Assembly: GCA_046754105.1 (NCBI GenBank) | Contig: JBHHVD010000003.1 | Span: 2,707 to 66,706, forward strand | Length of the DNA stretch: 64,000 nt | Reading direction: 5' to 3' | Source: Candidatus Krumholzibacteriia bacterium | GTDB lineage: Bacteria; Krumholzibacteriota; Krumholzibacteriia; WVZY01 | Part shown: in pieces, positions 1-64,000 of the stretch | Numbering within the stretch: position 1 is the stretch's first letter | Layout: every line of letters begins with the position of its first letter | Made by a program: the position numbers and the translations under genes | Notes under the pieces: model-generated | Database searches by the model: none | Told to the model about the DNA's origin: nothing | The model's input: only the letters and a program-made list of their open reading frames with translations

Positions 1-657
1 CGCTCCCTGCGAGAGCAGCGCGAGCCCCACCGGCAGCGTGCGCATCGACGTCGTGCTGGTCAGTATAAAGGGAAAGAGAAAGGAATTCCAGTTGATAAGG
101 CAGGTATGGATCGCAACTACGGCGAGCGCGGGCTTGAGCATCGGCATCACCACTCGAAAGAGAACCGTCATCTCACCCGCGCCCTCCAACCGCGCCGCTT
201 CTTCGCAATCCGGCGGGATCGACACGAGAAACTGGCGGATCAAGAAGATATTAAAGGGGTCCGCCGTGAAGGGCAGGGTCAGCGCCGCATAGGTATCCAG
301 CAGTTGCAGCTTCTGCATGAGGATGTAGAGCGGCACCAGGATGACCTGCTTGGGCACCATGATCATGGATATCACGAGAAAGAACAGGACGCGGTTGCCC
401 CGAAACCGGTAGCGGGCGAACGCGTACCCTGCCATCGAGCAGATTAGAATGTTGCCGATGAGAACGACGACGACGACGACGAGGCTGTTGACGAAATAGC
501 GGTCGAACGGCCCGGCACGCCACACTTCCGTGTAGAAACGGGCGCTAAGACCTTCCCCGCTGCGGAGCGAGATGCCCACCATCCACACCAGCGGGTAGGC
601 CATGACGGCGAAGATCGCCAGCAGCAGCGCAGCTTGCAGGATTCGTTTCACGGGCTA
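1..657 (-). CDS. Carbohydrate ABC transporter permease (MalG/UgpE-like), partial (runs off window start)
   Basis: Hand translation of the minus strand from a GTG at 657 gives VKRILQAALLLAIFAVMAYPLVWMVGISL...EAARLEGAGEMTVLF with no stop down to position 1. The EAA-type permease loop and its position after the first permease support the call. Confidence 0.8.
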
Positions 658-673
658 CTTCCTCGCGGTGCCG

Positions 674-1552
674 TCAACCGGCAGCCGCGCCGAACCGGGG
701 TCGAAAACGCTTCACGGCGAAAATCGAAAATAATCCGGACAGAACGAAGACGACATATGCAACCGCGCTCGCGTAACCGTAGTCCAGTTGACGGAACGCC
801 GTTTCGTACAGGGTCAGTACCAGCGTATCGGTGGAACCCAGCGGGCCGCCCTGCGTCATTACAAAGACTTCGATAAAGATCTGAAAAGAGCGAATCGTGT
901 TGATGACAAGGACGAAGCTGATCACCGGTCGCAGCATCGGCACCGTCACGTATCTCAAGGTGGCACGAAAGCCGGCGCCCTCGAGTGTTGCGGCTTCGTA
1001 GAGTTCCCTGGGGATACCGGCAAAAGCCGCGTCGAAAATGATGGCGTAGTACCCCATCGCCGCCCACACGTCCATCACCATGATCGCGGGCAGGGCCGTC
1101 CTCGGGTCGGTCAGCCAGCCGTGACCGCCGAGGCCGAGCGCCGAGAGGGCGTGGTTGAGCCCGCCGTCCGGGGCGTAGAACAATTTGAAGAGCAGGGAGA
1201 TGACGACCATGGAGATGATCGAGGGCAGAAAGAACCCTGCCTTGAGCAGGCCCTTCCCCGGAATCCGCCCGCGGAGCAGCACGGCCAGGCCGAGCGCGCC
1301 GGCGGTCGTCAGCGGCACGGTGCCGAGCACGAAGAGCAGCGTATTGCGAAGGGCGCCGAGAAAGCGCGGGTCGCCGAAGAGCCGCGCGAAGTTGTCGAGC
1401 CCTACCCACGAGGTCGTGTGGACGTTGAGCGGATTGAACGAGAGAAAACCGAGCGCGAACGAGAAGACGAACGGAAACACGTAGAAAGCCGCGTAGACGA
1501 TCGCCCACGGCAGCAGCAAGATCAAGACGGGTCGTGTAGAACGCATAATCAT
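674..1552 (-). CDS. Carbohydrate ABC transporter permease (MalF/UgpA-like)
   Basis: This is the 293-aa portion of ORF 674..2293 starting at MIMRSTRPVLILLLPWAIVY. It has multiple TM segments and the permease signature region ...AATLEGAGFRATLRYVTVPML. The upstream part of that ORF frame overlaps the substrate-binding protein gene and is judged non-coding. Confidence 0.85.
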   Translation of the reverse strand: MIMRSTRPVLILLLPWAIVYAAFYVFPFVFSFALGFLSFNPLNVHTTSWVGLDNFARLFGDPRFLGALRNTLLFVLGTVPLTTAGALGLAVLLRGRIPGKGLLKAGFFLPSIISMVVISLLFKLFYAPDGGLNHALSALGLGGHGWLTDPRTALPAIMVMDVWAAMGYYAIIFDAAFAGIPRELYEAATLEGAGFRATLRYVTVPMLRPVISFVLVINTIRSFQIFIEVFVMTQGGPLGSTDTLVLTLYETAFRQLDYGYASAVAYVVFVLSGLFSIFAVKRFRPRFGAAAG

Positions 1553-1653
1553 ATCGCCGTCCCGTCGCGGGTGGCAGCGAACGGGCGCCCACCCGCGCGC
1601 AGCCTTCGAACTCGGGTGGGTTGTAGTGCCTGGAGGCGGGTGGCGCCCGCCGA

Positions 1654-2883
1654 CTACTGTCTGAACTTCTCGACGATCCGCTCGAGCGCCGCGGACGCGT
1701 CCTGCAGCGACTCCTTCGCATCCTTGCGGCCGTACAGCACTTCCTCGACGGAGCGGTTGATAATATCCTCCATTTCGATCCAGCCGGGGTGTGCCGGCGG
1801 CGTGTGGCTGCTCATCGACTGCAGCACGAATATCTGCATCTTCGGGTTGCCGACGAAGGACGGGTCGCCCAGGGCCGCCTTGGAGGCGGGAAAAACGCTC
1901 TTTACGGCCTTGCAAAGCACCTTCGCCTGGGGATAGGCCTGCAGGTAGCGGGCGAGGGCGAGCGCGGCCTGCTTTTTCTCCGAGTTCTTGAACACGACCA
2001 GCATTTCCGCGCCGGTGAAACTGCCGTGGTGGCCCTTCTTGCGCGACGGCCGGGGGACGCGGGTGACACGGTAGCTCAGTTCGGGGGCTTCTTCGGCGTA
2101 GTTGCGGATGTTCCAGGCCCCCGATATCTGCATTCCCAACCGCCCGCTCTTGAAATGGTGATCTAAGACCTCTTGTTTTTCCTTCAGCGAGTACTCCGCG
2201 AGCGAGCGGTAGAACTCCATCGCCTCCAGGTTTTCCAGACTGTAGTAGATCACATTGCCGTCGGCGTCGAGGATGCCCCCATCGTTGCCCCATGCGAACG
2301 CCATGAACTTCTTGTAGAGAACGTATCGTTCCCCGAGGTTGAGACCGAACCCGCTGATGTCTTCACCGAGGGCATCGATGCGCGCGGCCGCTTCGAGAAG
2401 CTCATCCCACGTCACCGGAGGACGCTGGGGATCGAGCCCCGCCTCCACGAACAGGTCCACGTTGAAGAACAGAACGCGCGTTCCCTGCACCCACGGCAGT
2501 CCGTACACGCCGCCCTGCCACAAGGCGCTTTCCCAACCCATGAAGTCGTCCTTGATCTCGGCGTGTACCGCGCTGAGGTCTTCGAGTACGCCCTCATAGC
2601 TGAACCGCGGCAGCCACGTCGAGCCCAGCTCGCACACGTCGGGTTGTGTCCCGGCCGCGATCGCCGCCTGGATCTTCTCCAGGCCGCTTTGCCACGTGAG
2701 CTGCTCCACCTCGACTTTGACGCCGGGGTTTTGCTTTTCGAACTCGCGCACCATCGGTTCGATCACGTCGTTGTCCCAGAAATGCCAGAAGCGCACTGCC
2801 TGGCCCGAATCGCCACCGCCACAACCACCACTGAGCGTGGCGATCACCGCCCCTGCCACGGCCAAGAAACGCTTTACGTTCAT
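1654..2883 (-). CDS. ABC transporter extracellular solute-binding protein (family 1, sugar-type), lipoprotein
   Basis: 409 aa. The N-terminus MNVKRFLAVAGAVIATLSGGCGG has a lipobox (LSGGC). Its length, composition and position upstream of the two permeases fit a sugar-binding protein. Confidence 0.85.
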   Translation of the reverse strand: MNVKRFLAVAGAVIATLSGGCGGGDSGQAVRFWHFWDNDVIEPMVREFEKQNPGVKVEVEQLTWQSGLEKIQAAIAAGTQPDVCELGSTWLPRFSYEGVLEDLSAVHAEIKDDFMGWESALWQGGVYGLPWVQGTRVLFFNVDLFVEAGLDPQRPPVTWDELLEAAARIDALGEDISGFGLNLGERYVLYKKFMAFAWGNDGGILDADGNVIYYSLENLEAMEFYRSLAEYSLKEKQEVLDHHFKSGRLGMQISGAWNIRNYAEEAPELSYRVTRVPRPSRKKGHHGSFTGAEMLVVFKNSEKKQAALALARYLQAYPQAKVLCKAVKSVFPASKAALGDPSFVGNPKMQIFVLQSMSSHTPPAHPGWIEMEDIINRSVEEVLYGRKDAKESLQDASAALERIVEKFRQ

Positions 2884-2890
2884 CCGTTCA

Positions 2891-3802
2891 TCACTCCCCC
2901 AGCGCGCGTTTGAGAAACCCGCCGGCCCGCGCCAGTGTTTGCTCGGCGTCTTTCTTGGTCACGCCCATCTTGGCCATGACGACGCCGATTTTGACGTTCT
3001 TGCCCGACCGCCGGTAGACGTCGGCCGCTTCGTCGTAGTCGATGCCAGCGAGGAGACCGATGATGCCCTTCGCCCGTTCTTCGAGCTTGTGGCTCGCCGG
3101 CTTCAAATCGACCATAAGGTTGCCGTAGACCTTGCCCAGCCGGATCATGCTCGCAGTCGAGATCATGTTGAGCACCATCTTCTGCGCCGTACCCGCCTTG
3201 AGACGCGTGGAGCCCGTCACCGCTTCGGGGCCGACCACCACGTTGATCTCCACGTCGACGTCCGCGTGCGAGGCCGGGTTACAGGTGAGAAACACGGTAC
3301 TCGCGCCGACGCGCCGTGCCGAGGCGAGCGCGGCGATCACGTACGGGGTTCGGCGGCTGGCCGTGATCCCGACCACCGTATCCTTCGCCTTGACCCTGTG
3401 CCGCTCCATATCGGCCACCGCCGCGGCCTCGTCGTCTTCCACTCCCTCCCGGGACAGAAACACCGTCTCGCGCCCTCCCGCGATCACACCGACGACCATT
3501 TCCGGCGCAACACCGAACGTCGGCGGGCACTCCGACGAATCCAGGACACCCAAACGTCCGCTCGTGCCCGCTCCCACGTAGATCAGCCGCCCGCCGCCTT
3601 GAAACGACGCCACTACCTGCTCCACCGCCGCGGCGATTTGCGGGATCGCGCCACCGACCACTTCGGCGACGCGCAGGTCCTCTCCGTTCATCAGTTGGAG
3701 GATCTCCTCGGTCGCGGCCAGGTCGATATCCGCGGTCCGCGGGTTGCGCTGCTCGGTGGCGAGGAGTTTGAGCTCTTCGAAGATCTGTTTTGCGTCGGAC
3801 AT
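2891..3802 (-). CDS. murQ: N-acetylmuramic acid 6-phosphate etherase
   Basis: 303 aa with a SIS domain. Motifs EQRNPRT..IDL and GAGTSGRLG..TASRRTPYV with a C-terminal LARAGG...AL are typical of MurQ. Confidence 0.9.
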   Translation of the reverse strand: MSDAKQIFEELKLLATEQRNPRTADIDLAATEEILQLMNGEDLRVAEVVGGAIPQIAAAVEQVVASFQGGGRLIYVGAGTSGRLGVLDSSECPPTFGVAPEMVVGVIAGGRETVFLSREGVEDDEAAAVADMERHRVKAKDTVVGITASRRTPYVIAALASARRVGASTVFLTCNPASHADVDVEINVVVGPEAVTGSTRLKAGTAQKMVLNMISTASMIRLGKVYGNLMVDLKPASHKLEERAKGIIGLLAGIDYDEAADVYRRSGKNVKIGVVMAKMGVTKKDAEQTLARAGGFLKRALGE

Positions 3803-3911
3803 GATTCTCCCGCAAGGGGGCGGCGGCCCGTTTCGTGCAAAGCCACGGCAGAGTCTATCAGAATCACGCGGGGATGGAAAAGGTTTTGCAGGGTGGTGCC
3901 GGGACCTTCAA

Positions 3912-6900
3912 CTACTTGACGTGTACCAACTTGCCTCGAAACGTGGACTGCTGGCCGCCCTGGTTGACATTAATGACGAAGAGATAAACACCGTTCGCAA
4001 TCTCATCGCCGTTGAACGTGCGGCCGTCCCAGGCGACGGCGTTCTGCCCGACCGCCCGGGCGCTCGGCGGTATCTGTAGCTTTGCGATCCGACGGCCCCT
4101 GGTCGTAAAAATATCGATCGTGCCGCCGGAGATCGCCACCTCGGCCGTGTACACGAACTGCGTCCGGTCGCTGAACGGATTGGGATAGGCAACGACATCG
4201 AGTACCCCCAACCGTGACGAGACCACGATCTGATAATCGAAACTGGCGTTGTCGATGAATACGGAGAGCGTATGCGGCCCCTGCGGCAGATCCGCAGAGA
4301 ATGCGACGAGCCACGTGGAATCCCCCCGTGCCGGCTGCGTTACGTTGGCGGGGACGGCGGTGCCGTCGATTTTGACCCGGATGAGAGACGTATCGAGGGC
4401 GACGGGCGACGTCAGCTCGAAGACGTAGTCCGCCCTGGGCGGCACCACGTCACCGCTCACCAGCGGGCGGCCGCCGGCCTTGAGGACGACGCCCAGGTCG
4501 ACCTTGAGCACGAACTCTCCGGTCATCAGGAAATTGGTTCCCGTCGTGTCCACCGCCTGATGGGCGCGCAGGATGATGTCGTACTCGCCCGGCACGATCT
4601 TCGTCCGGAAGGTCACCTCGTACTGGCGGGCGGCGTCCAGCCCCTGGTCGACCAGCGGCGTGACGGTTAACTGGTTCGATGCGTCCACGCCCGCGATATC
4701 CAGCGTGATGTCCTCGATCGCCACCTCGTCGGTGATGATCGCCCGCACGGCGACGGAATCGCTGGCCCCGATCGTGGTGAGCGACGAGCCTGACTGCACC
4801 GGATTGCCGTCTACCGTCACCTCGAACCGCGGCGGCCCGGCGTCGATACGCAGCAGCGGGTCACCCAGGATATGGTAACGGAGGATCATTCCCACCGCGC
4901 CCTTGCCCGGACCCGAACTTCCCCGCCTGGAGAGGTTCACGAGCTCCGCGTCGGTCATGATCTCGCCGAAGATCCAGCGCGCCTGCGAGCGGCCGCTCGC
5001 CAGGTCGGGATCGGTCCGCGGATTCTCGTAGAACTGCTTCGCGATGATATCGGTGTACATCTCGTTCGTGCTGAGGTACTCGAAGCCCGTGCTGCCGTAG
5101 GTGCTCACCGCACCTCTGTTTTCCAGAAGGAGCAGCAGCTCGGAGAGGCTATCGCCGTTGGGGCCGTTGTTGGCAAATCGATTGCGTTCCCGGTGAACCG
5201 CATAATCGCTCAGGTGGCACCCCATTCCAAACAGGAGGTAGGGGCGGCCGACGTTGAAGCCCCGCGGATTCAGGTAGTCGGGTGTCTCGCCGAGGTTCAC
5301 CGTGCTCGTGAAGAGAAACTCGTGGCAGATCGCGTACCGGTTCATGTGCGCCTGGAAACTGACGATGGTGGCGCCCCTGGCAAGCTCGTCGAGCAGCGCT
5401 GGAACGGCGTTGCTGCGCGTGTCCTGCTGCTGGACAAAGGGCGACACACACGTCCCCACGGGTGGGTGCTGGATACGGTTCGACAGGAAGAAACGCACCA
5501 CGTCGAAGCCGTTGGGTATCGAGTTCTCCGTCGTCACCGCCGCCGCCTGCTCGGCCCTTTCGAAACCGGCTTCCGCGGGCTGGTTGCACGTGATGGAGAG
5601 GGACTGGAACGACCACGCGTCATCGGCGATTCGGATCATACGCCGCCGCCAGAAATCGCCCGCCGCCGGCCTTTCGAAGGCGAGGATCTTATCGATCATG
5701 CGGCGTATTTCGGTGTCGTTGCCCGCGGGGAGCCTGCCGACGATGAGGCTGGGAATGAAATTCAGGGGGTTTGCCCCGCTGACCGGCGGCTGGTTCTTGA
5801 TGAAATCGTGGTCGAGCATCACGTACCACTTGTCCGAAGTGACGACTTCGTCCTCGTTGAAACCGGCACCGACGAACTCTGTGAACGACTCGGTCGGGAC
5901 GAAATTAACTCCCGACTGGCCGACGTGCACGCCCTTGTTGTCCTCGCTGGCGTCCCCGACCAGCACCACGAAACTGGCGTTCCCCTTCTCGAAGAAGTGG
6001 CGCACGAAGCGGCGAATGGCCCGGGGATGATTCACGCCTCCGTTGAACTCGTCGAAGATCTCCTCCACGTCCGCCATCAGCACCCGGTACCCCTGCGCCT
6101 TGCGGTAGTCGACCCATCGCTGCATGCGCCCGAGGTAATTCTTGTGGGACACCACGACGACGTCCACGCCGGCCTCGGCCGGGTTGCCGATCAGGCCGCT
6201 CGGCACGTCCGCGATGACGTCGCCCCCCGTTATCTCTTTGATCTTGTCCAGCGGCGTTGCGATGTAGCGTCTCTGGGAAGACAGTGTTTCCCGAAACGAC
6301 AGCACCTGGCCGCCGCCGGCCGGCGTGAAGTGACCCGCGGTGAGCTGGCAATCCAGCGGCGCCAGGGGATCGGTTATGTCGAAGAGCATCACGTCGGTAC
6401 GACTGAGCCCTGTCACGACGAGGCTCGTGTCGCCGGCGAGCGCGGCGGAGTGGAAATCCAGCACGTTGCCCTTTGCGCGGTATGGCGAGCGGTACTCGAC
6501 ATCGAACCAGTTGAGGAGCACGTCGAGGGACGATACCTGGTTACCGGGGTTCGGTTCGATACGGAAGGTGTTGATGCCCTCGACCAGGGCGCTTGCCGGT
6601 ATCAGCCCCGAATCGTAGTCCACCAGGCTGTTCGTGGGCACGGAAACGCTGTTCAGGACCGTGGTCCCTCGGGTGTTGATAATCTTGAGGTCGATGCCGC
6701 GCGTACTAATCTGCAGGTTGGCGCCCAGGAAGCGGGCCTTGAGCCGAAACTGGCTGCCGCCTCGGACCGCATCGAGCGAGAATGGCGCTGAGAAGGACTG
6801 CAGAAACTCGCCGTGGTAGTAGTAGAAATCCCGTTCGAAAGGCGGCGTTTTCTCGCGGAACCAGAGGTCCTTTTCGAAATGCCCGGTGACGGGGAACGAT

Positions 6901-8072
6901 GCCGCGGTCGTGTCTCCGGACACGAATCCGGGCGCTACACTCTTCGGACTCATGCGCGGGCCGGCGGAGGCACCGAGCCAGTAGATATTGTCGTCCGTGA
7001 ACTTCTGGATCGGGTCGTCCTGTAGCGTGTCCTCGCGAAGCGCCTGCCCGTAGAAGATCACGTAGTCGCTGCCGTCGAACTCACCCGCTGTGCCGGCGGG
7101 ATCCTCGGCCACCTTGTAGCCCACGTCGACGATACGCTCGGCCAGGCCCACGTCATCGTAGGCTCTCTTGAACAGGTGCAGATCCCCCGTGGCCGTCCCG
7201 GCAGGGAATCCCCCGGCGATGGCGGACGCCGCGCTCACCCGGTGCATGCGGCTCTCTCTGACCCGCAGCTTGACCACGGGCCCGGCGATCGCCCGCGCGC
7301 TTCGCGCCGATCGGCTGCTGCCCTCGAACCGCGACGGGGCGGCCCGCCAGCCCCTGCCCTGGGCCGGATTGACCACCATCTTCGAGAGAATGCGGTCCCA
7401 GACCGCCGACTCCGGCACCGGCCGCAGCACTTCCCCCCGCCCTCTCCCCGTGCGTGTTTCAAACGTCACTTCCACCCGTATCACCGTGGCCACGACGGTC
7501 TCTCCCGTCGCAGGATCGTACGCCACGGGATCCAGCCGCAGGGACAGCACCCGCTGGTGCCGCACGCGGCCGACCCCGGCGTCGGCAACACGGATCGTGT
7601 AGCCCCGCCTCCGGTAGATCGCGTCATCGATGGAATACGTCTCGGAGGTGGTGACAAAGTCATTCCCGTCTCGTACCGACACCGGGGACGGCACCGGCTC
7701 GAGCACGTGGGCGCCCAGGGGCTCGGAGCGCACGACCGTGTGGCGGATCGAGTAGCCTCCGCGGGGCGGCAGCGCCACCAGGAAGTAGCGACCGGGCAGG
7801 CGCGGCTCGCCTTCTCCGGAGAGGGTGCCCCAATCCGGTATCTCCAGCCGTTCGGTCCCCGCCAGGAACGGCGACGCCTCGAAACGGGCCCCGTCCGCCG
7901 TCACCTCGAACACCAGGCGCGACTGACTCGACGAGACCACCTGGACGGCGGCCGTTGCGGGCGTCACGAGGGCGGCGGCCAGGTACAACAGGGTGCAGCC
8001 AACCGCCAGGGATGCGCACAGCCCGCGGGGTGGCGAAACGACAAGACCGCGCATAAAAAGAGGACCTCCCAA
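3912..8072 (-). CDS. Secreted peptidase C25 (gingipain-like) family protein with C-terminal T9SS type-A sorting domain
   Basis: 1386 aa with an N-terminal signal peptide. The region VVVSHKNYLGRMQRWVDYRKAQGYRVLMADVEEIFDEFNGG matches the start of the C25 catalytic domain. A candidate clan-CD Cys lies in LLFGMGCHLSDY. The C-terminus YPNPFSDRTQFVY...WDGRTFNGDEIANGVYLFVI matches Por_Secre_tail / FlgD-Ig-like. Confidence 0.6.
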   Translation of the reverse strand: MGGPLFMRGLVVSPPRGLCASLAVGCTLLYLAAALVTPATAAVQVVSSSQSRLVFEVTADGARFEASPFLAGTERLEIPDWGTLSGEGEPRLPGRYFLVALPPRGGYSIRHTVVRSEPLGAHVLEPVPSPVSVRDGNDFVTTSETYSIDDAIYRRRGYTIRVADAGVGRVRHQRVLSLRLDPVAYDPATGETVVATVIRVEVTFETRTGRGRGEVLRPVPESAVWDRILSKMVVNPAQGRGWRAAPSRFEGSSRSARSARAIAGPVVKLRVRESRMHRVSAASAIAGGFPAGTATGDLHLFKRAYDDVGLAERIVDVGYKVAEDPAGTAGEFDGSDYVIFYGQALREDTLQDDPIQKFTDDNIYWLGASAGPRMSPKSVAPGFVSGDTTAASFPVTGHFEKDLWFREKTPPFERDFYYYHGEFLQSFSAPFSLDAVRGGSQFRLKARFLGANLQISTRGIDLKIINTRGTTVLNSVSVPTNSLVDYDSGLIPASALVEGINTFRIEPNPGNQVSSLDVLLNWFDVEYRSPYRAKGNVLDFHSAALAGDTSLVVTGLSRTDVMLFDITDPLAPLDCQLTAGHFTPAGGGQVLSFRETLSSQRRYIATPLDKIKEITGGDVIADVPSGLIGNPAEAGVDVVVVSHKNYLGRMQRWVDYRKAQGYRVLMADVEEIFDEFNGGVNHPRAIRRFVRHFFEKGNASFVVLVGDASEDNKGVHVGQSGVNFVPTESFTEFVGAGFNEDEVVTSDKWYVMLDHDFIKNQPPVSGANPLNFIPSLIVGRLPAGNDTEIRRMIDKILAFERPAAGDFWRRRMIRIADDAWSFQSLSITCNQPAEAGFERAEQAAAVTTENSIPNGFDVVRFFLSNRIQHPPVGTCVSPFVQQQDTRSNAVPALLDELARGATIVSFQAHMNRYAICHEFLFTSTVNLGETPDYLNPRGFNVGRPYLLFGMGCHLSDYAVHRERNRFANNGPNGDSLSELLLLLENRGAVSTYGSTGFEYLSTNEMYTDIIAKQFYENPRTDPDLASGRSQARWIFGEIMTDAELVNLSRRGSSGPGKGAVGMILRYHILGDPLLRIDAGPPRFEVTVDGNPVQSGSSLTTIGASDSVAVRAIITDEVAIEDITLDIAGVDASNQLTVTPLVDQGLDAARQYEVTFRTKIVPGEYDIILRAHQAVDTTGTNFLMTGEFVLKVDLGVVLKAGGRPLVSGDVVPPRADYVFELTSPVALDTSLIRVKIDGTAVPANVTQPARGDSTWLVAFSADLPQGPHTLSVFIDNASFDYQIVVSSRLGVLDVVAYPNPFSDRTQFVYTAEVAISGGTIDIFTTRGRRIAKLQIPPSARAVGQNAVAWDGRTFNGDEIANGVYLFVINVNQGGQQSTFRGKLVHVK

Positions 8073-8246
8073 GGCCGGGACCAGGTTACGGAGATTTCAA
8101 CAGGGGGCGTAGAGCAGGCTGGCAAACCAGTTAAAACGTATAACGTTAGCCGGTGGCCGTCAAGGCCGAAGCATCGCGTTCGGTACGTACAGTATACCGC
8201 GGATCGCGGTCGGCTGTCAATCCAGCCAGCCCTCTATTTGGACAAC

Positions 8247-8274
8247 GGCCCTTGCCCCCTCAGGGGCAAGGGCC
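8247..8274 (-). terminator. Perfect 12-bp stem hairpin (GGCCCTTGCCCC-ctca-GGGGCAAGGGCC) downstream of gene 8306..8863; possible terminator
   Basis: Inverted repeat read directly from the sequence. There is no clear T-run on the minus strand, so its terminator function is uncertain. Confidence 0.3.
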
Positions 8275-8305
8275 GATTGATTGCGAAGGATCGAGTTTCC
8301 GGGGC

Positions 8306-8863
8306 CTATTCGGTGCCCGAATACAGTGACTTGATGACGCCCCACGTCGTTTCCTCGACCGGAACCGAGCAGGGGCACGATCCGTCGTCATTGATGCGTC
8401 CGCTGTGGCTCGGCACACCGGTCAAGAGGTTATTGCCACAATCCACGACCTCGATCGTGCCGGAGGGCACACTCGGGTCTCCAGTGATCGGGTACACGCA
8501 GCACGCCGGGGTCCCGCCGCCGAAGGTCACAATCGACAGCACGTGAATCGGTGCGGTCAGGCACTGGCCGTACCCGATGGCCACGCCAGTCTGCGAGCCG
8601 CCGACCGTCACGGGAAACTGCGTCTGGTCCGAGAGAAACGTTACCGTGGCACAGGCGGGCAGGGTCGCCTTGAACTGGATCGCCGTCGCGCCGGTTGTGC
8701 TCACGTGTACGAAGTTCCACGTGTTGGTCGGCAAACCCCCGTCGACCAGGTTGCAGTCCAGGCCACCCGGATCCATAAATATACTGATCACCCCTGCGGC
8801 TTGGCCGAACGCCACCGTCGCCGACAGCATGAGCACGACAGTCAGTAGCAATGTTTTCTTCAT
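8306..8863 (-). CDS. Small secreted Cys-rich protein, subfamily A of the TTWG-x-[VI]KSLY C-terminal-motif family
   Basis: Start chosen at MKKTLLLTVVLMLSATVAFG (signal peptide) with AAGGAG 6 nt upstream. About 8 Cys. C-terminus CSVPVEETTWGVIKSLYSGTE. Paralogous to 10121..10681 and 33426..33983. Confidence 0.7.
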   Translation of the reverse strand: MKKTLLLTVVLMLSATVAFGQAAGVISIFMDPGGLDCNLVDGGLPTNTWNFVHVSTTGATAIQFKATLPACATVTFLSDQTQFPVTVGGSQTGVAIGYGQCLTAPIHVLSIVTFGGGTPACCVYPITGDPSVPSGTIEVVDCGNNLLTGVPSHSGRINDDGSCPCSVPVEETTWGVIKSLYSGTE

Positions 8864-9107
8864 AGACATCTCCTTCGCGGACGAGGCAATCCCCACCAGG
8901 CCCTTTTTGTATAGACGATACCTGCACTCTCTACGGTGCCGATCGCCGCTCAAAATACGCGCCTTACCTTCAAACGGCGGCTACGCGAATGCACAATCAG
9001 GCGGTCTATGGCGACCGCATGCTTAAGTGTTCAACGTGGACTCCGCCGATGTCAAGCACTTTGTGGGAAAGTAGCGGCTATTTGCGCGGGGCGGGCGTGA
9101 TCGTGGC

Positions 9108-9151
9108 CGAAAAACAGCCACCCATGGCGGCGCGCGGCCTGCCATGGGTGG
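9108..9151 (-). terminator. Rho-independent terminator downstream of gene 9183..9737
   Basis: 11-bp inverted repeat CCACCCATGGC / GCCATGGGTGG with a 12-nt loop, followed on the minus strand by CTGTTTTTCGG. Confidence 0.5.
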
Positions 9152-9182
9152 CGTCGGGCGGCAATGAAGCACCTGTGGTCGG

Positions 9183-9737
9183 CTACGGCGCCGCGGTATA
9201 GAGTGCCTTGACCCGTCCCCAGGTCGTGTCCTCGACGGGAACGGTGGCGCAAATCAGCCCTGTCATGCCGATGGCGTTGATGAACTGGTTCGTGGGCCAC
9301 TGGGTGGCTCGGACGGCCCCGAAAATCGGATGAGGGCTTACCACCACCGGCGTATCCGTGACCGAGCAGCCGCTGCAGTTCCAGGTGAACAGGATCGTGT
9401 AGGCTCTGAACTTGCCAAAGACGTTCTGGGGCAGCGACCAGCCCATGGAAATACCCGTGGGCGAGGTACCGAAGGTCACCGGTGGCGTACCGGCGTCGGC
9501 CACCCACGTCATCGTCACGGGAAACGTGACAGCCAGCTCCAGACCCGAGATCAAGTCGTTGAACTGCTGAGCAACCACGAACATCGAATCCAGCCCACCG
9601 GCGGGTGGGCAATTCTTGCTTTCCGCAGTCAGCGCCGTGTCGAAATAGAGCCTCACTGTCGGCGTTTGCGCCTGGGACAGGCCCACGCAAACGGCGAGTA
9701 GCAGCAGTGCTGCCAGCGTCGATCGAAATATCCGCAT
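9183..9737 (-). CDS. Small secreted Cys-rich protein, subfamily B of the TTWG-x-VK[SA]LY C-terminal-motif family
   Basis: Start at MRIFRSTLAALLLLAVCVGLSQA (signal peptide) with a GGTGA-type RBS. Body motif TWVADAGTPPVTFGTSPTGISMGWSLPQN. C-terminus CATVPVEDTTWGRVKALYTAAP. Confidence 0.7.
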   Translation of the reverse strand: MRIFRSTLAALLLLAVCVGLSQAQTPTVRLYFDTALTAESKNCPPAGGLDSMFVVAQQFNDLISGLELAVTFPVTMTWVADAGTPPVTFGTSPTGISMGWSLPQNVFGKFRAYTILFTWNCSGCSVTDTPVVVSPHPIFGAVRATQWPTNQFINAIGMTGLICATVPVEDTTWGRVKALYTAAP

Positions 9738-10048
9738 AGGATCACCTCTCTGACAAAAGCATAACCAGGTTTCTTTCAGGTAACGGGACACACCCGGGCG
9801 GGGACCTATGCAAGAGACGGACCGAATCCCGTCCTCCGGGGGGAGGAATCGAAGGGCGCCGGCCAAAACCAACCGATCCGTCGACCGATCGGGCGAGGCG
9901 CACCCGCACTCACCCCTATGCGGCATTTTTTTCCGGGCCGGGGGTGCGCCGCGATCGGGGCGGACGCTGGGAGGGGAGATCGCGCGCGGGGCGTTGCCGC
10001 ACATCTTTGTGGCAGACTGCAACGTCGACCACCCGCGAGAGGATGGCA

Positions 10049-10086
10049 CAAAAAATGCCCGGCTGCGTCGCTTGGCAGCCGGGCAT
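10049..10086 (-). terminator. Rho-independent terminator downstream of gene 10121..10681
   Basis: 12-bp stem ATGCCCGGCTGC / GCAGCCGGGCAT with an 8-nt loop. The plus-strand A6 run at 10050-10055 becomes a T6 run directly after the hairpin on the minus strand. Confidence 0.6.
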
Positions 10087-10120
10087 CTCGAAGCTACTCG
10101 GGTTGTTTGACGGGAATCGC

Positions 10121-10681
10121 CTATTCGTACAGCGATTTCACCTGGCCCCAGGTGCTCTCTTCCACCGGGATCAGGTTACAGTCACAGTTCTGCGGCGTGC
10201 CGTTGACCGTATTCGTCCGGCCGGCGCCGATGAGCAGGTTGTTCGCACAATCGACAACTTCGACCTCGCCCGACGGAACGTTCGGATCCGCATCTACGAC
10301 AAACGCGCAGCAGAGCGGCGTCGAGCCACTGGCGAAGTAGTTGATCGTCAGAACGTGGTTTGGCGAGGCAACACACGTACCGTAGCCGATCGCCACGCCG
10401 GTCTGCGAGTTGCCGACCGTCACCGCATAGACCGCCGTATCGGACAGGTAAACCGCACCCGTCGTGCTCATACAAAGTGGGGTCTGCGCCCGAAACTGCG
10501 ACGCGCTCGCGCCCGGCGAAAGTGTATGCACCACGAAGATGCTCAGCAATCCCGGCGCAGCATCTACGACGTTACAATCCGCCGCGCCCGGGTCGCCGTA
10601 GGTGCCGATGACACCTGCCTGTCCAAACGCGAGACTCGCGCCGAACAGCATGACTGTTGTCAGCAATATCACCTTTTTCAT
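10121..10681 (-). CDS. Small secreted Cys-rich protein, subfamily A of the C-terminal-motif family
   Basis: Start at MKKVILLTTVMLFGASLAFG with AAGGAG 6 nt upstream. Shares with 8306 and 33426 the motifs DPG(G)ADCN, SQTGVAIGYGTC and PNHVLTINYF. C-terminus CNLIPVEESTWGQVKSLYE. Confidence 0.7.
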   Translation of the reverse strand: MKKVILLTTVMLFGASLAFGQAGVIGTYGDPGAADCNVVDAAPGLLSIFVVHTLSPGASASQFRAQTPLCMSTTGAVYLSDTAVYAVTVGNSQTGVAIGYGTCVASPNHVLTINYFASGSTPLCCAFVVDADPNVPSGEVEVVDCANNLLIGAGRTNTVNGTPQNCDCNLIPVEESTWGQVKSLYE

Positions 10682-11031
10682 GAAACACTCCTTTTGAGTG
10701 AACGGGATGAAAGGCCTCTTGGCCATTACCAATTTCCATTCGCTCAGCCGGTAGCACGCTGGAGATCAAACAAGAGCCTCGCCACCTCGGTACTGACGCG
10801 GCACGAAACTCTCTCGCTGAGGAACCGCCAGCTACCTCCCATTCGAGTGCCGACTAAGGACCTGGACTTCTGGAGCCTGTAGAGAGTAGCATAGGGACGC
10901 CGCGTTTGTCAATGCTCAATCGCGGCCCTCCGGTGCTCCCAACGAACCCAACTCGCCGGAATCCTGTTACGCAATCCCCGCGCCTCGGATCCGCCAGACT
11001 CCATTACAACCTGGAGCCCCGGAAAACCCGG

Positions 11032-11634
11032 TTACTGCGAATACAACGACTTAACCCTGCCCCACGTGGTTTCTTCCGCTGGCACCGCCGGACAAATCAG
11101 CGCTGTCAAACCGACGGCCTGAAATGTCTGGGGGATATTGAAACACGTGTACTGCGGGTTCGTCGGGTTGAACAACGGGTGTCCTGAAACCACTACCGGC
11201 ACACCCATTGCCGTACAGTCGGTACAGATCCACTGGACGAGGACCGTTGCGATGTTGATCGCAGAAAACCCATTCTGCGGAAGCGCCCAGCCCATCGACA
11301 TGCCCGTGGGCGTAGTGCCGAAGGTCACCGGCTGCGTGTCGAGGTCGGCGACCCAGGTCAGACACGCCGAATAGTCAACCTGCACCTCAACGCCCGTTAC
11401 GAAACAGTCAAAGTTGTACGCGACGATGTAGACGCTATCGATCTGCCCAAAAACGCCGGGAGGAATGATGGTCTCCGTCGTCCCGTCGCCTATGATCGGC
11501 GGGCCCGCGGGCGGCGGGTCCCAAGATGCCCTATCGAAGAAAACTCCAACGTAAGGAGTCTGCGCGCTCGCAACAGACGCTCCGACCACAACCAGCGCCA
11601 CAAGCGCGATGACAAACACTTTTACATTCATCAT
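11032..11634 (-). CDS. Small secreted Cys-rich protein, subfamily B of the C-terminal-motif family
   Basis: Start at MMNVKVFVIALVALVVVGASVASA with AAGGAG 7 nt upstream. Body motif TWVADLDTQPVTFGTTPTGMSMGWALPQNGF. C-terminus CPAVPAEETTWGRVKSLYSQ. Confidence 0.7.
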   Translation of the reverse strand: MMNVKVFVIALVALVVVGASVASAQTPYVGVFFDRASWDPPPAGPPIIGDGTTETIIPPGVFGQIDSVYIVAYNFDCFVTGVEVQVDYSACLTWVADLDTQPVTFGTTPTGMSMGWALPQNGFSAINIATVLVQWICTDCTAMGVPVVVSGHPLFNPTNPQYTCFNIPQTFQAVGLTALICPAVPAEETTWGRVKSLYSQ

Positions 11635-11827
11635 TCGGCAACTCCTTTGCTTGCTTGCTGCGTGTCCTAAGTTGCAAATCTGGTTTAGTGCAAAACTCTC
11701 ACCAGCAACAGAACATTGGTCTAGACGGCAAAGCGCCTGATCGGTCACTGCCCAGGGCGCTTTCACTTCTATGCTGCGTCGTGAAACCGCCCGCAAGCGC
11801 TGAATCTGGAAGCTGGATGAACCACCA

Positions 11828-11855
11828 CTGGATGAACCCCTTGGGGTTCATCCAG
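11828..11855 (-). terminator. 13-bp stem hairpin (CTGGATGAACCCC-tt-GGGGTTCATCCAG) 16 nt downstream of the stop of gene 11871..12428
   Basis: Perfect inverted repeat. A partial direct copy CTGGATGAACC lies just upstream at 11812-11822. There is no T-run, so terminator function is uncertain. Confidence 0.35.
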
Positions 11856-11870
11856 CTCAGATTTCAGACG

Positions 11871-12428
11871 CTATTCGCTATAAAGCGACTTAACCCTTCC
11901 CCACGTCGTGTCCTCCACCGGCACGGTGCGGCATACGAGCGCCGTCAAGCCAATGGCGGGATGCAACGTGATCGTGGGCCATTGCGTGAACTGCGGCGTG
12001 GGTGCACCGCTGAACGGATGCTGGACAACCTGGATCGGATCGTCCGGCACCGCACAGTTGCCACAGTTCCACTGGATGAGCGCTTTCGACACAAAGATCG
12101 GGGAGAACCCGTTCTGTGGTAGCGCCCAGCCCATCGACATGCCCGTGGGCGTAGTGCCGATGGTCACCGGTTGCGTCTCCAGGTCGGCGACCCAAGACAT
12201 GGACGCCGGGTAGTTCACCTTGAACTCAATACCGACAACGTTCGTATTGAAGTTGTAGGCGATGAAAAACAGGGAATCTACCAGGCCCACGCCCGGACAG
12301 TTCTTCTGTTCCGGGGTGCCGACTCTGTTGAAGAAGACCCCGATGTAGGGTTGTTGCGCACTCGCCACGGACGCGCCGACCAGGGTCAGCGCCACGAGCG
12401 CGAAGATCAATGTTCTTGCAATTCTCAT
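11871..12428 (-). CDS. Small secreted Cys-rich protein, subfamily B of the C-terminal-motif family
   Basis: MRIARTLIFALVALTLVGASVASA signal peptide. The AAGGAG RBS and about 50 nt of 5' leader are conserved with gene 11032..11634. Body motif TWVADLETQPVTIGTTPTGMSMGWALPQNGF. C-terminus CRTVPVEDTTWGRVKSLYSE. Confidence 0.75.
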   Translation of the reverse strand: MRIARTLIFALVALTLVGASVASAQQPYIGVFFNRVGTPEQKNCPGVGLVDSLFFIAYNFNTNVVGIEFKVNYPASMSWVADLETQPVTIGTTPTGMSMGWALPQNGFSPIFVSKALIQWNCGNCAVPDDPIQVVQHPFSGAPTPQFTQWPTITLHPAIGLTALVCRTVPVEDTTWGRVKSLYSE

Positions 12429-12515
12429 TTGGCAACTCCTTTGCTTGCTGTTGTGCCCTTTCGTCGCAAACCTGTCTTAGGAGCTATTGCCTTTTTACTT
12501 TTTCCACAGCGTCGC

Positions 12516-13211
12516 TTAGTTACACTTGTGTCCCGGAGGCCCAAAGTGAAACGCGAACCGGCTGAGATCCTGCAGGTTCACGAGTCCATTGATGTCAAAA
12601 TCCGCACAAGTGTCAAACGGCTGCGGCGGGAAAGCAGCGGCAAAGAGCGAAAGGTCGACGAGGTTGACCTCGTTGGTGCCGTCGATGTCCGGGCTGCGAA
12701 CGTTTACCCCGAGGCATTTGGCCGCGGTGCAGCTCACCAGGGGATCCTGGAGCGCGAAACCCTGAACAACGACCGATACACCATCAGCGCAGCCACCACC
12801 GGTGAGCCCACCAAGGCCACCCATGGTCGTCGTGCCCGAAGCGTTCGTCAGCGAATCGGCACCCGAAGAAGCCGAACCGCCACAGAGAACCGCGTCGTTC
12901 AGCGGATCGCAGTCGACGAGCCAGAAATCGGCGCCGGGAATGTTCGGAATCGGCGTCGAGTTCGATTCCAGCACGGTGACACTGATGATAAAACCGATAC
13001 CAGAAGCGAGTCCACCAACCTGATCGTCAAAGGTGTCCGTATCGCCCTGCGGACAAACGAACAACGGGAACGGAGGTCCCGACGCGCCGCCCGTGGCAAT
13101 CAGAGTACAGTTCGAAACGCAAGGATCGATGATCCCCGCGAAGGCTATCCCGTGTATCATTAGCAGCGATGCCGCAAGTAGACAGAGAACAGCCAGCTTA
13201 CCTTTAAACAT
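12516..13211 (-). CDS. Secreted Cys/Gly-rich protein with two C-terminal dockerin-like (EF-hand-like) calcium-binding repeats
   Basis: Start at MFKGKLAVLCLLAASLLMIHGIAFAG with a GGAGGTG RBS. The repeats DIDGTNEVNLVDLSLFAAAF and DFDINGLVNLQDLSRFAFHFG fit the dockerin type-I pattern D-x-[DN]-x-[DN]-G-x-[VI]-N-x-x-D-x-x-x-[LF]. Confidence 0.55.
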   Translation of the reverse strand: MFKGKLAVLCLLAASLLMIHGIAFAGIIDPCVSNCTLIATGGASGPPFPLFVCPQGDTDTFDDQVGGLASGIGFIISVTVLESNSTPIPNIPGADFWLVDCDPLNDAVLCGGSASSGADSLTNASGTTTMGGLGGLTGGGCADGVSVVVQGFALQDPLVSCTAAKCLGVNVRSPDIDGTNEVNLVDLSLFAAAFPPQPFDTCADFDINGLVNLQDLSRFAFHFGPPGHKCN

Positions 13212-13520
13212 TCGTACACCTCCAAAAAGTTTGGATGCACTTGCACACAGGTGCAGACCACCTGTTACGGGAAAGAAGCTCAGGGGTAGGTATCTCTTCC
13301 TTCCACCAGAGGCATTTTGCACGCCTTACTCGACAGCTGTAGATGTTATCACAGGAATCGGGCCCTTGTCAACACCCAAATCGGCGTCGCCAAGCGGATT
13401 ACGGCCCCCCGTCCTCCTCGAATCCGGGCGGCCGGGCCGCCCTCGGGGGGAACGGCGTCGCCCGGGGATTTGCGGTGTATTGCCCGAGAACGGCACCCCG
13501 ACGGAGGGACGGGCGGGGAA

Positions 13521-13596
13521 TGGTGGGCGAAACAGGGCTTGAACCTGTGACCTCCTGCTTGTAAGGCAGGTGCTCTCCCAGCTGAGCTATTCGCCC
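13521..13596 (-). tRNA. tRNA-Val (anticodon TAC), CCA encoded
   Basis: The reverse complement reads GGGCGAATAGCTCAGCTGGGAGAGCACCTGCCTTACAAGCAGGAGGTCACAGGTTCAAGCCCTGTTTCGCCCACCA, a canonical cloverleaf. It is close to E. coli tRNA-Val(UAC) through the D- and anticodon arms. Confidence 0.9.
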
Positions 13597-13610
13597 GAAT
13601 TCACGTCGCG

Positions 13611-13796
13611 CTAGAGGAAAGACAGGGGCACCAGCACGCAGTAGCCGAGGACGAGAAGCAACGGCGCGAGGGTGATGTCGTTGCCGGCCAGGAAGGCGTA
13701 TCCCACGACAATGGATACGATCCCGGCCGCGAAGACCCTCCACCTGAATTTGAAGGGCCTGCTCTTGGATTCTGTTTCCGTCATCACGTCTCTCAT
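13611..13796 (-). CDS. Hypothetical small membrane protein (two predicted TM helices)
   Basis: 61-aa ORF with hydrophobic segments VFAAGIVSIVVGYAFLAG and LAPLLLVLGYCVLVPLSFL. No family recognised. Confidence 0.3.
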   Translation of the reverse strand: MRDVMTETESKSRPFKFRWRVFAAGIVSIVVGYAFLAGNDITLAPLLLVLGYCVLVPLSFL

Positions 13797-13819
13797 TCAA
13801 TAGCGTTCAGAGCCGGCTG

Positions 13820-14638
13820 TCAATCGCTTCCTCGATTTCCCGCGGCACTCCGCTTTTCTATAGCGTCATTCAGCCGCCCGCTGCGCAGGCCGTCGCGCTC
13901 GAGCGTTACCCGCCGGAAGCCGATCCGGACCAGACTCGAGACGACTCGCGCCCACGTGTCCTCTCCCAGCAGCCGGTCGTGATCCTGCGCGGGCACTTCA
14001 ACCCGGGCGGCATCTCCGTGGTGGCGCACGCGGCACGTCCGGAACCCAAGATCTTTGAGGATGTTCTCGGACCGTTCGACCTGCCGGAGCTTTTCCGCCG
14101 TGACCCGCTCGAAGTACGGAATCCGTGACGCGAGACACGGCGCCGCCGGTTTGTCCCACAGCGACAGCCCCAGTGCCTCGGCGATCGCTCGCACCCGGCG
14201 CTTGTCGAGTCCGGCTTCGACGAGCGGGGTGACAACGCCCCGCTCCTCCGCCGCCCGCGCCCCCGGCCGGTAGTCCCCGAGATCGTCCAGGTTGGCGCCG
14301 TAGGCGATACGCGCAAGACCCCGGTCTCTCGCCACCTCGTGCAAACTCTCGAACAACTCCGCCTTGCAAAAGTAACACCGGTCGGGGTCGTTTCGCCGGT
14401 ACCGCTCGTCGGCCATCTCGCGCGTCGTGACCTGGACGCACGCAATGCCGTGCCGCGCGACGAACTCCAGCGCCGCGCGCTTCTCGCGTCCCGGCAGCGA
14501 CGCGGAAACGGCGATTGCGGACAGCGCGCCGCCGCCCAGCACGTCGTTCGCCACGTAGGCAAGCAACCCGGAATCCACGCCGCCCGAGTACGCCACCAGC
14601 ACGGAGCGATACCGATCGAGCACACGCCGCAGTGCCAT
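13820..14638 (-). CDS. PP-loop ATP pyrophosphatase family protein (TIGR00268 / LarE-like ATP-dependent sulfur transferase)
   Basis: SGGVDS PP-loop about 20 aa after the chosen start MALRRVLDRYRSVLVAYSGGVDS. Conserved CYFCK and a C-terminal Cys region. Confidence 0.7.
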   Translation of the reverse strand: MALRRVLDRYRSVLVAYSGGVDSGLLAYVANDVLGGGALSAIAVSASLPGREKRAALEFVARHGIACVQVTTREMADERYRRNDPDRCYFCKAELFESLHEVARDRGLARIAYGANLDDLGDYRPGARAAEERGVVTPLVEAGLDKRRVRAIAEALGLSLWDKPAAPCLASRIPYFERVTAEKLRQVERSENILKDLGFRTCRVRHHGDAARVEVPAQDHDRLLGEDTWARVVSSLVRIGFRRVTLERDGLRSGRLNDAIEKRSAAGNRGSD

Positions 14639-14807
14639 GTACTGCTTGTCGAGTTGTGGCGACAATCCCGTGCTCGTTTCCACGTTGCGTCCCTTGGTCA
14701 CGCGTACGATCGGTAGAGCCCGGCTGCGGGCCTCCGGTTTTCTCTCCGCTTCCCCGCCGCGGCTCCCCTGCGCCGCCCTCGCGACAGAAATCTCGCGGGA
14801 CACGCCA

Positions 14808-15824
14808 TTATTGCGAGGACAACCGGGCGCGTCTTGCCTCGCGCACGGCGGCCCGGTGGTCGCGGAGGTTCAAGGAGAATACATGACTACCGTCTCCGCG
14901 AGCGACGAAATAAATCGCCTTGCAGGTGGAATCCGGTTCCAGTGCCGCCCGGATCGCCGCCTCACCCGGATTGCATATCGGCCCCGGCGGCAGCCCGGCG
15001 CGCTGGTACGTATTGTACGGCGAATCGATCGCGAGGTCCCTGAACAACAACCGTCCCCGGTAGCCGCCCATCGCGTAGGCGACGGTGGGGTCCGCCTCGA
15101 GCCGCATTCCCTTTTGCAGCCGGTTATGGTAGACGGCCGAAACCAGCGGCAGTTCCTCCGGCAGCCGTGTCTCCGCCTCCACTATGGAGGCGAGCGTCAA
15201 GAGCTCGCGCCGGGTCATCCCGAGCCGTTCCGCCCTCGCGAGCACGTCGCGGTCCAGCACCTCCGAGAGCCGCCGCACCATCACGGCGGCGATCTCCCGG
15301 GCGGGGGAGTCCCAGGGGATGACATACGTATCCGGAAACAGGTACCCTTCCAGCGAGGGGCCTTCTATACCGAACTCCGCCAGCAGCGTCGAATCCCGGA
15401 GCAGGCTGGCGAACGCGACTGAATCGACGGCGGCCGCGGCCGCCAAAGCACCGGCGATCTCGCTGTGCATGAAGCCTTCCGGTATGGTCACCGGCACCTT
15501 GTAGACGTCCCCCGTCACCAGTTTGTACAAGATATCCTTCGGACGGGTTCCCGGCTGCAGACCATACGTGCCGACCTTGATGCGGCGATCGAGACGGCGC
15601 AGCCCCGCGTACAGTGCCAGGGGCTTGCGGTGTGCGATGAGGCCCCTGTCGCCCAGGCGCCGCGTGACGGCGGCAAAGGACTCGCCGGTCTCGACGCGAA
15701 AAAGCACGGGTTCCGTCCCCGCCACGTGGGGTCTCTCGTAGACGCCCCACAAGACGAACGCCGCCGTGAGTCCCGCGAGGGATGACAGCAGAACCACGCC
15801 ACCGAGCACGAACTTTCGGATCAA
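14808..15824 (-). CDS. mltG: Endolytic murein transglycosylase MltG (YceG family)
   Basis: N-terminal TM segment followed by the YceG-like domain (GTYGLQPGTRPKDILYKLVTG...LEADPTVAYA...YNTYQRAGLPPGPICNPG). Start placed at a TTG with GGAGG 8 nt upstream, overlapping the ruvX stop (TTGA). Confidence 0.85.
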   Translation of the reverse strand: MIRKFVLGGVVLLSSLAGLTAAFVLWGVYERPHVAGTEPVLFRVETGESFAAVTRRLGDRGLIAHRKPLALYAGLRRLDRRIKVGTYGLQPGTRPKDILYKLVTGDVYKVPVTIPEGFMHSEIAGALAAAAAVDSVAFASLLRDSTLLAEFGIEGPSLEGYLFPDTYVIPWDSPAREIAAVMVRRLSEVLDRDVLARAERLGMTRRELLTLASIVEAETRLPEELPLVSAVYHNRLQKGMRLEADPTVAYAMGGYRGRLLFRDLAIDSPYNTYQRAGLPPGPICNPGEAAIRAALEPDSTCKAIYFVARGDGSHVFSLNLRDHRAAVREARRARLSSQ

Positions 15825-16228
15825 GCCTCTTTCCTCCGGTAATCCAGATAACTTTGCAGGATAATGACCGCCGCCAACTTGTCCACTACCCCCTTGTTCG
15901 GCTTCGAGCCGCGCAGCACGCGCCGCGCCTCTTCGCTCGACAGACGCTCGTCCCACAGCGTCACGGGAAGCTTGAAGCGGCTTTGCAATTTCGCGGCCAG
16001 CGCCCTGGCCTTCTCGCTCGACTCACCCACCCGCCCGGAAAGATGCACCGGGTCCCCGACCACGATCTCGCCGATACCGTAGCTCCCCACCAGTCCGGAT
16101 ACGTAGACAAGGAAATCTACGCCGGCGGCAATGTCAAACGTGTCGATTCCCCGTGCGATGATACCCAGTTCGTCGCTGACCGCCAGCCCGATCCGGCGGC
16201 CGCCCGGGTCGACGCCCAGAATTCGCAT
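15821..16228 (-). CDS. ruvX: Holliday junction resolvase-like protein RuvX/YqgF
   Basis: MRILGVDPGGRRIGLAVSD... is a RNase H-fold YqgF signature. Confidence 0.85.
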   Translation of the reverse strand: MRILGVDPGGRRIGLAVSDELGIIARGIDTFDIAAGVDFLVYVSGLVGSYGIGEIVVGDPVHLSGRVGESSEKARALAAKLQSRFKLPVTLWDERLSSEEARRVLRGSKPNKGVVDKLAAVIILQSYLDYRRKEA

Positions 16229-16280
16229 GCGCTGCGCTCTCTTTTCTGGCATGGGGCGAAAATCCTGCCGCTGTTCGGTG

Positions 16281-18551
16281 TCACTCCCGTTTGAGCACCA
16301 CGATCGTTACGTCGTCGTTGTAGTCACCGCCGCGGGAGAAGTCGCGCACTTCCTCCACTACCGCGTCGCGCAGGCCGGCGGAGTCCTTGTCGACGTTCGA
16401 GTCGATGGCGCGGCGCAGCCTCTCCTCGCCGAAGCTGTCTCCGCCGCGGGTGACCGCGTCCGTCACCCCGTCGGTAAAGAGCACCAGCGCGCCGCCGCGC
16501 GGAAGCCGCCGTGTCTTCTCCTCGTACGGATAATCGGTCATGCATCCGAGCACGATTCCACTTTCCTCCAGGCGCTCGAGCCCGCCGTTCGAGCTAATAT
16601 AGGGAAACTCGTGCCCTGCGTTGGCGTATCTTATCTCGCCGTGCTTCAAACTGACAACACTATAGAAGACGGTCGCGAACTCCTCGGGAGAGGTACTCTG
16701 GTAGAGAAGCGAGTTAATTCGCCGCAGCATCGCCGCCGGCCTTTTCTTGGCGTCCTGGTTCGAGTTGACGGCGGCGCGGAGCGTCGCCATCAGCAGAGAC
16801 GCCGGAATGCCTTTTCCCGACACGTCAGCCACGACCACCACGAGACTGCCGTCGTCGAGGACCTCGAAGTCGTAGTAGTCGCCGGCGACGTGCCGGCTGG
16901 GGATCGTGGTAGCGCTCAGCTGGTACCCCGGTATCGCCGGCGACCCGGAAGGCAGCAACTGCGATTGGATTCTCCGCGCCATCCGTAGCTCTTCCTCCAA
17001 TACTTTTTTCTCCACGTTCTCGCGCAGCAGGCGAACGTTGTCGAGTGCGACGCCAACCTGGTTGGCGATTCCGGAGAGGAGCGCCAGCTCTTCCGCGCTG
17101 TACTTGAGGCCGTAGGTCTTCTCGCCCAGCGATACGAATCCGACACAATGCCGGTCCTTCAGGATCGGCACCAGCACCTCGTCGCTCCCTGCCAGCTCTC
17201 TCGCCTCCGCGAGACGCCGCCGGGATTCCTTCCTGGCCCGGCCCTTGTCGCGGGGTTTCTTTTCCGGCGCTCCCAGTTGCCCGGCCAGCCGCCCCTTCTC
17301 TCCGAGATCGAGCAGTTCCTGGCGCAGCAGCGGTTCGCCGATCTCCTCGAGGATCGGGACCAGGTGGTCGAAACGTGCGTCACCATTTTCGAGGTGCATC
17401 GTGACCTCGGTCGCGTCCAGAACCCGGCGAAACCCCTCACGCAGCCTCAGTTCCAGGTCTTCCTCCGTGGCGACGTTCGAGATCTCGCCGCCCAACTCCC
17501 TGAACCTGGCCTGCAGGTCATCCCTTCCCTTCAACAGCACGCGCTCGAGAAGTTCTTCTATGCGGAAGAACACCGGCTGAAACGCGATAATGGTCAGGAT
17601 GATGAAGCCGGTCTCGAACGCTTCCTTGCTCGCCACGCTGTACTGTCCAAAAAAATCGCTCACCGGCTTGACGACTACGATATAGACGCCCGCGAACACC
17701 AGCGACGCGCCACCATAGAGCACGGCGCGCCGGGTCACGTAGCGGATGCCGAGGAACTGCTGCCGGATCAACGCGTAGGCCACGGAACCCCCACCGGCCA
17801 CCAGGGCGAAGTTGATCAAGGCGAGATGGACTTCGGCCGAGGCAAAGTCACCCCGCAGCAGCGGCACGGCCTTGGCCACCGTGTAACCGGCGATGCTCAC
17901 CGCCAGGCCCGTGAGCACCGTTCGCAGCTGGCCCGCGATCCGCGGGTTGAGATGAAGCCTCATACTCCGAAACAGCACCGCCAGCGCGATGGACGCGTAG
18001 AGGATGTTCACCAGCAGGAACAGCTGCTTGTGCAGTTTCACCAGAGTGGAGAAAATGACCGAGATAACGTTTCCCAGGCCCCCGAGCGACACGGTTCGTC
18101 CCCCGAGCGTGATCTCCCTCGCCGTCGGCAGCCCCGTGGAGAGGTCCATGACCGTCGTCGCAAAACCGTCGCCCGTCATGATCATTCCCAGGTGGAACAG
18201 GTAGGGCGCGAACACCAGCAAACCCACGAAGAGGAAATTGGTGAAGAACCTCTTCTGCCGCGGAAAAGTCAGAGAGAACCAGAGCAGCGAAGGAAAGTAA
18301 AACTCCCACAGGTACTCGAAATTCTCGACCATCGAGTGGTACACCACCGCGTCTTGTTTGAGTGCGCCCTGCAGGATGATGCCGGACGCGCTGAGGATCG
18401 GACCCACGCCGGCAAAAAACAGGATCAGCGCCGTCGCGCGGGTCGGAGCGCTGCTGTTTCCGGTTCTCAGAATGGTAAGACCCAGCAAGAAGAGGAACAC
18501 GCCGCTGGCCAGGTAGAACACGGACAGCATAAGTGAGACCGGCACACCCAT
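16281..18551 (-). CDS. Membrane-anchored PP2C-type Ser/Thr phosphatase (SpoIIE/RsbU-like) with N-terminal polytopic membrane domain
   Basis: 756 aa. The N-terminal ~280 aa are multi-TM. The C-terminal PPM domain carries HVAGDYYDF, VVVADVSGKG, NAGHEFPY and VLFTDGVTD. Confidence 0.8.
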   Translation of the reverse strand: MGVPVSLMLSVFYLASGVFLFLLGLTILRTGNSSAPTRATALILFFAGVGPILSASGIILQGALKQDAVVYHSMVENFEYLWEFYFPSLLWFSLTFPRQKRFFTNFLFVGLLVFAPYLFHLGMIMTGDGFATTVMDLSTGLPTAREITLGGRTVSLGGLGNVISVIFSTLVKLHKQLFLLVNILYASIALAVLFRSMRLHLNPRIAGQLRTVLTGLAVSIAGYTVAKAVPLLRGDFASAEVHLALINFALVAGGGSVAYALIRQQFLGIRYVTRRAVLYGGASLVFAGVYIVVVKPVSDFFGQYSVASKEAFETGFIILTIIAFQPVFFRIEELLERVLLKGRDDLQARFRELGGEISNVATEEDLELRLREGFRRVLDATEVTMHLENGDARFDHLVPILEEIGEPLLRQELLDLGEKGRLAGQLGAPEKKPRDKGRARKESRRRLAEARELAGSDEVLVPILKDRHCVGFVSLGEKTYGLKYSAEELALLSGIANQVGVALDNVRLLRENVEKKVLEEELRMARRIQSQLLPSGSPAIPGYQLSATTIPSRHVAGDYYDFEVLDDGSLVVVVADVSGKGIPASLLMATLRAAVNSNQDAKKRPAAMLRRINSLLYQSTSPEEFATVFYSVVSLKHGEIRYANAGHEFPYISSNGGLERLEESGIVLGCMTDYPYEEKTRRLPRGGALVLFTDGVTDAVTRGGDSFGEERLRRAIDSNVDKDSAGLRDAVVEEVRDFSRGGDYNDDVTIVVLKRE

Positions 18552-18674
18552 GAATACTCCGGGGGGTCAGGGGATCGCGACCTGCTACATTAAATACGCG
18601 TGGCCGAACGCAAAGGTTCCCGGGCCCAAAAGGTGGCGTCCGATCGGGAAGAGGGGAGTAAGTGGCGGCTACCG

Positions 18675-19121
18675 CTATGGCTTCGGCGAGCCGGGGTCCT
18701 TTTCACACGCTTTCTCGAGTTCGACGCACACGCCGCCGCCCGAGCTACGCGAATACCTCAGCTTATCGGTAAAGGCGCTCATTATAAGTATGCCTCTGCC
18801 TCGCTCGCTGAGAGGATCCGGTGGGGTCGAATCGGAGAGATACCCATCGTAGTCGAAACCGTCGCCTTCGTCCTCGACGCACGCGATGAGCTTGCGTCCG
18901 TTCACGGAAATAGCCACGCGCACCGTCTTGCCCTTGTCGTACTTGTTCCCGTGCTCTATGGCGTTGGAGCAGGCCTCGACGAGCGCCGTGCTGAAATCGT
19001 TGATCCATCGCTGCCCGCACGATAACTCTCGGGCCAGGTCCTGGATAGCTGCGTCTACGGCGCCCAGGTACTTGAAATCGCTGGGAATGCTGAACTCCAT
19101 CTTCTCTTGGTGAACGGCCAT
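18675..19121 (-). CDS. Anti-sigma regulatory factor (RsbW/SpoIIAB-like Ser/Thr protein kinase, HATPase_c)
   Basis: 148 aa. EACSNAIEHG (N-box) and DEGDGFD (G-box) are typical of GHKL partner-switching kinases. Confidence 0.8.
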   Translation of the reverse strand: MAVHQEKMEFSIPSDFKYLGAVDAAIQDLARELSCGQRWINDFSTALVEACSNAIEHGNKYDKGKTVRVAISVNGRKLIACVEDEGDGFDYDGYLSDSTPPDPLSERGRGILIMSAFTDKLRYSRSSGGGVCVELEKACEKDPGSPKP

Positions 19122-19141
19122 CGGTGGGTGAATCCTGGAGA

Positions 19142-19498
19142 CTATTTCTGCTCTTTTTCTTTCCGGAAATGTTCCGCCGCTTCGTCTTCGTTCTCGAACA
19201 CGGGAAATAACAAGTTGAGCTTGGTCACGTAGAGAATGCTGTCGATTCTGTCACCGACGTTGCACAGGACGAGATCGCCCCCGGCCTTGCGGACCGACGA
19301 GTAACCGGCGATCAGGATGCCGAGCCCCGTGCTGTTGATCCAGTCGACTTTCTTGAGATTAATGATAATATTCCGCTTGCCTTGATCGACCAGCGATTTG
19401 AAAAGATCGCGAAACGTCTCCGCTTCCGGTCCACCGGTGAGCTTGCCGTTCAATTCCAGAACGGCCGCCCCGTATTTTTCTTTCTGGGTGACCTTCAA
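19142..19498 (-). CDS. STAS-domain anti-sigma factor antagonist
   Basis: 118 aa. LELNGKLTGG...INLKKVDWINSTGLGILIAGY is a SpoIIAA/RsbV-like STAS domain with a conserved Ser/Thr phosphosite region. Confidence 0.85.
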   Translation of the reverse strand: MKVTQKEKYGAAVLELNGKLTGGPEAETFRDLFKSLVDQGKRNIIINLKKVDWINSTGLGILIAGYSSVRKAGGDLVLCNVGDRIDSILYVTKLNLLFPVFENEDEAAEHFRKEKEQK

Positions 19499-19597
19499 TG
19501 TCCTGCCTCCTTAATGGGCACACCGCCCTCGAAAACCTCGCCCCGACCGGGTCGCCTTCCTGCCTCACCGGACAGGACGGGCCCTGGTGCGTCGGCT

Positions 19598-19942
19598 TCA
19601 AGAGGCGGCGATTTTCTTGATCGCTTCCTCTTCGGTATCGAGAATCTCAAAAATGTCGTAGAGCCGCATGACGTTGAATATCTGATGCGTACGCTCGCCC
19701 ACGTTGACGAGGATGAACCGTCCACCGGCTTCGCAGATCGTCTTGTATCCCCGAATCATAATGCCGATACCCGTACTCGCGATCCAGTCAACCCCGCTGA
19801 GGTTGAGGATAACGTTCTTCTTGCCCTCCTCCACCAACCCCCTGAACATGTCACGAAACGCCTCGGCCTCCGGGCCTCCAGTGAGCTTTCCACTAATATC
19901 GATCGCGACTGCTCCATCGACGTCGCGTTGGCTGAATTTCAA
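19598..19942 (-). CDS. STAS-domain anti-sigma factor antagonist (second paralog)
   Basis: Paralog of 19142..19498 (IDISGKLTGG...LNLSGVDWIASTGIGIMIRGY). Start placed at a TTG with AAGGAGG 8 nt upstream; the longer ORF in the track has no supporting RBS. Confidence 0.75.
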   Translation of the reverse strand: MKFSQRDVDGAVAIDISGKLTGGPEAEAFRDMFRGLVEEGKKNVILNLSGVDWIASTGIGIMIRGYKTICEAGGRFILVNVGERTHQIFNVMRLYDIFEILDTEEEAIKKIAAS

Positions 19943-19946
19943 TTCC

Positions 19947-20945
19947 TTAGCCTCCTTGAACGGGGGTTCCACCGTACAGAACTTCCAGCGTACACCGCAT
20001 GTCCCCGGGCAGCGCCGTCCTGAAATCCAGACGTTCTCCAGATGCTGGATGCACAAAAGCCAGGTTCGACGCGTGGAGTGCTTGCCGCGGCATCACCTGC
20101 TGAACCGAACGGATATGAGCCCGAGTTCTCGCGTTCGACGGAAGCCCTTTCCGGCGGCGCCCGCCGTAGACATCGTCACCTAGAATCGGGTGTGATGCGT
20201 GTGTTAGATGCACGCGGATCTGGTGGGTTCGGCCCGTCAAGGTAACGACCCGAATATAGTCGAAATATTCAAAGCTGTCTACCACAAACACTTCCGTGAT
20301 CGCGGCCTTGCCGCCCCGGCGCGCGACCGCCATCTTCTTGCGGTGGACGGGATGCCGCGATATCGGCGCATCGATGGTCTGCCGGCGCGGCGTGAGGTTT
20401 CCCCACACGATGGCATGATACGTCTTGTGGAACCCCCCCGTACGAACCTGCTCGCTGAGTCCCCGGTACGCCCGATCGCTCTTCGCGGCGACGATCAACC
20501 CCGACGTATCCTTATCCAGGCGATGCACGATGCCCGGGCGGTCCTCACCACCCAGGGCGGACAGCCGGCTGCCCCGTCCGAGGATGGCATTCACCATCGT
20601 GCCGTCTTCGTTTCCATACGCGGGGTGCACGACGAGCCCCGCGTCCTTGTTGACGACGAGGATGTCGTCGTCCTCCCACACCACCCGCAGCGGAATGTCC
20701 TGGGGCTTCGGTGGATCCGCCTGCGGCCGCACGGCTACGGTTACGCGCACCGTCTCCCCCGTCTTCAGCAGGTAGTGGCCGGGACGGCGAACGCCGTCCA
20801 CCTCGATGGCGCCTTCCCTGTTGATTCTCTGGACTTGACTTCGCGACAGGAGGGGAATGTTTGCGGCGCAGAAGACGTCGAGCCGCCGGCCCGCAGCGTC
20901 CGGCCCAACGGGTAATACCTCTTCGTTATTCTTCTCCGCCGTCAC
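19947..20945 (-). CDS. rluD: RluA-family 23S rRNA pseudouridine synthase (RluD-like)
   Basis: S4 domain plus catalytic motif HRLDKDTSGLIVAAK; typical length of 332 aa. Confidence 0.9.
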   Translation of the reverse strand: MTAEKNNEEVLPVGPDAAGRRLDVFCAANIPLLSRSQVQRINREGAIEVDGVRRPGHYLLKTGETVRVTVAVRPQADPPKPQDIPLRVVWEDDDILVVNKDAGLVVHPAYGNEDGTMVNAILGRGSRLSALGGEDRPGIVHRLDKDTSGLIVAAKSDRAYRGLSEQVRTGGFHKTYHAIVWGNLTPRRQTIDAPISRHPVHRKKMAVARRGGKAAITEVFVVDSFEYFDYIRVVTLTGRTHQIRVHLTHASHPILGDDVYGGRRRKGLPSNARTRAHIRSVQQVMPRQALHASNLAFVHPASGERLDFRTALPGDMRCTLEVLYGGTPVQGG

Positions 20946-21375
20946 GAGAGCGCGAGACGCTGAGGATGAGGAGCACTCCGCCGATGGTCACCGCGGAATC
21001 CGCTATATTATAGACGGGCCACCGGTACGCCGGTATGCCCATGTCGATGAAGTCGATAACCTGGCCGGGGTAGATGCGGTCGATGAGGTTGCCCAGCGCG
21101 CCACCGAGGATCATGCCGAGAAACACGCGCCGGGCGAGCTGCTCGGCCGGCAGGCGCTGCACGACGAAAATGATCAAGATCGACGCCAGAACGCTCATCA
21201 CGATCAGGAATCCGCGACCGTCCTGGAGCATTCCAAACGCCGCGCCGGAATTCCGTACCAGCGTCACGCGGAAGAAACCGTCGATTACGTCGAAGTTGCG
21301 CCCCAGGTGCCAGAAGAACTGCTTGGTCACCTGGTCGAGGATGACAACGATCACCGCTGGCAGAACGAAACCCAC
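20926..21375 (-). CDS. lspA: Lipoprotein signal peptidase II
   Basis: 149 aa with four TM segments and the conserved motifs NSGAAFG and FNIADSAVTIG. Classic ileS-lspA linkage. Confidence 0.9.
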   Translation of the reverse strand: MGFVLPAVIVVILDQVTKQFFWHLGRNFDVIDGFFRVTLVRNSGAAFGMLQDGRGFLIVMSVLASILIIFVVQRLPAEQLARRVFLGMILGGALGNLIDRIYPGQVIDFIDMGIPAYRWPVYNIADSAVTIGGVLLILSVSRSRDGGEE

Positions 21376-21377
21376 GC

Positions 21378-21755
21378 CTAGCTCCTCTGGAATTTTTCCT
21401 GCTCGGACTTGCAGGTGATACAGAGGCGGGCCGCCAGGTAAGCCTCCAGGCGTTTCACCGGGATTTTACCGGCGCAGATTTCGCACACTCCGTACTTGCC
21501 GGCCTCGATCCGTTTGAGCGCCTCGTCGAGCGCCCGCAGGTAATCGGCGCCCTGGCTGGCATGCAGGAACGCTTGCTCCTGCTCCATGGCGTCGCTGCCT
21601 ACGTCCGCCATATGATTGGAATAGCTCTGATTGCCGGCCGACTGGCTCGCCGTCCTGTCCGAGATTCCCTCACCGATGACGTCGAGCTTACCCGCGACCC
21701 GTCCTCGCTCGGCTTCAATCCGTTTCTTGAAACGGGCCAGGTCCTTCTTGTTCAT
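21378..21755 (-). CDS. DksA/TraR family C4-type zinc-finger protein
   Basis: 125 aa. An N-terminal coiled-coil region is followed by C-x2-C-x17-C-x2-C (CEICAGKIP...CITCK). Confidence 0.8.
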   Translation of the reverse strand: MNKKDLARFKKRIEAERGRVAGKLDVIGEGISDRTASQSAGNQSYSNHMADVGSDAMEQEQAFLHASQGADYLRALDEALKRIEAGKYGVCEICAGKIPVKRLEAYLAARLCITCKSEQEKFQRS

Positions 21756-21844
21756 GCCAACCTCTTATCCATTAATCTGTTATGGCCGTGGGGCGCGGCC
21801 AGATCCAAGAGCGAAGATAAAATACGTGGGGCGTCTATCCCTTG

Positions 21845-24800
21845 TCAATCGGATTCTCGACGGATCCACAGGCGGATGGTCTCGCCGTCGACGTCCAGTT
21901 CGGTTCCCGGTCCCCAGTCCGCGGTTTTCTTCTCGGCGGAGACGGCCAGAGTCTCGCTACGGATGAGATCCCCCTCTTGCGCGAAGACGGTGTCGGCGGC
22001 GGTGCCACCGTCGTAGCGGATGTCGATACGGTCGCTGACGTGGTACCCCTTTTTCTTGCGCAGGTTCTGAACGCGGTTGACGATGTCGCGCGCGATACCT
22101 TCGAGCCGCAGGGCCTCGTCGATCTCCAGATCGAGCCCGACCGTCAGCCCGTGCTCACTCCAGGCGCCGTACGGTTCCCTGCCGCGGACGGACACCGACA
22201 CCTCATCCCTTCCCAGCTTCACGGCCCCGCTTCCGAGCGCGACGGTCAGCTCGCCGGAGCCGAGAAACGCTTCCAGATCCCCTTGCGCCACGGACTGAAG
22301 GCCCGCCGCCACTTCGGGCACCCGTTTGCCGAAGCGCTTTCCGAGCACCGGATACGCGGGAACGGCCTTCAAATCGACGTACTCCTTGAGATCCGCCGCC
22401 GGCAGCAATTCTTTTACGTGCAGTTCGTCGAGGACGATATCGCGTATCTCTTCGTGCCGGAGCAGGCGCCGCGATCGCCCGTCGTGGTCGTGGACCCGCA
22501 TGCGCGCGAGCGGCTGCCGGATCTTGACACCGGCCTCGTTACGTACCGTGCGTCCCAGCGCCGCCATTCTGATGGCCGTATCCATAGTCTCCTCGAGTTT
22601 GCCGTCGATCCGCCCCGGGTCGCTCCGCGGGAATGTCCCCAGGTGCACGCTCTCCTCCCCGCCCTGGTCCTCACCCGCCAGCGCGGCGCGCAGGGCCTGG
22701 TAGATCTCTTCGGCGACGAACGGCACAAACGGGGCCAGCATACGGACGGTGCCCTCGAGCACCGTGTGAAGCGTCTCGTAGGCCGCAATCTTGTCCGGGC
22801 CCATCTCGCCCTTCCAGAAACGTCGCCGCGACCGCCGCACGTACCAGTTGCTCAACTCATCGAGCACAAATGCCTGCAGCGCGCGGGCGGCGCGCGTCAT
22901 CTCGTAGGCGTCCAGCTGCCCGCGGACTTCCTCGGCCGTGCTGTGAAACCGCGACAGGATCCACCGGTCGAGCAGGTTCGGCTCGCCCTCTTGCCCTCCC
23001 GGACGGTAGTCGTCCAGCTCGGCATACATGGCAAAGAACGAGTAGACGTTGCGCAGCGTGCCCATGAGCTTTTGTGACGCGTCCACTACGCCCTTGCGGT
23101 CGAACCGCGTCGGGAGCCACGGCGGGCTGTTGGCAATCAGGTACCAGCGAAGCGCATCGGCCCCCTCCTTGCCGAGGACTTCCCACGGCTCCACGACGTT
23201 TCCGCGGCTCTTGGACATCTTCTGACCCTTCTTATCGAGGATCAGCTCGGTGACGACACAACTGCGGTACGGCGATTGTCCCTTCAGGAAAACGGCGATG
23301 GCGAGCAGCGAATAAAACCACCCGCGGGACTGGTCGATGCCCTCACATATATAATGAGCGGGAAACTGGTCCTCGAACATTCTGTCCTCGTCGAACGGAA
23401 AGTGGTACTGGGCGAACGGCATGCTGCCCGAATCGAACCACGCGTCGATCACCTCCGGTACGCGTTTCATGGGGCCGCCGCACCCGGGGCACTTCAGACG
23501 GTAGCCGTCGACCTGCGGGCGGTGCAGGTCGAGCGCCTCGCCTTCGGGGATGTTCTCACCCAGTTCCCGCAGTTCCTCGATCGTGCCCACGGCGTGGGTT
23601 CGCTCGCACTCGCCGCACAGCCAGATGTTCAGGGGGGTTCCCCAGTAACGCTCGCGGCTCAACGCCCAGTCGACGTTGTTTTCCAGCCAGTTGCCGAAGC
23701 GGTACTCACCCACCTCCCTTGGCACCCATTCGATCGCTTTGTTGGCCGCGATCATCTCGTCTTTGAAAGCCGTGGTCTTTACGTACCACGAGCGGCGGGC
23801 GTAGTAGATCAGCGGCGTCGTACACCGCCAGCAAAACGGGTACGAGTGCTTGATGCGTTCGCCGCGGTAGAGCTTGCCATCCCTCTGCAGCGTCTCGATG
23901 ATCTGCGGGTCCGCGTCCTTTATCCACTTGCCCGCCCAGGGGGTTATATCCGGTGTAAAGGTGCCGCGCGACGTCACCGGCTGCGTGATCGGAATACCGG
24001 CCGTCTGGCACAGGCGGTAGTCGTCTTCGCCGAACGCCGGCGCGATGTGCACGATACCGGTGCCGTCCTCGAGGCTGACGAAGTCGGCGCCGAGCACGAC
24101 GAACGCGTTCTCCTCGTCCTTGAAGAAATCGAACAGCGGCTCGTAGCGCTTGCCGACGAGCTCGCTGCCCTTGATCCGGCCGCGGACGTCGTAGTCGCCT
24201 TCGAGCACGCCGAGGAGCGCCTCGGCGAGGATCAGCGTCTCGCCCCGGTGCTCCACCCGGACGTAATCGTGATCCGGCCCTACGGCGAGGGCCATGTTGG
24301 AAATCAGAGTCCACGGCGTCGTCGTCCACACCAGAAAACGATCGTCGCCGTCGGCCAGTTTGAACTTGATGAAAATCGACGGGTCCGACACATCCCGGTA
24401 GCCGAGACTCACCTCGTGACTACTCAGTGAGGTTTCGCAGCGAGGGCAGTAGGGGACGATCTTGTGCCCCTCGTAGAGGAGATCTTTTTTCCAGAACTCC
24501 TTGAGGATCCACCAGACGCTCTCGATGTACTGGTTGGTGCACGTAATGTAGGGATCCCGCATATCGAGCCAGTAACCGATGCGCTTGGTGAACTCTACCC
24601 AGTCCTTTTCGTACTTGAAGACGCTCTCGCGGCTCTTGCGGTTGAACTCGCCGATGCCGAACGCCTCTATCTCTTCCTTGCTCTTTATACCCAGCTCTTT
24701 TTCGACTTCGATCTCGACGGGGAGCCCGTGCGTGTCCCACCCGCCTTTGCGGATGACCTGGTACCCGAGCATCGTCTTGTAACGGCAGATGATGTCCTTG

Positions 24801-25006
24801 CACAGGCGCGCCATGACGTGATGCACCCCCGGCTTGCCGTTGGCCGTCGGCGGACCCTCGTAGAACACGAAACGCTCGCTGCCCTCGCGTTCCTCGACGC
24901 TGCGTTCGAACGCCCGGGTGCGGTCCCAGAGATCGATAATGGCGTTCTCGGCCTCGGGGATACGGTCGGGCGTCGCGATGGATTTGAACCGTCCTTCTTT
25001 CATCAT
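21845..25006 (-). CDS. ileS: Isoleucine--tRNA ligase
   Basis: Contains HMGH-type motif PPTANGKPGVHHV and KMSKS (KMSKSRGN). Editing domain present; about 1050 aa. Start at MMKEGRFK. Confidence 0.95.
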   Translation of the reverse strand: MMKEGRFKSIATPDRIPEAENAIIDLWDRTRAFERSVEEREGSERFVFYEGPPTANGKPGVHHVMARLCKDIICRYKTMLGYQVIRKGGWDTHGLPVEIEVEKELGIKSKEEIEAFGIGEFNRKSRESVFKYEKDWVEFTKRIGYWLDMRDPYITCTNQYIESVWWILKEFWKKDLLYEGHKIVPYCPRCETSLSSHEVSLGYRDVSDPSIFIKFKLADGDDRFLVWTTTPWTLISNMALAVGPDHDYVRVEHRGETLILAEALLGVLEGDYDVRGRIKGSELVGKRYEPLFDFFKDEENAFVVLGADFVSLEDGTGIVHIAPAFGEDDYRLCQTAGIPITQPVTSRGTFTPDITPWAGKWIKDADPQIIETLQRDGKLYRGERIKHSYPFCWRCTTPLIYYARRSWYVKTTAFKDEMIAANKAIEWVPREVGEYRFGNWLENNVDWALSRERYWGTPLNIWLCGECERTHAVGTIEELRELGENIPEGEALDLHRPQVDGYRLKCPGCGGPMKRVPEVIDAWFDSGSMPFAQYHFPFDEDRMFEDQFPAHYICEGIDQSRGWFYSLLAIAVFLKGQSPYRSCVVTELILDKKGQKMSKSRGNVVEPWEVLGKEGADALRWYLIANSPPWLPTRFDRKGVVDASQKLMGTLRNVYSFFAMYAELDDYRPGGQEGEPNLLDRWILSRFHSTAEEVRGQLDAYEMTRAARALQAFVLDELSNWYVRRSRRRFWKGEMGPDKIAAYETLHTVLEGTVRMLAPFVPFVAEEIYQALRAALAGEDQGGEESVHLGTFPRSDPGRIDGKLEETMDTAIRMAALGRTVRNEAGVKIRQPLARMRVHDHDGRSRRLLRHEEIRDIVLDELHVKELLPAADLKEYVDLKAVPAYPVLGKRFGKRVPEVAAGLQSVAQGDLEAFLGSGELTVALGSGAVKLGRDEVSVSVRGREPYGAWSEHGLTVGLDLEIDEALRLEGIARDIVNRVQNLRKKKGYHVSDRIDIRYDGGTAADTVFAQEGDLIRSETLAVSAEKKTADWGPGTELDVDGETIRLWIRRESD

Positions 25007-25014
25007 GGCGGGGG

Positions 25015-25836
25015 CTACATCTGGCGGAGATAGTGCATCACGAGGTCGCGCAAGGTCGGCTCCGCCTTCTCCGCGATGGCGATGATTTCCTTGACGTTCG
25101 AAGGCTGCAGGTTGTCCGCGGGGCAAAGATCGGTCACGATCGACACCGCCAGCACGCGCATCCCCGCGTGGACCGCGACGATCGTCTCCGGCACCGTCGA
25201 CATGCCGACCACGTCCGCGCCCATGCGGCGCAGAAAACCGTATTCCGCGGCGGTCTCGAGGTTGGGCCCGGCGACCGCCGCCAACACGGCCCTTCGTACG
25301 GTGACCCCGTCCTCCAACGCGATTCTCTCGAAAAGCCGCCGCCGCTCGCTGGAGTAGGGCTCGGACATGTCCGGAAAGCGCTCGCCCAGGCGATCGTCGT
25401 TCCAGCCGATCAACGGATTGTCTCCCATGAGGTTGATGTGGTCGGTAAGCACAACGATGTCGCCCCGGTCCAGGTGCGGGCTCATTCCACCCACTGCGCT
25501 CGACATGATCAACTCGTTGGCGCCCAGTGCATGCATGACGCGCAGCGGAAACGTGAGCTCCTGCATCGAGTGACCCTCGTAATAATGGAGCCGGCCCTGC
25601 ATGGCTACCACGTCCTTGCCACCGAGCGATCCTGCGATGAGGTTGCCCGCGTGACCGAGACCCGTGGCGTCAACGCAATGCGGTATCTCTCCGTAGGGAA
25701 TCGCTGCCTCCGTCTCGATCGAATCGGCCATGCCCCCGAGACCGGTTCCGAGCACAAGGGCGAATCGCGGAGTCTTCGAAATCTTCTTCCGGATGTAGCC
25801 GGCGGCTTCTCGAACGTTATCGTAAAGATCTCTCAC
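25015..25836 (-). CDS. Purine nucleoside phosphorylase (PNP/MTAP family)
   Basis: Motifs ALVLGTGLG, HAGNLIAGSLGG, HYYEG and VGMSTVPE. GTG start with GGAGGAG 5 nt upstream. Confidence 0.85.
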   Translation of the reverse strand: MRDLYDNVREAAGYIRKKISKTPRFALVLGTGLGGMADSIETEAAIPYGEIPHCVDATGLGHAGNLIAGSLGGKDVVAMQGRLHYYEGHSMQELTFPLRVMHALGANELIMSSAVGGMSPHLDRGDIVVLTDHINLMGDNPLIGWNDDRLGERFPDMSEPYSSERRRLFERIALEDGVTVRRAVLAAVAGPNLETAAEYGFLRRMGADVVGMSTVPETIVAVHAGMRVLAVSIVTDLCPADNLQPSNVKEIIAIAEKAEPTLRDLVMHYLRQM

Positions 25837-25944
25837 CGCTTCTCCTCCAGTGGCCCGCGCCGTGGACGGCGCGCGGCTTCCCCCGGAGCGGGGCATGCTC
25901 CCCGCCCGGACGACCCATGTTAGTTTTGGGAATTCGGTATTCTA

Positions 25945-26238
25945 TCAGATGTCCGGAAGGCTTAAAAGTCGATTCTCGCACGATCGTGGGGCCGTGATAC
26001 GTTTCGTCCGGGAATGCACGCCGGATGTAATGATCAGTTCCGTCCGGGGTACGTGGAGAAACTTGGCGAGCAACTTGATGAGCTCTCGATTGGCGCCCTC
26101 GTCCACCGGCGGGGCCGTTACCCTGACCTGGAGGCGCCCGGTCTCGTCCCAACCGACGATTTCATCCCGGGACGCGCGGGGCTGAAGTCTCACCCGGATC
26201 GCGAGGCGTTCGTCGGCGACGTGTTCAATCTTTCTCAT
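25945..26238 (-). CDS. DUF167 (YggU) family protein
   Basis: 97 aa. LAIRVRLQPRASRDEIVGWDETGRLQVRVTAPPVDEGANRELIKLLAKFLHV fits the YggU pattern. Confidence 0.6.
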   Translation of the reverse strand: MRKIEHVADERLAIRVRLQPRASRDEIVGWDETGRLQVRVTAPPVDEGANRELIKLLAKFLHVPRTELIITSGVHSRTKRITAPRSCENRLLSLPDI

Positions 26239-27337
26239 CCTTCTTTTGCGAACGCGCCAGGATGTCGTTCTTGAGTCTGTCCAGCGACCACTCGCTGGGC
26301 TGCGCCTGCGCGGCCGTGGGGTCCAGGGCCGGTCCCTGGGCGGGTGCGACCGGGTTTGCTGCCGGTGCGGGCGCGGCCGGTGGCAGCTTTTCGACCAGTT
26401 TCGGGCCGGGCGGGTCTTCCGGGGCCGGCTCGGCAGCGGGCGGCTCGGGCCTTGCCGGGGCCGGCTCGGCGGCGGGCGGCGGCTCGGCCGGAGGCTTCGG
26501 AATCTCCGAGAATTCCGGCGGTTCGCCCGCGCCGGGGTCGGCTGCGGTCTTGCGTTTGCGGGCGCCCACGAGGCGCTCGAGGATATTGTTGAGCCGGGAC
26601 GACGTTTCGTCGGTCAGCACCGCGGTGCTCGTCCTGCCCCCGTCCGCGGCCGGTGCCTCGTCCCCCGCCGCCTGCTCTTTGCGCTCGGGCGCCGTCGGTA
26701 TCGGTGCGACACCGGGCGCCCGCTCGGGCGGTTGCGGGGGTGCTTCCGCCGGGACGACCTTTACTCGCGGGGTCTCCGCGCTCGCCGCCGTGGTTTGCGT
26801 TCCCGGGGTTGTCTTCCGTTTCGCGTCTCGGGGTTCGTCGGAGGCTTGTCTTCTCGCCCGCTTCTCGGCTTCACGATCCTCCTCGACAAAGTCCCTCTCG
26901 GCCGACTCGAGAAACTTCAGGTGGGATTCCACCATCATGCGCAGCCGCGAAAGGTACGTGTCCCGCTGCTGCCGGAGGGACTGGATCTCCTGGCGCAGTC
27001 GCTCGGCCGTCATCTTGATGTGTCGCACGCCCTTCTCGGCTTCCAGCTCGGCTTCCTTGCGGATCAGGTTCGCTTCGCGGCGGGCGTTGTCCTTGGACTC
27101 GACCGTCACCCGCTCCGCCGTCAGCAGGGTGTCGCGCAGCGTCTTCTCCATGTTGCGGTACTCCTGCACCTTGTCGTCGAGCTCGAGCACGCGCTCGCGC
27201 AGGGCCTTGTTATCGTTCAACACCGCCTCGTATTCGTCGGCAATCGTGCTCAAGAACGCGTACACCTCGTCCGAATCCAGCCCGCGCATCCCCTTCTTGA
27301 ATTCCTGTTTCCTTATGTCCAGCGGTGTCAAACGCAT
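26225..27337 (-). CDS. divIVA: DivIVA domain cell-division protein with long Pro/Ala/Glu-rich C-terminal extension
   Basis: The N-terminus MRLTPLDIRKQEFKKGMRGLDSDEVYAFL is the DivIVA signature, followed by a coiled coil. The C-terminal ~170 aa are low complexity (PAEPPPAAEPAPARPEPPAAEPAP...). Confidence 0.8.
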   Translation of the reverse strand: MRLTPLDIRKQEFKKGMRGLDSDEVYAFLSTIADEYEAVLNDNKALRERVLELDDKVQEYRNMEKTLRDTLLTAERVTVESKDNARREANLIRKEAELEAEKGVRHIKMTAERLRQEIQSLRQQRDTYLSRLRMMVESHLKFLESAERDFVEEDREAEKRARRQASDEPRDAKRKTTPGTQTTAASAETPRVKVVPAEAPPQPPERAPGVAPIPTAPERKEQAAGDEAPAADGGRTSTAVLTDETSSRLNNILERLVGARKRKTAADPGAGEPPEFSEIPKPPAEPPPAAEPAPARPEPPAAEPAPEDPPGPKLVEKLPPAAPAPAANPVAPAQGPALDPTAAQAQPSEWSLDRLKNDILARSQKKDEKD

Positions 27338-27714
27338 GTAGCTCCTCCCTCGAGACTGCGCCCTGCTGCTCGTTCGTGGCTGCCGGCGAGCTTCCCCGCC
27401 GCGCCAACTGCGCCGTGGCAATTACCCGTTGTGTGAGCTGCGTAGTATAGCCGTTCCACCGGCGGCTGCCTCGCGGTGCCGCGCGGGTGGGTACCCCAAA
27501 AATGCAAGTATTGCGCCAATCGCCCGGGCGCCGACCGTGCCTCTATTTTGTTGTTGTTATTATAGTTGACTCTAACACGCCGGCGAAGCCGCCGAGGTGT
27601 CCCCTCGAAGATACAACAATGCCGGAAATATGGTAGATTTTTTTCCCGCGCAGCGGCCGAGCGCTGTCGGATCCGGACCCCGTCCCGGTGGCAACCGGGG
27701 CCCGTCACGGACCG

Positions 27715-28434
27715 TCAGCGGCGGGGACCCAGGAGCACCCTGCCCAGGCGGACCAGGGTCGCCCCCTCCTCGATCGCGATCTCGAAATCATCCGACATCC
27801 CCATACTGACGTGCGGCACCGGGTTCGTGACGGCGCCTTCCACCTTGTGCTTCAAACGGAACAGCGACTGGAACGCCCGCCGGACCATCGCCTCATCGTC
27901 GGTCAGCGGCCCGATCGTCATCAGGCCTTCGAGCTGCACGCCTGGCAGCAGGGCGATCGCGTCGACGGCGGCCGGGACCTCCTCCGGCTCGAAACCGTGC
28001 TTGGTGAGCTCGCGCGACGTGTTGACCTCGAGCAGCACGCGCGTCGTTACTCCGCGTTCCCCGCTGAGTCGACTCACCGTCTCAGCCAGCTTCACGCGAT
28101 CCACCGAATGAATCAGCTCGCATTCGCCGACGACCTTCCCCGCTTTGTTCCGCTGAAGCGTGCCGACGAGGTGCCAGCGGCATGGACGCGTGACCTCGGC
28201 TTTTTTCTTCAGGAACTCCTGGACGCGGTTTTCTCCGATATCCGAAACGCCGGCTGCAACGACCGCGTCTACCGCCTGCGGGCCGTGGGTCTTGGTCACG
28301 GCGACGACGGTCACCTCATCCACGCGCCGTCCCACGCGCTGGCAGGCAAGCTCGATCCGTTCGTTGACCCGTTCGAGGTTTTCCCTGATGACGTCCGTCG
28401 ACACGGCGACTCCTCTCGACAACAATTCCGCCAC
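27715..28434 (-). CDS. yggS: YggS family pyridoxal-phosphate homeostasis protein
   Basis: 239 aa. VVAVTKTH (PLP Lys), HLVGTLQRNK and GMSDDFEIAIEEGAT are hallmark YggS motifs. Confidence 0.9.
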   Translation of the reverse strand: MAELLSRGVAVSTDVIRENLERVNERIELACQRVGRRVDEVTVVAVTKTHGPQAVDAVVAAGVSDIGENRVQEFLKKKAEVTRPCRWHLVGTLQRNKAGKVVGECELIHSVDRVKLAETVSRLSGERGVTTRVLLEVNTSRELTKHGFEPEEVPAAVDAIALLPGVQLEGLMTIGPLTDDEAMVRRAFQSLFRLKHKVEGAVTNPVPHVSMGMSDDFEIAIEEGATLVRLGRVLLGPRR

Positions 28435-28534
28435 GACACCGCCCCGGCTCCCTTCCGGGGGGGGTAAGACTCCCCTATTTAAAAACGTTCGGCCGCCGCG
28501 TTACAAATTATTTTTTTCACATATCAGGTACTGC

Positions 28535-28563
28535 TTGACTGTCGGTTTTGGAGCAAATATCAT
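28535..28563 (+). promoter_or_regulatory. Sigma70-like promoter of the nrdAB operon (-35 TTGACT, 17-bp spacer, -10 TATCAT)
   Basis: The hexamers lie in an AT-rich stretch about 105 bp upstream of the nrdA ATG. Confidence 0.45.
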
Positions 28564-28593
28564 CGCCTCCGCACCTTTGGGAAATCCCAGTGA

Positions 28594-28647
28594 ACCACAA
28601 TATGTAGTGTAAGTTGCCACCGAGTTTACTATACTTTGGATAGTAGC
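28594..28647 (+). promoter_or_regulatory. Putative NrdR boxes (box 1 ACCACAATATGTAGTGT at 28594-28610; weaker box 2 ACTATACTTTGGATAGT about 34 bp downstream)
   Basis: Box 1 closely matches the NrdR consensus acaCwAtATaTwGtgt and sits between the promoter and the nrdA start. Box 2 is a degenerate palindrome at roughly three helical turns. Confidence 0.4.
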
Positions 28648-28669
28648 CCTTCCCGGTCCGAGGAGAACC

Positions 28670-31462
28670 ATGGCTGTTGACAAGATTAAGAAACGAAATG
28701 GCGCCGTTGTCGAATTCGACCGCGTGCGGATCGAGCGGGCGATGGAAAAGGCGTTTCGCGCGACCGATGTCAACGTCTCCGGAGAAACACTCGAAGCGAT
28801 CACCGACGAGCTCATCGAGAATCTCGGCGGCCGGTTCGTCGAGCGCATACCCGGCGTCGAGGACGTCCAGGACCTGGTCGAAAAAATGCTCGCCCAGCGT
28901 GGCTATTTCGAAGTCTCCAAGGCCTACATCCTTTACCGGCGCGAGCACCAGGCGCTGCGCGAAGATCGCAAGAACGAGATCCTGCATCGAATCGAAGCCC
29001 GCGATCTCAGCGTCGTGAAGCGCAGCGGTATCGTCGAAAGATTCAACATCAAGGAGATCGAAAAGGCGATCAGCGATTGCTGCCGCGGCTTCGAGAGTCA
29101 CGTGGACGTCGTCGGTATCGTCCGCGACACCAAGCTCGCCGTTTTCGACGGCATCGGCACCAGCGAGATCAACCAGGCTATTATCATGGCAATGCGCGCC
29201 CGGATCGAGAAGGATCCGGCCTACTCGCTCGTCGCCGCCCGCTTCCTTTTCAACGATCTCTACAAGGACGTCATCGGTATCAACGAGTTCGACGAGGAGT
29301 TCGCGGACGTTTACAAGCGGTCGTTCAAGGACAAGATTCACTACGGCGTCGAGGCGGGCCGTCTCGACCCGCGTTTGCTCGAGTTCGATTTCGACCGGTT
29401 GTGCAACGCCATACGACCCGAGAAAGATCGCCTGCTGCAGTACCTTGGCGCCCAGGTTCTCTATGACCGCTACTTCCTCAAGGACCTAGACCAGAAGATC
29501 ATGGAAAACCCCCAGTACTTCTGGATGCGCGTGGCGATGGGGCTGGCGATCGAAGAGGAGCAGCGCGAGGAACGCACCATCGAGTTTTATGAAACGATAT
29601 CCTCGCTCCTGTACGTGCCATCGACACCGACTCTCTTTCACTCGGGAACGAACCACGCGCAGATGAGCTCGTGTTACCTGACGACGGTCGACGACGAGCT
29701 CTCTCACATCATGAAGGCGATATCGGACAACGCCCAGTTGTCCAAGTGGTCGGGCGGACTCGGTAACGACTGGACCAACGTGCGCGCGACCGGGTCGCTG
29801 ATCAAGAGCACCAACGTGGGCAGCCAGGGCGTGGTGCCCTTCTTGAAGATCGTGGACGCCACGACCGCCGCTATCAACCGCAGCGGCAAGCGCCGGGGCG
29901 CAACGTGCGTTTACCTCGAGACGTGGCACTATGACATCGAGGATTTCCTGGAACTGCGCAAGAACACGGGTGACGAACGGCGAAGGACTCACGATACCAA
30001 CACGGCCAACTGGATTCCGGACCTGTTCATGAAGCGGGTGATGGCCGAGAAAGAATGGACGCTTTTTTCTCCCGACGAAACCCCCGATCTCCACCACCTC
30101 TACGGCAAGGCGTTCGAGAGGCGGTACGAAGAGTACGAGCGCATGGCCGACGAGGGCCGCATCCGGCTCTTTCGACGGGTCGAGGCGCGCGAGTTGTGGC
30201 GCAAAATGATCACGATGCTCTACGAAACGGGCCATCCGTGGATCACGTTCAAAGACCCGTGTAACGTCCGTTCGCCGCAGGACCACGTGGGCGTGGTACA
30301 CAGTTCGAACCTCTGCACCGAGATCACGCTCAATACGTCGGCGGACGAAACGGCGGTGTGCAACCTCGGATCGATCAATCTTGCCAATCACGTCGACGGC
30401 GGTCGTCTGAATACCGAAAAGCTCTCGGAAACGGTAACGACCGCGTTGCGCATGCTGGACAACGTAATAGACCTGAACTTCTATCCGACCGAGGAGGCCA
30501 GAAACGCCAATCTGCGCCACCGCCCCGTCGGGCTGGGCGTCATGGGCGTGCAGGACGCTCTCTACAAGCTGGACCTTCGCTTCGACAGCGATGAGGCCGT
30601 AGCGTTTTCGGACAGCACGCAAGAGTTCATTGCCTACCACGCGATCCTTACGTCGTCGCGCCTGGCCGCCGAGAAGGGCTCCTATGAGAGCTACGAAGGC
30701 TCGAAGTGGAGCCGGGGAATCTTCCCGGTCGATACGCTCGCGCTGCTCGAAGAGGAACGAGGCGTCGCCACGGGGCTGGACCTCGGCGGGAAAATGGACT
30801 GGACGCCGGTGCGCGAGCACGTCGCCAGACACGGCATGCGCAACTCGAACTGCATGGCCATCGCGCCCACGGCGACCATTGCCAATATTGCGGGGTGTTT
30901 TCCGTCCGTCGAGCCCATTTACAAAAACATCTACGTCAAGTCCAACTTCAGCGGCGAGTTCACGATCATCAACCGCTACCTGGTCGACGACCTCAAGGAA
31001 CTCGGCTTGTGGAACGACGAGCTCGGGGAAAAGCTCAAGTATTACGACGGCAGCGTCCAGAACATTCTCGAGATACCCGGGACCCTGAAAGCGAAGTACA
31101 AAGAGGTCTTCGAGATCGATCCCCGGAGCATCATCAGGCACGGCGCGCTGCGCGCCAAGTGGATCGACCAGAGCCAGTCGATCAACATTTTCACGGTAAG
31201 CACGTCGGGCAAGTTGATCTCCGACGTCTACCAGTACGCCTGGCGCAAGGGGCTCAAGACGACCTACTACCTGCGAACGCTCGGCGCTTCTGGTATCGAA
31301 AAGAGCACGCTCGACGCCGCGAGGAAATACGACGATACTCCGCGCCCAGAAGACATTCCCGCGCTCCCCGATGCCCCCGTCGAAGCGCCCTCGGTGCCGG
31401 CGACCGCGGTCGTGTCCTCGGCATGTCTCATGAACGACCCGACGTGTGAAGCCTGTCAGTAA
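28670..31462 (+). CDS. nrdA: Class I ribonucleoside-diphosphate reductase alpha subunit (with N-terminal ATP-cone)
   Basis: 930 aa. ATP-cone VDKIKKRNGAVVEFDRVRIERAM. Catalytic region NLCTEI..(C)...PSTPTLFHSG and a C-terminal Cys pair. Confidence 0.95.
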   Translation: MAVDKIKKRNGAVVEFDRVRIERAMEKAFRATDVNVSGETLEAITDELIENLGGRFVERIPGVEDVQDLVEKMLAQRGYFEVSKAYILYRREHQALREDRKNEILHRIEARDLSVVKRSGIVERFNIKEIEKAISDCCRGFESHVDVVGIVRDTKLAVFDGIGTSEINQAIIMAMRARIEKDPAYSLVAARFLFNDLYKDVIGINEFDEEFADVYKRSFKDKIHYGVEAGRLDPRLLEFDFDRLCNAIRPEKDRLLQYLGAQVLYDRYFLKDLDQKIMENPQYFWMRVAMGLAIEEEQREERTIEFYETISSLLYVPSTPTLFHSGTNHAQMSSCYLTTVDDELSHIMKAISDNAQLSKWSGGLGNDWTNVRATGSLIKSTNVGSQGVVPFLKIVDATTAAINRSGKRRGATCVYLETWHYDIEDFLELRKNTGDERRRTHDTNTANWIPDLFMKRVMAEKEWTLFSPDETPDLHHLYGKAFERRYEEYERMADEGRIRLFRRVEARELWRKMITMLYETGHPWITFKDPCNVRSPQDHVGVVHSSNLCTEITLNTSADETAVCNLGSINLANHVDGGRLNTEKLSETVTTALRMLDNVIDLNFYPTEEARNANLRHRPVGLGVMGVQDALYKLDLRFDSDEAVAFSDSTQEFIAYHAILTSSRLAAEKGSYESYEGSKWSRGIFPVDTLALLEEERGVATGLDLGGKMDWTPVREHVARHGMRNSNCMAIAPTATIANIAGCFPSVEPIYKNIYVKSNFSGEFTIINRYLVDDLKELGLWNDELGEKLKYYDGSVQNILEIPGTLKAKYKEVFEIDPRSIIRHGALRAKWIDQSQSINIFTVSTSGKLISDVYQYAWRKGLKTTYYLRTLGASGIEKSTLDAARKYDDTPRPEDIPALPDAPVEAPSVPATAVVSSACLMNDPTCEACQ

Positions 31463-31526
31463 TCCCGGCGCGCACACCGCTTTGTTACGTTTACAACCCA
31501 CCCTGTAAAGACAGGAAAGGAGATCG

Positions 31527-32543
31527 ATGTCCCTCGAACGAAAAGAGAAGACCCTGATCAACTGCTCTTCAACGGACCCCAACAAGATCCTGCCGATGAA
31601 GTACAAGTGGGCACGGGAACACTACAAGAACGGTGTGGCCAACAACTGGACGCCCGAAGAGGTCAACATGCAGAAGGACGTGGAGATGTGGCGGAGTCCG
31701 ACGGCGCTGAACGCGGACGAGAAGCGGCTCGTCCTGTGGAACATGGGTTTTTTCTCGACGGCGGAGAGCCTGACCGCCAACAACATCGTGCTGGCCATCT
31801 ACCGGCACATCACAAACCCCGAGTGCCGCCAGTACCTTCTGCGCCAGGGGTACGAGGAGGCAATCCATACCGACACGTTCATTTATTGCTGCGATACCCT
31901 GGGGTTGGACCCCGATGAGGTCTACAACATGTACCTCGACATCCCCAGTATCCGCAGGAAAGACGACTTCGTCATCGAGATGACGAAGTCGATCCTCGAC
32001 CCCGGCTTCACGACCGTGGGCACCGACAACGTGCAGCGTTTCGTCCACGACCTGGTTGGGTATTACCTGATCATGGAGGGCATCTTCTTTTACGCCGGAT
32101 TTGTTATGATGCTGTCGTTCCTGCGCCAGAACAAGATGGTCGGCGTCGGCGAGCAGTTCCAGTTCATCCTCCGCGACGAATCCGTTCACCTGGCCTTTGG
32201 CACCGATCTCATCAACACAATCGTCCACGAAAACCTCGACATCTGGACAGAGCCTTTCAAAGCACAGATCACAAAAAACGTCGCGCGCGCCGTCGAGCTC
32301 GAGTACGACTACGCCAGGGATTGCCTGCCGAAGGGCATCCTCGGTCTCAACGCCGACGTCATCAACGAGTACATCCAGTACATCGCGGACCGGCGCCTGG
32401 AAAAGATCGGCCTGCCCAGGCTCTACGACTCCAAGAACCCGTTTCCGTGGATGAGCGAAGTGATCGACCTGCGCAAGGAAAAAAACTTCTTCGAGACGCG
32501 GGTCACGGAATACCAGTCGGGCATGCTCAACTGGGATGACTAG
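31527..32543 (+). CDS. nrdB: Ribonucleoside-diphosphate reductase beta subunit
   Basis: 338 aa. Di-iron ligand pattern (EEAIHTD / E..H) and tyrosyl-radical region; an RBS is present. Confidence 0.95.
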   Translation: MSLERKEKTLINCSSTDPNKILPMKYKWAREHYKNGVANNWTPEEVNMQKDVEMWRSPTALNADEKRLVLWNMGFFSTAESLTANNIVLAIYRHITNPECRQYLLRQGYEEAIHTDTFIYCCDTLGLDPDEVYNMYLDIPSIRRKDDFVIEMTKSILDPGFTTVGTDNVQRFVHDLVGYYLIMEGIFFYAGFVMMLSFLRQNKMVGVGEQFQFILRDESVHLAFGTDLINTIVHENLDIWTEPFKAQITKNVARAVELEYDYARDCLPKGILGLNADVINEYIQYIADRRLEKIGLPRLYDSKNPFPWMSEVIDLRKEKNFFETRVTEYQSGMLNWDD

Positions 32544-32602
32544 GGTCCTCCCGATGCGTGTGGCAGCGAACGGGCGCGCCCGTGTCTCGTCGGGGCGGAC
32601 AC

Positions 32603-32637
32603 AAAGAAGCCTTCCCTTTCTCGGGGAAGGCTTCTTT
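32603..32637. terminator. Bidirectional intrinsic terminator between convergent nrdB and the thioredoxin-like gene
   Basis: 14-bp stem AAAGAAGCCTTCCC / GGGAAGGCTTCTTT with a 7-nt loop, flanked by short T/A runs on both strands. Confidence 0.55.
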
Positions 32638-32680
32638 GCTACGGGGTCAGACGATGCGGGTTCGATTGTTGTCTGCCTGG

Positions 32681-33253
32681 CTAACCCCCTGCCGGCGGTT
32701 TCAGGAGGCGGTCGATCAGAGACACCGCCTGCGCCGGCTCGATCGAAAACCCGTTGAACTGCACGTATCCGTTGCGATCGATGATAATCGCCCACGGGGT
32801 TCCGCCGGCGCGGTAGCGCTTCATGACGATGGAGCCGGTGCCGTTATTACCGGCGTCGTGGCCGACCGGGATGTCCAGGTTGAACTGATCGGCGGTCGAC
32901 TTCGCCTTTTGGGCCGTATTGACCTGGTATCCTTCGAAGACGGTTTGTATGGCGACGAAGACCACGTCCTCGTCGTCGGCGTAGTGTTCCGCAACCGACC
33001 GCAGGGTCGGAAACCCGTGCGAATGGCACCCGGGGCACCACGCCTGGAAGCCGAACAGGTAGACGATTTTTCCTTCGAAATCGGAAACGTCGATGCGCTC
33101 TACGCCCTCGCCGAGGTTGTACCAGTCGGCCACGCCCCAACGAGGCGCCTTCTGACCCAGGATTCCGTACGAATGATGTTGCGATATCGAGATCTGCGGC
33201 ATGGCGGTCACCAGCGTCACCAGGGCAGCGGTCACAATCGGTCGTCGCGGCAT
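32681..33253 (-). CDS. Thioredoxin-fold thiol-disulfide oxidoreductase (redoxin/TlpA-like), membrane-anchored or secreted
   Basis: 190 aa with an N-terminal hydrophobic segment and a WCPGC active site. Confidence 0.75.
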   Translation of the reverse strand: MPRRPIVTAALVTLVTAMPQISISQHHSYGILGQKAPRWGVADWYNLGEGVERIDVSDFEGKIVYLFGFQAWCPGCHSHGFPTLRSVAEHYADDEDVVFVAIQTVFEGYQVNTAQKAKSTADQFNLDIPVGHDAGNNGTGSIVMKRYRAGGTPWAIIIDRNGYVQFNGFSIEPAQAVSLIDRLLKPPAGG

Positions 33254-33425
33254 TTCGCGCTCCCTCCTCTTTCTATCGATTAGACGCCTGCAGCGCCATT
33301 CCCTTACACCCCGGATTTTCGCAGGCGACCCGCCCGCCCGATTATGCTATGCTCCGCTCACGCTGCGGAACCCCACCTCCCAGGGACCCCACCTCTCCGT
33401 TGTCCGGTTTTACAAGCGAGGACTT

Positions 33426-33983
33426 ATGAAGAGATTGCTATTTGTGTCGCTGATACTCGTCGTGGTTCCCGCCGTGGTTTTCGCGCAGGCGGGACAGATC
33501 GGTCTGTTCGCCGACCCCGGCGGCGCCGACTGCAACCTTATGGACACGAGCCCGGGTCCGATCACGGTTTACGTGGTGTTGATCGATCACGGGGGCGCCG
33601 GTGCCTGCGACTTCTCGGTCCGGCCCGGTCCCGGTTTCAATGCCTCTTTCGTCTCGGATACCCCCGTGGTGGGTACAATCTTCGGCACCTCCCAAACGGG
33701 CGTTTCGATCATCCTGGGTGCCTGCCTTACCGAACCCACGCATGTCCTGACGATCAACTACAACGGGTTCGGCGTGTCGTCGACCTGCAGCTCACTCGAT
33801 ATCGGGGACAACGTCAATGTCACACCTCCATCCCCGTCGATCACGACGTGTGTCGGCGCCAAGAACCTGGTGCCCGGCAAGTCGATGTTCGTAAACCCCG
33901 ATGCGTCGTGCACGTGCGCGGTGCCCGTCGAACAAACCACCTGGGGACACATCAAGTCGCTGTATTCCGGCAACCAGCCGTGA
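33426..33983 (+). CDS. Small secreted Cys-rich protein, subfamily A of the C-terminal-motif family (dispersed sixth member)
   Basis: MKRLLFVSLILVVVPAVVFAQAG signal peptide. Motifs DPGGADCN, SQTGVSIILGAC and THVLTINY. C-terminus CAVPVEQTTWGHIKSLYSGNQP. Confidence 0.7.
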   Translation: MKRLLFVSLILVVVPAVVFAQAGQIGLFADPGGADCNLMDTSPGPITVYVVLIDHGGAGACDFSVRPGPGFNASFVSDTPVVGTIFGTSQTGVSIILGACLTEPTHVLTINYNGFGVSSTCSSLDIGDNVNVTPPSPSITTCVGAKNLVPGKSMFVNPDASCTCAVPVEQTTWGHIKSLYSGNQP

Positions 33984-34167
33984 TCCGGGAAGGAACGAGA
34001 GGGTGCCGGTCGCACCCGGGCGCAAGAACGGGGGTCGACGGCGAGTTCCGCAGCGCGCCGCGAGGCGCAGTCTGGTTGTGGCCCGGTAATCCGTGGGCGC
34101 GCGAGGACTGCCGAGCCGGAGCGCCCCCGTCCTTGCGCCCGGCCGGCGTTACCCTTTCCTTCCCGGA

Positions 34168-34983
34168 TCACGGCCGCGGCGAGCGCAGCCATTCGACGTA
34201 CGCCCACAGCGCGTCGAGGTCGCCGGGCCCGAGACGGTCCGAGAACGCCGGCATGCGGATCGTCGCCCGGTCGAGATAGACGCGCGCGAACGGGCTCTTG
34301 TCGAAGCGGTCGCTGATCCCCCTTTTCACCCACTGGTCGAACTCCCCGCGGTCCCGCACCAGGTCGGGAAAGTCGGATCCGTCCCAGGACGGAATGTACC
34401 CCTTGAGCGAGCCGGGGTTCGGCGGCGCGAGGCGCCCGCCGCTGCCATGGCACCCGAAACAGCCGAGCTCCCTCGCCCGCTCGAAGCCTCGGCGCTCGAG
34501 AGCGCCGGACGGCGCCCCCGCGCCCATCGCGCGTACGAACGCCACCAGGTCGTCGATCTCGCTTTCATCCAGTTTTTCTCCGAAGGCCGGCATCGCGATC
34601 GACGCGTCGTCCCGCGCCGCCCGCCACTCGCCGCTCCGCGCCTTGTCCTCCGGCACCCCATCCCGGATCCACTGCCGGATGAGCTCTTCGCCCATCGCTT
34701 GCGTCTCGCCCGGCAGGCCTCCGGCGTGCCCGCGTTCATGGGCTTCGTGCTCCCCGCCCTCCGTGAAACCGGGCACCGCGGCTTCCCGATGCCCGGGGTT
34801 CGGCACCCCGCCCGTCCCACCGGGCCCGTGACACGCGAAACACCCTTCGCGCTCTGCGATCCTCCGCCCGCGCTCGGAGGCGGGCAGGCGGGTGCGAAAC
34901 AGCGTGGCGCGAAGCGCCACCGCCCCGGCGAGCCCCAGGAGAACAACGGTCGAGATAATCGACGTCAGCAATCGCTTCTTCAT
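34168..34983 (-). CDS. Diheme cytochrome c
   Basis: Start at MKKRLLTSIISTVVLLGLAG (signal peptide). Two CxxCH motifs (CFACHG, CFGCHG), each followed by a putative Met ligand in MPAF. Confidence 0.75.
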   Translation of the reverse strand: MKKRLLTSIISTVVLLGLAGAVALRATLFRTRLPASERGRRIAEREGCFACHGPGGTGGVPNPGHREAAVPGFTEGGEHEAHERGHAGGLPGETQAMGEELIRQWIRDGVPEDKARSGEWRAARDDASIAMPAFGEKLDESEIDDLVAFVRAMGAGAPSGALERRGFERARELGCFGCHGSGGRLAPPNPGSLKGYIPSWDGSDFPDLVRDRGEFDQWVKRGISDRFDKSPFARVYLDRATIRMPAFSDRLGPGDLDALWAYVEWLRSPRP

Positions 34984-35186
34984 GAGCTGGATCCTTTCGG
35001 CGGGCAGTTTCCCGCATGGTACGGTCACCCCGCCCGCGCGCGCAACCCGTTTCAAGACACCCCCACCGGCTCCGCCCGCGGCACGCGCTCGTGGCGCCCC
35101 GTCCCCCTTCCCTATTTCTTGACAGGGATTCTCGATTCCTCCATGCTCGCCGGGCAGACCGAGGTAAACGGTCGGGCAGGAGCCGT

Positions 35187-36995
35187 TTGAAACGATTTCT
35201 CTCACTGAGACTGCTGCTGGCGGGGGCTTCCGCTACGGGGTCGCGTTTTCCGGTAGTGCTCGCCGCTGCCGTGGTCCTGGCCGCGAGCGCGATCGCCCTG
35301 GTGGAGAACGGCGACGACCCGGTTTCCCTGCGGCTGCTCTTCACCTCGCAGTTGGGGATTCCCCTGTTCTTCGCGCTCGCTGTCCTGGTCGAAATCCACC
35401 GCTGGGGCCGGCCACAACGCATTCTCCTCGAGCTCACCGCGCTGGGTGCCCTCGCCGCGTACTATTCGATGCTCCCCGATTCGGTAACACCCGCATCCGG
35501 ACTCCGTCACGTGCAGTTCAACGCGGCGCTGCACCTGCTCGTGGCCGTCCTGCCGTTCGCGGGCCCGAACCGGATCAACGCATTCTGGCAGTACAACAAG
35601 GGCCTGTTCCTCCGATTCCTGACGGCCGTCCTTTACTCGGTAGTGCTCTACGTGGGGCTGGCGGTGGCGCTTGCCGCGATCGACAAGTTGCTCGGTATCG
35701 ACGTCGAAGGCGAAAGCTACCTGCGGTTATGGATCGTTATCGCGTCCATCTTCAATACGTGGTTCTTTCTGGGCGGCGTACCGCGAGATCTCCCCGCGCT
35801 CGAGGAGGCGAAAGGCTACCCGAGAGGCCTCAAGGTTTTCACGCAGTACGTCCTGATCCCGTTGATCGTCGTGTACCTCCTGATCCTCACGATGTACCTG
35901 GGCAAGATCGTGGTAACACGCGTGTGGCCCAGCGGCTGGATCGGATACCTGGTATCCAGCGTCGCGACCGCGGGCATCCTGGCGATGCTCCTCGTTCACC
36001 CGGTGAAGGACGAGACAGAGAACAAATGGGTGCCGACGTTTTCACGGTGGTTCTACGTTTGCTTGAGCCCATCCATCGTTATGCTGCTGCTGGCCGTCTC
36101 GAAACGGATTGGCCAGTACGGATTCACCGAGAATCGGTACTTTCTGCTCGTTCTCGCGGTGTGGCTCGCAGCCATTTCGGTCTATTTCGTGTTCAGCCGC
36201 GCGAAGAACATCAAGTGGATACCGGCGAGCTTGTGCCTGATCGCCTTCGCCACCGCCTACGGCCCGTGGGGCGCCTACGGGGTGGCGCGGCGCAGCCAGA
36301 CGGGCCGCCTCGAGCGCGTGTTGACCGAGACCGGCCTGCTGGTCGACGGCCGCATCCACGAGGCGGCGGCCGCTGTGCCCTTCGAGGATCGAAAAGAAAT
36401 CTCGGCCATACTGAGCTACCTGGTCGCCAGCCACGGCACGCGCTCCATCGAGCCCTGGTTCGACGACGGCCTCGCGGAACTCGACACGCTGCAGCAGGCG
36501 AGTGATCCGTGGGGACGACCCGCCGAACCGCGCGTGCGCGCCGTCATGAGTCGCATGGGAATCAACTACGTCGCCCGATGGCAGGATGCAGACGGCAATT
36601 CGTTTCATCACAACATGGATTACGGCGCCAGGGTCTACGCGATCGACGGCGCGGACTATTATGTAAAACTGACCAACGCGTCGAACTCGAGGACCCTTCC
36701 CGCGCCGGACGACGCCCTCGCAGCCGCCTACGACCCGGACCGCTCGGTGTTTCAAGTCCGAGACGGACTCGACGTCCTGTTAGAGATTCAGCTGGAGCCG
36801 TTGTTCGACCGCATAGCCGGGCACGCGGAAGCGTCCACGGATCGTCCCGGGTATCCACCGGCCGTCATGCGTATCACGGGTGACAACGACCGCGCGAGTT
36901 TGAGCGTGTATTTCAACTCGATTTCCGGAAAACTCGACGGCGGGCTGCGCACCATTACCCGCTTCGACGCGGATTGTTACGTCACCGTGAAATGA
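35187..36995 (+). CDS. Polytopic membrane protein, possibly DUF4153 family
   Basis: About 600 aa with at least 10 TM segments in the N-terminal two thirds and a soluble C-terminal domain. Start placed at a TTG to avoid overlap with the divergent cytochrome gene. Family assignment is tentative. Confidence 0.4.
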   Translation: MKRFLSLRLLLAGASATGSRFPVVLAAAVVLAASAIALVENGDDPVSLRLLFTSQLGIPLFFALAVLVEIHRWGRPQRILLELTALGALAAYYSMLPDSVTPASGLRHVQFNAALHLLVAVLPFAGPNRINAFWQYNKGLFLRFLTAVLYSVVLYVGLAVALAAIDKLLGIDVEGESYLRLWIVIASIFNTWFFLGGVPRDLPALEEAKGYPRGLKVFTQYVLIPLIVVYLLILTMYLGKIVVTRVWPSGWIGYLVSSVATAGILAMLLVHPVKDETENKWVPTFSRWFYVCLSPSIVMLLLAVSKRIGQYGFTENRYFLLVLAVWLAAISVYFVFSRAKNIKWIPASLCLIAFATAYGPWGAYGVARRSQTGRLERVLTETGLLVDGRIHEAAAAVPFEDRKEISAILSYLVASHGTRSIEPWFDDGLAELDTLQQASDPWGRPAEPRVRAVMSRMGINYVARWQDADGNSFHHNMDYGARVYAIDGADYYVKLTNASNSRTLPAPDDALAAAYDPDRSVFQVRDGLDVLLEIQLEPLFDRIAGHAEASTDRPGYPPAVMRITGDNDRASLSVYFNSISGKLDGGLRTITRFDADCYVTVK

Positions 36996-38281
36996 CGCCG
37001 TTGCCGGAGATCGAGAACCGAAAGAGCATCTACTCCTGGGCGCTCTACGACTGGGCCAACTCGGCGTTTGCGACCACCGTCATAGCCGGGTTCTTCCCCA
37101 TCTTTTTCAAAACGTACTGGAGTGCGGGCGACGACGTGACCTTGAGCACCCTGCGCCTCGGCACCGCCAATTCCGCTGCCAGTATCGCCGTCGCATTGCT
37201 CGCCCCGTTTCTGGGAGCGATCGCGGACAAGGGCAGCGCCAAGAAACGCTTCCTGTTCTTCTTCGCCCTGATGGGCGTCGTGATGACGTCCGGGCTTTAC
37301 CTGGTCTCGCGAGGCGCCTGGCAGCTGGCGATCGCCGTCTTCGTGGCGGCGAGCATCGGCTTCTCCGCGAGCATCATATTCTACGACTCGCTGCTGGTGA
37401 GCGTCGCGGAGACGAGGCGCACGGACTATGTCTCCGCTCTGGGGTACTCCCTCGGTTACCTCGGGGGCGGCGTGCTCTTCGCCGTAAACGTCCTGATGAC
37501 GTTGCACCCGCACTGGTTCGGTCTGGCGGACGCCTCGCAGGCGGTGCGGTTGTCTTTTATACTGGTCGCGCTGTGGTGGGCGGTGTTCTCCATACCACTG
37601 ATGCTGTTCGTAAAGGAACCGCGGGGCGAGGCGTCGCCGGGATGGGAAACCGTTAAGGCGGGAGTCCATCAACTGGGCCGGACGTTCGGCGACCTAAGGC
37701 GGCTCAGGGTGGTGTTTCTATTTCTGATCGCGTACTTCCTCTATATCGACGGCGTGCAGACCATCGCGCGTATGGGAGTGGACTACGGTCTCTCGTTGGG
37801 TTTCGAGGCCAACAGCCTCATCGTCGCACTGCTCATCACCCAGTTCGTGGGCTTCCCCGCCGCCCTCTTCTTCGGAAAGATCGGCGAGCGTATCGGGGCG
37901 AAGACGGGCATATACATCGGCATCACCGTGTACGTGGGGACGTGTGTTTTTGGATTCTTCATGAAGACCGTCACCGATTTCTACATTCTGGCCATCACGA
38001 TCGGGCTGGTGCAGGGCGGTGTGCAATCGCTCAGCCGTTCCCTCTATTCCCGCTTGATCCCGACCAACAAGGCCGCCGAGTTCTTCGGCTTCTATAATAT
38101 GCTGGGAAAGTTCTCGACCATGCTCGGGCCGATACTCATGGGGTGGGTGGGAGTGCTGACGGGCAACCCCCGTTTTTCGGTGCTATCGGTGGCCGTGCTC
38201 CTCATCGCCGGCGGGCTGTTGCTCGTGCCGGTAAGCGAGCAAGCGGGCCGCCGTGCAGCGTCGCGGATGGAAACACCTTAG
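36992..38281 (+). CDS. MFS transporter (UMF1 / Atg22-like family)
   Basis: 12 TM segments. The N-terminal YSWALYDWANSAF is characteristic of the UMF1 family. Confidence 0.8.
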   Translation: MTPLPEIENRKSIYSWALYDWANSAFATTVIAGFFPIFFKTYWSAGDDVTLSTLRLGTANSAASIAVALLAPFLGAIADKGSAKKRFLFFFALMGVVMTSGLYLVSRGAWQLAIAVFVAASIGFSASIIFYDSLLVSVAETRRTDYVSALGYSLGYLGGGVLFAVNVLMTLHPHWFGLADASQAVRLSFILVALWWAVFSIPLMLFVKEPRGEASPGWETVKAGVHQLGRTFGDLRRLRVVFLFLIAYFLYIDGVQTIARMGVDYGLSLGFEANSLIVALLITQFVGFPAALFFGKIGERIGAKTGIYIGITVYVGTCVFGFFMKTVTDFYILAITIGLVQGGVQSLSRSLYSRLIPTNKAAEFFGFYNMLGKFSTMLGPILMGWVGVLTGNPRFSVLSVAVLLIAGGLLLVPVSEQAGRRAASRMETP

Positions 38282-38406
38282 CTGCAGCCGGGAACGGGGT
38301 GGCGAGGGTTGACGATCGAGTGGGTTGCGACTATCGTAGGGATCGCCACTGCAGCGCGCAGATCGTTGCCGTCCCGCAATCCAAAAGACGAAGAGAAAGA
38401 GACCTC

Positions 38407-39315
38407 GTGACGCTCAAAGAGACACCCGCCCAACGGACCCGGAGGCTCGGGGCACTCGTTCGCGGCGGATTCAACGGTCTTGCGCGAGCCATCCAGCGTG
38501 CCTGGGACGGCTTCTTCGACCGCCGCGTGCCCATGATGGCCGCCGGGCTCGCGTTCTATTTTCTTCTGGGCCTGATCCCGTTCCTGTTCATTATCGCGGC
38601 GACCACCGGTTATTTCCTCAAGAACAACCCGGGCATTTACCAGCAGGTCACCGCGACCGTCCTGGAACTGCTGCCCCCCGGTATCGGGGAAAAGCTGCTC
38701 GTGCAGATACAGGGAGCGGCGACGAACTGGCAGGGGTTCGGCGCGTTGGGCCTGATAACGATGGTGCTGGTGGCGATGGGGCTTTTCGACGCGCTGGATG
38801 AGGGTATCAACGCGGTGATGGGAACGAAGAAAAAGGTCGGCTTCCTCACCGGCCGCGTCATATCGTTCGCTTACGTCGTGGGAGCGATAACGTTTTTTTC
38901 GGTGGCGGCGGCGGCCGGTTACAGTCTCAACCTGTTTTCCGAGCTGCCGTACTTCCAGGAACATCCCGCGCTGGTCTCGTTCTTCGGCCGGTATTTTTCG
39001 GAATGGGTGTTCGCCATATTTCTGCTGGCGCTCTACCTCACGCTGCCGGTCAAGACACCTCGTTTCTTTCACGCCATCGTCATCGCACTGGCCGTTACCG
39101 GCGCGTGGACGGGCCTGCAGAAGCTGGGCACGTTCATAACGGCGGGAATCGTCAGGCGACAGGCGATCTACGGCGCGCTGGCAGGCGCGGCGGTCTTTCT
39201 GACGTGGATGTACGTACTCGCACTCCTCATCCTTCTCGGGGCCCGAATTCTCGACTTCTGGCACCGTACCGCGCGCATGGACACCCAGGATTTGAAAAAA
39301 GCACAACACATGTAG
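38407..39315 (+). CDS. YihY/BrkB (virulence factor BrkB / RNase BN-like) family membrane protein
   Basis: MAAGLAFYFLLGLIPFLF... with six TM segments, typical of the YihY family. GTG start chosen to avoid overlap with the MFS gene. Confidence 0.8.
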   Translation: MTLKETPAQRTRRLGALVRGGFNGLARAIQRAWDGFFDRRVPMMAAGLAFYFLLGLIPFLFIIAATTGYFLKNNPGIYQQVTATVLELLPPGIGEKLLVQIQGAATNWQGFGALGLITMVLVAMGLFDALDEGINAVMGTKKKVGFLTGRVISFAYVVGAITFFSVAAAAGYSLNLFSELPYFQEHPALVSFFGRYFSEWVFAIFLLALYLTLPVKTPRFFHAIVIALAVTGAWTGLQKLGTFITAGIVRRQAIYGALAGAAVFLTWMYVLALLILLGARILDFWHRTARMDTQDLKKAQHM

Positions 39316-39427
39316 CTGCAAGGAGTTATAACGATTTCGTGGCGCCGCGTCCCGCGCCATCCATACCATTTTCACTTACCGTTCCGGAGGCGATGCAGTA
39401 TAATGTTATCGAACGGGGGTATCAACC

Positions 39428-40141
39428 ATGACTGATTCCGCGAACAAGCTCTACTGCTCGGCCTGTGAGATGCGCCTGCAGTCCGCCCTGAAAGACGTGC
39501 GGACCAACAATCTCGAGGCGATCGACACGACGAAAGCGTGCAACTCGTTCAAGAAAGGCCAGGTAATATTCGAGCAAGGGTCCCTGCCCAAGGGGATCTT
39601 TTGTATCCATGACGGCAAGGTCAAGGTATACAAGACCGGTGATGAAGGCCGCGACCAGATCGTGCGTTTCGCCAAGAACGGAGACATTATGGGCTATCGA
39701 TCGCTGATCAGCGGCGAGCGGTACTCGGTGTCCGCCGCGGCGCTCGAGGACAGCGTGGTTTGTTTCATCCCGCAGCAGACGTTTTTTGAGGTACTCAGGT
39801 CCGACGAGCAATTTCCGATGACGGTCATCCGACTGCTGTCCGGTGAGTTACAGCGGGCACAGGAGCAGATCGTCAACCTCGCGCAGAAACCGGTGCGCGA
39901 GCGACTCGCCGAGACGCTTCTGATTCTCAAAGAGGTCTACGGCACGGATAACGGCGATAACGCGACACTCAACGTCAAGTTGTCGCGCGACGAACTCGCC
40001 AGTGTCGTGGGCACCGCGACCGAGACCCTGGTGCGGACGATCGCAGATCTCAAACGCGAGAACCTGATCGCGACCGACAAGAAAAAGATTCGCATCCTGG
40101 ACGTCCAGGGGCTGATCCGCGCCGGAAATCTGCACGATTAG
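39428..40141 (+). CDS. Crp/Fnr family transcriptional regulator
   Basis: 237 aa. cNMP-binding beta-roll (FKKGQVIFEQGSLPKGIFCIHDGKVKV) and a C-terminal HTH (RDELASVVGTATETLVRTIADL). An N-terminal Cys cluster (CSAC) may indicate an Fnr-like sensor. Confidence 0.9.
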   Translation: MTDSANKLYCSACEMRLQSALKDVRTNNLEAIDTTKACNSFKKGQVIFEQGSLPKGIFCIHDGKVKVYKTGDEGRDQIVRFAKNGDIMGYRSLISGERYSVSAAALEDSVVCFIPQQTFFEVLRSDEQFPMTVIRLLSGELQRAQEQIVNLAQKPVRERLAETLLILKEVYGTDNGDNATLNVKLSRDELASVVGTATETLVRTIADLKRENLIATDKKKIRILDVQGLIRAGNLHD

Positions 40142-40253
40142 CGCGTCCGCAGCACCCCGCCCGCCTGAACCCGAAAACTAGTTGAGGTGCCGGTGATGAT
40201 CTGGCATGTTTATGGCAATCCGATGCCGGGCAACCCGCGGCAAAGAAACTGGC

Positions 40254-41033
40254 ATGCAAACCGAAGTATTCGAGAACGTCAAGGGAATCCTGTTCGATAT
40301 GGACGGCGTGGTCCACATCGGCAACTCTCTGGTGCCCGGTGCCGCGGACACGATAAACCACCTCGACTCCAGGGGGATACCCTACCGCTTCCTGACCAAC
40401 ACGACCACGCTCTCTCCAGAGAGTCTGTGGCGCAAGATGGTCGACATGGGGCTTCCCATTACCTCGGACGTGATTCTCACCGTCCACCAGGCCGCTGCCA
40501 CGTACTTGGGCCGCAGCCCGCAGCAAAAATGTTACCTGCTGATCGACGCCAACGCCCTGCCGGCGTACAAGGGACTTCCGCAATCCGAATCGCATCCCGA
40601 TCGCATTGTCATCGGCGATATCGGTGATCGCTGGAACTACACGCTCTTGAACGACATCTTCACGATGGTCATGGGCGGCGCGGAAATGGTCGCCCTGCAC
40701 AAGGGGCGCTTCTGGCAGACCGAACGGGGCCTGAGAATGGATATCGGCGCCTTCGTGTGCGGTCTCGAGTACGCGACCGGCGTGCAAGCCACGATCATCG
40801 GCAAGCCGGCGCCCGCGTTCTTCGAGGCGGCATTGCACGACCTGGGCCTCGATAAGAAGGCGGTCGTCATGATCGGCGACGACATCGAGACAGACGTCGG
40901 CGGGGCGCAGATGGCAGGAATACGCGGGGTGCTGGTCAAGACCGGTAAGTACCGCCAAGACGACGTGGATCGCTCTGCCGTCGAGCCGGACGCCGTTCTC
41001 TCGTCCATCACCGATCTCATGGAGATGCTCTGA
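40254..41033 (+). CDS. HAD-IIA family hydrolase
   Basis: Motif I FDMDGV, a cap domain, and motif IV GDDIETD. Confidence 0.85.
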   Translation: MQTEVFENVKGILFDMDGVVHIGNSLVPGAADTINHLDSRGIPYRFLTNTTTLSPESLWRKMVDMGLPITSDVILTVHQAAATYLGRSPQQKCYLLIDANALPAYKGLPQSESHPDRIVIGDIGDRWNYTLLNDIFTMVMGGAEMVALHKGRFWQTERGLRMDIGAFVCGLEYATGVQATIIGKPAPAFFEAALHDLGLDKKAVVMIGDDIETDVGGAQMAGIRGVLVKTGKYRQDDVDRSAVEPDAVLSSITDLMEML

Positions 41034-41050
41034 AAGCGCAGGCGGCAATC

Positions 41051-43477
41051 ATGCGAAAAAAGCTGCTCATCACCGCCGTCATTCTCGCCGCTCTCGCGAC
41101 GGCGTTTGTCGTCCTGCTCCTGAACCTCGGCGGACTGGCCAACCGCAACAAGGATTTCCTGATCGCGAGGGCCGAAGGGGCTCTCGGCCGCAAGATAACG
41201 GTCGGCAAGATCGGCGTAACGATTCGGGGTGGGTTGGGTGTCCGTCTGCAGGATTTCGCCATCGCAGACGACCCCGGCTTTTCGTCTGAACCGTTCATTC
41301 GCGCCGCCGACCTGCAGGTGAACGCCAGGCTCCTGCCGTTGCTCCGGAAGCAGTTCGAAGTAAAACGGGTCATTCTGCGTGAGCCGGTGATCCGGATCAT
41401 CCGCAACGCCGAAGGACTGCTCAACGTGGCCGCCCGGCCCGGCGGCGACGGCGGCGCCACCGGCATCTCTGCGCCGTCATCGGCTTCGCAGCCCGCCGTG
41501 CTCGTTATCTCGCTGGTGAACCTCGACGGCGGTGAACTGCATTATATAGATCAAACGCAGGGGCTCGAGCTGCGCGTTACCGATATGCAGTCCCGCGTGG
41601 AAGACATCGACCTCGATAACCCGATCACGCTCGAGCTCGCCGCCGCCTTCCTCTCGGACGCCCGCAACGTGACGGTGCGGGCGACCGTCGGTCCGGCGGG
41701 AGACGACCCGTGGAAGACGCCGATGGATGCCACCGTAACACTCGACCCGTTCGAGCTCGGTCGCGGCGTGGATACGTTCCCGCAGTTGGCCGCCTCGCTG
41801 CCCGAGGGTTTCGAGATCACCGGACCGGTGAAGCTCACGGCAAGCGTGTCGGGCACGCCGGCCGAACCGGAGGTCGTCATCGCGCTCGACGCTACGACGG
41901 CGACGCTCCGCGGCCCACAGGGATTTCACAAGGCCGAAGGCGTGCCACTTACCATCGACAGCGGTCTGAAGACCGGGGCCGCGTCCGTCGAGATAGCGGA
42001 CCTCGAGCTCGTATTCAACAACCTGAAGGTCACGGGCCAGGGCGAGGTCGCAACGGGTGAGGCACCGTCGGTCAAGCTGGATCTCGCCTCGCAGCCCACG
42101 GACCTGGCAGGTTGGTCATCGATCCTGCCGGCGATGGAGCCTTACGAGCTCGGGGGCAACGTTCAGTTCGCGGCGGCGGTACGGGGACCGCTTGGGGGCG
42201 AAAAACCGCCGGGGGTCAGCGGCACGGCGAAGATTCGGGGTGGTTCCGCGAAGCTGCCGCAGCAACCGAAACCCCTGCGCGAGATCCAGGCCGACGCCAC
42301 CTTTACCGAGCGCGGCGCCGAGATCATGAACGCTTCCCTGAAGATCGGCGGCTCCCGCATCGACGCCGAGGCCACGGTAGTCAGTTTCGATCCCCTGACC
42401 GTGGATTACCGGGCCAGCTCGCCGTCGCTGGCGCTGTTGGACGTCAAGCCGCCTAACCCCGCGGCCAAAAAGCCGGAAGCCATGGAGACGCTCGTCGTGC
42501 AAGGTCGTATGCGCGCCGGCCGGACGGTCATCAACCGGGGCAAGTTGTCCTCGACCGGCGGTTCCGTCGCCAACTTCGACTATGAGAATCTGACGGGCAA
42601 GTACTCGGCGGAGGGAAACGCAATCGACCTTTCCGACGTCAGCGTACAAACCCTCGACGGTTCGCTGAACGGCAAGGGCCGTATCCTGATGGACGAGCAG
42701 TCACCTTCGTTCAACTTCGAGTCCGAGGCACGCGATCTCAACCTGGTGCAAGTGTTCGAGGTGATACCGGGGGGCGTGCGGAAGCACTTGCGAGGCAGGG
42801 CCAATCTCAACGTGAAGATCTCGGGAAAAGGGAAAGACTGGAACAACATCCAGAAGACCGTCGATGGTGACGGGTTTGCCAATTTTTTTGCCGGCGAGAT
42901 CGTCGGTACCAACATTTTCAACAAGATCGTCGATCAGCTGTCCAGCATCACCGGCAACCCCGACTGGGTCGCGCAAAACGTCCGCGACAAATACCCGAAG
43001 GTGTTCAAGAACGCGGATACCGCCTTCAAGGACTTCAGCAGCACGTTTGTCATCGAGGGCGGCAAACTTCTGGCACGCAACGTCAAGCTCGACGCCGGCG
43101 ATTATTCGATGCTGGGCAAAGGGGCGCTGGACTTCGGCGGCGGTCTCGACCTCAACATCACCCTCACCGTATCGAAGGGGCTCAGCGCCGACCTGGTCAG
43201 CGGGTTCAGCGCGGCGTCATTGCTCCTCGACACACAGGGCCGGATTCAGATCCCGTTTCTCCTCACCGGTACGCTGCCGGGCGTCAAGGCGAAACCCGAC
43301 CCCGACTTCGTCAAGAAGGTGCTCGAGAAGGCGCTGGTCAACAAGGGGCTCGATCTCTTCGGCAAGAAGGGCTCTGACCTCGAAGAGCTGAAGAAGGACG
43401 GCCTGAAAAAGTTTCTCGATTTTGGCAAGAAAAAGAAAAAGCCGGCCGCTCCGGCGGACACTACGACCGCCCCCTGA
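41051..43477 (+). CDS. AsmA family outer-membrane assembly protein
   Basis: 808 aa. N-terminal TM anchor MRKKLLITAVILAALATAFVVLLL, long beta-rich body, Lys-rich C-terminus. Architecture matches AsmA/DUF748. Confidence 0.7.
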   Translation: MRKKLLITAVILAALATAFVVLLLNLGGLANRNKDFLIARAEGALGRKITVGKIGVTIRGGLGVRLQDFAIADDPGFSSEPFIRAADLQVNARLLPLLRKQFEVKRVILREPVIRIIRNAEGLLNVAARPGGDGGATGISAPSSASQPAVLVISLVNLDGGELHYIDQTQGLELRVTDMQSRVEDIDLDNPITLELAAAFLSDARNVTVRATVGPAGDDPWKTPMDATVTLDPFELGRGVDTFPQLAASLPEGFEITGPVKLTASVSGTPAEPEVVIALDATTATLRGPQGFHKAEGVPLTIDSGLKTGAASVEIADLELVFNNLKVTGQGEVATGEAPSVKLDLASQPTDLAGWSSILPAMEPYELGGNVQFAAAVRGPLGGEKPPGVSGTAKIRGGSAKLPQQPKPLREIQADATFTERGAEIMNASLKIGGSRIDAEATVVSFDPLTVDYRASSPSLALLDVKPPNPAAKKPEAMETLVVQGRMRAGRTVINRGKLSSTGGSVANFDYENLTGKYSAEGNAIDLSDVSVQTLDGSLNGKGRILMDEQSPSFNFESEARDLNLVQVFEVIPGGVRKHLRGRANLNVKISGKGKDWNNIQKTVDGDGFANFFAGEIVGTNIFNKIVDQLSSITGNPDWVAQNVRDKYPKVFKNADTAFKDFSSTFVIEGGKLLARNVKLDAGDYSMLGKGALDFGGGLDLNITLTVSKGLSADLVSGFSAASLLLDTQGRIQIPFLLTGTLPGVKAKPDPDFVKKVLEKALVNKGLDLFGKKGSDLEELKKDGLKKFLDFGKKKKKPAAPADTTTAP

Positions 43478-43520
43478 CCGGCTCTTCGAATCGATGCCAC
43501 TCTAACCGGCGTACGGGATC

Positions 43521-45074
43521 GTGCCACGACTGAATACCTCCGAGAGGGGACCGCAACAGTATCTCGACGTGGATCACCTCACCGGTGATCTCCGCCGTCG
43601 GTCGGTCCGCGGCGGTGCCTTGACCATCGGCAACCAGGGCGCCAAGTTTATCCTCACGCTGGGCTCGACGGCGATCCTCGCCCGCATCCTCACGCCCGAG
43701 GATTTCGGCCTGATCGCCATGGTCATGGCGATCATCGGCTTTATCGCCACGTTCAAGGACATGGGCCTCGCCATGGCCACCGTGCAGCGCCACGACATCC
43801 GCCACGACCAGGTCAGCACGTTGTTCTGGATCAACCTCGGCGCCAGCTTCCTGATCATGGCGCTGACCGCGTCGGTGGCGCCGCTCTTCGCCTGGCTCTA
43901 CGACGAGCCGAGGGTCCGTCTCATCACCATGGCCCTCGCCATCACCGTCATCTTCAGCGGGCTCACCGTACAGCACCAGGCGCTGCTGCGGCGGCAGATG
44001 CGATTTGCCGCGATAGCGGCCATCGAGATTTCGGCCATGACCATCGGCCTTGCGACCGCGGTCGCCTGTGCGCTGGCCGGGTTGGGATACTGGTCGCTCG
44101 TGCTCGCGCCGATTACGAAAGAGGTCGCGACCGCGGCCGGCGTGTGGGCGGCGTGCGGCTGGCGGCCCGGCAGGCCCGCGAGGCGCTCCGGCGTGCGAAC
44201 GCTGCTCTCGTTCGGCGCCCATCTGACCGGGTTCAATCTCATCAACTATTTTGCGCGCAACCTCGACAAGGTGCTCATCGGCCGTTACTACGGGGCCGCA
44301 CCCGCGGGTCTCTACACCAAGGCCTACGCGCTGGTCCTGCTTCCGATACAGCAGATCAACGTCCCACTGACCGCCGTCGCCGTTCCGACCTTGAGCCGGC
44401 TGCAGGGCCAGTTGGACCGGTTCCGCGCCTACTACCGCCGCGGCGTGATGCTCGCGGTCGCCGCCGGGATGCCCGTAATCGCGTTTCTGTTCGTGGACGC
44501 CGAGCGGGCGGTGCTGACCGTCCTCGGTGACCAGTGGATCGAGGCGGTCGGTATATTCCGCGCGCTCGCGCCGGCGGCCTTCTTTGGCACCTTCAACGTG
44601 GCGACCGGTTGGGTCTACGTAACCCTGGACCAGACGCACCGTCAGTTCAGGTGGGGGATATTCGCGTCAGCCTTCACCGTCGCTGCTTTTGCGGTGGGGC
44701 TCCGATGGGGTGCCCTTGGGGTCGGTACGGCGTTTAGCGCCGCCGTCGTGCTCCTGAGAGTGCCGGCGCTCGTGTATTGTTTCCGTCCCACCCCCCTGGG
44801 CCTGTCCGATTTCGTTGCCGCCGTATGGAGGCCGTTTACGGCATCGCTCGTGGCGGGCGCGGCGCTTCATATCGTGGGGCGCTCGATCGATTTGCCAATC
44901 GCCGTGGGGGCGCGCCTCGTGATCGATTTCGCTCTTTATCTGGTGTGCTACGCCGTGGTGTGGGTCGGGCTTCCCCACGGCCGCCGTTCGGCTATCGACC
45001 TCCTGCGCCTCGCACGCGAGCTGCGCCCCGCGCGACCCCCGGCCGCAGACGAAACCGCGGAGCCGTTGCACTGA
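43521..45074 (+). CDS. Polysaccharide biosynthesis protein / Wzx-like flippase (MOP superfamily)
   Basis: 517 aa with about 12-14 TM segments. N-terminal LTIGNQGAKFILTLGSTAILARILTPEDFGL is typical of Wzx/RfbX. Confidence 0.75.
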   Translation: MPRLNTSERGPQQYLDVDHLTGDLRRRSVRGGALTIGNQGAKFILTLGSTAILARILTPEDFGLIAMVMAIIGFIATFKDMGLAMATVQRHDIRHDQVSTLFWINLGASFLIMALTASVAPLFAWLYDEPRVRLITMALAITVIFSGLTVQHQALLRRQMRFAAIAAIEISAMTIGLATAVACALAGLGYWSLVLAPITKEVATAAGVWAACGWRPGRPARRSGVRTLLSFGAHLTGFNLINYFARNLDKVLIGRYYGAAPAGLYTKAYALVLLPIQQINVPLTAVAVPTLSRLQGQLDRFRAYYRRGVMLAVAAGMPVIAFLFVDAERAVLTVLGDQWIEAVGIFRALAPAAFFGTFNVATGWVYVTLDQTHRQFRWGIFASAFTVAAFAVGLRWGALGVGTAFSAAVVLLRVPALVYCFRPTPLGLSDFVAAVWRPFTASLVAGAALHIVGRSIDLPIAVGARLVIDFALYLVCYAVVWVGLPHGRRSAIDLLRLARELRPARPPAADETAEPLH

Positions 45075-45919
45075 TGTCCGCCGGCGAACCACGAATCCAC
45101 CCGGCGAGAAGGCTCAACCGGCGCGTGCGCGCGGCGCTCGGGCAAGCGAGTGAGTTCGTGCGATCCCTCGGGGCCACGGTACATACCGGCCCCCTGCTCA
45201 TCCTGGGCAACCAGAAGTCCGGCACGACGGCCATCGCTGCGCTGCTCTCCGAAATGACCGGCATCCGCGCGACGCTCGATCTCAAGAAGGAAATGTCCGA
45301 CCCGGTGATCGACCACGTCAAATCGGGGGCGATGTCGTTCGACGCGTTCGTGCGGCGCAACAAGCTCGACTTCTCGCGGCCGATCATAAAGGAACCGAGC
45401 CTGACGCTTTTCTACGATGAGCTGTCACGGTACTTTCCGCGCTCGCGGTTTGTCATGGTCATCCGCGACCCGCGGGACAATATCCGCAGCATCCTCGACC
45501 GCGTCGGTATCCCCGGCAACCTGGAGGGCCTCGATGAGCGCGAGCTGGAGGGAATGAGCCGCGCCTGGCGGCTGATCCTCGACAACCGCTGGCTCGGCAT
45601 CGAGGGCGGTCACTATATCGACGCCCTGGCCCACCGCTGGAACCACGCGATCGATCTCTACCGGCGGCACAGCGAGCGCACCGTGCTCTCTCGCTACGAG
45701 ACCTTTCTCGACGACAAGATGGGCGAGATCACGCGCCTGGCCGAAGTCCTCGGCATGCCGGCCCGACACGACGTATCGGGACGCGTCGACGTCCAGTTTC
45801 AGCCGGCCGGCAACCGCGGCGTGCGGTGGGTGGATTTCTACGGTAGTGACAATCTCGCCCGTATCGAATCGATTTGCGCGGAGCGCATGGCGGGATTCGA
45901 TTACGACCCCAGTCGATGA
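45074..45919 (+). CDS. Sulfotransferase family protein
   Basis: 5'-PSB motif GNQKSGTTA and 3'-PB motif VIRDPRDNIRS. Its ATG overlaps the flippase stop (ATGA). Confidence 0.8.
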   Translation: MSAGEPRIHPARRLNRRVRAALGQASEFVRSLGATVHTGPLLILGNQKSGTTAIAALLSEMTGIRATLDLKKEMSDPVIDHVKSGAMSFDAFVRRNKLDFSRPIIKEPSLTLFYDELSRYFPRSRFVMVIRDPRDNIRSILDRVGIPGNLEGLDERELEGMSRAWRLILDNRWLGIEGGHYIDALAHRWNHAIDLYRRHSERTVLSRYETFLDDKMGEITRLAEVLGMPARHDVSGRVDVQFQPAGNRGVRWVDFYGSDNLARIESICAERMAGFDYDPSR

Positions 45920-45978
45920 CAAGGCCGGGTACGGCGGCCTCGCCCTCCATTTCGGCGCCCGCCCGCTCGGCTACGACG

Positions 45979-47337
45979 TCAACGCCGCAGCTTGATGTGG
46001 AACCGCATGGTGCCGGTCTGCGTCCGCCGGGCCATATCCGCCGTCGTGTAGCTGTTTATCAGGTTTTTCTTCCCGAGAAAGAACACATACTGTTCGAAAT
46101 TCTCGAGGCCGGGCAGATCGCGCCCGGTGACCGAGTAGTCGTGGGTCTGGTCCTGCCACGACGGCGGGTCGTCCACGAATACGGAATCGCCCCGGACGTC
46201 CGCCAACGGGTAGACGGCGGTATAGGTGACGGTATCGGCGAGCGTGGAGCTGGCGGCGCCGTCGAACCAGGCCCCGGCGCGCCCGAACGACTCCTCGAAA
46301 CCGTCGCTCACCCGCGGGAACGTGTAGCGCCAGGCGGCGATACCCGATCCGTCTTCCTTCGGGTGATCGTGTCCGGTGGCGTGGATGAAAAAACGAAACG
46401 TCTTCGTCTTGAAGGGGTCCAGCCCGATGATGGCGAAACCGCTGTCGGCGGGCGCCCACCAGTCCCACACGATGGTGTCGTTGTCGTTGATGACGGTGCC
46501 GTCATGGTTCTCGAGCCGGAAGCTGTCCAGGGTCGGGTCAAAATTACCGACGATGGGCACCGAGGCCGGCGTCGGGTCGGGACCGGTCGGGTTCGTCGTC
46601 CGCGCCCGGATGACGTATTCGAGGCTGCCGATATTCATCGACGTCGAATCCACCCCGCTGAACGGGTTGTTGTCGATGGGGTCGAGGGGCAGCCACGGGG
46701 ACTGAAAGAACTTCACGCCGGGGGGAAAGAACCGTGAGTCCCGCTCGTAATTCAACTGGTACTCGAAGCACATATTGACCGGATCGGCGCAGAGTGCCGG
46801 CGCAAACCCGCTTCCCTCGTAGAACACGGTAATCCAGCTTCGGTAGGGGACCGTATCCGGGACCGCGTCCATGAAATCGACGAACTCGTTCACCGGCTGG
46901 CCGCCGACGAGATACGTGACGAGGATCGTTGTGATCTCCGTATCCGCGGTCAATCCCAACATCACCGTCAGCGCGGGAGACCACTGGGACTCGACTAGCG
47001 GATGGATCTTGCAGCGCGCCTGCGCGGCGACATCCAGCAGACCCACCCCGGACCAGATGACGCTGGCCGTGTCCGCATCCCCCCACGCCGTCCGGTCGCC
47101 CGCCCCCGCCCGGTCGAGGTCGAAACGATACTCGACGGGATGCTCCAGACTGCTCGCCGCACCACCACTCCTGTAGGTCACGGTGTCGCCGGCGAGTACC
47201 GAGACGTCTCCCATCGGCACGATGGGGACCGTTACCACCTCGCTCGGACCCGGTGGCGGCGGCGGTATCTGTGCATCCTCGCCTCCACAGGCACTCATGA
47301 ACACCGTCAAAACGACCGTCACGAACAATCGTCTCAT
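45979..47337 (-). CDS. Hypothetical lipoprotein
   Basis: Start at MRRLFVTVVLTVFMSACGG (lipobox). 453 aa with no family recognised. Confidence 0.5.
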   Translation of the reverse strand: MRRLFVTVVLTVFMSACGGEDAQIPPPPPGPSEVVTVPIVPMGDVSVLAGDTVTYRSGGAASSLEHPVEYRFDLDRAGAGDRTAWGDADTASVIWSGVGLLDVAAQARCKIHPLVESQWSPALTVMLGLTADTEITTILVTYLVGGQPVNEFVDFMDAVPDTVPYRSWITVFYEGSGFAPALCADPVNMCFEYQLNYERDSRFFPPGVKFFQSPWLPLDPIDNNPFSGVDSTSMNIGSLEYVIRARTTNPTGPDPTPASVPIVGNFDPTLDSFRLENHDGTVINDNDTIVWDWWAPADSGFAIIGLDPFKTKTFRFFIHATGHDHPKEDGSGIAAWRYTFPRVSDGFEESFGRAGAWFDGAASSTLADTVTYTAVYPLADVRGDSVFVDDPPSWQDQTHDYSVTGRDLPGLENFEQYVFFLGKKNLINSYTTADMARRTQTGTMRFHIKLRR

Positions 47338-47537
47338 TGGACTCGCCCCTTTTTGCCCGGGTTTCGCGCCGCCGCGCGGCGGATACCTGAAACCTTTTTC
47401 TGTGGGGATCGGACGCCGTGGGGCTCGCGCCGCCGCTCTTGTGGGGTAGTGCACGTGGGGTTTCGAACCTGTCCCTGATTATCCTACCAGAAACATTGGC
47501 GAATGGCTATCGCAACGCAACCGCAAATCGCCCGGCC

Positions 47538-47613
47538 GCGGGCCGTCCCACCCGCCGCGGGCCGTCCCACCCGCCGTGGGCCGTCCTGCCTGCCGTGGGC
47601 CGTCCTGCCTGCC
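47538..47613. repeat. Perfect tandem repeat, 4 x 19 bp (two variants, each x2: GCGGGCCGTCCCACCCGCC x2, GTGGGCCGTCCTGCCTGCC x2)
   Basis: Read directly from the sequence. It lies in the divergent intergenic region between the lipoprotein gene (minus) and the radical SAM gene (plus). Confidence 0.85.
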
Positions 47614-47774
47614 CGGCCGCCGGCGGACCGCCCCACCCCGGCCGCGGGGTATCGCCACCGGTCTTCCGCGGCCACGGCGCGCCCCCGCATCACCCCGCCA
47701 GCCCGGATGCCTGCAGCGGCCATTTTCCGATGGACAACCCCGCCACGGTCGTGTAAAAAACAAGCTCCTCGACC

Positions 47775-48680
47775 ATGTACTACGGCAAACGACCGATCGG
47801 CATTTTCGATCTCACCAACCGGTGCCCGCTTCGATGCAGGCACTGTTACTACTATACAAATGTATCCGCCATACCGGCCGAGCTCGACCGTGACGCTTTT
47901 CTGGAAAGACTCGCGGCAACACGGGATCGATACGGCATCCGCTCCGCCTTCTGGATCGGCGGCGAGCCCCTGCTCGAGCCCGATCTGCTCCGTCGCGCGA
48001 TGGATCTCTTTGCGCGCAACGCGGTGGCCACCTCCGGTGCGCTTCCCATACCCGCCGACCTCGGTGCGGGCCTTTTGGTGTCGGTGGACGGCCCCGAAGC
48101 GGCGCACGACGCGCTTCGAGGCGAAGGCACGTTCGCCCTCGCCATGCAGCACATCCGCGCACTTCCCGAGCGGTCCTTCGCCATCGCCACCACGCTGACC
48201 TCGTCGTCGGTCGATTCTATCGATGCGTTTCCCCACCTCGTGGAATCCACGCGGGCCCTGGGGATCCTGGTCGGCTTTCACGTCGGGCGGCCGGGCGACC
48301 CGTCGCGGCTCGATGACAACCGGCGCGACCGGGCCGTGGATGAACTGTTACGCATACACGACGCCAACCCCGGTGTCCTGCTCCATTCGCGGCGGGCGAT
48401 CGAGCTGTTCAGACCGCGCTACAGCGCGGAGATAGCGAAGAAATGTATATACCGGGACGTTGCGATCGCGTTCGACGTTCGCTTTGGCGTCAAGAGTCCG
48501 TGCACGTTTGCCGAAAACGCGGCGTGCGATGCGTGCGGTTGTCCCGTCGTCATCTCGCACGCCGCGTGGCGGGACAGCGACGTGGAGAGCAAGGCGCTGC
48601 TGCACGCGCTCTTTCCAAAACGACAAGGCGGGCGGGATGACGCCAAAACCCAGGCGGCCCGACGGCTCCCAGGCCGATAA
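47775..48680 (+). CDS. Radical SAM protein with C-terminal Cys cluster (SPASM/twitch-like)
   Basis: CPLRCRHC (CxxxCxxC) at residues 17-24. C-terminal CTFAENAACDACGCP. Confidence 0.7.
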   Translation: MYYGKRPIGIFDLTNRCPLRCRHCYYYTNVSAIPAELDRDAFLERLAATRDRYGIRSAFWIGGEPLLEPDLLRRAMDLFARNAVATSGALPIPADLGAGLLVSVDGPEAAHDALRGEGTFALAMQHIRALPERSFAIATTLTSSSVDSIDAFPHLVESTRALGILVGFHVGRPGDPSRLDDNRRDRAVDELLRIHDANPGVLLHSRRAIELFRPRYSAEIAKKCIYRDVAIAFDVRFGVKSPCTFAENAACDACGCPVVISHAAWRDSDVESKALLHALFPKRQGGRDDAKTQAARRLPGR

Positions 48681-50616
48681 GAAAACGCCGCGGCGTGCCG
48701 CCCGGCGTGCCACTGAGCACGTTCCAGGGGGCGGGTCGAGGCGGCCCCCCCGGCGGCGCGGCTGGCTCGAAACCCCCGCTCGCCCGGCGCTGGTCGTCTT
48801 CCTGGTGGCCTTCGCGCTCTACGCGAATACGATCGGCCACGGTTTCGTTTGGGACGACGTCCCCATTATCGTCAAGAACGAAGCGATCCGCACTCTGGAC
48901 GCGCCAACCGTCAAGAATATCTTCACGCAGGAGTTCGTGACGGCACCCCACCGCAAGGGCGGGTATTACCGGCCGCTGGTGACACTTTCCTACCACGTCG
49001 ACTACAAGTTATCAGGCGCAAGCCCGGTGGGCTTTCACGTGACGAACGTGCTCTTGAACGCCGTGGTCTGCGTGCTCGTATTTCTCTTCCTGTGGCTTCT
49101 TTTCCGGCACACCGGCATCGCGTTCGTAAGCGCACTGCTCTTTGCCGTGCACCCGGCCCACACGGAAAACGTCGCGTGGGTCGCGGGGCGGACGGACGTC
49201 CTGGCCACGTTGTGGATGCTCGTATCGCTCATTTGCTATGTGGTGTTCAGGAGACGCGGAAGAAAGGCGGTGCTGGCCGTCTCGCTCGTCGCGTTTTGCC
49301 TGGCCCTGCTGTCCAAGGAACTCGCAGCGTGCCTGGTGCCCGTGGTGGCACTGTTGGAGCTGGGGGTGTTTCCACGTCTGGCCGCGTACCGGCCCGGGAA
49401 GGTCGACGGGGCTCGTGGCACCCGCGGGGCGTTGGTTCCGCCCCTTCTCTTCGCCATCGTACTCGCGTTCTACCTCCTGGCGCGTCATGCGGCCATCGGG
49501 ACCTTCACCACGGAGCATTCGCCGGTCGCTCCCGGCGCCGCCGGCCGGATTGCGTTGCCCCTCGCCGTCCTCGCCGGGTACGTCTTCAAAGTTTTCTTTC
49601 CCGCTCGGCTCAACGCCGAGTGGGATGTGCCCGTACCCGAATCCCTCGCCCAACCGTACGTCATCCTGGGCACCGTCTCGCTGGCGCTCCTCGTCTGGAG
49701 CGTCCGTCGCCTCCGTCACCGGCCGGCCGTCGTCCTCGGCACCGGCATATTTCTGGTTGGGATCGGTCCGGTACTGCACCTGATACCCATCGGCGAGATC
49801 TCGGCCGATCGTTTTCTTTATTTTCCATCGCTGGGCGCGGCGCTCGTACTCGGTTGGGTGTTTACGGGGACGCTCTCACAGCGCCACGCCGCCTTTGGCC
49901 CGCCGGCCGGAGAGCTTCGGTCATCGCGCTCCCTCCGCGGACCGCTGGCGCTGCTGCTTGCGGCCGCCCTCGCCGCCGGTGCGGCACGCACCGTCACCCG
50001 CAACGGGGACTGGAAGAACAACACGGTCTTCTACGCCAGGACCGTGGCCCAGGCACCGGAGAATCCGCGGGCGCACGTAAACGTCGGCAACCTGGCCCGC
50101 GAGAACGGCGATGCCCGGGCGGCCGCGCTGGCCTACGCCACCGCCATCCGCCTCGATCCCAATCACGCCGAGGCGCTCAACAACCTGGCGGGCATCTATG
50201 CGAGCCGTGGGCAGTACGACGAGGCCGTCCCGCTCATGGAACGCGCGCTGCAATCGTGGGCGGACAACGCGCCGCTCCATATCAACCTGGGTTCGATTTA
50301 TCTACTGAGAAAAGAGTACGCAAAAGCCGAGCAGCGCCTCGACGAGGCGCTTGCCATCGACCCCGGCGACTCCCGCGCGCACTTCGTGCTCGGCCTGGTA
50401 CTGGTCGAACAGGAAAAATTCGGGCCCGCGCGCCCGCACTTCCGGCGGGCCGCCGACGGCGGGCCGGAGTTCCACAAAGCCTACTATCACCTGGCCGTGA
50501 TCGAGAAAGCGCTTGGGAATGCCGGCCTTGCCGGGCGTTATGCGCGGCGCTTCCTGGCCGCCTACACCGCCGACGACGACCTGCGCAGGACGGCCCGGGC
50601 GATCGCCGGCGAGTGA
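48637..50616 (+). CDS. TMTC-like membrane protein (DUF1736 / PMT-type GT-C fold) with C-terminal TPR repeats
   Basis: Region HGFVWDDVPIIVKNEAIR...YYRPLVTLSYHVDYKL...GFHVTNVLLNAVV matches DUF1736/TMTC, with at least 8 TM segments. Three or more C-terminal TPRs (AYATAIRLDPNHAEALNNLAGIY...). The start is uncertain and overlaps the radical SAM 3' end. Confidence 0.6.
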   Translation: MTPKPRRPDGSQADKKTPRRAARRATEHVPGGGSRRPPRRRGWLETPARPALVVFLVAFALYANTIGHGFVWDDVPIIVKNEAIRTLDAPTVKNIFTQEFVTAPHRKGGYYRPLVTLSYHVDYKLSGASPVGFHVTNVLLNAVVCVLVFLFLWLLFRHTGIAFVSALLFAVHPAHTENVAWVAGRTDVLATLWMLVSLICYVVFRRRGRKAVLAVSLVAFCLALLSKELAACLVPVVALLELGVFPRLAAYRPGKVDGARGTRGALVPPLLFAIVLAFYLLARHAAIGTFTTEHSPVAPGAAGRIALPLAVLAGYVFKVFFPARLNAEWDVPVPESLAQPYVILGTVSLALLVWSVRRLRHRPAVVLGTGIFLVGIGPVLHLIPIGEISADRFLYFPSLGAALVLGWVFTGTLSQRHAAFGPPAGELRSSRSLRGPLALLLAAALAAGAARTVTRNGDWKNNTVFYARTVAQAPENPRAHVNVGNLARENGDARAAALAYATAIRLDPNHAEALNNLAGIYASRGQYDEAVPLMERALQSWADNAPLHINLGSIYLLRKEYAKAEQRLDEALAIDPGDSRAHFVLGLVLVEQEKFGPARPHFRRAADGGPEFHKAYYHLAVIEKALGNAGLAGRYARRFLAAYTADDDLRRTARAIAGE

Positions 50617-50737
50617 CGGCAGGGCGGTCGCCGGTTGACTGTGGTATCCTCAAATGGAACGGTCGCGCGCTTGCACCCTGCCCGCGCAAGCTGATGCTCT
50701 GAACAAGCACGGCCTCTCGCTCGAGGTAACATGATCG

Positions 50738-51658
50738 ATGCCCATTAATAAGGATTCCGTCTGCATTATCGGTGTGCCCATCGATCTTGGCGCCGGTCGC
50801 CGCGGTGTCGATATGGGACCGTCCGCCATCCGTATCGCGGGCATCGAACCGCGGCTCGAGAAACTCGGCTTCGCCATCGAAGACTGCGGTGACCTGGGTG
50901 TCGCGATCCCCGAGGTACAGCAGGTGGGCCACGGAAACCTGCGGTTCAAAGAGCCGATTCTCACTACCTGCCGCCAGTTGATGGATGCGGTGCGGGGCGG
51001 CCTCGAACGAAACCGTTTTCCGCTGGTGTTGGGCGGCGACCACAGCCTGGCCATCGGCTCGGTTGCGGGTTCGTCCGGGTATTTCGCCAAGAAGGGCCAG
51101 CCGCTCGGTCTCATCTGGTTCGACGCCCACGGCGACTTCAACACGCCGCAGACGACCCCGTCCGGGAACATCCACGGCATGTCGCTGGCCGTATCGGCGG
51201 GACTGGGAGACGACGAGCTCGTCAACCTCGGTGGCCGCACGCCGAAAGTCGACCGCGCCAAAACGGTCATCATCGGCGTCCGCGATATCGACGAGCAGGA
51301 GAAGGCCAATATCAAGGGCGCGGGGGTTACGGTGTATACGATGCGAGACCTAGACGAACGAGGCCTGCGGCGGGTCTTCGAAGAAGCCATCGAGATCGCG
51401 GGCACCGGCACCGCGGGAGTCCACCTCTCTTTCGATCTCGACGTCCTCGACCCGCAGGTGGCCCCGGGCACGGGGACACCGGTCCGTGGAGGCGTGTCCT
51501 ACCGCGAAGCGCATCTGGCGATGGAGATGCTCGGCGATCACGCCAACGTCGTTTCGATGGACATGGTCGAGGTCAATCCCGTCCTCGACATCCAGAACCA
51601 GACGGCGTTGCTCGGTGTCGAACTCGTCCTCAGTCTGATGGGAAAACGGATCCTGTAG
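50738..51658 (+). CDS. rocF: Arginase (ureohydrolase family)
   Basis: Manganese-ligand motifs GGDHSLAIG, FDAHGDFN and SFDLDVLDP. Confidence 0.9.
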   Translation: MPINKDSVCIIGVPIDLGAGRRGVDMGPSAIRIAGIEPRLEKLGFAIEDCGDLGVAIPEVQQVGHGNLRFKEPILTTCRQLMDAVRGGLERNRFPLVLGGDHSLAIGSVAGSSGYFAKKGQPLGLIWFDAHGDFNTPQTTPSGNIHGMSLAVSAGLGDDELVNLGGRTPKVDRAKTVIIGVRDIDEQEKANIKGAGVTVYTMRDLDERGLRRVFEEAIEIAGTGTAGVHLSFDLDVLDPQVAPGTGTPVRGGVSYREAHLAMEMLGDHANVVSMDMVEVNPVLDIQNQTALLGVELVLSLMGKRIL

Positions 51659-51955
51659 ACGGACATCAGCCAACGTCTGATTGACCTGCCCCGTTTCATG
51701 TTGTAAACTAAACCATCACGGTTTCGGCGATGCGTGTCGCCGTTACCGGTTGTTGGCCTGCCCGTAATGATTCTGCATGACTGATACTGTTACTGTACGT
51801 CCCCGGTTCGCCTGGTCCGCGGTTTGGCGTCGCGAATAGAGTGGCTCCGGCGGGCGCCTCGATAGAGGAGGACGGTTATGGGTAGCCTCGACACGTACTT
51901 GCGATGTCCGACATATCAATCACGGCCCGCCCGCCGGGGGTCTCTTTCCCGGTCG

Positions 51956-53476
51956 ATGTTCTGGCAGTCTATTTCTCTGATCGCGATGGTGGTGCTGCTT
52001 TGCCAGTGTGGCGGTGACGACCCGCCGGTCGGCCCCGCGGGACAAGAGCAGATCGTGTTGTCGAAGGCGACCGTCGACTTCGCCACGTCGCACAGTGCCG
52101 GAGACCCCGCACCGCAAACGGTGACCGTTTCGAACGGGGCTTCGGGAAGCCTCACCGGACTCGCCGCGACGGTGACGTACGGCGGCGTTGGCGGATGGTT
52201 GACGGCGACCTTTGACCGTACAACAGCGCCGGCGGAGCTAACGCTCCAGGCGCAGGTTGCGAGCACCCCGAACGGGAGCCACACCGCCACCGTGTCGATA
52301 TCATCAGGGGTGGCAGCGAACAGCCCACAGGCGGTCAGCGTGACCTGTTTCATCGCCGCGGATTCGCCGCGCATCGTGCTGTCCACTCAACAAGTCATAT
52401 TCAACGCACCCGTTGGCGGACCGGATCCCCTCGCACAAACGCTCGATGTAACGAATGGCGGAGACCTGCCACTCGGGGGGCTTGCCGTGCATGTGGAGTA
52501 CGGGGGGCTGGGTGGATGGTTGTCCGCCGCGTTGCATTCAACCACCGCCCCGGCAACCATTACGCTACAGGCGACGGCGGGCACACTCCCGGCAGGTGTC
52601 CATTCCGCATTCGTTATTGTGTCTTCACCGGACGCGCCGAACGCGATTGCTACCGCATCGTTCAACGTCGGGCAAGGGTCGGGTCCCCTGATCGCACTGT
52701 CATTGACGGAAACGACGATCGTCGGGAGGATGGGGAACCCGGATCCGCCGCCGTGGTGGGTGACGGTGATGAATAGCGGTACGGGAAGTGTGACGGAATT
52801 GAGTACGAGTATCGCCTACGACCCCGGTCAACCGACCGGCTGGTTGACCGCGACGTTCGAACCGGGGACGACCGCTCCTACAAACCTGAAATTGCAGGGG
52901 TCCCTGGCAGGTCTGAGCTCGGGGCAGTATGGTGCCACGGTATCCGTGTCCTCTCCCGTGGCGGACAACAGCCCCCAGGATGTAGGTGTGACGTTCGAGG
53001 TCCTCGATCCGCCGAGGCGCATCACGCTCACGAATCAGATGTCGCAGAGCCTCAGCATTCACGACGTCGTGCAATTCAAGGTCGCACAACCGGAAGCCGG
53101 TCTTTACGTGCTAAGCGACTCGCTGACCGACGACCCCGCGCGGTGCCTGGCCGCACCCGGAGAGAGCATCTTTCCCGGTGATTCCAGAACGTTTCGCATC
53201 CCGTTCCGGGGCACTTACCATGTGTTTATCGGGATCGGCGCGTGGAACCACGATCCGGTCGGTTGCACACCCCCGAACCTGTGGTTCAAGAGGCGATATT
53301 TCACAACGCCCGGACCGAAGGACTGGTTTGTATGGGCCGTGGTGCCGGTGACCACCCACGTCGGCGAGTGGAACTGGATGATCTCGGGCTCGTACGAGGA
53401 TGGCTCGCTGGTTGTAACCCCGGACGGCGGTACGCCGATCACCTTCAACGTCGGCGAGGTGGACCCGATTCCTTAG
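51956..53476 (+). CDS. Lipoprotein with four tandem ~90-aa Ig-like/BACON-like repeats and a distinct C-terminal domain
   Basis: Start at MFWQSISLIAMVVLLCQCGG (lipobox). The repeat pattern Q.V.V.N.G.G.L.GL...V.YGG.GGWL.A......TAPA..TLQA......G.H.A.V.VSS..A.NSPQ.V.V.F occurs four times. Confidence 0.55.
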   Translation: MFWQSISLIAMVVLLCQCGGDDPPVGPAGQEQIVLSKATVDFATSHSAGDPAPQTVTVSNGASGSLTGLAATVTYGGVGGWLTATFDRTTAPAELTLQAQVASTPNGSHTATVSISSGVAANSPQAVSVTCFIAADSPRIVLSTQQVIFNAPVGGPDPLAQTLDVTNGGDLPLGGLAVHVEYGGLGGWLSAALHSTTAPATITLQATAGTLPAGVHSAFVIVSSPDAPNAIATASFNVGQGSGPLIALSLTETTIVGRMGNPDPPPWWVTVMNSGTGSVTELSTSIAYDPGQPTGWLTATFEPGTTAPTNLKLQGSLAGLSSGQYGATVSVSSPVADNSPQDVGVTFEVLDPPRRITLTNQMSQSLSIHDVVQFKVAQPEAGLYVLSDSLTDDPARCLAAPGESIFPGDSRTFRIPFRGTYHVFIGIGAWNHDPVGCTPPNLWFKRRYFTTPGPKDWFVWAVVPVTTHVGEWNWMISGSYEDGSLVVTPDGGTPITFNVGEVDPIP

Positions 53477-53491
53477 CCGTGGGAAATGTTT

Positions 53492-54388
53492 TCACCGCAG
53501 GCACCAGTGGCGGACTCCCTGGGTCTCCAGGAACTCCTCGGCGCCCTCCCCGTGCAGCATGGCGAGTGTGGCCAGCAGTCCCGCCTCCGTGCAGCATTCC
53601 GCGGCCACCGTTACAGAGCGCGGGGCTCTTATCACCGGCCAACCCGTTCGCGGATCGAGTACGTGCGAGTAGCGCACACCGTCTTTCAAGATGAAACGTG
53701 CCGCATCCCCGCTCGTCGCCACGCCCCCGCGCCGAAGCTCGAGGATGCCCGTTGCGTCCAGCGGCACATTGGGGTTTTCGATGCCGACCTGCCAGGGCTT
53801 GCCGTTTGGGCGCAGGCCGCTCACAAACAGGTCGCCCCCGAAGTTCACGAGCGTGCTCGACGCCGTCTCCGCCCTCAGCAGGCCCGCCACGCGGTCGACG
53901 GCGTATTCCTTGCCGATGCCGCCGAGGTCGATTTCCATCCCCGCGGGCAGCTCGAACCACGGCCTCGTCCAGCGGCTCTTCTCCCAACCGACGAATCGGA
54001 GCTGCTTTTTGACCTTTGCCTTCGAGGGCACGCGGTCACTACCGTCGAACTTCCACACGTTCCTCAGCACGCCGGAGGTGACGTCGAATCGGCCGTCGCT
54101 CAGGTCGTAGCACTTCTGCGCGAAATCGAGAAGGCCGGCGAGCTCATCATCTACGCGCACCGGCCTGCCGACTGCATTGTTTATCTTGTAGATGATGTTG
54201 TCGTCGCGGTAGCGGCTGAACTTTCGCTCGATGCGGAAGGCTTCCGGCGCCGCGATATCCAGCAGGCGCCGGGCCTCTTGCCGGTCCGGCACGGCCATGA
54301 GCACTTCGCAGGGGCTGGCCATGGCCATAAAGGTGCCGGACCAGTGGTCCCCCTTTTGCTCGAGACACGTGTCACCGGCCGCGGACAT
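53492..54388 (-). CDS. apbE: FAD:protein FMN transferase (ApbE family)
   Basis: Motifs FMAMASPCEVL, SEISRINN-like (SRYRDDNIIYKIN) and LGGIGKEYAVD, with a C-terminal Mg/FAD-binding region. Confidence 0.9.
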   Translation of the reverse strand: MSAAGDTCLEQKGDHWSGTFMAMASPCEVLMAVPDRQEARRLLDIAAPEAFRIERKFSRYRDDNIIYKINNAVGRPVRVDDELAGLLDFAQKCYDLSDGRFDVTSGVLRNVWKFDGSDRVPSKAKVKKQLRFVGWEKSRWTRPWFELPAGMEIDLGGIGKEYAVDRVAGLLRAETASSTLVNFGGDLFVSGLRPNGKPWQVGIENPNVPLDATGILELRRGGVATSGDAARFILKDGVRYSHVLDPRTGWPVIRAPRSVTVAAECCTEAGLLATLAMLHGEGAEEFLETQGVRHWCLR

Positions 54389-54397
54389 GGGCTGGAC

Positions 54398-55663
54398 TTA
54401 CCAGGTGAACGAATAACTGACTTGAGTGATAAGGGCGTTCAACGACGGGTACAGATCCTGGCCCCGCTGCAGACCGATGGCGTCGGGTGGGCTGCTGTCG
54501 CCGATTTGCAGGTAGTACTCCCCACGGAAGCCGATCTTGTGCCCGTTCGCCAGCGTACGCGTGTACTTCACACCGGTCGTCCACGCGTCGAACTCGCCGA
54601 GCCGCGGATCGGCGCTGGCGAAGGCCGGCGTCGCCGCTCCCTGAACGAGACTGTGGCGGTAGAAATCCGCCGCGGACTGGTGGTAGTACCGAACGTGAGG
54701 AATGAGGTAGTTGCCCGGCCCGAGCTGCCAGGCGTAGTGGGTCTCCACGGTGTGCGAACGAACTCCCCAGTCGTCCCACAGATACCGATAGGAGAGATCC
54801 ACGATGTCGCGTGTTAGATGATGCTTCGCCTTGCCGTAGAGACTTTGTTTGGTGCGCGAATCCGGGCGCCGTTCGTAGACGTAATCCACCGTGGCGCCGG
54901 GGTTCGGCCCGGCGGCCCCGTCCACCACGCTCAGGAGTTTGAACGGATCGGTATGATAGCCGTCGGATTCCGTGAGCGAGTAGTTGATCTGCGCGAGCGT
55001 GGAGGGACTGACTATCTGGGTCAGGCCGAGCAGTACGTCGACCGTCGTCCGGCTCTTCGTCCCCGTCTCTCTGGGCTGCGCCGTCCCCGCCGGCTGCATC
55101 GAAGCGAAGGGTATCGGCGGGCCGCCCTCGGGGTCTATCTCGTCGTCGGATGCCGACACGCCGACGGAGAGCGTGCGGTTCCGTTTGCTGAAATCCCGCG
55201 TTACCGTGGCAGTGGCGCCGATGGACCGGTAATCGAATTCGTTCGAGCCCGTTACGCCCACGGAGACTCTGGACAGGCGCCCGAGCGGCAGTTCGACACT
55301 GGCGTCGGCCTCCACGCGGGAATCCTTGAATGTATCATCCAGCGGGTCTTCGCCGGGCTGAATCGTATAAGACCCGATGCCGGAAGGGCGGGTAAGTGTC
55401 TGTACGGCGTCGGTCCGCGTGGCACCACTCGGAGAGGCGCCGCTCAGCGCATCGTAGACGAGCTGCAGGTTGAAGAACTTGCCCTCGCCGATCGCGGTAC
55501 GTGCGTTGACCCGGGACTCGAGCGCGGTCACGCGATCGGATTCCGTATAGAAAAGCGCCGCGGTATCGATTTCGATGGGTGGAATCGCCTGCGCGTTCAC
55601 CCCGATCGCCGTACACGCGGCCGCCAGCGCGCTGCGAATGAACTTCGGGTCTCTGGCTTTCAT
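54398..55663 (-). CDS. DUF3570 domain outer-membrane beta-barrel protein
   Basis: 421 aa with a signal peptide and alternating beta-strand pattern. The C-terminus ends ...VSYSFTW (aromatic OMP terminus). Canonical neighbours DUF4266, ApbE and TlpA are present. Confidence 0.65.
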   Translation of the reverse strand: MKARDPKFIRSALAAACTAIGVNAQAIPPIEIDTAALFYTESDRVTALESRVNARTAIGEGKFFNLQLVYDALSGASPSGATRTDAVQTLTRPSGIGSYTIQPGEDPLDDTFKDSRVEADASVELPLGRLSRVSVGVTGSNEFDYRSIGATATVTRDFSKRNRTLSVGVSASDDEIDPEGGPPIPFASMQPAGTAQPRETGTKSRTTVDVLLGLTQIVSPSTLAQINYSLTESDGYHTDPFKLLSVVDGAAGPNPGATVDYVYERRPDSRTKQSLYGKAKHHLTRDIVDLSYRYLWDDWGVRSHTVETHYAWQLGPGNYLIPHVRYYHQSAADFYRHSLVQGAATPAFASADPRLGEFDAWTTGVKYTRTLANGHKIGFRGEYYLQIGDSSPPDAIGLQRGQDLYPSLNALITQVSYSFTW

Positions 55664-55771
55664 TTATCCGGGCCTCCGCCGGTCGGCCGGCCAAGCAGGT
55701 CATCAAATGTACTTGCTCGTTAATACTATCAATGAGGAGAGTTTCAAAGCCCTGAGCGTCGCGTGCGCGGC

Positions 55772-56017
55772 CTAGTTGCATCCACAACCGCCACCACCGA
55801 ACCCCGCGCCACCGCTCGAAGCTTCCTTGCTGAAGTAGATGTGCGCGTCGAAGGCAGAATCCAGCGGATCGGGGTCCAACTGCATCTGCTGTTTCGCCAG
55901 GAGATCGCGCTGCCACGGCTGCGCGCCCAGTGTCGAGCATCCCGTGACGGCGAAAAGAAAGAGCACCAGTATCGATGATTTAATCGTCGTCTTCCACCGC
56001 GGTCTGATTCGACCCAT
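55772..56017 (-). CDS. DUF4266 domain lipoprotein
   Basis: About 81 aa. Lipobox LFLFAVTGCS, conserved PWQRDLLAKQQMQLDPDPL, and a C-terminal GGAGFGGGGCGCN tail. Confidence 0.6.
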   Translation of the reverse strand: MGRIRPRWKTTIKSSILVLFLFAVTGCSTLGAQPWQRDLLAKQQMQLDPDPLDSAFDAHIYFSKEASSGGAGFGGGGCGCN

Positions 56018-56504
56018 TCTCGCTCGCCTCCCCGTGCAACAAGGCCTCGATGTCGGCTTCCATACCGGCCGATTCTTTCTCCACAAAACCCAGATGGTCG
56101 CTCACCAGGTGTCCCTCCCGGTCGTAGAGGAACGAACTTGGCATTGCTTCCAGTTCATACTTCTGCGCCAATTGGCCCTTCGTGTCATACACGACTTGAA
56201 ATCTGGCAGGCCGTTTCTTCAGAAACGCCTGCGCTGCGTTACGGTCGCGATCCACGTTCACGGCGATGATAACGAGTCCCTCGGCACTGTATTTTTCGTG
56301 CATCTCGTTCATCCACGGGAACGATTTCCGGCAGGGACCGCACCAGGAGGCCCAAAAATCCACCAGCACGACGGAACCCCGGTGGGACTCGAGGTGGAGA
56401 TCGTTACCAGGAACCACATCGGCGTGAACGGGCAAGACACTATGCCCGGCGGGCAGCAGCGCGACGATGAGCGCGAAGGACAATAAGCGTTGCACGGATG
56501 TCAT
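55980..56504 (-). CDS. TlpA-family thiol-disulfide oxidoreductase (thioredoxin fold)
   Basis: WCGPC active site. Start at MTSVQRLLSFALIVALLPAGHS with GGAGG 7 nt upstream. Confidence 0.8.
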   Translation of the reverse strand: MTSVQRLLSFALIVALLPAGHSVLPVHADVVPGNDLHLESHRGSVVLVDFWASWCGPCRKSFPWMNEMHEKYSAEGLVIIAVNVDRDRNAAQAFLKKRPARFQVVYDTKGQLAQKYELEAMPSSFLYDREGHLVSDHLGFVEKESAGMEADIEALLHGEASENGSNQTAVEDDD

Positions 56505-56997
56505 GATTTTCCTCCACGGAATGAGGCTGTGCCATAAAGCAAAGAAGCATTGACCCCCATCGGTCGTCCGAGCGTGGCAGCCATTACACCGAGCGCGAAC
56601 GTTTCGGCAAAGTTTTCCGATAGCCAAGGGCCTCTTGCCGGGCAAAACTGCTGTAAAGATACTAATCGCAAGAATTTTCCGCAACCTCTAATAATAGCGT
56701 ATGCCGTGTTACGCGCCGGCGTCACCAGGGGCGCAGTACAACGGGCCGCGGTAGACGAACACCCGATCGACTCCCGATCCGAGCGTGTCGGCGGGATGTG
56801 CGGCGCACTCGGTTGAAAGGTTTTGAAGGCCACTCCGACTATACGCTCGTGCCTTGCCGGCAGGAGCCGGTAGAACCCATCGCGAGCCTTTGGCATTGAT
56901 TCGGCTAGCGAAAAGATGTATAAAATGACGTCACTCATTTGCAAGGCCGCTCTCTCGAGCGAGCGCTAACCTGAATTTTACCCAGGATGTACAGACC

Positions 56998-58275
56998 ATG
57001 TTGAGGAGTATCCGGACAGGCGTGGCCCTTGCCGTCATACTGACGGCGCAGCCGCTTGTTTTCTCTCGGCCGCTCGCCGTTGCCCAGGGAACGGCACCGC
57101 GCCGCGCCGACCTTCTCCGGGACGAACGAAGGGCGAAGGCGGCTGCGGTTAGAGAACCAGAGAGAGCGACCACAGAGAAGCTCATCATCGGTTTGAACAA
57201 CGTCGTGGGTTTCGCTGGCAAACTACGGGGTGGCCTGGCGGGTTTCCATTTCGCCACCGGAGATTTCCCTTCCGGAGCGGGGTTTGCCTACGGCCTGGGC
57301 TTCACCGACCTGGCGGTCGGTTCGCTGTACGAAGACGCGGACCTCAGCAACCGCCTCGACGTCGACGCGCAGGTCGCATTCAGCACCGCCAGTTATTTCC
57401 GCGGGCGGACGGAGGTGGCGTTGCGAAACATCCGCGGCGCACCGTTCCACGTGTCTCTAATGGGCCAGTACTACGAATACGCCGAGGAGGACTTCTTCGG
57501 ATTTGGCCTCGATGCGACTCGGGAGAGCGACCGTACGAGTTATCGGCTAGACGCCTGGGAAGTCGGCGGCGATTTCCAGTGGGAACCGGAGAGCTGGCTC
57601 CACTTCGGCGGGGGCGCCGCCTTTTTGAGCCCGCGCGTTCGCAGCGGAGAGGATGATTTATATCCATCGACGGAGGAGGTGTTCGCTCCCGCCACCCTTC
57701 CCGGCTTCAGCGCGGAGCCCGACTTCGTCCGCATAGACGGCTGGCTGCGGGTCGATCGCCGCGACAACCCCTCGTACACCCGGGCCGGCAGCTTCGCCGG
57801 TGCGAAGGTATCGGTTTACGAGGACCGGGACCTTGGGGCTTTCGACTTTCGCCGTTTCGAGTTCGAGGCCCAGCAGTATATTCCGTGGTTGCAAGAACAC
57901 CGCGTCCTGGCCCTGCGAGCGAATGCCGTGATTACCGACACCAACTCGGGTAGCGACGTGCCGTTCTACTTCATGCCGACACTGGGCGGGTCCAGCGTGC
58001 TTCGCGGATTTCGCGAGTCCCGCTTCCGCGAGCGGAACAGCATCCTCTTCGGCGCCGAATACCGCTGGGAGGCCTGGTGGGCGCTGGATATGGCCCTGTT
58101 TGTCGATTCCGGCAAGGTCGCCTCCGACAAGAGCGACCTGGACTTCGATAACCTCCAAAACTCCTGGGGCCTCGGATTTCGCTTTCATAAATTTGATGCT
58201 TTCGTTCTGCGGCTCGATCTGGCCATCAGCCGTGAAGGATTCATTCCATTCCTGAGGTACAAAAGTGCTTTCTGA
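56998..58275 (+). CDS. Omp85-family (bacterial surface antigen / BamA-TamA-like) outer-membrane beta-barrel protein, short form
   Basis: 425 aa with a signal peptide. The C-terminal region YFMPTLGGSSVLRGFRESRF...ILFGAEYRWE...LFVDSGKV...WGLGFRF...LRLDLAI matches Bac_surface_Ag. Terminal aromatic F. Confidence 0.6.
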   Translation: MLRSIRTGVALAVILTAQPLVFSRPLAVAQGTAPRRADLLRDERRAKAAAVREPERATTEKLIIGLNNVVGFAGKLRGGLAGFHFATGDFPSGAGFAYGLGFTDLAVGSLYEDADLSNRLDVDAQVAFSTASYFRGRTEVALRNIRGAPFHVSLMGQYYEYAEEDFFGFGLDATRESDRTSYRLDAWEVGGDFQWEPESWLHFGGGAAFLSPRVRSGEDDLYPSTEEVFAPATLPGFSAEPDFVRIDGWLRVDRRDNPSYTRAGSFAGAKVSVYEDRDLGAFDFRRFEFEAQQYIPWLQEHRVLALRANAVITDTNSGSDVPFYFMPTLGGSSVLRGFRESRFRERNSILFGAEYRWEAWWALDMALFVDSGKVASDKSDLDFDNLQNSWGLGFRFHKFDAFVLRLDLAISREGFIPFLRYKSAF

Positions 58276-60037
58276 CCGGTCGTCCCACGCTCTGCGCCAA
58301 CCGGGTATTCGCGCGATCGTGCTTGCTGTCGTTTTGCTCCTGCCCGTGTCGTTTGCCGGCGAACGATCGGAAGCGCTTGCCCAGCACGTCAACAAGGCCG
58401 GCGACGGCACGGCAAGGCGTTTTTATCCGGATGATCCTCTTTGGGTGGATACGGACACGTGCGACATTCCGCCACCGGCCACGTTCGAGCTGCACAAGAG
58501 TTACGATTACTTCCAGAACACGTTTCGCACTCCGGGTTCTCCCCACGGCCCGTCACTCAACGTCAACACGCTCGACGAGGTGCCGAATTCCAGTTGGTTT
58601 ACGAACCGTCTCGGGCAGCATGACATGACCATCGAGGAATTGCTGCGCGGCCCCGACGTCGTAGACGGGCCGGCGCCCGGCACGTGGACGGTGACCGGCA
58701 GGCCGTGGTCGGGCATCACCCCGAAGTTCACGATTCGAGACAGCCGGGGGGATACCTACCTCATCAAGCTCGATCCGTTGGATCTGTGGGAGCTGCCGTC
58801 TTCGGTCGAAATGATCTCCACCAAGATCTTCCACGCCCTCGGCTACAACGTGCCTTCCGACTACCTCGTCAACGTCGACCGCTCGCTGCTCGAGATCGAA
58901 CCGGGGGCTACCTACCGGGCCTCGGGCGGCAAGAAGCCCATCAAGCCGGCCGATCTGGATCACTGGTTACGGCGGCAAGTCAGAAACCCGGATGGCACCA
59001 TCCGGGCGTTGGCCAGCAAGTACATTCCGGGCCGCCCGGTTGGCGAGTTCAAGTATTACGGGGTTCGCTCGGACGATCCGAACGACATCTTTCCGCACGA
59101 CCGGCGCAGGGAGCTGCGCGGACTGCGTGTATTCGCCGCGTGGCTCAACCATGACGACTCGCGCGCGCTGAACACCTTCGACACCTACGTGGAGGAAAAC
59201 GGCAGCCGGTTCATTCGGCACTACCTGCTCGACTTCGGCTCGAACATGGGAAGCGGGAGCACCTCGGCCCAGCAGCCCCGGGCCGGCAACGAATACTATT
59301 TCGAGAAGACGAAGATCGTTAAGGGGATCTTCTCGCTCGGACTGTGGTCCCGCGACTGGATGCACGTGAAGTATCCCGGTTACCCCGCCGTGGGCAACTT
59401 CGAAGGCGATTTCTTCGAGCCCGCGAAGTGGAAGCCGCAGTACCCGCACCCAGCGTTCAGTCGTATGGATGCCGCCGACGCGTTCTGGGCGGCCCGCATC
59501 CTCTCCCGCCTCACAGACGACATGATCCGCGCCGTGGTGAAGGTCGGGCACATAAGCGACCCGGAGGCGGAAAGCTACCTGACCGAGGTCATCCTGAAGC
59601 GGAAGCACAAGTGCGTAAACTACTGGATCACCCGCACCAGCCCTCTTGATAACTTCGCGGTCGGCCGGGCGGCAGGCGGCGGCACCAAGCTGACCTTCGA
59701 CAACGCGGCGGTCCGTGTGGGGGCTGCCCGTCCCGGTGCGCGATACAGCGTGCAATGGTCCGCGCTCGACAACCTCGCCAATAAGGAGCAGCCGGTGGGA
59801 GCCGTGGTCACGCTCGACGGGCCGGCGGCGTTCGTCCCGGATGCGGCGTGGGGCCCCGTGGACGATGCCGGCGACCGGTACGCCGTGGCCGCTGTCGATG
59901 CAATCCATCCCGACTTCACGCACTGGCAGAGACCGGTGCACGTGACTCTCCGGGAGCGCTCCGGCCAACTAGCGGTAGTGGGTATCGTGAGGCCACGCGA
60001 GGACCCGGGGGAAAGCGCGCCGGCGGGAGTTCAGTAG
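58265..60037 (+). CDS. Secreted hypothetical protein with atypical protein-kinase-like core motifs
   Basis: Signal peptide IRAIVLAVVLLLPVSFAG. YLIKLDP is a beta3-Lys candidate. WLNHDDSRALN resembles the HxDxxxxN catalytic loop (also HipA/PI3-4K-like DDHxxN). LLDFGSNMG is a DFG-like motif about 20 aa further on. Its GTG start overlaps the OMP gene end. Confidence 0.5.
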   Translation: MLSDRSSHALRQPGIRAIVLAVVLLLPVSFAGERSEALAQHVNKAGDGTARRFYPDDPLWVDTDTCDIPPPATFELHKSYDYFQNTFRTPGSPHGPSLNVNTLDEVPNSSWFTNRLGQHDMTIEELLRGPDVVDGPAPGTWTVTGRPWSGITPKFTIRDSRGDTYLIKLDPLDLWELPSSVEMISTKIFHALGYNVPSDYLVNVDRSLLEIEPGATYRASGGKKPIKPADLDHWLRRQVRNPDGTIRALASKYIPGRPVGEFKYYGVRSDDPNDIFPHDRRRELRGLRVFAAWLNHDDSRALNTFDTYVEENGSRFIRHYLLDFGSNMGSGSTSAQQPRAGNEYYFEKTKIVKGIFSLGLWSRDWMHVKYPGYPAVGNFEGDFFEPAKWKPQYPHPAFSRMDAADAFWAARILSRLTDDMIRAVVKVGHISDPEAESYLTEVILKRKHKCVNYWITRTSPLDNFAVGRAAGGGTKLTFDNAAVRVGAARPGARYSVQWSALDNLANKEQPVGAVVTLDGPAAFVPDAAWGPVDDAGDRYAVAAVDAIHPDFTHWQRPVHVTLRERSGQLAVVGIVRPREDPGESAPAGVQ

Positions 60038-61254
60038 GTCTTGGAACCCGTGCGCGGCATCGAGTCCGGGGCCGAAGCGATCTTGAGTTCGCGGCGGATC
60101 GCCGTGGCGAACGCGCGGGCGACCATGCGGTTGCCCTCGGGGTTCAAGTGCACCCAGCTTACGAGGCAGTCTCTTCGCTGGTCCATCGCTCCGATCACGT
60201 CCGCGTACGGTACGCCCCGGGCCGCGGCCCATGCTTCGAGATCGCGCATCAGGACGTTGTGCGTCAGAAAGTAGAGCTCGCGGTTGGTGATGTGCTTGTT
60301 CCGGTCAAGATCCTGGCGAACGAGAATGCTCTCTTCCCCGTAGGTCACCCCTCTTATGTGTTTTCTGTCCACCAGGAACGACTTGGCCTGCTGGCTGGCG
60401 ACGATGAACGTGATGTGCCGCCTCCGGCATTCGAGGTCGATCGTGCCGATGTTCTTCAAGAAATTCTCGCTCCTGCCCCGCATATGCTCCTCGAGGTCGG
60501 TCTCGGTGAACCGGAGCGTGCTGGGCCTTCTCATGAAACGGTCGGCGACGATGACGGTAATGAGATGGTCTCGCAGCCACCGGAAGACTCGGCGCAGCGG
60601 GGAAACCCGGCTGAGCTTCTCTCGCACGACGCTCTTGCCTGCCCGTTCTTTCCTCCACAACACGGGGCCGCTCCAGCTGTCGTTGACCCCCTCGTAGAAC
60701 GTGACGACGTCGGGGTGCAGCGGTAGTGCCTCTGCTTTGAAGAGCGACAGTATCTGTCCCGACTTCAGGTGTGGTATGCCGAAATTGATGACCTCGAACC
60801 GGTCATCCCCCGGGCGTTGGCGATTCAACAATTGTTCGAGGTAGTACGGGTACGTCTCGTCGTCGCGGTCGGAAAAACCGAACGTCGAGGACGCCCCGAG
60901 CGTGACGATGCGGATGACGTGTGGCGCCTTCCGCTTGTCGAAGTCCCGGCCCCGGAACCCGCTGCCGTTGATCGTGGCCCGGATGAGCCTGCCGGATTCG
61001 TGGTCGCGGGTGAACCTTTCCTCGTAGGGATGGTATTTGAAGTAGTTGTCATGGAGGTGCATGTCGCCGCTGTGGGCATCGCCGCTCTTCTGGCGGTTCA
61101 GCCGCGTGCCGTAGAAGAGCATGCTCGAGCCCAGCTGAAAGGCGAAGTAGGTCCTCAACCCCAGCTCGAGCGTGCCGAGGGGGACGGCCACGATGATCGC
61201 CCAGAACAGCAGCTTCTTGTGCCACGGGGGGGCGGTTATTCGCGTGCGGTTCAT
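60031..61254 (-). CDS. SGNH/GDSL-type hydrolase family protein
   Basis: 407 aa. N-terminal TM anchor, block I IVTLGASSTFG (GDS-like Ser) and downstream block GVND(SW). Confidence 0.55.
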   Translation of the reverse strand: MNRTRITAPPWHKKLLFWAIIVAVPLGTLELGLRTYFAFQLGSSMLFYGTRLNRQKSGDAHSGDMHLHDNYFKYHPYEERFTRDHESGRLIRATINGSGFRGRDFDKRKAPHVIRIVTLGASSTFGFSDRDDETYPYYLEQLLNRQRPGDDRFEVINFGIPHLKSGQILSLFKAEALPLHPDVVTFYEGVNDSWSGPVLWRKERAGKSVVREKLSRVSPLRRVFRWLRDHLITVIVADRFMRRPSTLRFTETDLEEHMRGRSENFLKNIGTIDLECRRRHITFIVASQQAKSFLVDRKHIRGVTYGEESILVRQDLDRNKHITNRELYFLTHNVLMRDLEAWAAARGVPYADVIGAMDQRRDCLVSWVHLNPEGNRMVARAFATAIRRELKIASAPDSMPRTGSKTY

Positions 61255-61801
61255 GTCGACGACCTCCCCGGAGCTCTCGGGGATGGGGCCGGACGAGGGT
61301 TGGCCGGTGGGGAGCTACGCCGGTCAGGATACCGCAGAAGCGGCGGAATTACAACCGTGCCCGCCGCCGGGATGGACTGGGTGGGTTTTTCGTCCTGAAG
61401 TTCGGTGGTTTCGCCCTTGGGCTCGGGCTGCTCGTATGGGCGGTGCCCGGTTTTGTGGCGCAGGGAGAGGGATCCGACGGGATTACGGCGGTCGCACACG
61501 GGCTCGACGCCGTTGGTACGCGCGTGCTGACGGCCGCGGGGATCCTGCTCGTCAGTCACGGTGTGTCGTTTATTCTCAATTTCCTCGGTCGGGGTGAGTA
61601 CAAACGGAGCGCGAGACATCGAGTATCCGTTTCCGGTGCGCTACGTCAGAATCAAGGTAACTGACGCTGATGAGAGCTACTGGCCGAGTTTCTCCGAGGT
61701 CAGACTCTACGGCCCTTCGAGTCAGCCCTGACCCATTTGCCAGCGGAGACATGGTGGAGGGGGTCTGTCCGGCGACTGCTTGGCGAGTGTAGCGAACGGA
61801 T

Positions 61802-61850
61802 TGGTGGAGGCGGCGGGAATCGAACCCTTATTGCCCGTAAATACTAACCC
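61802..61850 (-). other. tmRNA (ssrA)/tRNA-like 3'-terminal fragment (T-arm + acceptor + CCA); candidate integration-site remnant
   Basis: The reverse complement ends ...AAGGGTTCGATTCCCGCCGCCTCCACCA. E. coli ssrA ends ...GCGGGTTCAACTCCCGCCAGCTCCACCA. No matching 5' acceptor strand or tRNA body lies upstream, so this is a fragment, not a gene. Confidence 0.45.
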
Positions 61851-61939
61851 GATGATGGCCAACGACTTCGGTCCTTACCCATCCAGACGTTCTGCATTTT
61901 TTTATTGACACTTCACATTATCATGATAATTTGAATCAC

Positions 61940-63091
61940 ATGTACATTAACCGGGCTCAGAAACTGCCTCCTGCCGGAACGGAGACATTCTTCCTGTGGG
62001 GTCCCCGCCAAACAGGCAAGAGCACACTGCTTCGCCACACCTACGGGGAGGCTGTCTGGATCGACCTCCTGAAGGCGGAGGAATACCGGCGCTATATGCA
62101 GCAACCCTGGCTGCTACGACAGGAACTCCGTGATGAAGATCGGGAGCGCCAAATCGTTATCGATGAAGTTCAAAAGGTTCCCGCACTGCTTGACGAAGTC
62201 CATGGGCTATTCGAAAACCGAGGTTTCCAGTTCGCACTCTGTGGATCAAGCGCACGCAAAGTCAAGCGTGGCGCCGCAAACCTCCTCGGTGGTCGCGCCG
62301 TCCGCTATGAGCTGCACGGCCTTGTCGCATCGGAGCTTGGGCGCGAGTTCGAATTGGATCGAATGTTAAACCACGGATACTTGCCACGGATCTATGCGTC
62401 TTCTCGGCCCCGCCAACTGCTCGATTCATACGTTGCAGATTATCTCAAGGAAGAAGTGGCGGCGGAAGGCCTGGTTCGAAACCTTCCAGTCTTTTCAGAG
62501 TTCCTGAACATCGCAGCGTTGAGCGACACCGAACTCGTCAACTTTTCGACTATTGCTCGCGAATGCGGTGTTTCTTCTCACACGGTCAAAGCCTATTTCG
62601 GCATTCTGGAAGACACGCTCCTCGGGCGCTGGCTTTCGGCCTATCGCAAGCGTCCCAAGCGAAGAGTGATCGGTGCTCCCAAGTTCTACTTTGCCGATGT
62701 GGGCATGGTTAACCGTTTGGCGCGGCGCGGTACGATACAACCTGGCTCCGAGCTCTATGGCAAGGCATTCGAAAGCTGGGTATTCCACGAGCTCGTCGCC
62801 TACAATGCCTATGCTGATGCCGACGCGATCATCTCCTATTGGCGACTGCCGAGCGGGATTGAAGTCGATTTCATCATCAATGATATGCAACTTGCCATCG
62901 AAGCAAAGGCATCCGCCCGAATCACCAATGATCATTTGAAAGGGCTTCGAAATGTCTCTCAGGATCATGGAGAGGTGAAACGGCGCGTCGTCGTTTGCCT
63001 CGAACGGAAAGCGCGGAGAACGGACGACGGGATCGAGATTCTCCCCGTATCGAGGTTTGTCAAATCTTTGTCACAAGGTGAATTGTTCTGA
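61940..63091 (+). CDS. AAA+ ATPase with DUF4143 domain
   Basis: Walker A GPRQTGKST and Walker B QIVIDEVQ, plus a C-terminal DUF4143-like region. Local GC is clearly lower than the surroundings. The ORF track starts at a TTG at 61931; the first ATG is at 61940. Confidence 0.85.
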   Translation: MYINRAQKLPPAGTETFFLWGPRQTGKSTLLRHTYGEAVWIDLLKAEEYRRYMQQPWLLRQELRDEDRERQIVIDEVQKVPALLDEVHGLFENRGFQFALCGSSARKVKRGAANLLGGRAVRYELHGLVASELGREFELDRMLNHGYLPRIYASSRPRQLLDSYVADYLKEEVAAEGLVRNLPVFSEFLNIAALSDTELVNFSTIARECGVSSHTVKAYFGILEDTLLGRWLSAYRKRPKRRVIGAPKFYFADVGMVNRLARRGTIQPGSELYGKAFESWVFHELVAYNAYADADAIISYWRLPSGIEVDFIINDMQLAIEAKASARITNDHLKGLRNVSQDHGEVKRRVVVCLERKARRTDDGIEILPVSRFVKSLSQGELF

Positions 63092-63653
63092 TCGGTGGTG
63101 GTCCGGACGGCCCAACTCCTTAGTCCGAGTTAGGAGCGCAACCTCGATCTGCCGGTCTTTCTGGGTCGTTCCTTACGCTCAACGTGGCGAAGGAAATCGA
63201 ACCCTTTTGAAGTGGGTGATGAAGGAGAGTACGATTTCGTCGCGATCTATGACCACCACCCTCTGGAGGGTGGTTGGACCGGTGAAGGGTGGGACGAACG
63301 TCATTTTGTATATACTGACTTCGATGATGTTTGGACCACGGCCAAACGAGCAAGTAACACGTACTACATTGCCTACGTCACCACGCACCACGCTCTTGGA
63401 AGGTTCGGGCGTTTGCTGATTTTGAAGGGTCCGATTCCTTAGGCGAGTGGTTCGCGCGATTTCGTTTTGCGCGACGACGCGTTCTACCAGCAGCGGTCGC
63501 CGGCTCGTGTCGCCTCCTTAAGAGAGACTTTGTCGGATCGCTTAGACAACGAGTGTTACCACTCGCACCCGATCCCTCACTACGGGGCTGACAAGCATCT
63601 ACCCCGGTCGGCACCTTGCAGCCGACAAGTACAACACGCCCTTCGCTGGGCGC

Positions 63654-64000
63654 TCACTTCAGGATGACCATTTTGCGAGTGCCCGTGCCTCCGACTCCCA
63701 TGAGCCGGTAGAAATAAACGCCGCTCGACACCGAACGACCCGCAGTATCCCGACCGTCCCATTCAGCGCGGTGGGTCCCCGCATCACGCTCCCCCTGGTC
63801 TAGCCGCGTGACCAGCGCTCCCGATGCGTCGAAGATCTCGATCGAGACCATCGCTTTGGCGCTCACCGTGTACTCGATCGTCGTCTGCGGGTTGAACGGA
63901 TTCGGGAAGTTCTGGGATAGCGCCGCCGCCAGTCGGGAAACCGTCACGGTTGCCACGGGAGACCGGAACTCGTCTCCACTCGCAGTGCGAATCACAAGCT
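63654..64000 (-). CDS. C-terminal part of a secreted protein ending in a T9SS type-A sorting domain (partial, continues beyond window)
   Basis: FPNPFNPQTTIEYTV...IEIFDASGALVTRL...WDGRDTAGRSVSSGVYFYRL matches Por_Secre_tail. The listed M start is internal; the frame stays open to the window end. Confidence 0.6.
   Translation of the reverse strand, partial: LVIRTASGDEFRSPVATVTVSRLAAALSQNFPNPFNPQTTIEYTVSAKAMVSIEIFDASGALVTRLDQGERDAGTHRAEWDGRDTAGRSVSSGVYFYRLMGVGGTGTRKMVILK

What the first reader, a model, noticed from the sequence alone, without database searches (positions are those of the whole stretch)
8306..12428. Tandem array of five secreted Cys-rich paralogs in two unrelated subfamilies sharing one C-terminal tail (sixth copy at 33426..33983)
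Six proteins of 184-200 aa each have a Sec signal peptide and a mature N-terminus starting with Gln. Subfamily A (8306-8863, 10121-10681, 33426-33983) carries DPGG-[AL]-DCN, SQTGV-[AS]-I and HVL-[ST]-I plus about 8 Cys. Subfamily B (9183-9737, 11032-11634, 11871-12428) carries TWVAD...TQPVT-x-GT-[ST]-PTG-[IM]-SMGW-[AS]-LPQN. Their bodies show no similarity to each other, yet all six end Cys-x(1-3)-Pro-[VA]-E-[EDQ]-[TS]-T-W-G-x-[VI]-K-[SA]-L-Y followed by 1-6 residues and the stop. The shared part is short, terminal and lacks a TM helix or basic patch, so it is unlike PEP-CTERM, GlyGly-CTERM, LPXTG or T9SS CTDs. It behaves like a recognition tag or shared final structural element that I do not recognise. 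Strong AAGGAG RBSs and individual terminators suggest independently expressed, abundant extracellular proteins.
Basis: seen in the sequence. Interest (0 to 1): 0.85.

Follow-up and report, generated by a model that had tools for sequence, protein, structure and literature searches.

The report
Cohesin-like proteins with portable C-terminal tag
Six secreted proteins in this uncultured bacterium are one family with a cohesin-type fold, and their shared 16-residue tail appears to be an undescribed C-terminal address tag, also found on many unrelated secreted proteins in three little-known bacterial phyla.

Summary
The six ORFs, their signal peptides, motifs and shared tail are real. The window is from a Candidatus Krumholzibacteriia MAG.

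That does not explain the tail:
- It lies outside the fold, with low pLDDT.
- It starts at the module's last conserved Cys.
- It is conserved as peptide, not as DNA.

In a truncated scan of 185,579 genomes, 115 of 121 pattern matches lie within 15 residues of a stop. 96 of these are on non-cohesin proteins (CHRD, LTD, NHL, β-helix, PepA-like, "choice-of-anchor"), mostly in Eisenbacteria, Krumholzibacteriia and Latescibacteria.

Within the cohesin-like family (2,725 clusters), 126 of 137 newly returned top representatives end in the tail. All six long tail-less ones end in a T9SS CTD.

No Pfam or NCBIfam model matched the tail, and no searchable paper contains the motif strings tried.

Best reading: a new short C-terminal sorting or anchoring tag, here on single-cohesin "mini-scaffoldins" next to a dockerin-like protein. 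The machinery that reads it is unknown.

The parts
8306..8863 (-). A1: secreted single-module cohesin-like protein (185 aa) with C-terminal tag
9183..9737 (-). B1: cohesin-like protein, B subtype (184 aa) with tag
   Evidence: ACE5EO_00835.
10121..10681 (-). A2: cohesin-like protein, A subtype (186 aa) with tag
11032..11634 (-). B2: cohesin-like protein, B subtype (200 aa) with tag
   Evidence: ACE5EO_00845.
11871..12428 (-). B3: cohesin-like protein, B subtype (185 aa) with tag
33426..33983 (+). A3: sixth, dispersed cohesin-like paralog (185 aa) with tag
   Evidence: Lies next to a thioredoxin-like oxidoreductase.
8306..8362 (-). Tag of A1: PVEETTWGVIKSLYSGTE plus stop
   Evidence: pLDDT below 50 in the model.
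9183..9239 (-). Tag of B1: PVEDTTWGRVKALYTAAP plus stop
10121..10168 (-). Tag of A2: PVEESTWGQVKSLYE plus stop
11032..11082 (-). Tag of B2: PAEETTWGRVKSLYSQ plus stop
11871..11921 (-). Tag of B3: PVEDTTWGRVKSLYSE plus stop
   Evidence: pLDDT about 61-63.
33924..33983 (+). Tag of A3: PVEQTTWGHIKSLYSGNQP plus stop
12516..13211 (-). Secreted Cys-rich protein with a C-terminal dockerin-like two-repeat module (about 12516-12704); candidate ligand of the cohesin-like modules. It has no tag.
   Evidence: Repeats DIDGTNEVNLVDL and DFDINGLVNLQDL. Profile against PDB sequences: 5 of the top 6 hits are dockerins, best 2y3n_B E 0.009. No Pfam hit. Orthologs lie next to cohesin-like genes in L001, L003, L082 and L059.
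3912..8072 (-). PorU-like C25 peptidase with its own FlgD_ig / T9SS-type CTD, immediately downstream of the array. Association conserved in Krumholzibacteria; functional link unproven.
   Evidence: Peptidase_C25 1.6e-52, Propeptide_C25, FlgD_ig. NCBIfam PorU 193.5 bits, below the 420 cut-off. Same position in L001, L003 and L082.

Best explanation
The six genes encode Sec-exported, disulfide-containing proteins that each consist of one cohesin-fold module. A and B are divergent subtypes of one family. After the module come a short Pro/Val/Glu linker and a separable extreme-C-terminal tag, P-[VAT]-E-x-[ST]-T-W-G-x-[VI]-K-[AS]-L-Y-(usually R or E)-COOH.

The tag is a lineage-wide portable C-terminal targeting or anchoring signal of Eisenbacteria, Krumholzibacteriota and Latescibacterota. 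It sits on many unrelated secreted proteins and takes the place that a T9SS CTD, PEP-CTERM, MYXO-CTERM or LPXTG signal occupies on related proteins elsewhere.

Proposed working:
1. Sec export and signal-peptide cleavage before the conserved Gln. The signal sequence is shown by sequence; cleavage is inferred.
2. Folding of the cohesin-like sandwich, with the tag left free. This rests on a predicted structure.
3. Recognition of the free C-terminal tag by an as yet unidentified envelope component, which delivers or tethers the protein at the cell surface. This is inferred from the choice-of-anchor pattern.
4. Capture by the displayed cohesin-like module of a partner such as the dockerin-like protein encoded next to the array. 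This would make these proteins analogues of single-cohesin anchoring scaffoldins. It is inferred and weakly supported.
For: One family, cohesin fold:
- hhalign of cores without signal peptide and tail: 97.9%, E 5e-13.
- A/B intermediates exist.

The tag is separable and not a domain strand:
- pLDDT below 50 (A1) and about 62 (B3).
- T9SS-anchored relatives end the module at the same Cys and continue with Ig domains plus a CTD.
- In multi-module proteins the tag occurs once, at the end.

The tag is portable:
- 115 of 121 DNA-pattern matches in genomes are within 15 aa of a stop; 73 have exactly one residue after the Tyr.
- 96 are outside the family. 71 of the 78 complete ones have signal-peptide-like N-termini.
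- Positions outside the searched pattern are also conserved: P, V, P, V, E upstream, and R before the stop in 55 of 94.

Choice of anchor:
- Carrier bodies match PEP-CTERM PepA and ScyF, choice-of-anchor V, X and J, a MYXO-CTERM family, and the CHRD, LTD and beta-helix families.
- In the cohesin-like family, 126 of the 137 newly returned top representatives end in the tag and 3 more in near-variants. All six long tail-less ones have Por_Secre_tail/FlgD_ig.
- Both endings co-exist in one chromosome, CP070677.1.

Selection is at the peptide level: 57% of identical-residue codon pairs use different codons.

A dockerin-like neighbour is conserved next to the arrays.
Against: - No machinery was found. 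Neighbourhoods of 113 tag-bearing loci show no recurrent candidate.
- The adjacent PorU-like C25 recurs only in syntenic Krumholzibacteria and carries a T9SS CTD itself.
- The tag has no TM helix and no folded domain, so no known sorting mechanism applies directly.
- Mutual exclusivity with the T9SS CTD is equally expected if the tag is a docking peptide that binds surface-anchored cohesin-like modules.
- The dockerin assignment is marginal: E 0.009 against PDB sequences, no Pfam hit, and only 2 dockerin-like ORFs among 647.
- All data come from MAGs.
- My start-codon choice favoured signal peptides.
- Low pLDDT is not proof of disorder.
Confidence: 0.55

Rival explanations
1. The tag is a minimal docking peptide, a 'mini-dockerin', that binds in trans to the cohesin-like modules. 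Cohesin plus T9SS-CTD proteins would be cell-anchored bases. Cohesin plus tag proteins would be adaptors or shaft subunits able to chain head to tail. Other tagged proteins (CHRD, LTD, NHL, beta-helix and others) would be clients.
For: - The tag and the cohesin-like family are found in the same phyla.
- Tail-less family members are exactly those with a covalent-anchoring T9SS CTD, and they present the module N-terminally on Ig-domain stalks.
- In the sampled loci there are about 20 cohesin-like ORFs to 87 tagged ORFs, a cohesin-to-dockerin-like ratio, although the sample was selected for tags. Conventional dockerin-like modules are rare (2 of 647).
- The most conserved body motif (LSD...PVTIG.S.TG..G) and the tag are conserved together across A and B.
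Against: - It leaves unexplained how tagged clients cross the outer membrane.
- Most family members (126 of 137) would carry their own ligand.
- The strict requirement for the extreme C-terminus (usually Y-R-COOH) suggests recognition of the free carboxyl end, which a docking helix would not need.
- No tagged genes lie next to the T9SS-anchored member examined.
- A dockerin-like partner is encoded next to the arrays.
- No binding prediction could be run.
Confidence: 0.2
2. The tag is a non-covalent envelope anchor: a short peptide that sticks to membrane, LPS or peptidoglycan by itself, like the C-terminal amphipathic helices of PBP5/6, or that becomes linked through its invariant Lys, like Lpp.
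For: - It contains Trp, Tyr and two or three basic residues close to the C-terminus.
- AF2 places a 4-residue helix at T-W-G-R in B3.
- Lys is invariant.
Against: - The helical hydrophobic moment (0.29-0.52) is no better than shuffles, and mean hydrophobicity is about zero.
- Sequence conservation is far stricter than generic lipid-binding helices need (W, G and K are invariant across families and phyla).
- The Lys is not C-terminal as it is in Lpp.
- This would retain proteins in the periplasm, yet the passenger domains are typical surface or extracellular ones.
Confidence: 0.1
3. The tail is only the conserved last structural element of one domain family and has no independent role.
For: A and B are indeed one family, and the tail is its most conserved segment.
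Against: - Low pLDDT, and the tail lies outside the sandwich.
- It is present on 96 non-family proteins with unrelated domains.
- It is absent from internal modules and from T9SS-anchored members, which keep a complete module.
Confidence: 0.03
4. The tag is a cleavage or ligation signal for the adjacent PorU-like C25 peptidase, i.e. a miniature T9SS-type sortase substrate signal.
For: - The C25/PorU-like gene lies immediately downstream of the array in the window and in L001, L003 and L082.
- PorU is the known sortase for C-terminal signals in the FCB group (established knowledge).
Against: - The adjacency is seen only in loci that share the whole gene order, so it may be inherited synteny.
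- The 13 other cohesin-like loci and the 96 other carriers in the scan show no C25 body nearby.
- These genomes have many ordinary T9SS-CTD proteins for such a peptidase to serve.
- The tag bears no resemblance to a CTD.
Confidence: 0.12

Closest known systems
Single-cohesin anchoring scaffoldins such as Ruminococcus flavefaciens ScaE (cohesin plus LPXTG sortase signal; PDB 2zf9)
   Different: No sequence membership in Pfam Cohesin. The host is a diderm. The tag has no LPXTG, no TM helix and no basic tail. The modules are disulfide-rich. Function and ligand are untested.
T9SS type A C-terminal domain (TIGR04183 / PF18962, FlgD_ig-like)
   Same: A C-terminal signal on Sec-exported surface proteins of FCB-group bacteria. 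It is interchangeable with the tag within the same cohesin-like family and present in the same genomes.
   Different: The CTD is a folded Ig-like domain of 70-100 aa. The tag is about 16 residues, predicted unstructured, and matches no CTD model.
PEP-CTERM/exosortase, MYXO-CTERM, GlyGly-CTERM and LPXTG sorting signals, and the 'choice-of-anchor' concept of NCBIfam
   Same: A short, portable, lineage-restricted extreme-C-terminal motif present on several proteins per genome. It is carried by the same passenger families (PepA-like, ScyF-like NHL, choice-of-anchor V, X, J, LTD).
   Different: All those signals are tripartite: motif, TM helix and basic cluster. Here only 0-5 residues usually follow the motif and there is no hydrophobic segment.
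Dockerin modules of cellulosomal proteins
   Same: A portable C-terminal module on diverse secreted proteins, found in the same phyla as cohesin(-like) modules and outnumbering them.
   Different: Dockerins are about 60-70 aa with two Ca-binding repeats. The tag has none and is strictly terminal. Binding to the cohesin-like module is untested.
Outer-membrane-protein beta-signal
   Same: A short C-terminal motif with a conserved Gly and aromatic residues, read at the outer membrane.
   Different: The beta-signal ends in the aromatic residue and belongs to a beta-barrel. Here the Tyr is followed by at least one residue in 111 of 115 cases and the bodies are soluble sandwiches. OMP-like proteins in a related genome end in ...YGF and ...YRF.

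Membership tests
Cohesin (fold) | Nine-stranded beta-sandwich jelly roll superimposable on solved cohesin modules | tested here: met
Cohesin (Pfam PF00963, sequence family) | Significant match to the Cohesin profile or to cohesin sequences | tested here: not met
Cohesin (function) | Binds a dockerin module | not testable with these tools
   There is only contextual evidence: a dockerin-like protein is encoded next to arrays in 5 loci.
T9SS type A/B CTD | C-terminal folded Ig-like domain of 70-100 aa matching TIGR04183 / PF18962 / PF13860 | tested here: not met
   No match in the six proteins. The tag is about 16 aa with low pLDDT. The models do match the neighbouring C25 protein and the tail-less relatives.
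PEP-CTERM / MYXO-CTERM / GlyGly-CTERM / LPXTG | Signature motif followed by a hydrophobic TM helix and a basic cluster at the C-terminus | tested here: not met
   Only 1-5 residues follow the Tyr in the six proteins, and 0-15 in 115 genome examples. There is no hydrophobic stretch and no NCBIfam sorting-signal model hit.
OMP beta-signal | Terminal aromatic residue as the last residue of a beta-barrel protein | tested here: not met
   The Tyr is last in only 4 of 115 cases. The bodies are cohesin-like sandwiches. OMP-like proteins in L124 end in F.
Dockerin (upstream ORF 12516-13211) | Two tandem Ca-binding loop-helix repeats of about 22 residues (D-x-[DN]-x-[DN]-G-x-[VI]-[ND]-x-x-D) | tested here: inconclusive
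   Two such repeats are visible and conserved in orthologs. In the PDB profile search 5 of the top 6 hits are dockerins, but the best E is 0.009. There is no Pfam Dockerin_1 hit at E up to 0.01.
PorU, T9SS sortase (downstream ORF 3912-8072) | NCBIfam NF033707 equivalog score of at least 420, with a C25 peptidase domain and a CTD | tested here: not met
   193.5 bits, below the 420 cut-off. Peptidase_C25 (179 bits), Propeptide_C25 and FlgD_ig are present. It is a PorU-like relative, not a confirmed ortholog.
Type V (FimA/Mfa) pilins | Lipoprotein signal peptide, two transthyretin-like domains, C25-dependent N-terminal processing | tested here: not met

The most novel reading that the evidence does not exclude
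The tag is the ligand of the cohesin-like modules. A 16-residue C-terminal peptide would replace the 70-residue dockerin, giving a self-assembling surface system in three uncultured phyla. In it, T9SS-anchored cohesin-like proteins form the base, cohesin-plus-tag proteins chain head to tail as adaptors or fibres, and dozens of tagged enzymes and binding proteins dock as clients. This would be a minimal, cellulosome-like or pilus-like architecture with no described precedent.
Probability: 0.2. Interest if true: 0.9.

Novelty: new variant of a known kind. Interest (0 to 1): 0.78.

Why it matters
C-terminal sorting signals (LPXTG, PEP-CTERM, T9SS CTD and others) each led to the discovery of a dedicated envelope machine. 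This tag appears to have no curated model and does not appear in the searchable literature.

The tag is very strongly conserved: W, G and K are invariant. It marks many secreted proteins, several or more per genome in the sampled genomes, in Eisenbacteria, Krumholzibacteriota and Latescibacterota. It alternates with the T9SS CTD on the same protein family. Unlike every known short sorting signal, it lacks a transmembrane segment.

It therefore points either to an unknown outer-membrane sorting or anchoring pathway in diderm FCB-group phyla, or to a minimal peptide-cohesin docking system.

In practice, it gives a one-line rule for predicting the surface and secreted proteome of these uncultured, environmentally widespread phyla. 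It also defines a large unannotated cohesin-fold family (2,725 clusters at 50% identity).

Tried and rejected
1. Tail-only profile search. Tripled tails ran, but the tail scores only 24-32 bits, so only fragments of 33-84 aa passed E up to 10. This was useful qualitatively but not for counting.
2. Neighbourhood clustering of 647 ORFs from 113 tag-bearing loci found no recurrent machinery. The largest cluster is held together by FlgD_ig/T9SS CTDs. The others are kinases, TPR proteins, ECF sigma factors and a small GTPase linked to one carrier family.
3. Radical-SAM adjacency (the idea of a Trp-Lys crosslink) was seen in only 3 loci and is not systematic.
4. Repeated DNA element or terminator as the cause of conservation: rejected by synonymous codon variation and unrelated downstream DNA.
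5. Amphipathic-helix anchor: the hydrophobic moment is not above shuffles.
6. Small beta-barrel OMP: suggested only by a weak OMP_b-brl hit (E 0.015) and rejected by the models.
7. Type V pilin and C25 processing: rejected on signal-peptide type and fold.
8. The afdb50 fold library was unavailable.
9. Literature searches for the motif strings and for these phyla with T9SS, cohesin or dockerin returned nothing relevant.
10. The context of a T9SS-anchored family member (L124) showed no tagged neighbours.

Full report
**1. The observation**

All six ORFs exist at the stated coordinates. Five lie on the minus strand at 8306-12428 and one on the plus strand at 33426-33983. Lengths are 184-200 aa.
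- Each has a hydrophobic signal sequence ending A-x-[AG] before a Gln. That Gln is at least 90% conserved in the merged family alignment.
- The subfamily motifs are as described.
- Mature A proteins have 7-8 Cys and B proteins 4-6.
- All six end C-x(2-3)-P-[VA]-E-x-[TS]-T-W-G-x-[VI]-K-[SA]-L-Y plus 1-5 residues. A six-frame scan with a looser form of the motif finds these six and one chance match.
- AAGGAG precedes four of the six genes.
- Terminator-like hairpins follow only two genes, and the regional count is not above shuffles.
- Exact matches identify the source as a Candidatus Krumholzibacteriia MAG (ACE5EO_00830 to ACE5EO_00850). All are annotated as hypothetical proteins.
- None of the six matches any Pfam or NCBIfam model.

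**2. A and B are one family with a cohesin fold**

- A-profile against B-profile gives Prob 98.2%.
- After removing both the signal peptide and the tail from deeper alignments (26 A and 115 B sequences), the cores still align over 124 columns at Prob 97.9%, E 5e-13. They share ...[WL][LV][SA]D...PVT[IV]G.[ST].TG[VI][AS].G[YW]....
- P0139 and P0140 are sequence intermediates.
- AlphaFold2 models built from separate alignments are confident: A1 has pLDDT 88 and pTM 0.81; B3 has pLDDT 93.3 and pTM 0.83.
- Sequence-level membership in Pfam Cohesin is not met, so I call the family cohesin-like.

**3. The tail is nevertheless not explained by common descent of the bodies**

- In both models the last 16-20 residues are the only low-confidence part: below 50 in A1, and about 62 in B3 with one helical turn.
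- All 141 homologs from two searches carry the tail 1-11 residues from the stop.
- Conservation is at the peptide level. 57% of identical-residue codon pairs among the six window copies use different codons, and the downstream DNA is unrelated.

**4. The tail is portable**

A tail-only profile is too short to reach significance. Even so, the fragments it retrieved show the tail after NHL repeats, CHRD domains, FN3-like ends and beta-helix repeats.

I then scanned one genome per GTDB species with the back-translated core [ST]-T-W-G-x-[VIM]-K-[AS]-[LF]-Y. I estimate about 17 chance matches for the whole collection (my own calculation from the pattern's information content, not a tool result).
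- Of 121 matches inside ORFs, 115 lie within 15 residues of a stop. 73 have exactly one residue after the Tyr.
- The six non-terminal matches are in unrelated taxa such as Methylophilaceae and Patescibacteria.
- Only 19 of the 115 hit the cohesin-like core HMMs. The other 96 are different proteins, mostly 165-360 aa.
- 71 of the 78 complete ones have signal-peptide-like N-termini. My start-codon choice favoured this.
- Positions outside the searched pattern are also conserved: P, V/T, P/A, V/T/A and E upstream, and R before the stop in 55 of 94.
- Loci with a named taxon are about 20 Eisenbacteria, 16 Krumholzibacteria and 17 Latescibacteria. There are isolated cases labelled Fibrobacteraceae, Gemmatimonadota, Poribacteria and others, and many loci are unclassified.

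**5. What the carriers are**

- Pfam on 74 complete non-cohesin carriers finds CHRD (6), Lamin-tail domain (4), beta-helix (3), NHL, CBM20, CARDB and Big_5.
- NCBIfam finds PEP-CTERM protein PepA (4), PEP-CTERM NHL protein ScyF (3.8e-50), choice-of-anchor V, X and J, a MYXO-CTERM-anchored family and ExeM.
- These are passenger families that elsewhere end in other C-terminal sorting signals.
- No model matches the tail itself.

**6. Choice of anchor inside the cohesin-like family**

An exhaustive profile search finds 2,725 representative clusters at E up to 1e-3. Most are stand-alone proteins of 180-200 aa. Some are multi-module proteins of 450-3,815 aa with BACON or Ig-like domains.
- Of the 137 new top representatives, 126 end in the tail and 3 more in near-variants.
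- In multi-module proteins the tail occurs once, at the extreme end.
- All six long tail-less members end in Por_Secre_tail/FlgD_ig, the T9SS CTD.
- The remaining two tail-less representatives, P0308 and P0369, end in neither and may be cut short.
- In the T9SS-anchored members the module is complete, keeps the conserved motif and ends at the same Cys. After that Cys come Ig-like domains and the CTD instead of VPVEETTWG....
- Both A-type and B-type modules occur with the CTD.
- Both endings co-exist in one Latescibacterota chromosome.

**7. Surroundings**

- Downstream of the array is a 1,386-aa Peptidase_C25 protein with a C25 propeptide and its own FlgD_ig/T9SS-type CTD. Its best NCBIfam match is PorU, at 193.5 bits against a cut-off of 420.
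- Upstream is a secreted Cys-rich protein whose last ~52 residues form two dockerin-like repeats. A profile of three orthologs finds dockerins as 5 of the top 6 PDB hits, the best at E 0.009. Pfam is silent.
- The order SpoIIE-RuvX-YceG-LarE-dockerin-like-[5 or 6 cohesin-like genes]-C25-MurQ is conserved in L001 and L003. L082, a close relative, has the dockerin-like gene, a B-type cohesin-like gene and C25 in the same order. The dockerin-like gene also accompanies cohesin-like genes in L059.
- In Latescibacterota the copies are dispersed and not near a C25 gene.
- Dockerin-like modules are rare: 2 of 647 ORFs in the sampled loci.
- No other gene recurs next to tagged genes.
- The window also encodes Omp85-family and AsmA-like proteins, consistent with a diderm.

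**8. Interpretation**

*Shown:*
- The six proteins belong to one family.
- They have a cohesin fold (predicted).
- The tag is separable and under peptide-level selection.
- The tag is on many unrelated Sec-type proteins in three phyla.
- The tag is mutually exclusive with the T9SS CTD within the family.

*Inferred:* The tag is a targeting or anchoring signal read through its free C-terminal end by an unidentified envelope component. The window proteins would then be single-cohesin display modules, analogous to ScaE-type anchoring scaffoldins, and the adjacent dockerin-like protein would be a candidate ligand. Confidence is about 0.55.

*Main rival (about 0.2):* The tag is itself the ligand of the cohesin-like modules. 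This would make a base (cohesin plus CTD), adaptor (cohesin plus tag) and client (X plus tag) assembly. It explains the mutual exclusivity equally well, but not export across the outer membrane, nor why most modules would carry their own ligand.

*Lesser rivals:*
- A signal for the adjacent C25 peptidase (about 0.12). The adjacency may only be inherited synteny.
- A self-sufficient membrane or peptidoglycan anchor (about 0.1). The hydrophobic moment is not above shuffles.
- Merely the last strand of the domain (about 0.03). This is contradicted above.

**9. Novelty**

No Pfam or NCBIfam (release 20) model matched the tag in any of the 80 tag-bearing proteins scanned. No searchable paper contains the six motif strings tried. 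Literature searches on these phyla together with T9SS, cohesin or dockerin found nothing relevant.

C-terminal sorting tags are a known kind of feature. This one differs from all described short tags by lacking a TM helix, and from the T9SS CTD by not being a domain. I rate it a new variant of a known kind, with a substantial chance that an undescribed pathway or assembly principle lies behind it.

**Caveats**

- Everything rests on MAG sequence and predicted structures.
- The genome scan was truncated, so the numbers are samples.

Noticed in passing
window 32681-33253 (-) and 34168-35205 (-): The dispersed sixth copy (A3) is flanked by a thioredoxin/ResA-like thiol-disulfide oxidoreductase and a cytochrome c protein. 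This may be relevant to disulfide formation in the 7-8-Cys A subtype.
   Followed up: no
window 51878-60037 (+): A small Omp85-superfamily protein (56998-58275, 425 aa) is surrounded by three large ORFs with no Pfam match (51878-53476, 53486-54817, 58265-60037). It is an uncharacterised outer-membrane gene cluster in the same contig as the tagged proteins.
   Followed up: no
window 13521-13596 (-): tRNA-Val (TAC) lies between the dockerin-like gene and the LarE-like gene.
   Followed up: yes
L001 19101-19610 (+): A second dockerin-like paralog lies just after the C25 peptidase gene in a related Krumholzibacteria contig, so the array there is bracketed by two dockerin-like genes.
   Followed up: partly
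L052 4154-4843 (-), L115 5814-6479 (-): Two tag carriers appear to have lipoprotein-type signal peptides (...VVSC...LPGC), so the tag also appears to occur on putative lipoproteins.
   Followed up: no
L040, L047, L066, L111: Loci carrying the ~235-aa tag-carrier family whose member L047 matches PepA (L047, L066, L111), plus L040, have a small Ras/Arf-like GTPase gene within a few kb. This looks like a family-specific association rather than general tag machinery.
   Followed up: partly
P0241, P0246, L100 3617-5482 (+): Long family members combine several BACON domains with C-terminal cohesin-like modules and the tag. This suggests glycan-binding surface proteins built on the same module.
   Followed up: partly
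L124 4425-5471 (-), 11799-13181 (+): Putative outer-membrane barrel proteins in the Latescibacterota genome end in the classical ...YGF and ...YRF. The OMP-type ending in this locus is therefore distinct from the tag.
   Followed up: yes
window 41051-43477 (+): An AsmA/YhdP-like protein (808 aa) supports a diderm envelope with lipid-transport bridges.
   Followed up: no

Follow-up and report, generated by a model that had tools for sequence, protein, structure and literature searches.

A divergent dockerin-type module encoded beside secreted paralogs with a predicted cohesin fold in a Candidatus Krumholzibacteriia bacterium

Family-level sequence comparisons indicate that the last 60 residues of the secreted protein ACE5EO_00855, encoded in the 64-kb stretch of Candidatus Krumholzibacteriia DNA analysed here (the window), constitute a genuine, divergent calcium-binding dockerin module. 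The gene is followed directly, on the same strand, by five tandem genes for secreted paralogs for which a cohesin fold is predicted, and this arrangement recurs in the related loci. A non-cellulosomal docking system that had not been recognised before is probably encoded here, and on balance we lean towards the view that this protein and the paralogs dock to each other in the cell envelope by a calcium-dependent cohesin-dockerin interaction. The features of the locus are detailed in Table 1.

Table 1. Features of the dockerin locus and related genes in the window (positions are those of the window; residues are those of ACE5EO_00855)
Feature	Position	Strand	Characteristics
Whole gene (NCBI locus tag ACE5EO_00855, annotated hypothetical)	12516..13211	-	231-aa secreted Ig-like and dockerin protein
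Sigma-70-like promoter candidate	13343..13372	-	TTGACA-18-TAACAT with TG; consensus match only, 10/12 positions
Signal peptide, residues 1-25	13137..13211	-	Predicted signal peptidase I site AFA/G
Cys-rich Big_1-like Ig (beta-sandwich) domain, residues 26-171	12699..13136	-	AlphaFold2, Foldseek; putative X-module-like role
Dockerin-type module, residues 172-231	12519..12698	-	Two F-hand repeats and conserved H-F-G-P-P-G-H-x-C tail
Ca-binding loop 1, residues 175-186 (DIDGTNEVNLVD), then helix 184-191	12654..12689	-	AlphaFold2 and homologue conservation
Ca-binding loop 2, residues 204-215 (DFDINGLVNLQD), then helix 213-220	12567..12602	-	AlphaFold2 and homologue conservation
Cohesin-like paralog 1 (185 aa; subfamily A)	11871..12428	-	Signal peptide, beta-sandwich, C-terminal EDTTWGRVKSLY tail
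Cohesin-like paralog 2 (200 aa; subfamily A)	11032..11634	-	Family profile, E 4e-65
Cohesin-like paralog 3 (186 aa; subfamily B)	10121..10681	-	Family profile
Cohesin-like paralog 4 (184 aa; subfamily A)	9183..9737	-	Family profile
Cohesin-like paralog 5 (185 aa; subfamily B)	8306..8863	-	Family profile
Sixth cohesin-like paralog, unlinked (185 aa; subfamily B)	33426..33983	+	Family profile
PorU-like C25 peptidase (about 1380 aa)	3912..8054	-	C25 propeptide, C25 peptidase domain, T9SS-type C-terminal domain; ends the conserved cluster

The secreted protein and its dockerin-type module

The reading frame of ACE5EO_00855 starts with an ATG at position 13211, preceded 7-8 nt upstream by the Shine-Dalgarno sequence GGAGG, and stops at 12516-12518. 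A longer start, with GTG at 13322, was ruled out; the homologues all start at MFKGKLAV (ATG). A total of 163 homologues were found (E ≤ 1e-3), all of them full length, with about 205-250 aa. The AlphaFold2 model (pLDDT 92.5, pTM 0.83) shows the signal peptide as a helix at residues 3-23, and right after the cleavage site the residues G26-I27-x-D29-P30-C31 are nearly invariant in the homologue alignment. The mature protein is acidic and contains 13.2% Gly, 4.9% Cys (10 residues), 9.3% Asp, and 1% each of Lys and Arg, which, together with the signal peptide, confirms the first-pass annotation of a secreted Gly/Cys-rich protein. No lipobox and no type IX secretion system (T9SS) C-terminal domain were present, and both lipoprotein and T9SS-cargo status were ruled out. 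Searched as a single sequence, the protein gave no useful match in Pfam, NCBIfam or PDB; the only match, to SMK1 (E 0.49), was judged spurious.

The top Foldseek matches of the model were FdeC, InvD, invasin, intimin and MG domains, and one homologue, P0145, exceeded the Pfam Big_1 cut-off in an Ig and dockerin unit. The Ig domain appears to be stapled by disulfides to the dockerin, in an X-module-dockerin-like manner, and presumably packs on it, as the pTM and the co-varying interdomain cysteine pairs C141 with C202 and C49 with C207 suggest. In the X-module-dockerin dyads of types II and III (Clostridium thermocellum CipA XDoc, 2b59_B, 3kcp, 5m0y_B) an Ig-like module is likewise placed directly N-terminal to the dockerin and fixed rigidly to it, as is apparently the case here, and the family profile aligned across both the X-module and the dockerin of 2b59_B (E 0.011). 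In the Foldseek search with the whole protein, matches to the Ig domain predominated, and the sole dockerin-containing match, the XDoc 5m0y_B, was weak (rank 4, E 0.036, TM 0.2-0.3). Unlike in these dyads, the coupling in ACE5EO_00855 is seemingly covalent, through the co-varying cysteines, and the Ig domain is Big_1/invasin-like. Compared with 2y3n_B or 2b59_B, the inter-repeat linker lacks about 4 residues, and the conserved HFGPPGHxC tail has no counterpart in the X-module-dockerin structures.

Two loop-plus-helix segments had been proposed for the last 60 residues, and both were found there, DIDGTNEVNLVDLSLFAAAF at residues 175-194 (nt 12689-12630) and DFDINGLVNLQDLSRFAFHFG at residues 204-224 (nt 12602-12540). 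A regular expression for the 12-residue loop gave four matches in the six frames of the window, two of which fall in this reading frame, 29 residues apart. Since, moreover, both loops are conserved in 112/112 homologues, the pair represents more than a chance occurrence. No other dockerin module was detected in the window by regular expression or profile. The spacing of 29 residues is kept in 95 of the 112 homologues, and Asp occupies positions 1 and 12 of both loops in all of them. Positions 3, 5 and 9 are almost always D, N, S or T, with the following counts: loop 1, position 3, N50/D35/T16/S10, position 5, D74/S25/N12/T1, and position 9, N44/D35/T13/S10; loop 2, position 3, D67/N39, position 5, N48/D41/S23, and position 9, N68/D19. 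The calcium-ligand positions, whose Asp/Asn residues had been named as the point to check in orthologs, are thus conserved. The Thr at position 5 of loop 1 is unique to the copy in the window. In the AlphaFold2 model, a beta strand (residues 167-172) leads into loop 1 and only a 3-residue turn (201-203) into loop 2. As there is no entering helix, the loops are of the F-hand and not of the canonical EF-hand type, and the two helices that follow them together with the short turn fit the three-helix pattern of dockerins.

A family profile (A2) was built from 56 homologous C-termini and compared with PDB. The best match was the dockerin 2y3n_B (E 3e-5), spanning both repeats, and most of the 29 matches at E ≤ 10 were type I, II or III dockerins, while six were EF-hand proteins. 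One EF-hand protein matched by the family profile is 2jnx_A (E 0.002). Against 1.84 billion representative proteins the same profile gave 5546 matches at E ≤ 1e-3. The top matches outside the family, P0141, P0142, P0143 and P0167 (E 1e-21 to 1e-31), carry 4-8 Pfam Dockerin_1 domains each, and in the first three the best profile stretches coincide with the best-scoring Dockerin_1 stretches. The C-terminal modules of two homologues reached 23.3 and 24.5 bits, above the Dockerin_1 cut-off of 22.9. In a Pfam scan of 43 family members, Dockerin_1 was matched in 14 and any EF-hand family in 6, the EF-hand models scoring below their own cut-offs and below Dockerin_1.

The family shares with Pfam PF00404 Dockerin_1 (cellulosomal type I) the two 12-residue loops D-x-[DN]-x-[DNS]-...-[ND]-x-x-D, each with a helix after it. 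It differs in the recognition positions 10-11, with Leu and a variable residue instead of Ser-Thr, and in loop 1, where the Gly of Dockerin_1 at position 6 is replaced by Leu and a Gly is found at position 4. The copy in the window is itself below Pfam detection: Dockerin_1 did not match the full protein, whether at E ≤ 1 or, in the scan of family members, at E ≤ 10, the isolated 60-aa module likewise had no Dockerin_1 match at E ≤ 10, and the EF-hand models gave no match to this sequence. The dockerin call of the first-pass annotation therefore stands at the family level, through profile matches and conserved ligands, but not as a Pfam Dockerin_1 or EF-hand match of the window's own sequence.

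Neighbouring paralogs, gene linkage and the PorU-like peptidase

The paralogs are single-domain proteins of about 160 aa, whose signal peptides are of the ordinary signal peptidase I type and not of the lipoprotein type. Their fold was assessed from one predicted model, that of the subfamily A paralog at 11871-12428 (AlphaFold2, pLDDT 85.7, about nine to ten strands). In a Foldseek search of PDB with this model, cohesins made up 23 of the 28 matches at E ≤ 1e-3 and 34 of the top 50, and included types I, II and III as well as non-cellulosomal cohesins, with target-normalised TM-scores of 0.5-0.69 and moderate E-values of about 1e-4. Other matches were integrin thigh/calf domains and a CLIPPER adhesin domain. 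The neighbouring paralogs are accordingly predicted, on the basis of this model, to have a cohesin fold, a jelly-roll beta-sandwich of nine strands. By sequence, none of 23 paralog-family members (0/23) matched Pfam Cohesin (PF00963) at E ≤ 10, the family profile gave no match to PDB sequences at E ≤ 10, and the NCBIfam search gave no cohesin match. Weak OMP_b-brl matches (E 0.009-0.015) were dismissed, as they cover the signal peptide region. The earlier remark that the window shows no cohesin-like partner thus remains correct for sequence models but not for the predicted fold, and the cohesin-like fold strengthens the idea that the dockerin protein organises its neighbours or is itself organised by them. 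ACE5EO_00855 may physically bind these neighbours and may be located at the cell surface.

The most conserved part of the paralogs is the C-terminal tail, with 3.36 bits/column versus 1.8-2.8 for the strands. It reads E-E-T-T-W-G-x-V-K-S-L-Y and was modelled as a low-confidence helix. The best-conserved strands are the predicted strands 5 and 6 (residues 88-105), which may hint, indirectly, at dockerin binding via the 8-3-6-5 sheet.

In all non-redundant loci with downstream sequence (L002, L003, L005, L007, L008, L010, L011, L014, L017 and L019), 1-6 cohesin-like genes come directly after the dockerin gene, and wherever the sequence of a related locus extends far enough, the gene of the PorU-like C25 peptidase comes next. 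The number of paralogs varies among loci, and the dockerin and C25 genes stay single. Locus L001 had seemed an exception, as the motif scan showed no paralog next to its dockerin gene; searching with the family profile revealed a tail-less cohesin-like reading frame directly downstream. At L021, a differently placed second copy in genome CP070631, a remnant lies just upstream of the dockerin gene, and four cohesin-like copies lie 7 kb downstream. All loci belong to one lineage with extended synteny (SpoIIE-RuvX-YceG-LarE ... SIS-SBP), so the conserved adjacency is weaker evidence than it appears. Intrinsic terminators in the array were no more frequent than in shuffled sequence.

The C25 protein matched Pfam Peptidase_C25 (E 1.6e-52), and its best NCBIfam match was the T9SS sortase PorU (NF033707; 193.5 bits, E 4e-57), over model positions 5-771 of 1095. 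As this score is below the cut-off of 420, the protein is called PorU-like and its equivalence to PorU is unproven. At its C-terminus, FlgD_ig (24.9 vs 27 bits) and TIGR04183 (20.8 vs 23) scored below their curated cut-offs. No T9SS C-terminal domain (TIGR04183, Por_Secre_tail, FlgD_ig; ~80 aa) was matched in ACE5EO_00855 or the paralogs. Having neither this domain nor a lipobox, these proteins could stay periplasmic in a diderm. Among relatives, P0145 has four tandem Ig and dockerin units followed by a T9SS C-terminal domain, and P0211 is a larger protein with a module of the ACE5EO_00855 type, also followed by such a domain.

Proposed docking and alternative explanations

Four points are shown here: the dockerin homology of the module, its conserved calcium-ligand positions, a cohesin fold predicted for one paralog, and the conserved linkage of the genes. 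Binding between the partners, the choice of paralog, the site in the envelope and the job of the complex are inferred. ACE5EO_00855 would be exported via Sec and fold into two domains, a disulfide-rich Big_1-type Ig and a compact dockerin, the latter with two calcium-binding F-hand repeats 29 residues apart and closed by the His/Cys tail. Its partners would be the products of the five downstream genes and of the sixth elsewhere in the window, all of them single-module secreted proteins with predicted cohesin fold. Both post-loop dockerin helices would dock on the flat face of one of these paralogs, or of several, and small protein-protein complexes would result in the envelope of the diderm host. 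The conserved position beside a PorU-like T9SS sortase and the presence of the same Ig and dockerin cassette in T9SS cargo proteins of relatives suggest that these complexes belong to a T9SS-served cell surface.

That the motif pair is a chance likeness, or the reading frame not a real gene, would agree with the lack of matches in the single-sequence database searches, and is already effectively refuted: the 163 full-length homologues, the motif positions invariant across 112 homologues, the Shine-Dalgarno and promoter-like sites and the high pLDDT leave this reading with practically no probability. The repeat pair could also be a structural, EF-hand-like calcium site that stabilises a secreted Ig-domain protein, or could dock elsewhere, for example on T9SS cargo, on the PorU-like protease or on polysaccharide, the paralogs being generic beta-sandwich proteins, unrelated or only co-regulated. 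In agreement with this, EF-hand proteins such as 2jnx_A were also matched, the paralogs have no sequence match to cohesins, the adjacency is confined to one syntenic lineage, and many non-cellulosomal dockerin-like modules lack a known partner (Peer et al. 2009, cited in PMC8542988). Nevertheless, dockerins outnumbered and outscored EF-hand proteins in every search, the strand before loop 1 points to an F-hand, the fold matches of the paralog are dominated by cohesins specifically, and the linkage persists in the different genomic context of L021; this explanation is considered possible but unlikely.

An improbable alternative, drawn by analogy with gingipain-processed type V pili and PorU-processed T9SS cargo, is that the cluster forms a surface fibre, pilus or layer, in which the paralogs, processed by the C25 peptidase, would polymerise with the TTWGxVKSLY tail as their donor or sorting element, and the dockerin protein would be the tip, anchor or adaptor. 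The strong conservation of the tail, the presence of 1 to 6 paralogs per locus while the dockerin and C25 genes are single, and the PorU match of the peptidase are consistent with a fibre. Against it, the paralogs have signal peptidase I signals and a single domain, unlike the two-domain type V pilins, their tail was modelled as a helix of low confidence and not as a strand, only proximity ties the tail to the peptidase, and the Foldseek top 50 included one pilin for the dockerin protein (rank 24) and none for the paralog. Quite improbable, too, is a reading in which the locus is a lineage-specific T9SS surface-attachment module and not a mini-cellulosome, combining a tail signal, paralog sockets and dockerin plugs. 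The E-E-T-T-W-G-x-V-K-S-L-Y tail would then be a short C-terminal signal of a new kind, for sorting or for anchoring, recognised by the adjacent PorU-like sortase or by the envelope itself. Once placed, the paralogs would be interchangeable sockets, into which the Ig-dockerin adaptor and the T9SS cargo of relatives (P0145, P0211) would plug non-covalently. If true, this would be a second, cohesin-dockerin-based way to decorate a diderm surface beside covalent A-LPS attachment.

Relation to known systems and significance

Cohesin-dockerin pairs are among the tightest protein-protein interactions known and are well understood in Gram-positive cellulosomes. To our knowledge, their non-cellulosomal relatives are mostly without known partner or function. 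The docking system proposed here resembles two non-cellulosomal cases in which cohesin and dockerin modules also occur outside cellulose degradation: the toxin-complex modules of Clostridium perfringens NagH/NagJ (PDB 2ozn/2jnk, dockerin, and 2jh2, cohesin-like), and the Archaeoglobus fulgidus cohesin (2xdh). The top target-normalised TM-score of the paralog model (0.69) was obtained with 2jh2_C, the dockerin profile matched 2jnk_A, and the pair of calcium loops with Asp at positions 1 and 12 is common to the known pairs and to our locus. In contrast, the cohesin-like modules of our locus are free-standing, in a tandem gene array and with a conserved C-terminal tail, whereas those of the known pairs are domains of large enzymes. 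The protein that carries the dockerin here lacks a catalytic domain, the host is an FCB-group diderm, and the paralogs have no detectable cohesin signal at the sequence level.

Within the FCB group, cellulosome-like systems have been inferred in Cloacimonadota (Ca. Stygibacter), with a 3755-aa scaffoldin bearing tandem Pfam-detectable cohesins and CBMs, and with dockerins on enzymes (PMC8542988). Both hosts are FCB-group diderms with dockerin-bearing secreted proteins. Those of Ca. Stygibacter include a C25 gingipain-like peptidase, and the cohesins of that system are linked with the cell surface via a T9SS C-terminal domain (PMC8542988). The C25 protein of the window is devoid of a dockerin. 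The window, in contrast, has no scaffoldin, CBM or enzyme-borne dockerin, and its cohesin-like units are separate genes. In the literature searched, no work on dockerins in Krumholzibacteriota or Latescibacteria was found.

A candidate pair is thus at hand, with one dockerin gene beside 1-6 cohesin-fold genes across an uncultured lineage (Krumholzibacteriota), in two families so far annotated only as hypothetical and without Pfam assignment. With one dockerin versus six candidate cohesins, it is a small, tractable system, and could supply orthogonal docking modules for protein engineering. Cohesin partners may escape sequence models and be visible by fold only, and earlier censuses of "orphan" dockerins may for this reason have missed partners. 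The PorU-like sortase in the same cluster is a hint that the system may help to organise the cell surface of diderm FCB bacteria.

The target gene and its dockerin-type module

The window sequence matches a metagenome-assembled genome (MAG) of Candidatus Krumholzibacteriia, and the target protein is identical to that of NCBI locus tag ACE5EO_00855, annotated there as hypothetical. The mechanically longest reading frame of the target gene, from a GTG at 13322, was ruled out, since all homologues start at the MFKGKLAV position. The mature protein contains 13.2% Gly, 4.9% Cys and 9.3% Asp, and very few basic residues. The LarE homologue was visible in Pfam only as a weak NAD_synthase match.

Features of the target locus in the window, and remnant reading frames in genome CP070631 (in coordinates of its loci L001 and L021)
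Feature	Coordinates	Strand	Remarks
LarE homologue (ATP-dependent sacrificial sulfur transferase)	13820-14803	minus	Upstream of tRNA-Val; TIGR00268, E 2.3e-90
tRNA-Val	13596-13521	minus	Promoter-like site just downstream
Promoter-like TTGACA-18-TAACAT	13372-13343	minus	Just downstream of tRNA-Val
GGAGG	7-8 nt upstream of target ATG	minus
Target gene	ATG 13211, stop 12516-12518	minus	231 aa
Target signal peptide	residues 1-25		Ends AFA/G
Paralog 1	12428-11871	minus	Directly downstream of target
Paralog 2	11634-11032	minus	Array downstream of target
Paralog 3	10681-10121	minus	Array downstream of target
Paralog 4	9737-9183	minus	Array downstream of target
Paralog 5	8863-8306	minus	Array downstream of target
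C25 peptidase	8054-3912	minus	About 1380 aa; C25 propeptide and C25 peptidase domain (E 1.6e-52)
AhpC/TSA-redoxin/thioredoxin-like protein	32681-33253	minus	Secreted
Paralog 6	33426-33983	plus	Apart from array
Gene with T9SS type A sorting domain	63654-63995	minus	Cut by window end
Remnant ORF, L001	9412-9612	plus	Adjoins dockerin gene
Remnant ORF, L021	9551-9841	plus	Adjoins dockerin gene

The first-pass annotation had described two calcium-binding loop plus helix segments in the C-terminus of the target. These are residues 175-194 and 204-224, and a six-frame scan of the window for the loop pattern returned four matches, two of which are these segments, 29 residues apart. Together with the composition, these results establish that the observation was accurate as stated.

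As a single sequence, the target gave no match in Pfam, NCBIfam or PDB. Its family comprised 163 homologues at E ≤ 1e-3, each matched at full length (about 205-250 aa) and all lacking a precomputed Pfam domain. Alignment of 43 members showed D175, D186, D204, D215 and six cysteines to be invariant. Across 112 homologues the two 12-residue loops fit the dockerin/EF-hand ligand pattern, with Asp at positions 1 and 12 without exception, D/N/S/T nearly always at positions 3, 5 and 9, Val or Ile at position 8, and L-[SA]-x-F-A directly after each loop; Thr at position 5 of loop 1 was found only in the window's copy.

When members were scanned one by one, Pfam Dockerin_1 was the commonest family (14 of 43, best E 4e-4), followed by EF-hand_5 (6 of 43). 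Two homologues had C-terminal modules that, taken in isolation, scored 23.3 and 24.5 bits, above the Dockerin_1 gathering score of 22.9. A profile built from 56 such modules (A2) had as its top match among PDB sequences the Bacteroides cellulosolvens dockerin 2y3n_B (E 3e-5, both repeats aligned); the 29 matches at E ≤ 10 were in the majority dockerins of types I, II and III, with six EF-hand proteins. The inter-repeat linker of the target family is, however, about 4 residues shorter than in the aligned PDB dockerins, which also have no equivalent of its almost invariant C-terminal H-F-G-P-P-G-H-x-C tail.

Searched exhaustively against 1.84 billion representative proteins, A2 matched 5546 at E ≤ 1e-3, 302 of them with E ≤ 1e-10. 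The top matches outside the family (P0141, P0142, P0143 and P0167) carry 4-8 Pfam Dockerin_1 domains (97-232 bits). In the first three, the best A2 stretches overlie the best-scoring Dockerin_1 stretches, as in P0142 (A2 52-108, Dockerin_1 53-97, single-domain score 36 bits). Some metagenomic proteins (P0140-P0143, P0167) consist almost wholly of tandem dockerin modules, an unusual 'poly-dockerin' type; P0140 has 18 matched stretches in 2148 aa, and P0141 has 8 Dockerin_1 domains in 917 aa.

The AlphaFold2 model of the whole target is confident (pLDDT 92.5, pTM 0.83) and places helices at residues 184-191 and 213-220, with a short turn (201-203) between them, the three-helix pattern of dockerins. 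A beta strand, not a helix, leads into loop 1, which is thus an F-hand rather than a classical EF-hand. The C-terminal module is concluded to belong, as a divergent member, to the dockerin superfamily. The core of the earlier interpretation, a real dockerin-type module, therefore holds at the family level, through the A2 matches to dockerins and the conserved Asp residues, whereas the window's own isolated module gave no Dockerin_1 match and lies under the detection limit of the curated Pfam model.

The Ig domain and other proteins carrying the module

Residues 26-171 are modelled as a beta sandwich that in structural searches most resembles Big_1-type Ig domains (those of FdeC, InvD, invasin and intimin) and macroglobulin domains, with E about 0.01. 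Fourth in the structural search of the target model came 5m0y_B, the X-module-dockerin of CipB, and the full-length family profile spanned the X module and type II dockerin of CipA (2b59_B) with E 0.011. Cysteine presence and absence in 118 homologues showed that C141 and C202 are lost jointly in five sequences and that C49 and C207 are gained and lost jointly; this covariation suggests that both pairs form interdomain disulfides stapling the Ig domain to the dockerin.

The homologue P0145 (741 aa) passed the Pfam Big_1 cut-off in the region equivalent to the Ig domain. It contains four tandem Ig, dockerin and HxC units followed by a type IX secretion system (T9SS) C-terminal domain; the unit thus acts as a mobile cassette. 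P0211 and P0239 (about 800 aa each) have one such dockerin module apiece, and a T9SS C-terminal domain follows it in P0211, the one of the two that was scanned. In P0168 (362 aa) the C-terminal two thirds match the Ig and dockerin unit, and an additional N-terminal region comes before it. Architectures of the P0145 and P0211 type place this dockerin subtype in proteins bound for a T9SS-served surface.

Cohesin-like paralogs and their linkage to the dockerin gene

The five array paralogs are 184-200 aa long and lie on the target strand. All six paralogs have a signal peptide with a nearly invariant Ala-Gln end, a beta-rich body and a markedly conserved C-terminal tail, E-[ED]-[ST]-T-W-G-x-[VI]-K-x-L-Y; by sequence none matched Pfam, NCBIfam or PDB. 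When the AlphaFold2 model of paralog 1 (pLDDT 85.7, pTM 0.74) was compared with PDB using Foldseek, the 28 matches at E ≤ 1e-3 were 23 cohesins, four integrin alpha-V structures and one CLIPPER adhesin domain. Cohesins accounted for 34 of the 50 best matches and included types I, II and III and non-cellulosomal ones, among them 2jh2 of Clostridium perfringens (TM 0.69 normalised by target) and 2xdh of Archaeoglobus fulgidus. The earlier statement that no cohesin-like partner was evident is therefore right for sequence but wrong for fold, and the array is a candidate partner set, on modelled structure, for the target dockerin.

A profile search retrieved at least 169 relatives of the paralogs, each single-domain and about 180-200 aa; those with an organism name were all Krumholzibacteria or 'Latescibacterota' MAGs. 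Conservation was highest in the tail (last 12-15 residues, 3.36 bits per column; W, G and K nearly invariant) and next in predicted strands 5 and 6 (residues 88-105). AlphaFold2 renders the tail, at low confidence, as a short amphipathic helix; it does not correspond to any known sorting signal and contains neither a transmembrane segment nor a T9SS C-terminal domain. Gln is the first mature residue in at least 90% of 48 members (e.g. Q25 of paralog 1, window 12354-12356), which suggests, from sequence, an N-terminal pyroglutamate after signal peptidase cleavage. Paralog 6 divergently adjoins the gene of the redoxin-like protein, which may be relevant to disulfide-rich partners.

Gene order was assessed in full in loci reaching far enough; shorter or less fully read loci gave a partial order. 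LarE-like, dockerin, one to six cohesin-like, C25 peptidase, SIS and SBP genes follow one another in L002, L003, L005, L007 and L008, and a dockerin gene followed by cohesin-like genes was found in L010, L011, L014, L017 and L019. In L011 a long reading frame follows a C25-propeptide-like start, and the upstream genes of L019 are those of the fuller loci. The linked loci extend to relatives with only 46-50% identity and to one MAG that carries the label Chitinivibrionia. Paralogs number 1, 2, 4, 5 or 6 per locus; dockerin and C25 genes are single throughout. L001 was dropped as an exception to the linkage, having a cohesin-like reading frame directly downstream that only the profile detected (E 2e-31).

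The second dockerin copy of CP070631, at L021, has another neighbourhood, adjoining a two-component system and T9SS cargo. It nonetheless has a cohesin-like remnant on its upstream side and, 7 kb downstream, four cohesin-like copies. One of the two remnant reading frames in this genome encodes part of a second dockerin module (A2, E 3e-10); the other encodes 77 aa that finish with the cohesin-like tail (E 1e-5 against A4, the profile of the cohesin-like family). By sequence they look like decayed duplicates.

A proposed non-cellulosomal cohesin-dockerin system

Among NCBIfam models the C25 protein matched the T9SS sortase PorU best, but its score of 193.5 bits falls short of the curated cut-off (420); the protein is therefore considered PorU-like only and is not equated with PorU. 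Its matches to T9SS-type C-terminal sorting domains were weak and sub-threshold (FlgD_ig 24.9 bits, cut-off 27; TIGR04183 20.8, cut-off 23), and the target and paralogs have no T9SS C-terminal domain. The gene cut by the window end encodes a C-terminal T9SS type A sorting domain (TIGR04183, E 1.2e-10; NPFNP motif), confirming that the organism uses T9SS-type cargo.

The best-supported reading of the locus is a non-cellulosomal cohesin-dockerin system, in which the dockerin, loaded with calcium and carried on a rigid Ig stalk, would bind at least one free-standing cohesin-like paralog somewhere in the cell envelope. Both repeats retain one conserved face, V-[ND]-L-x-D-L-[SA]-x-F-A, so that a dual binding mode like that of type I dockerins is conceivable. 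The conserved tail of the paralogs is the obvious candidate for a putative anchoring or sorting function.

One rival to this reading is a purely structural calcium site with unrelated neighbouring paralogs; since all loci have extended synteny in common, adjacency by itself counts as moderate evidence, and the context of L021 lends the linkage some independence. The other rival is a fibre or pilus-like assembly with the C25 protease, whose gene is always last in the dockerin/cohesin-like cluster of related loci, as processor.

Non-cellulosomal cohesin- and dockerin-like modules have been recognised in every domain of life (Peer et al. 2009, cited by PMC8542988), and Cloacimonadota, another FCB phylum, are inferred to have a cellulosome-like system whose scaffoldin is anchored through the T9SS (PMC8542988). 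Literature searches for dockerins with Krumholzibacteriota, and for dockerins and cohesins jointly with Latescibacteria, found no mention in the papers covered. New here are a dockerin subfamily and a cohesin-fold family left unannotated by current models, one adaptor gene with an array of single-module genes in place of a scaffoldin, the conserved paralog tail and the constant association with a PorU-like gene. Overturning the statement that the dockerin has no evident partner renders the finding more coherent.
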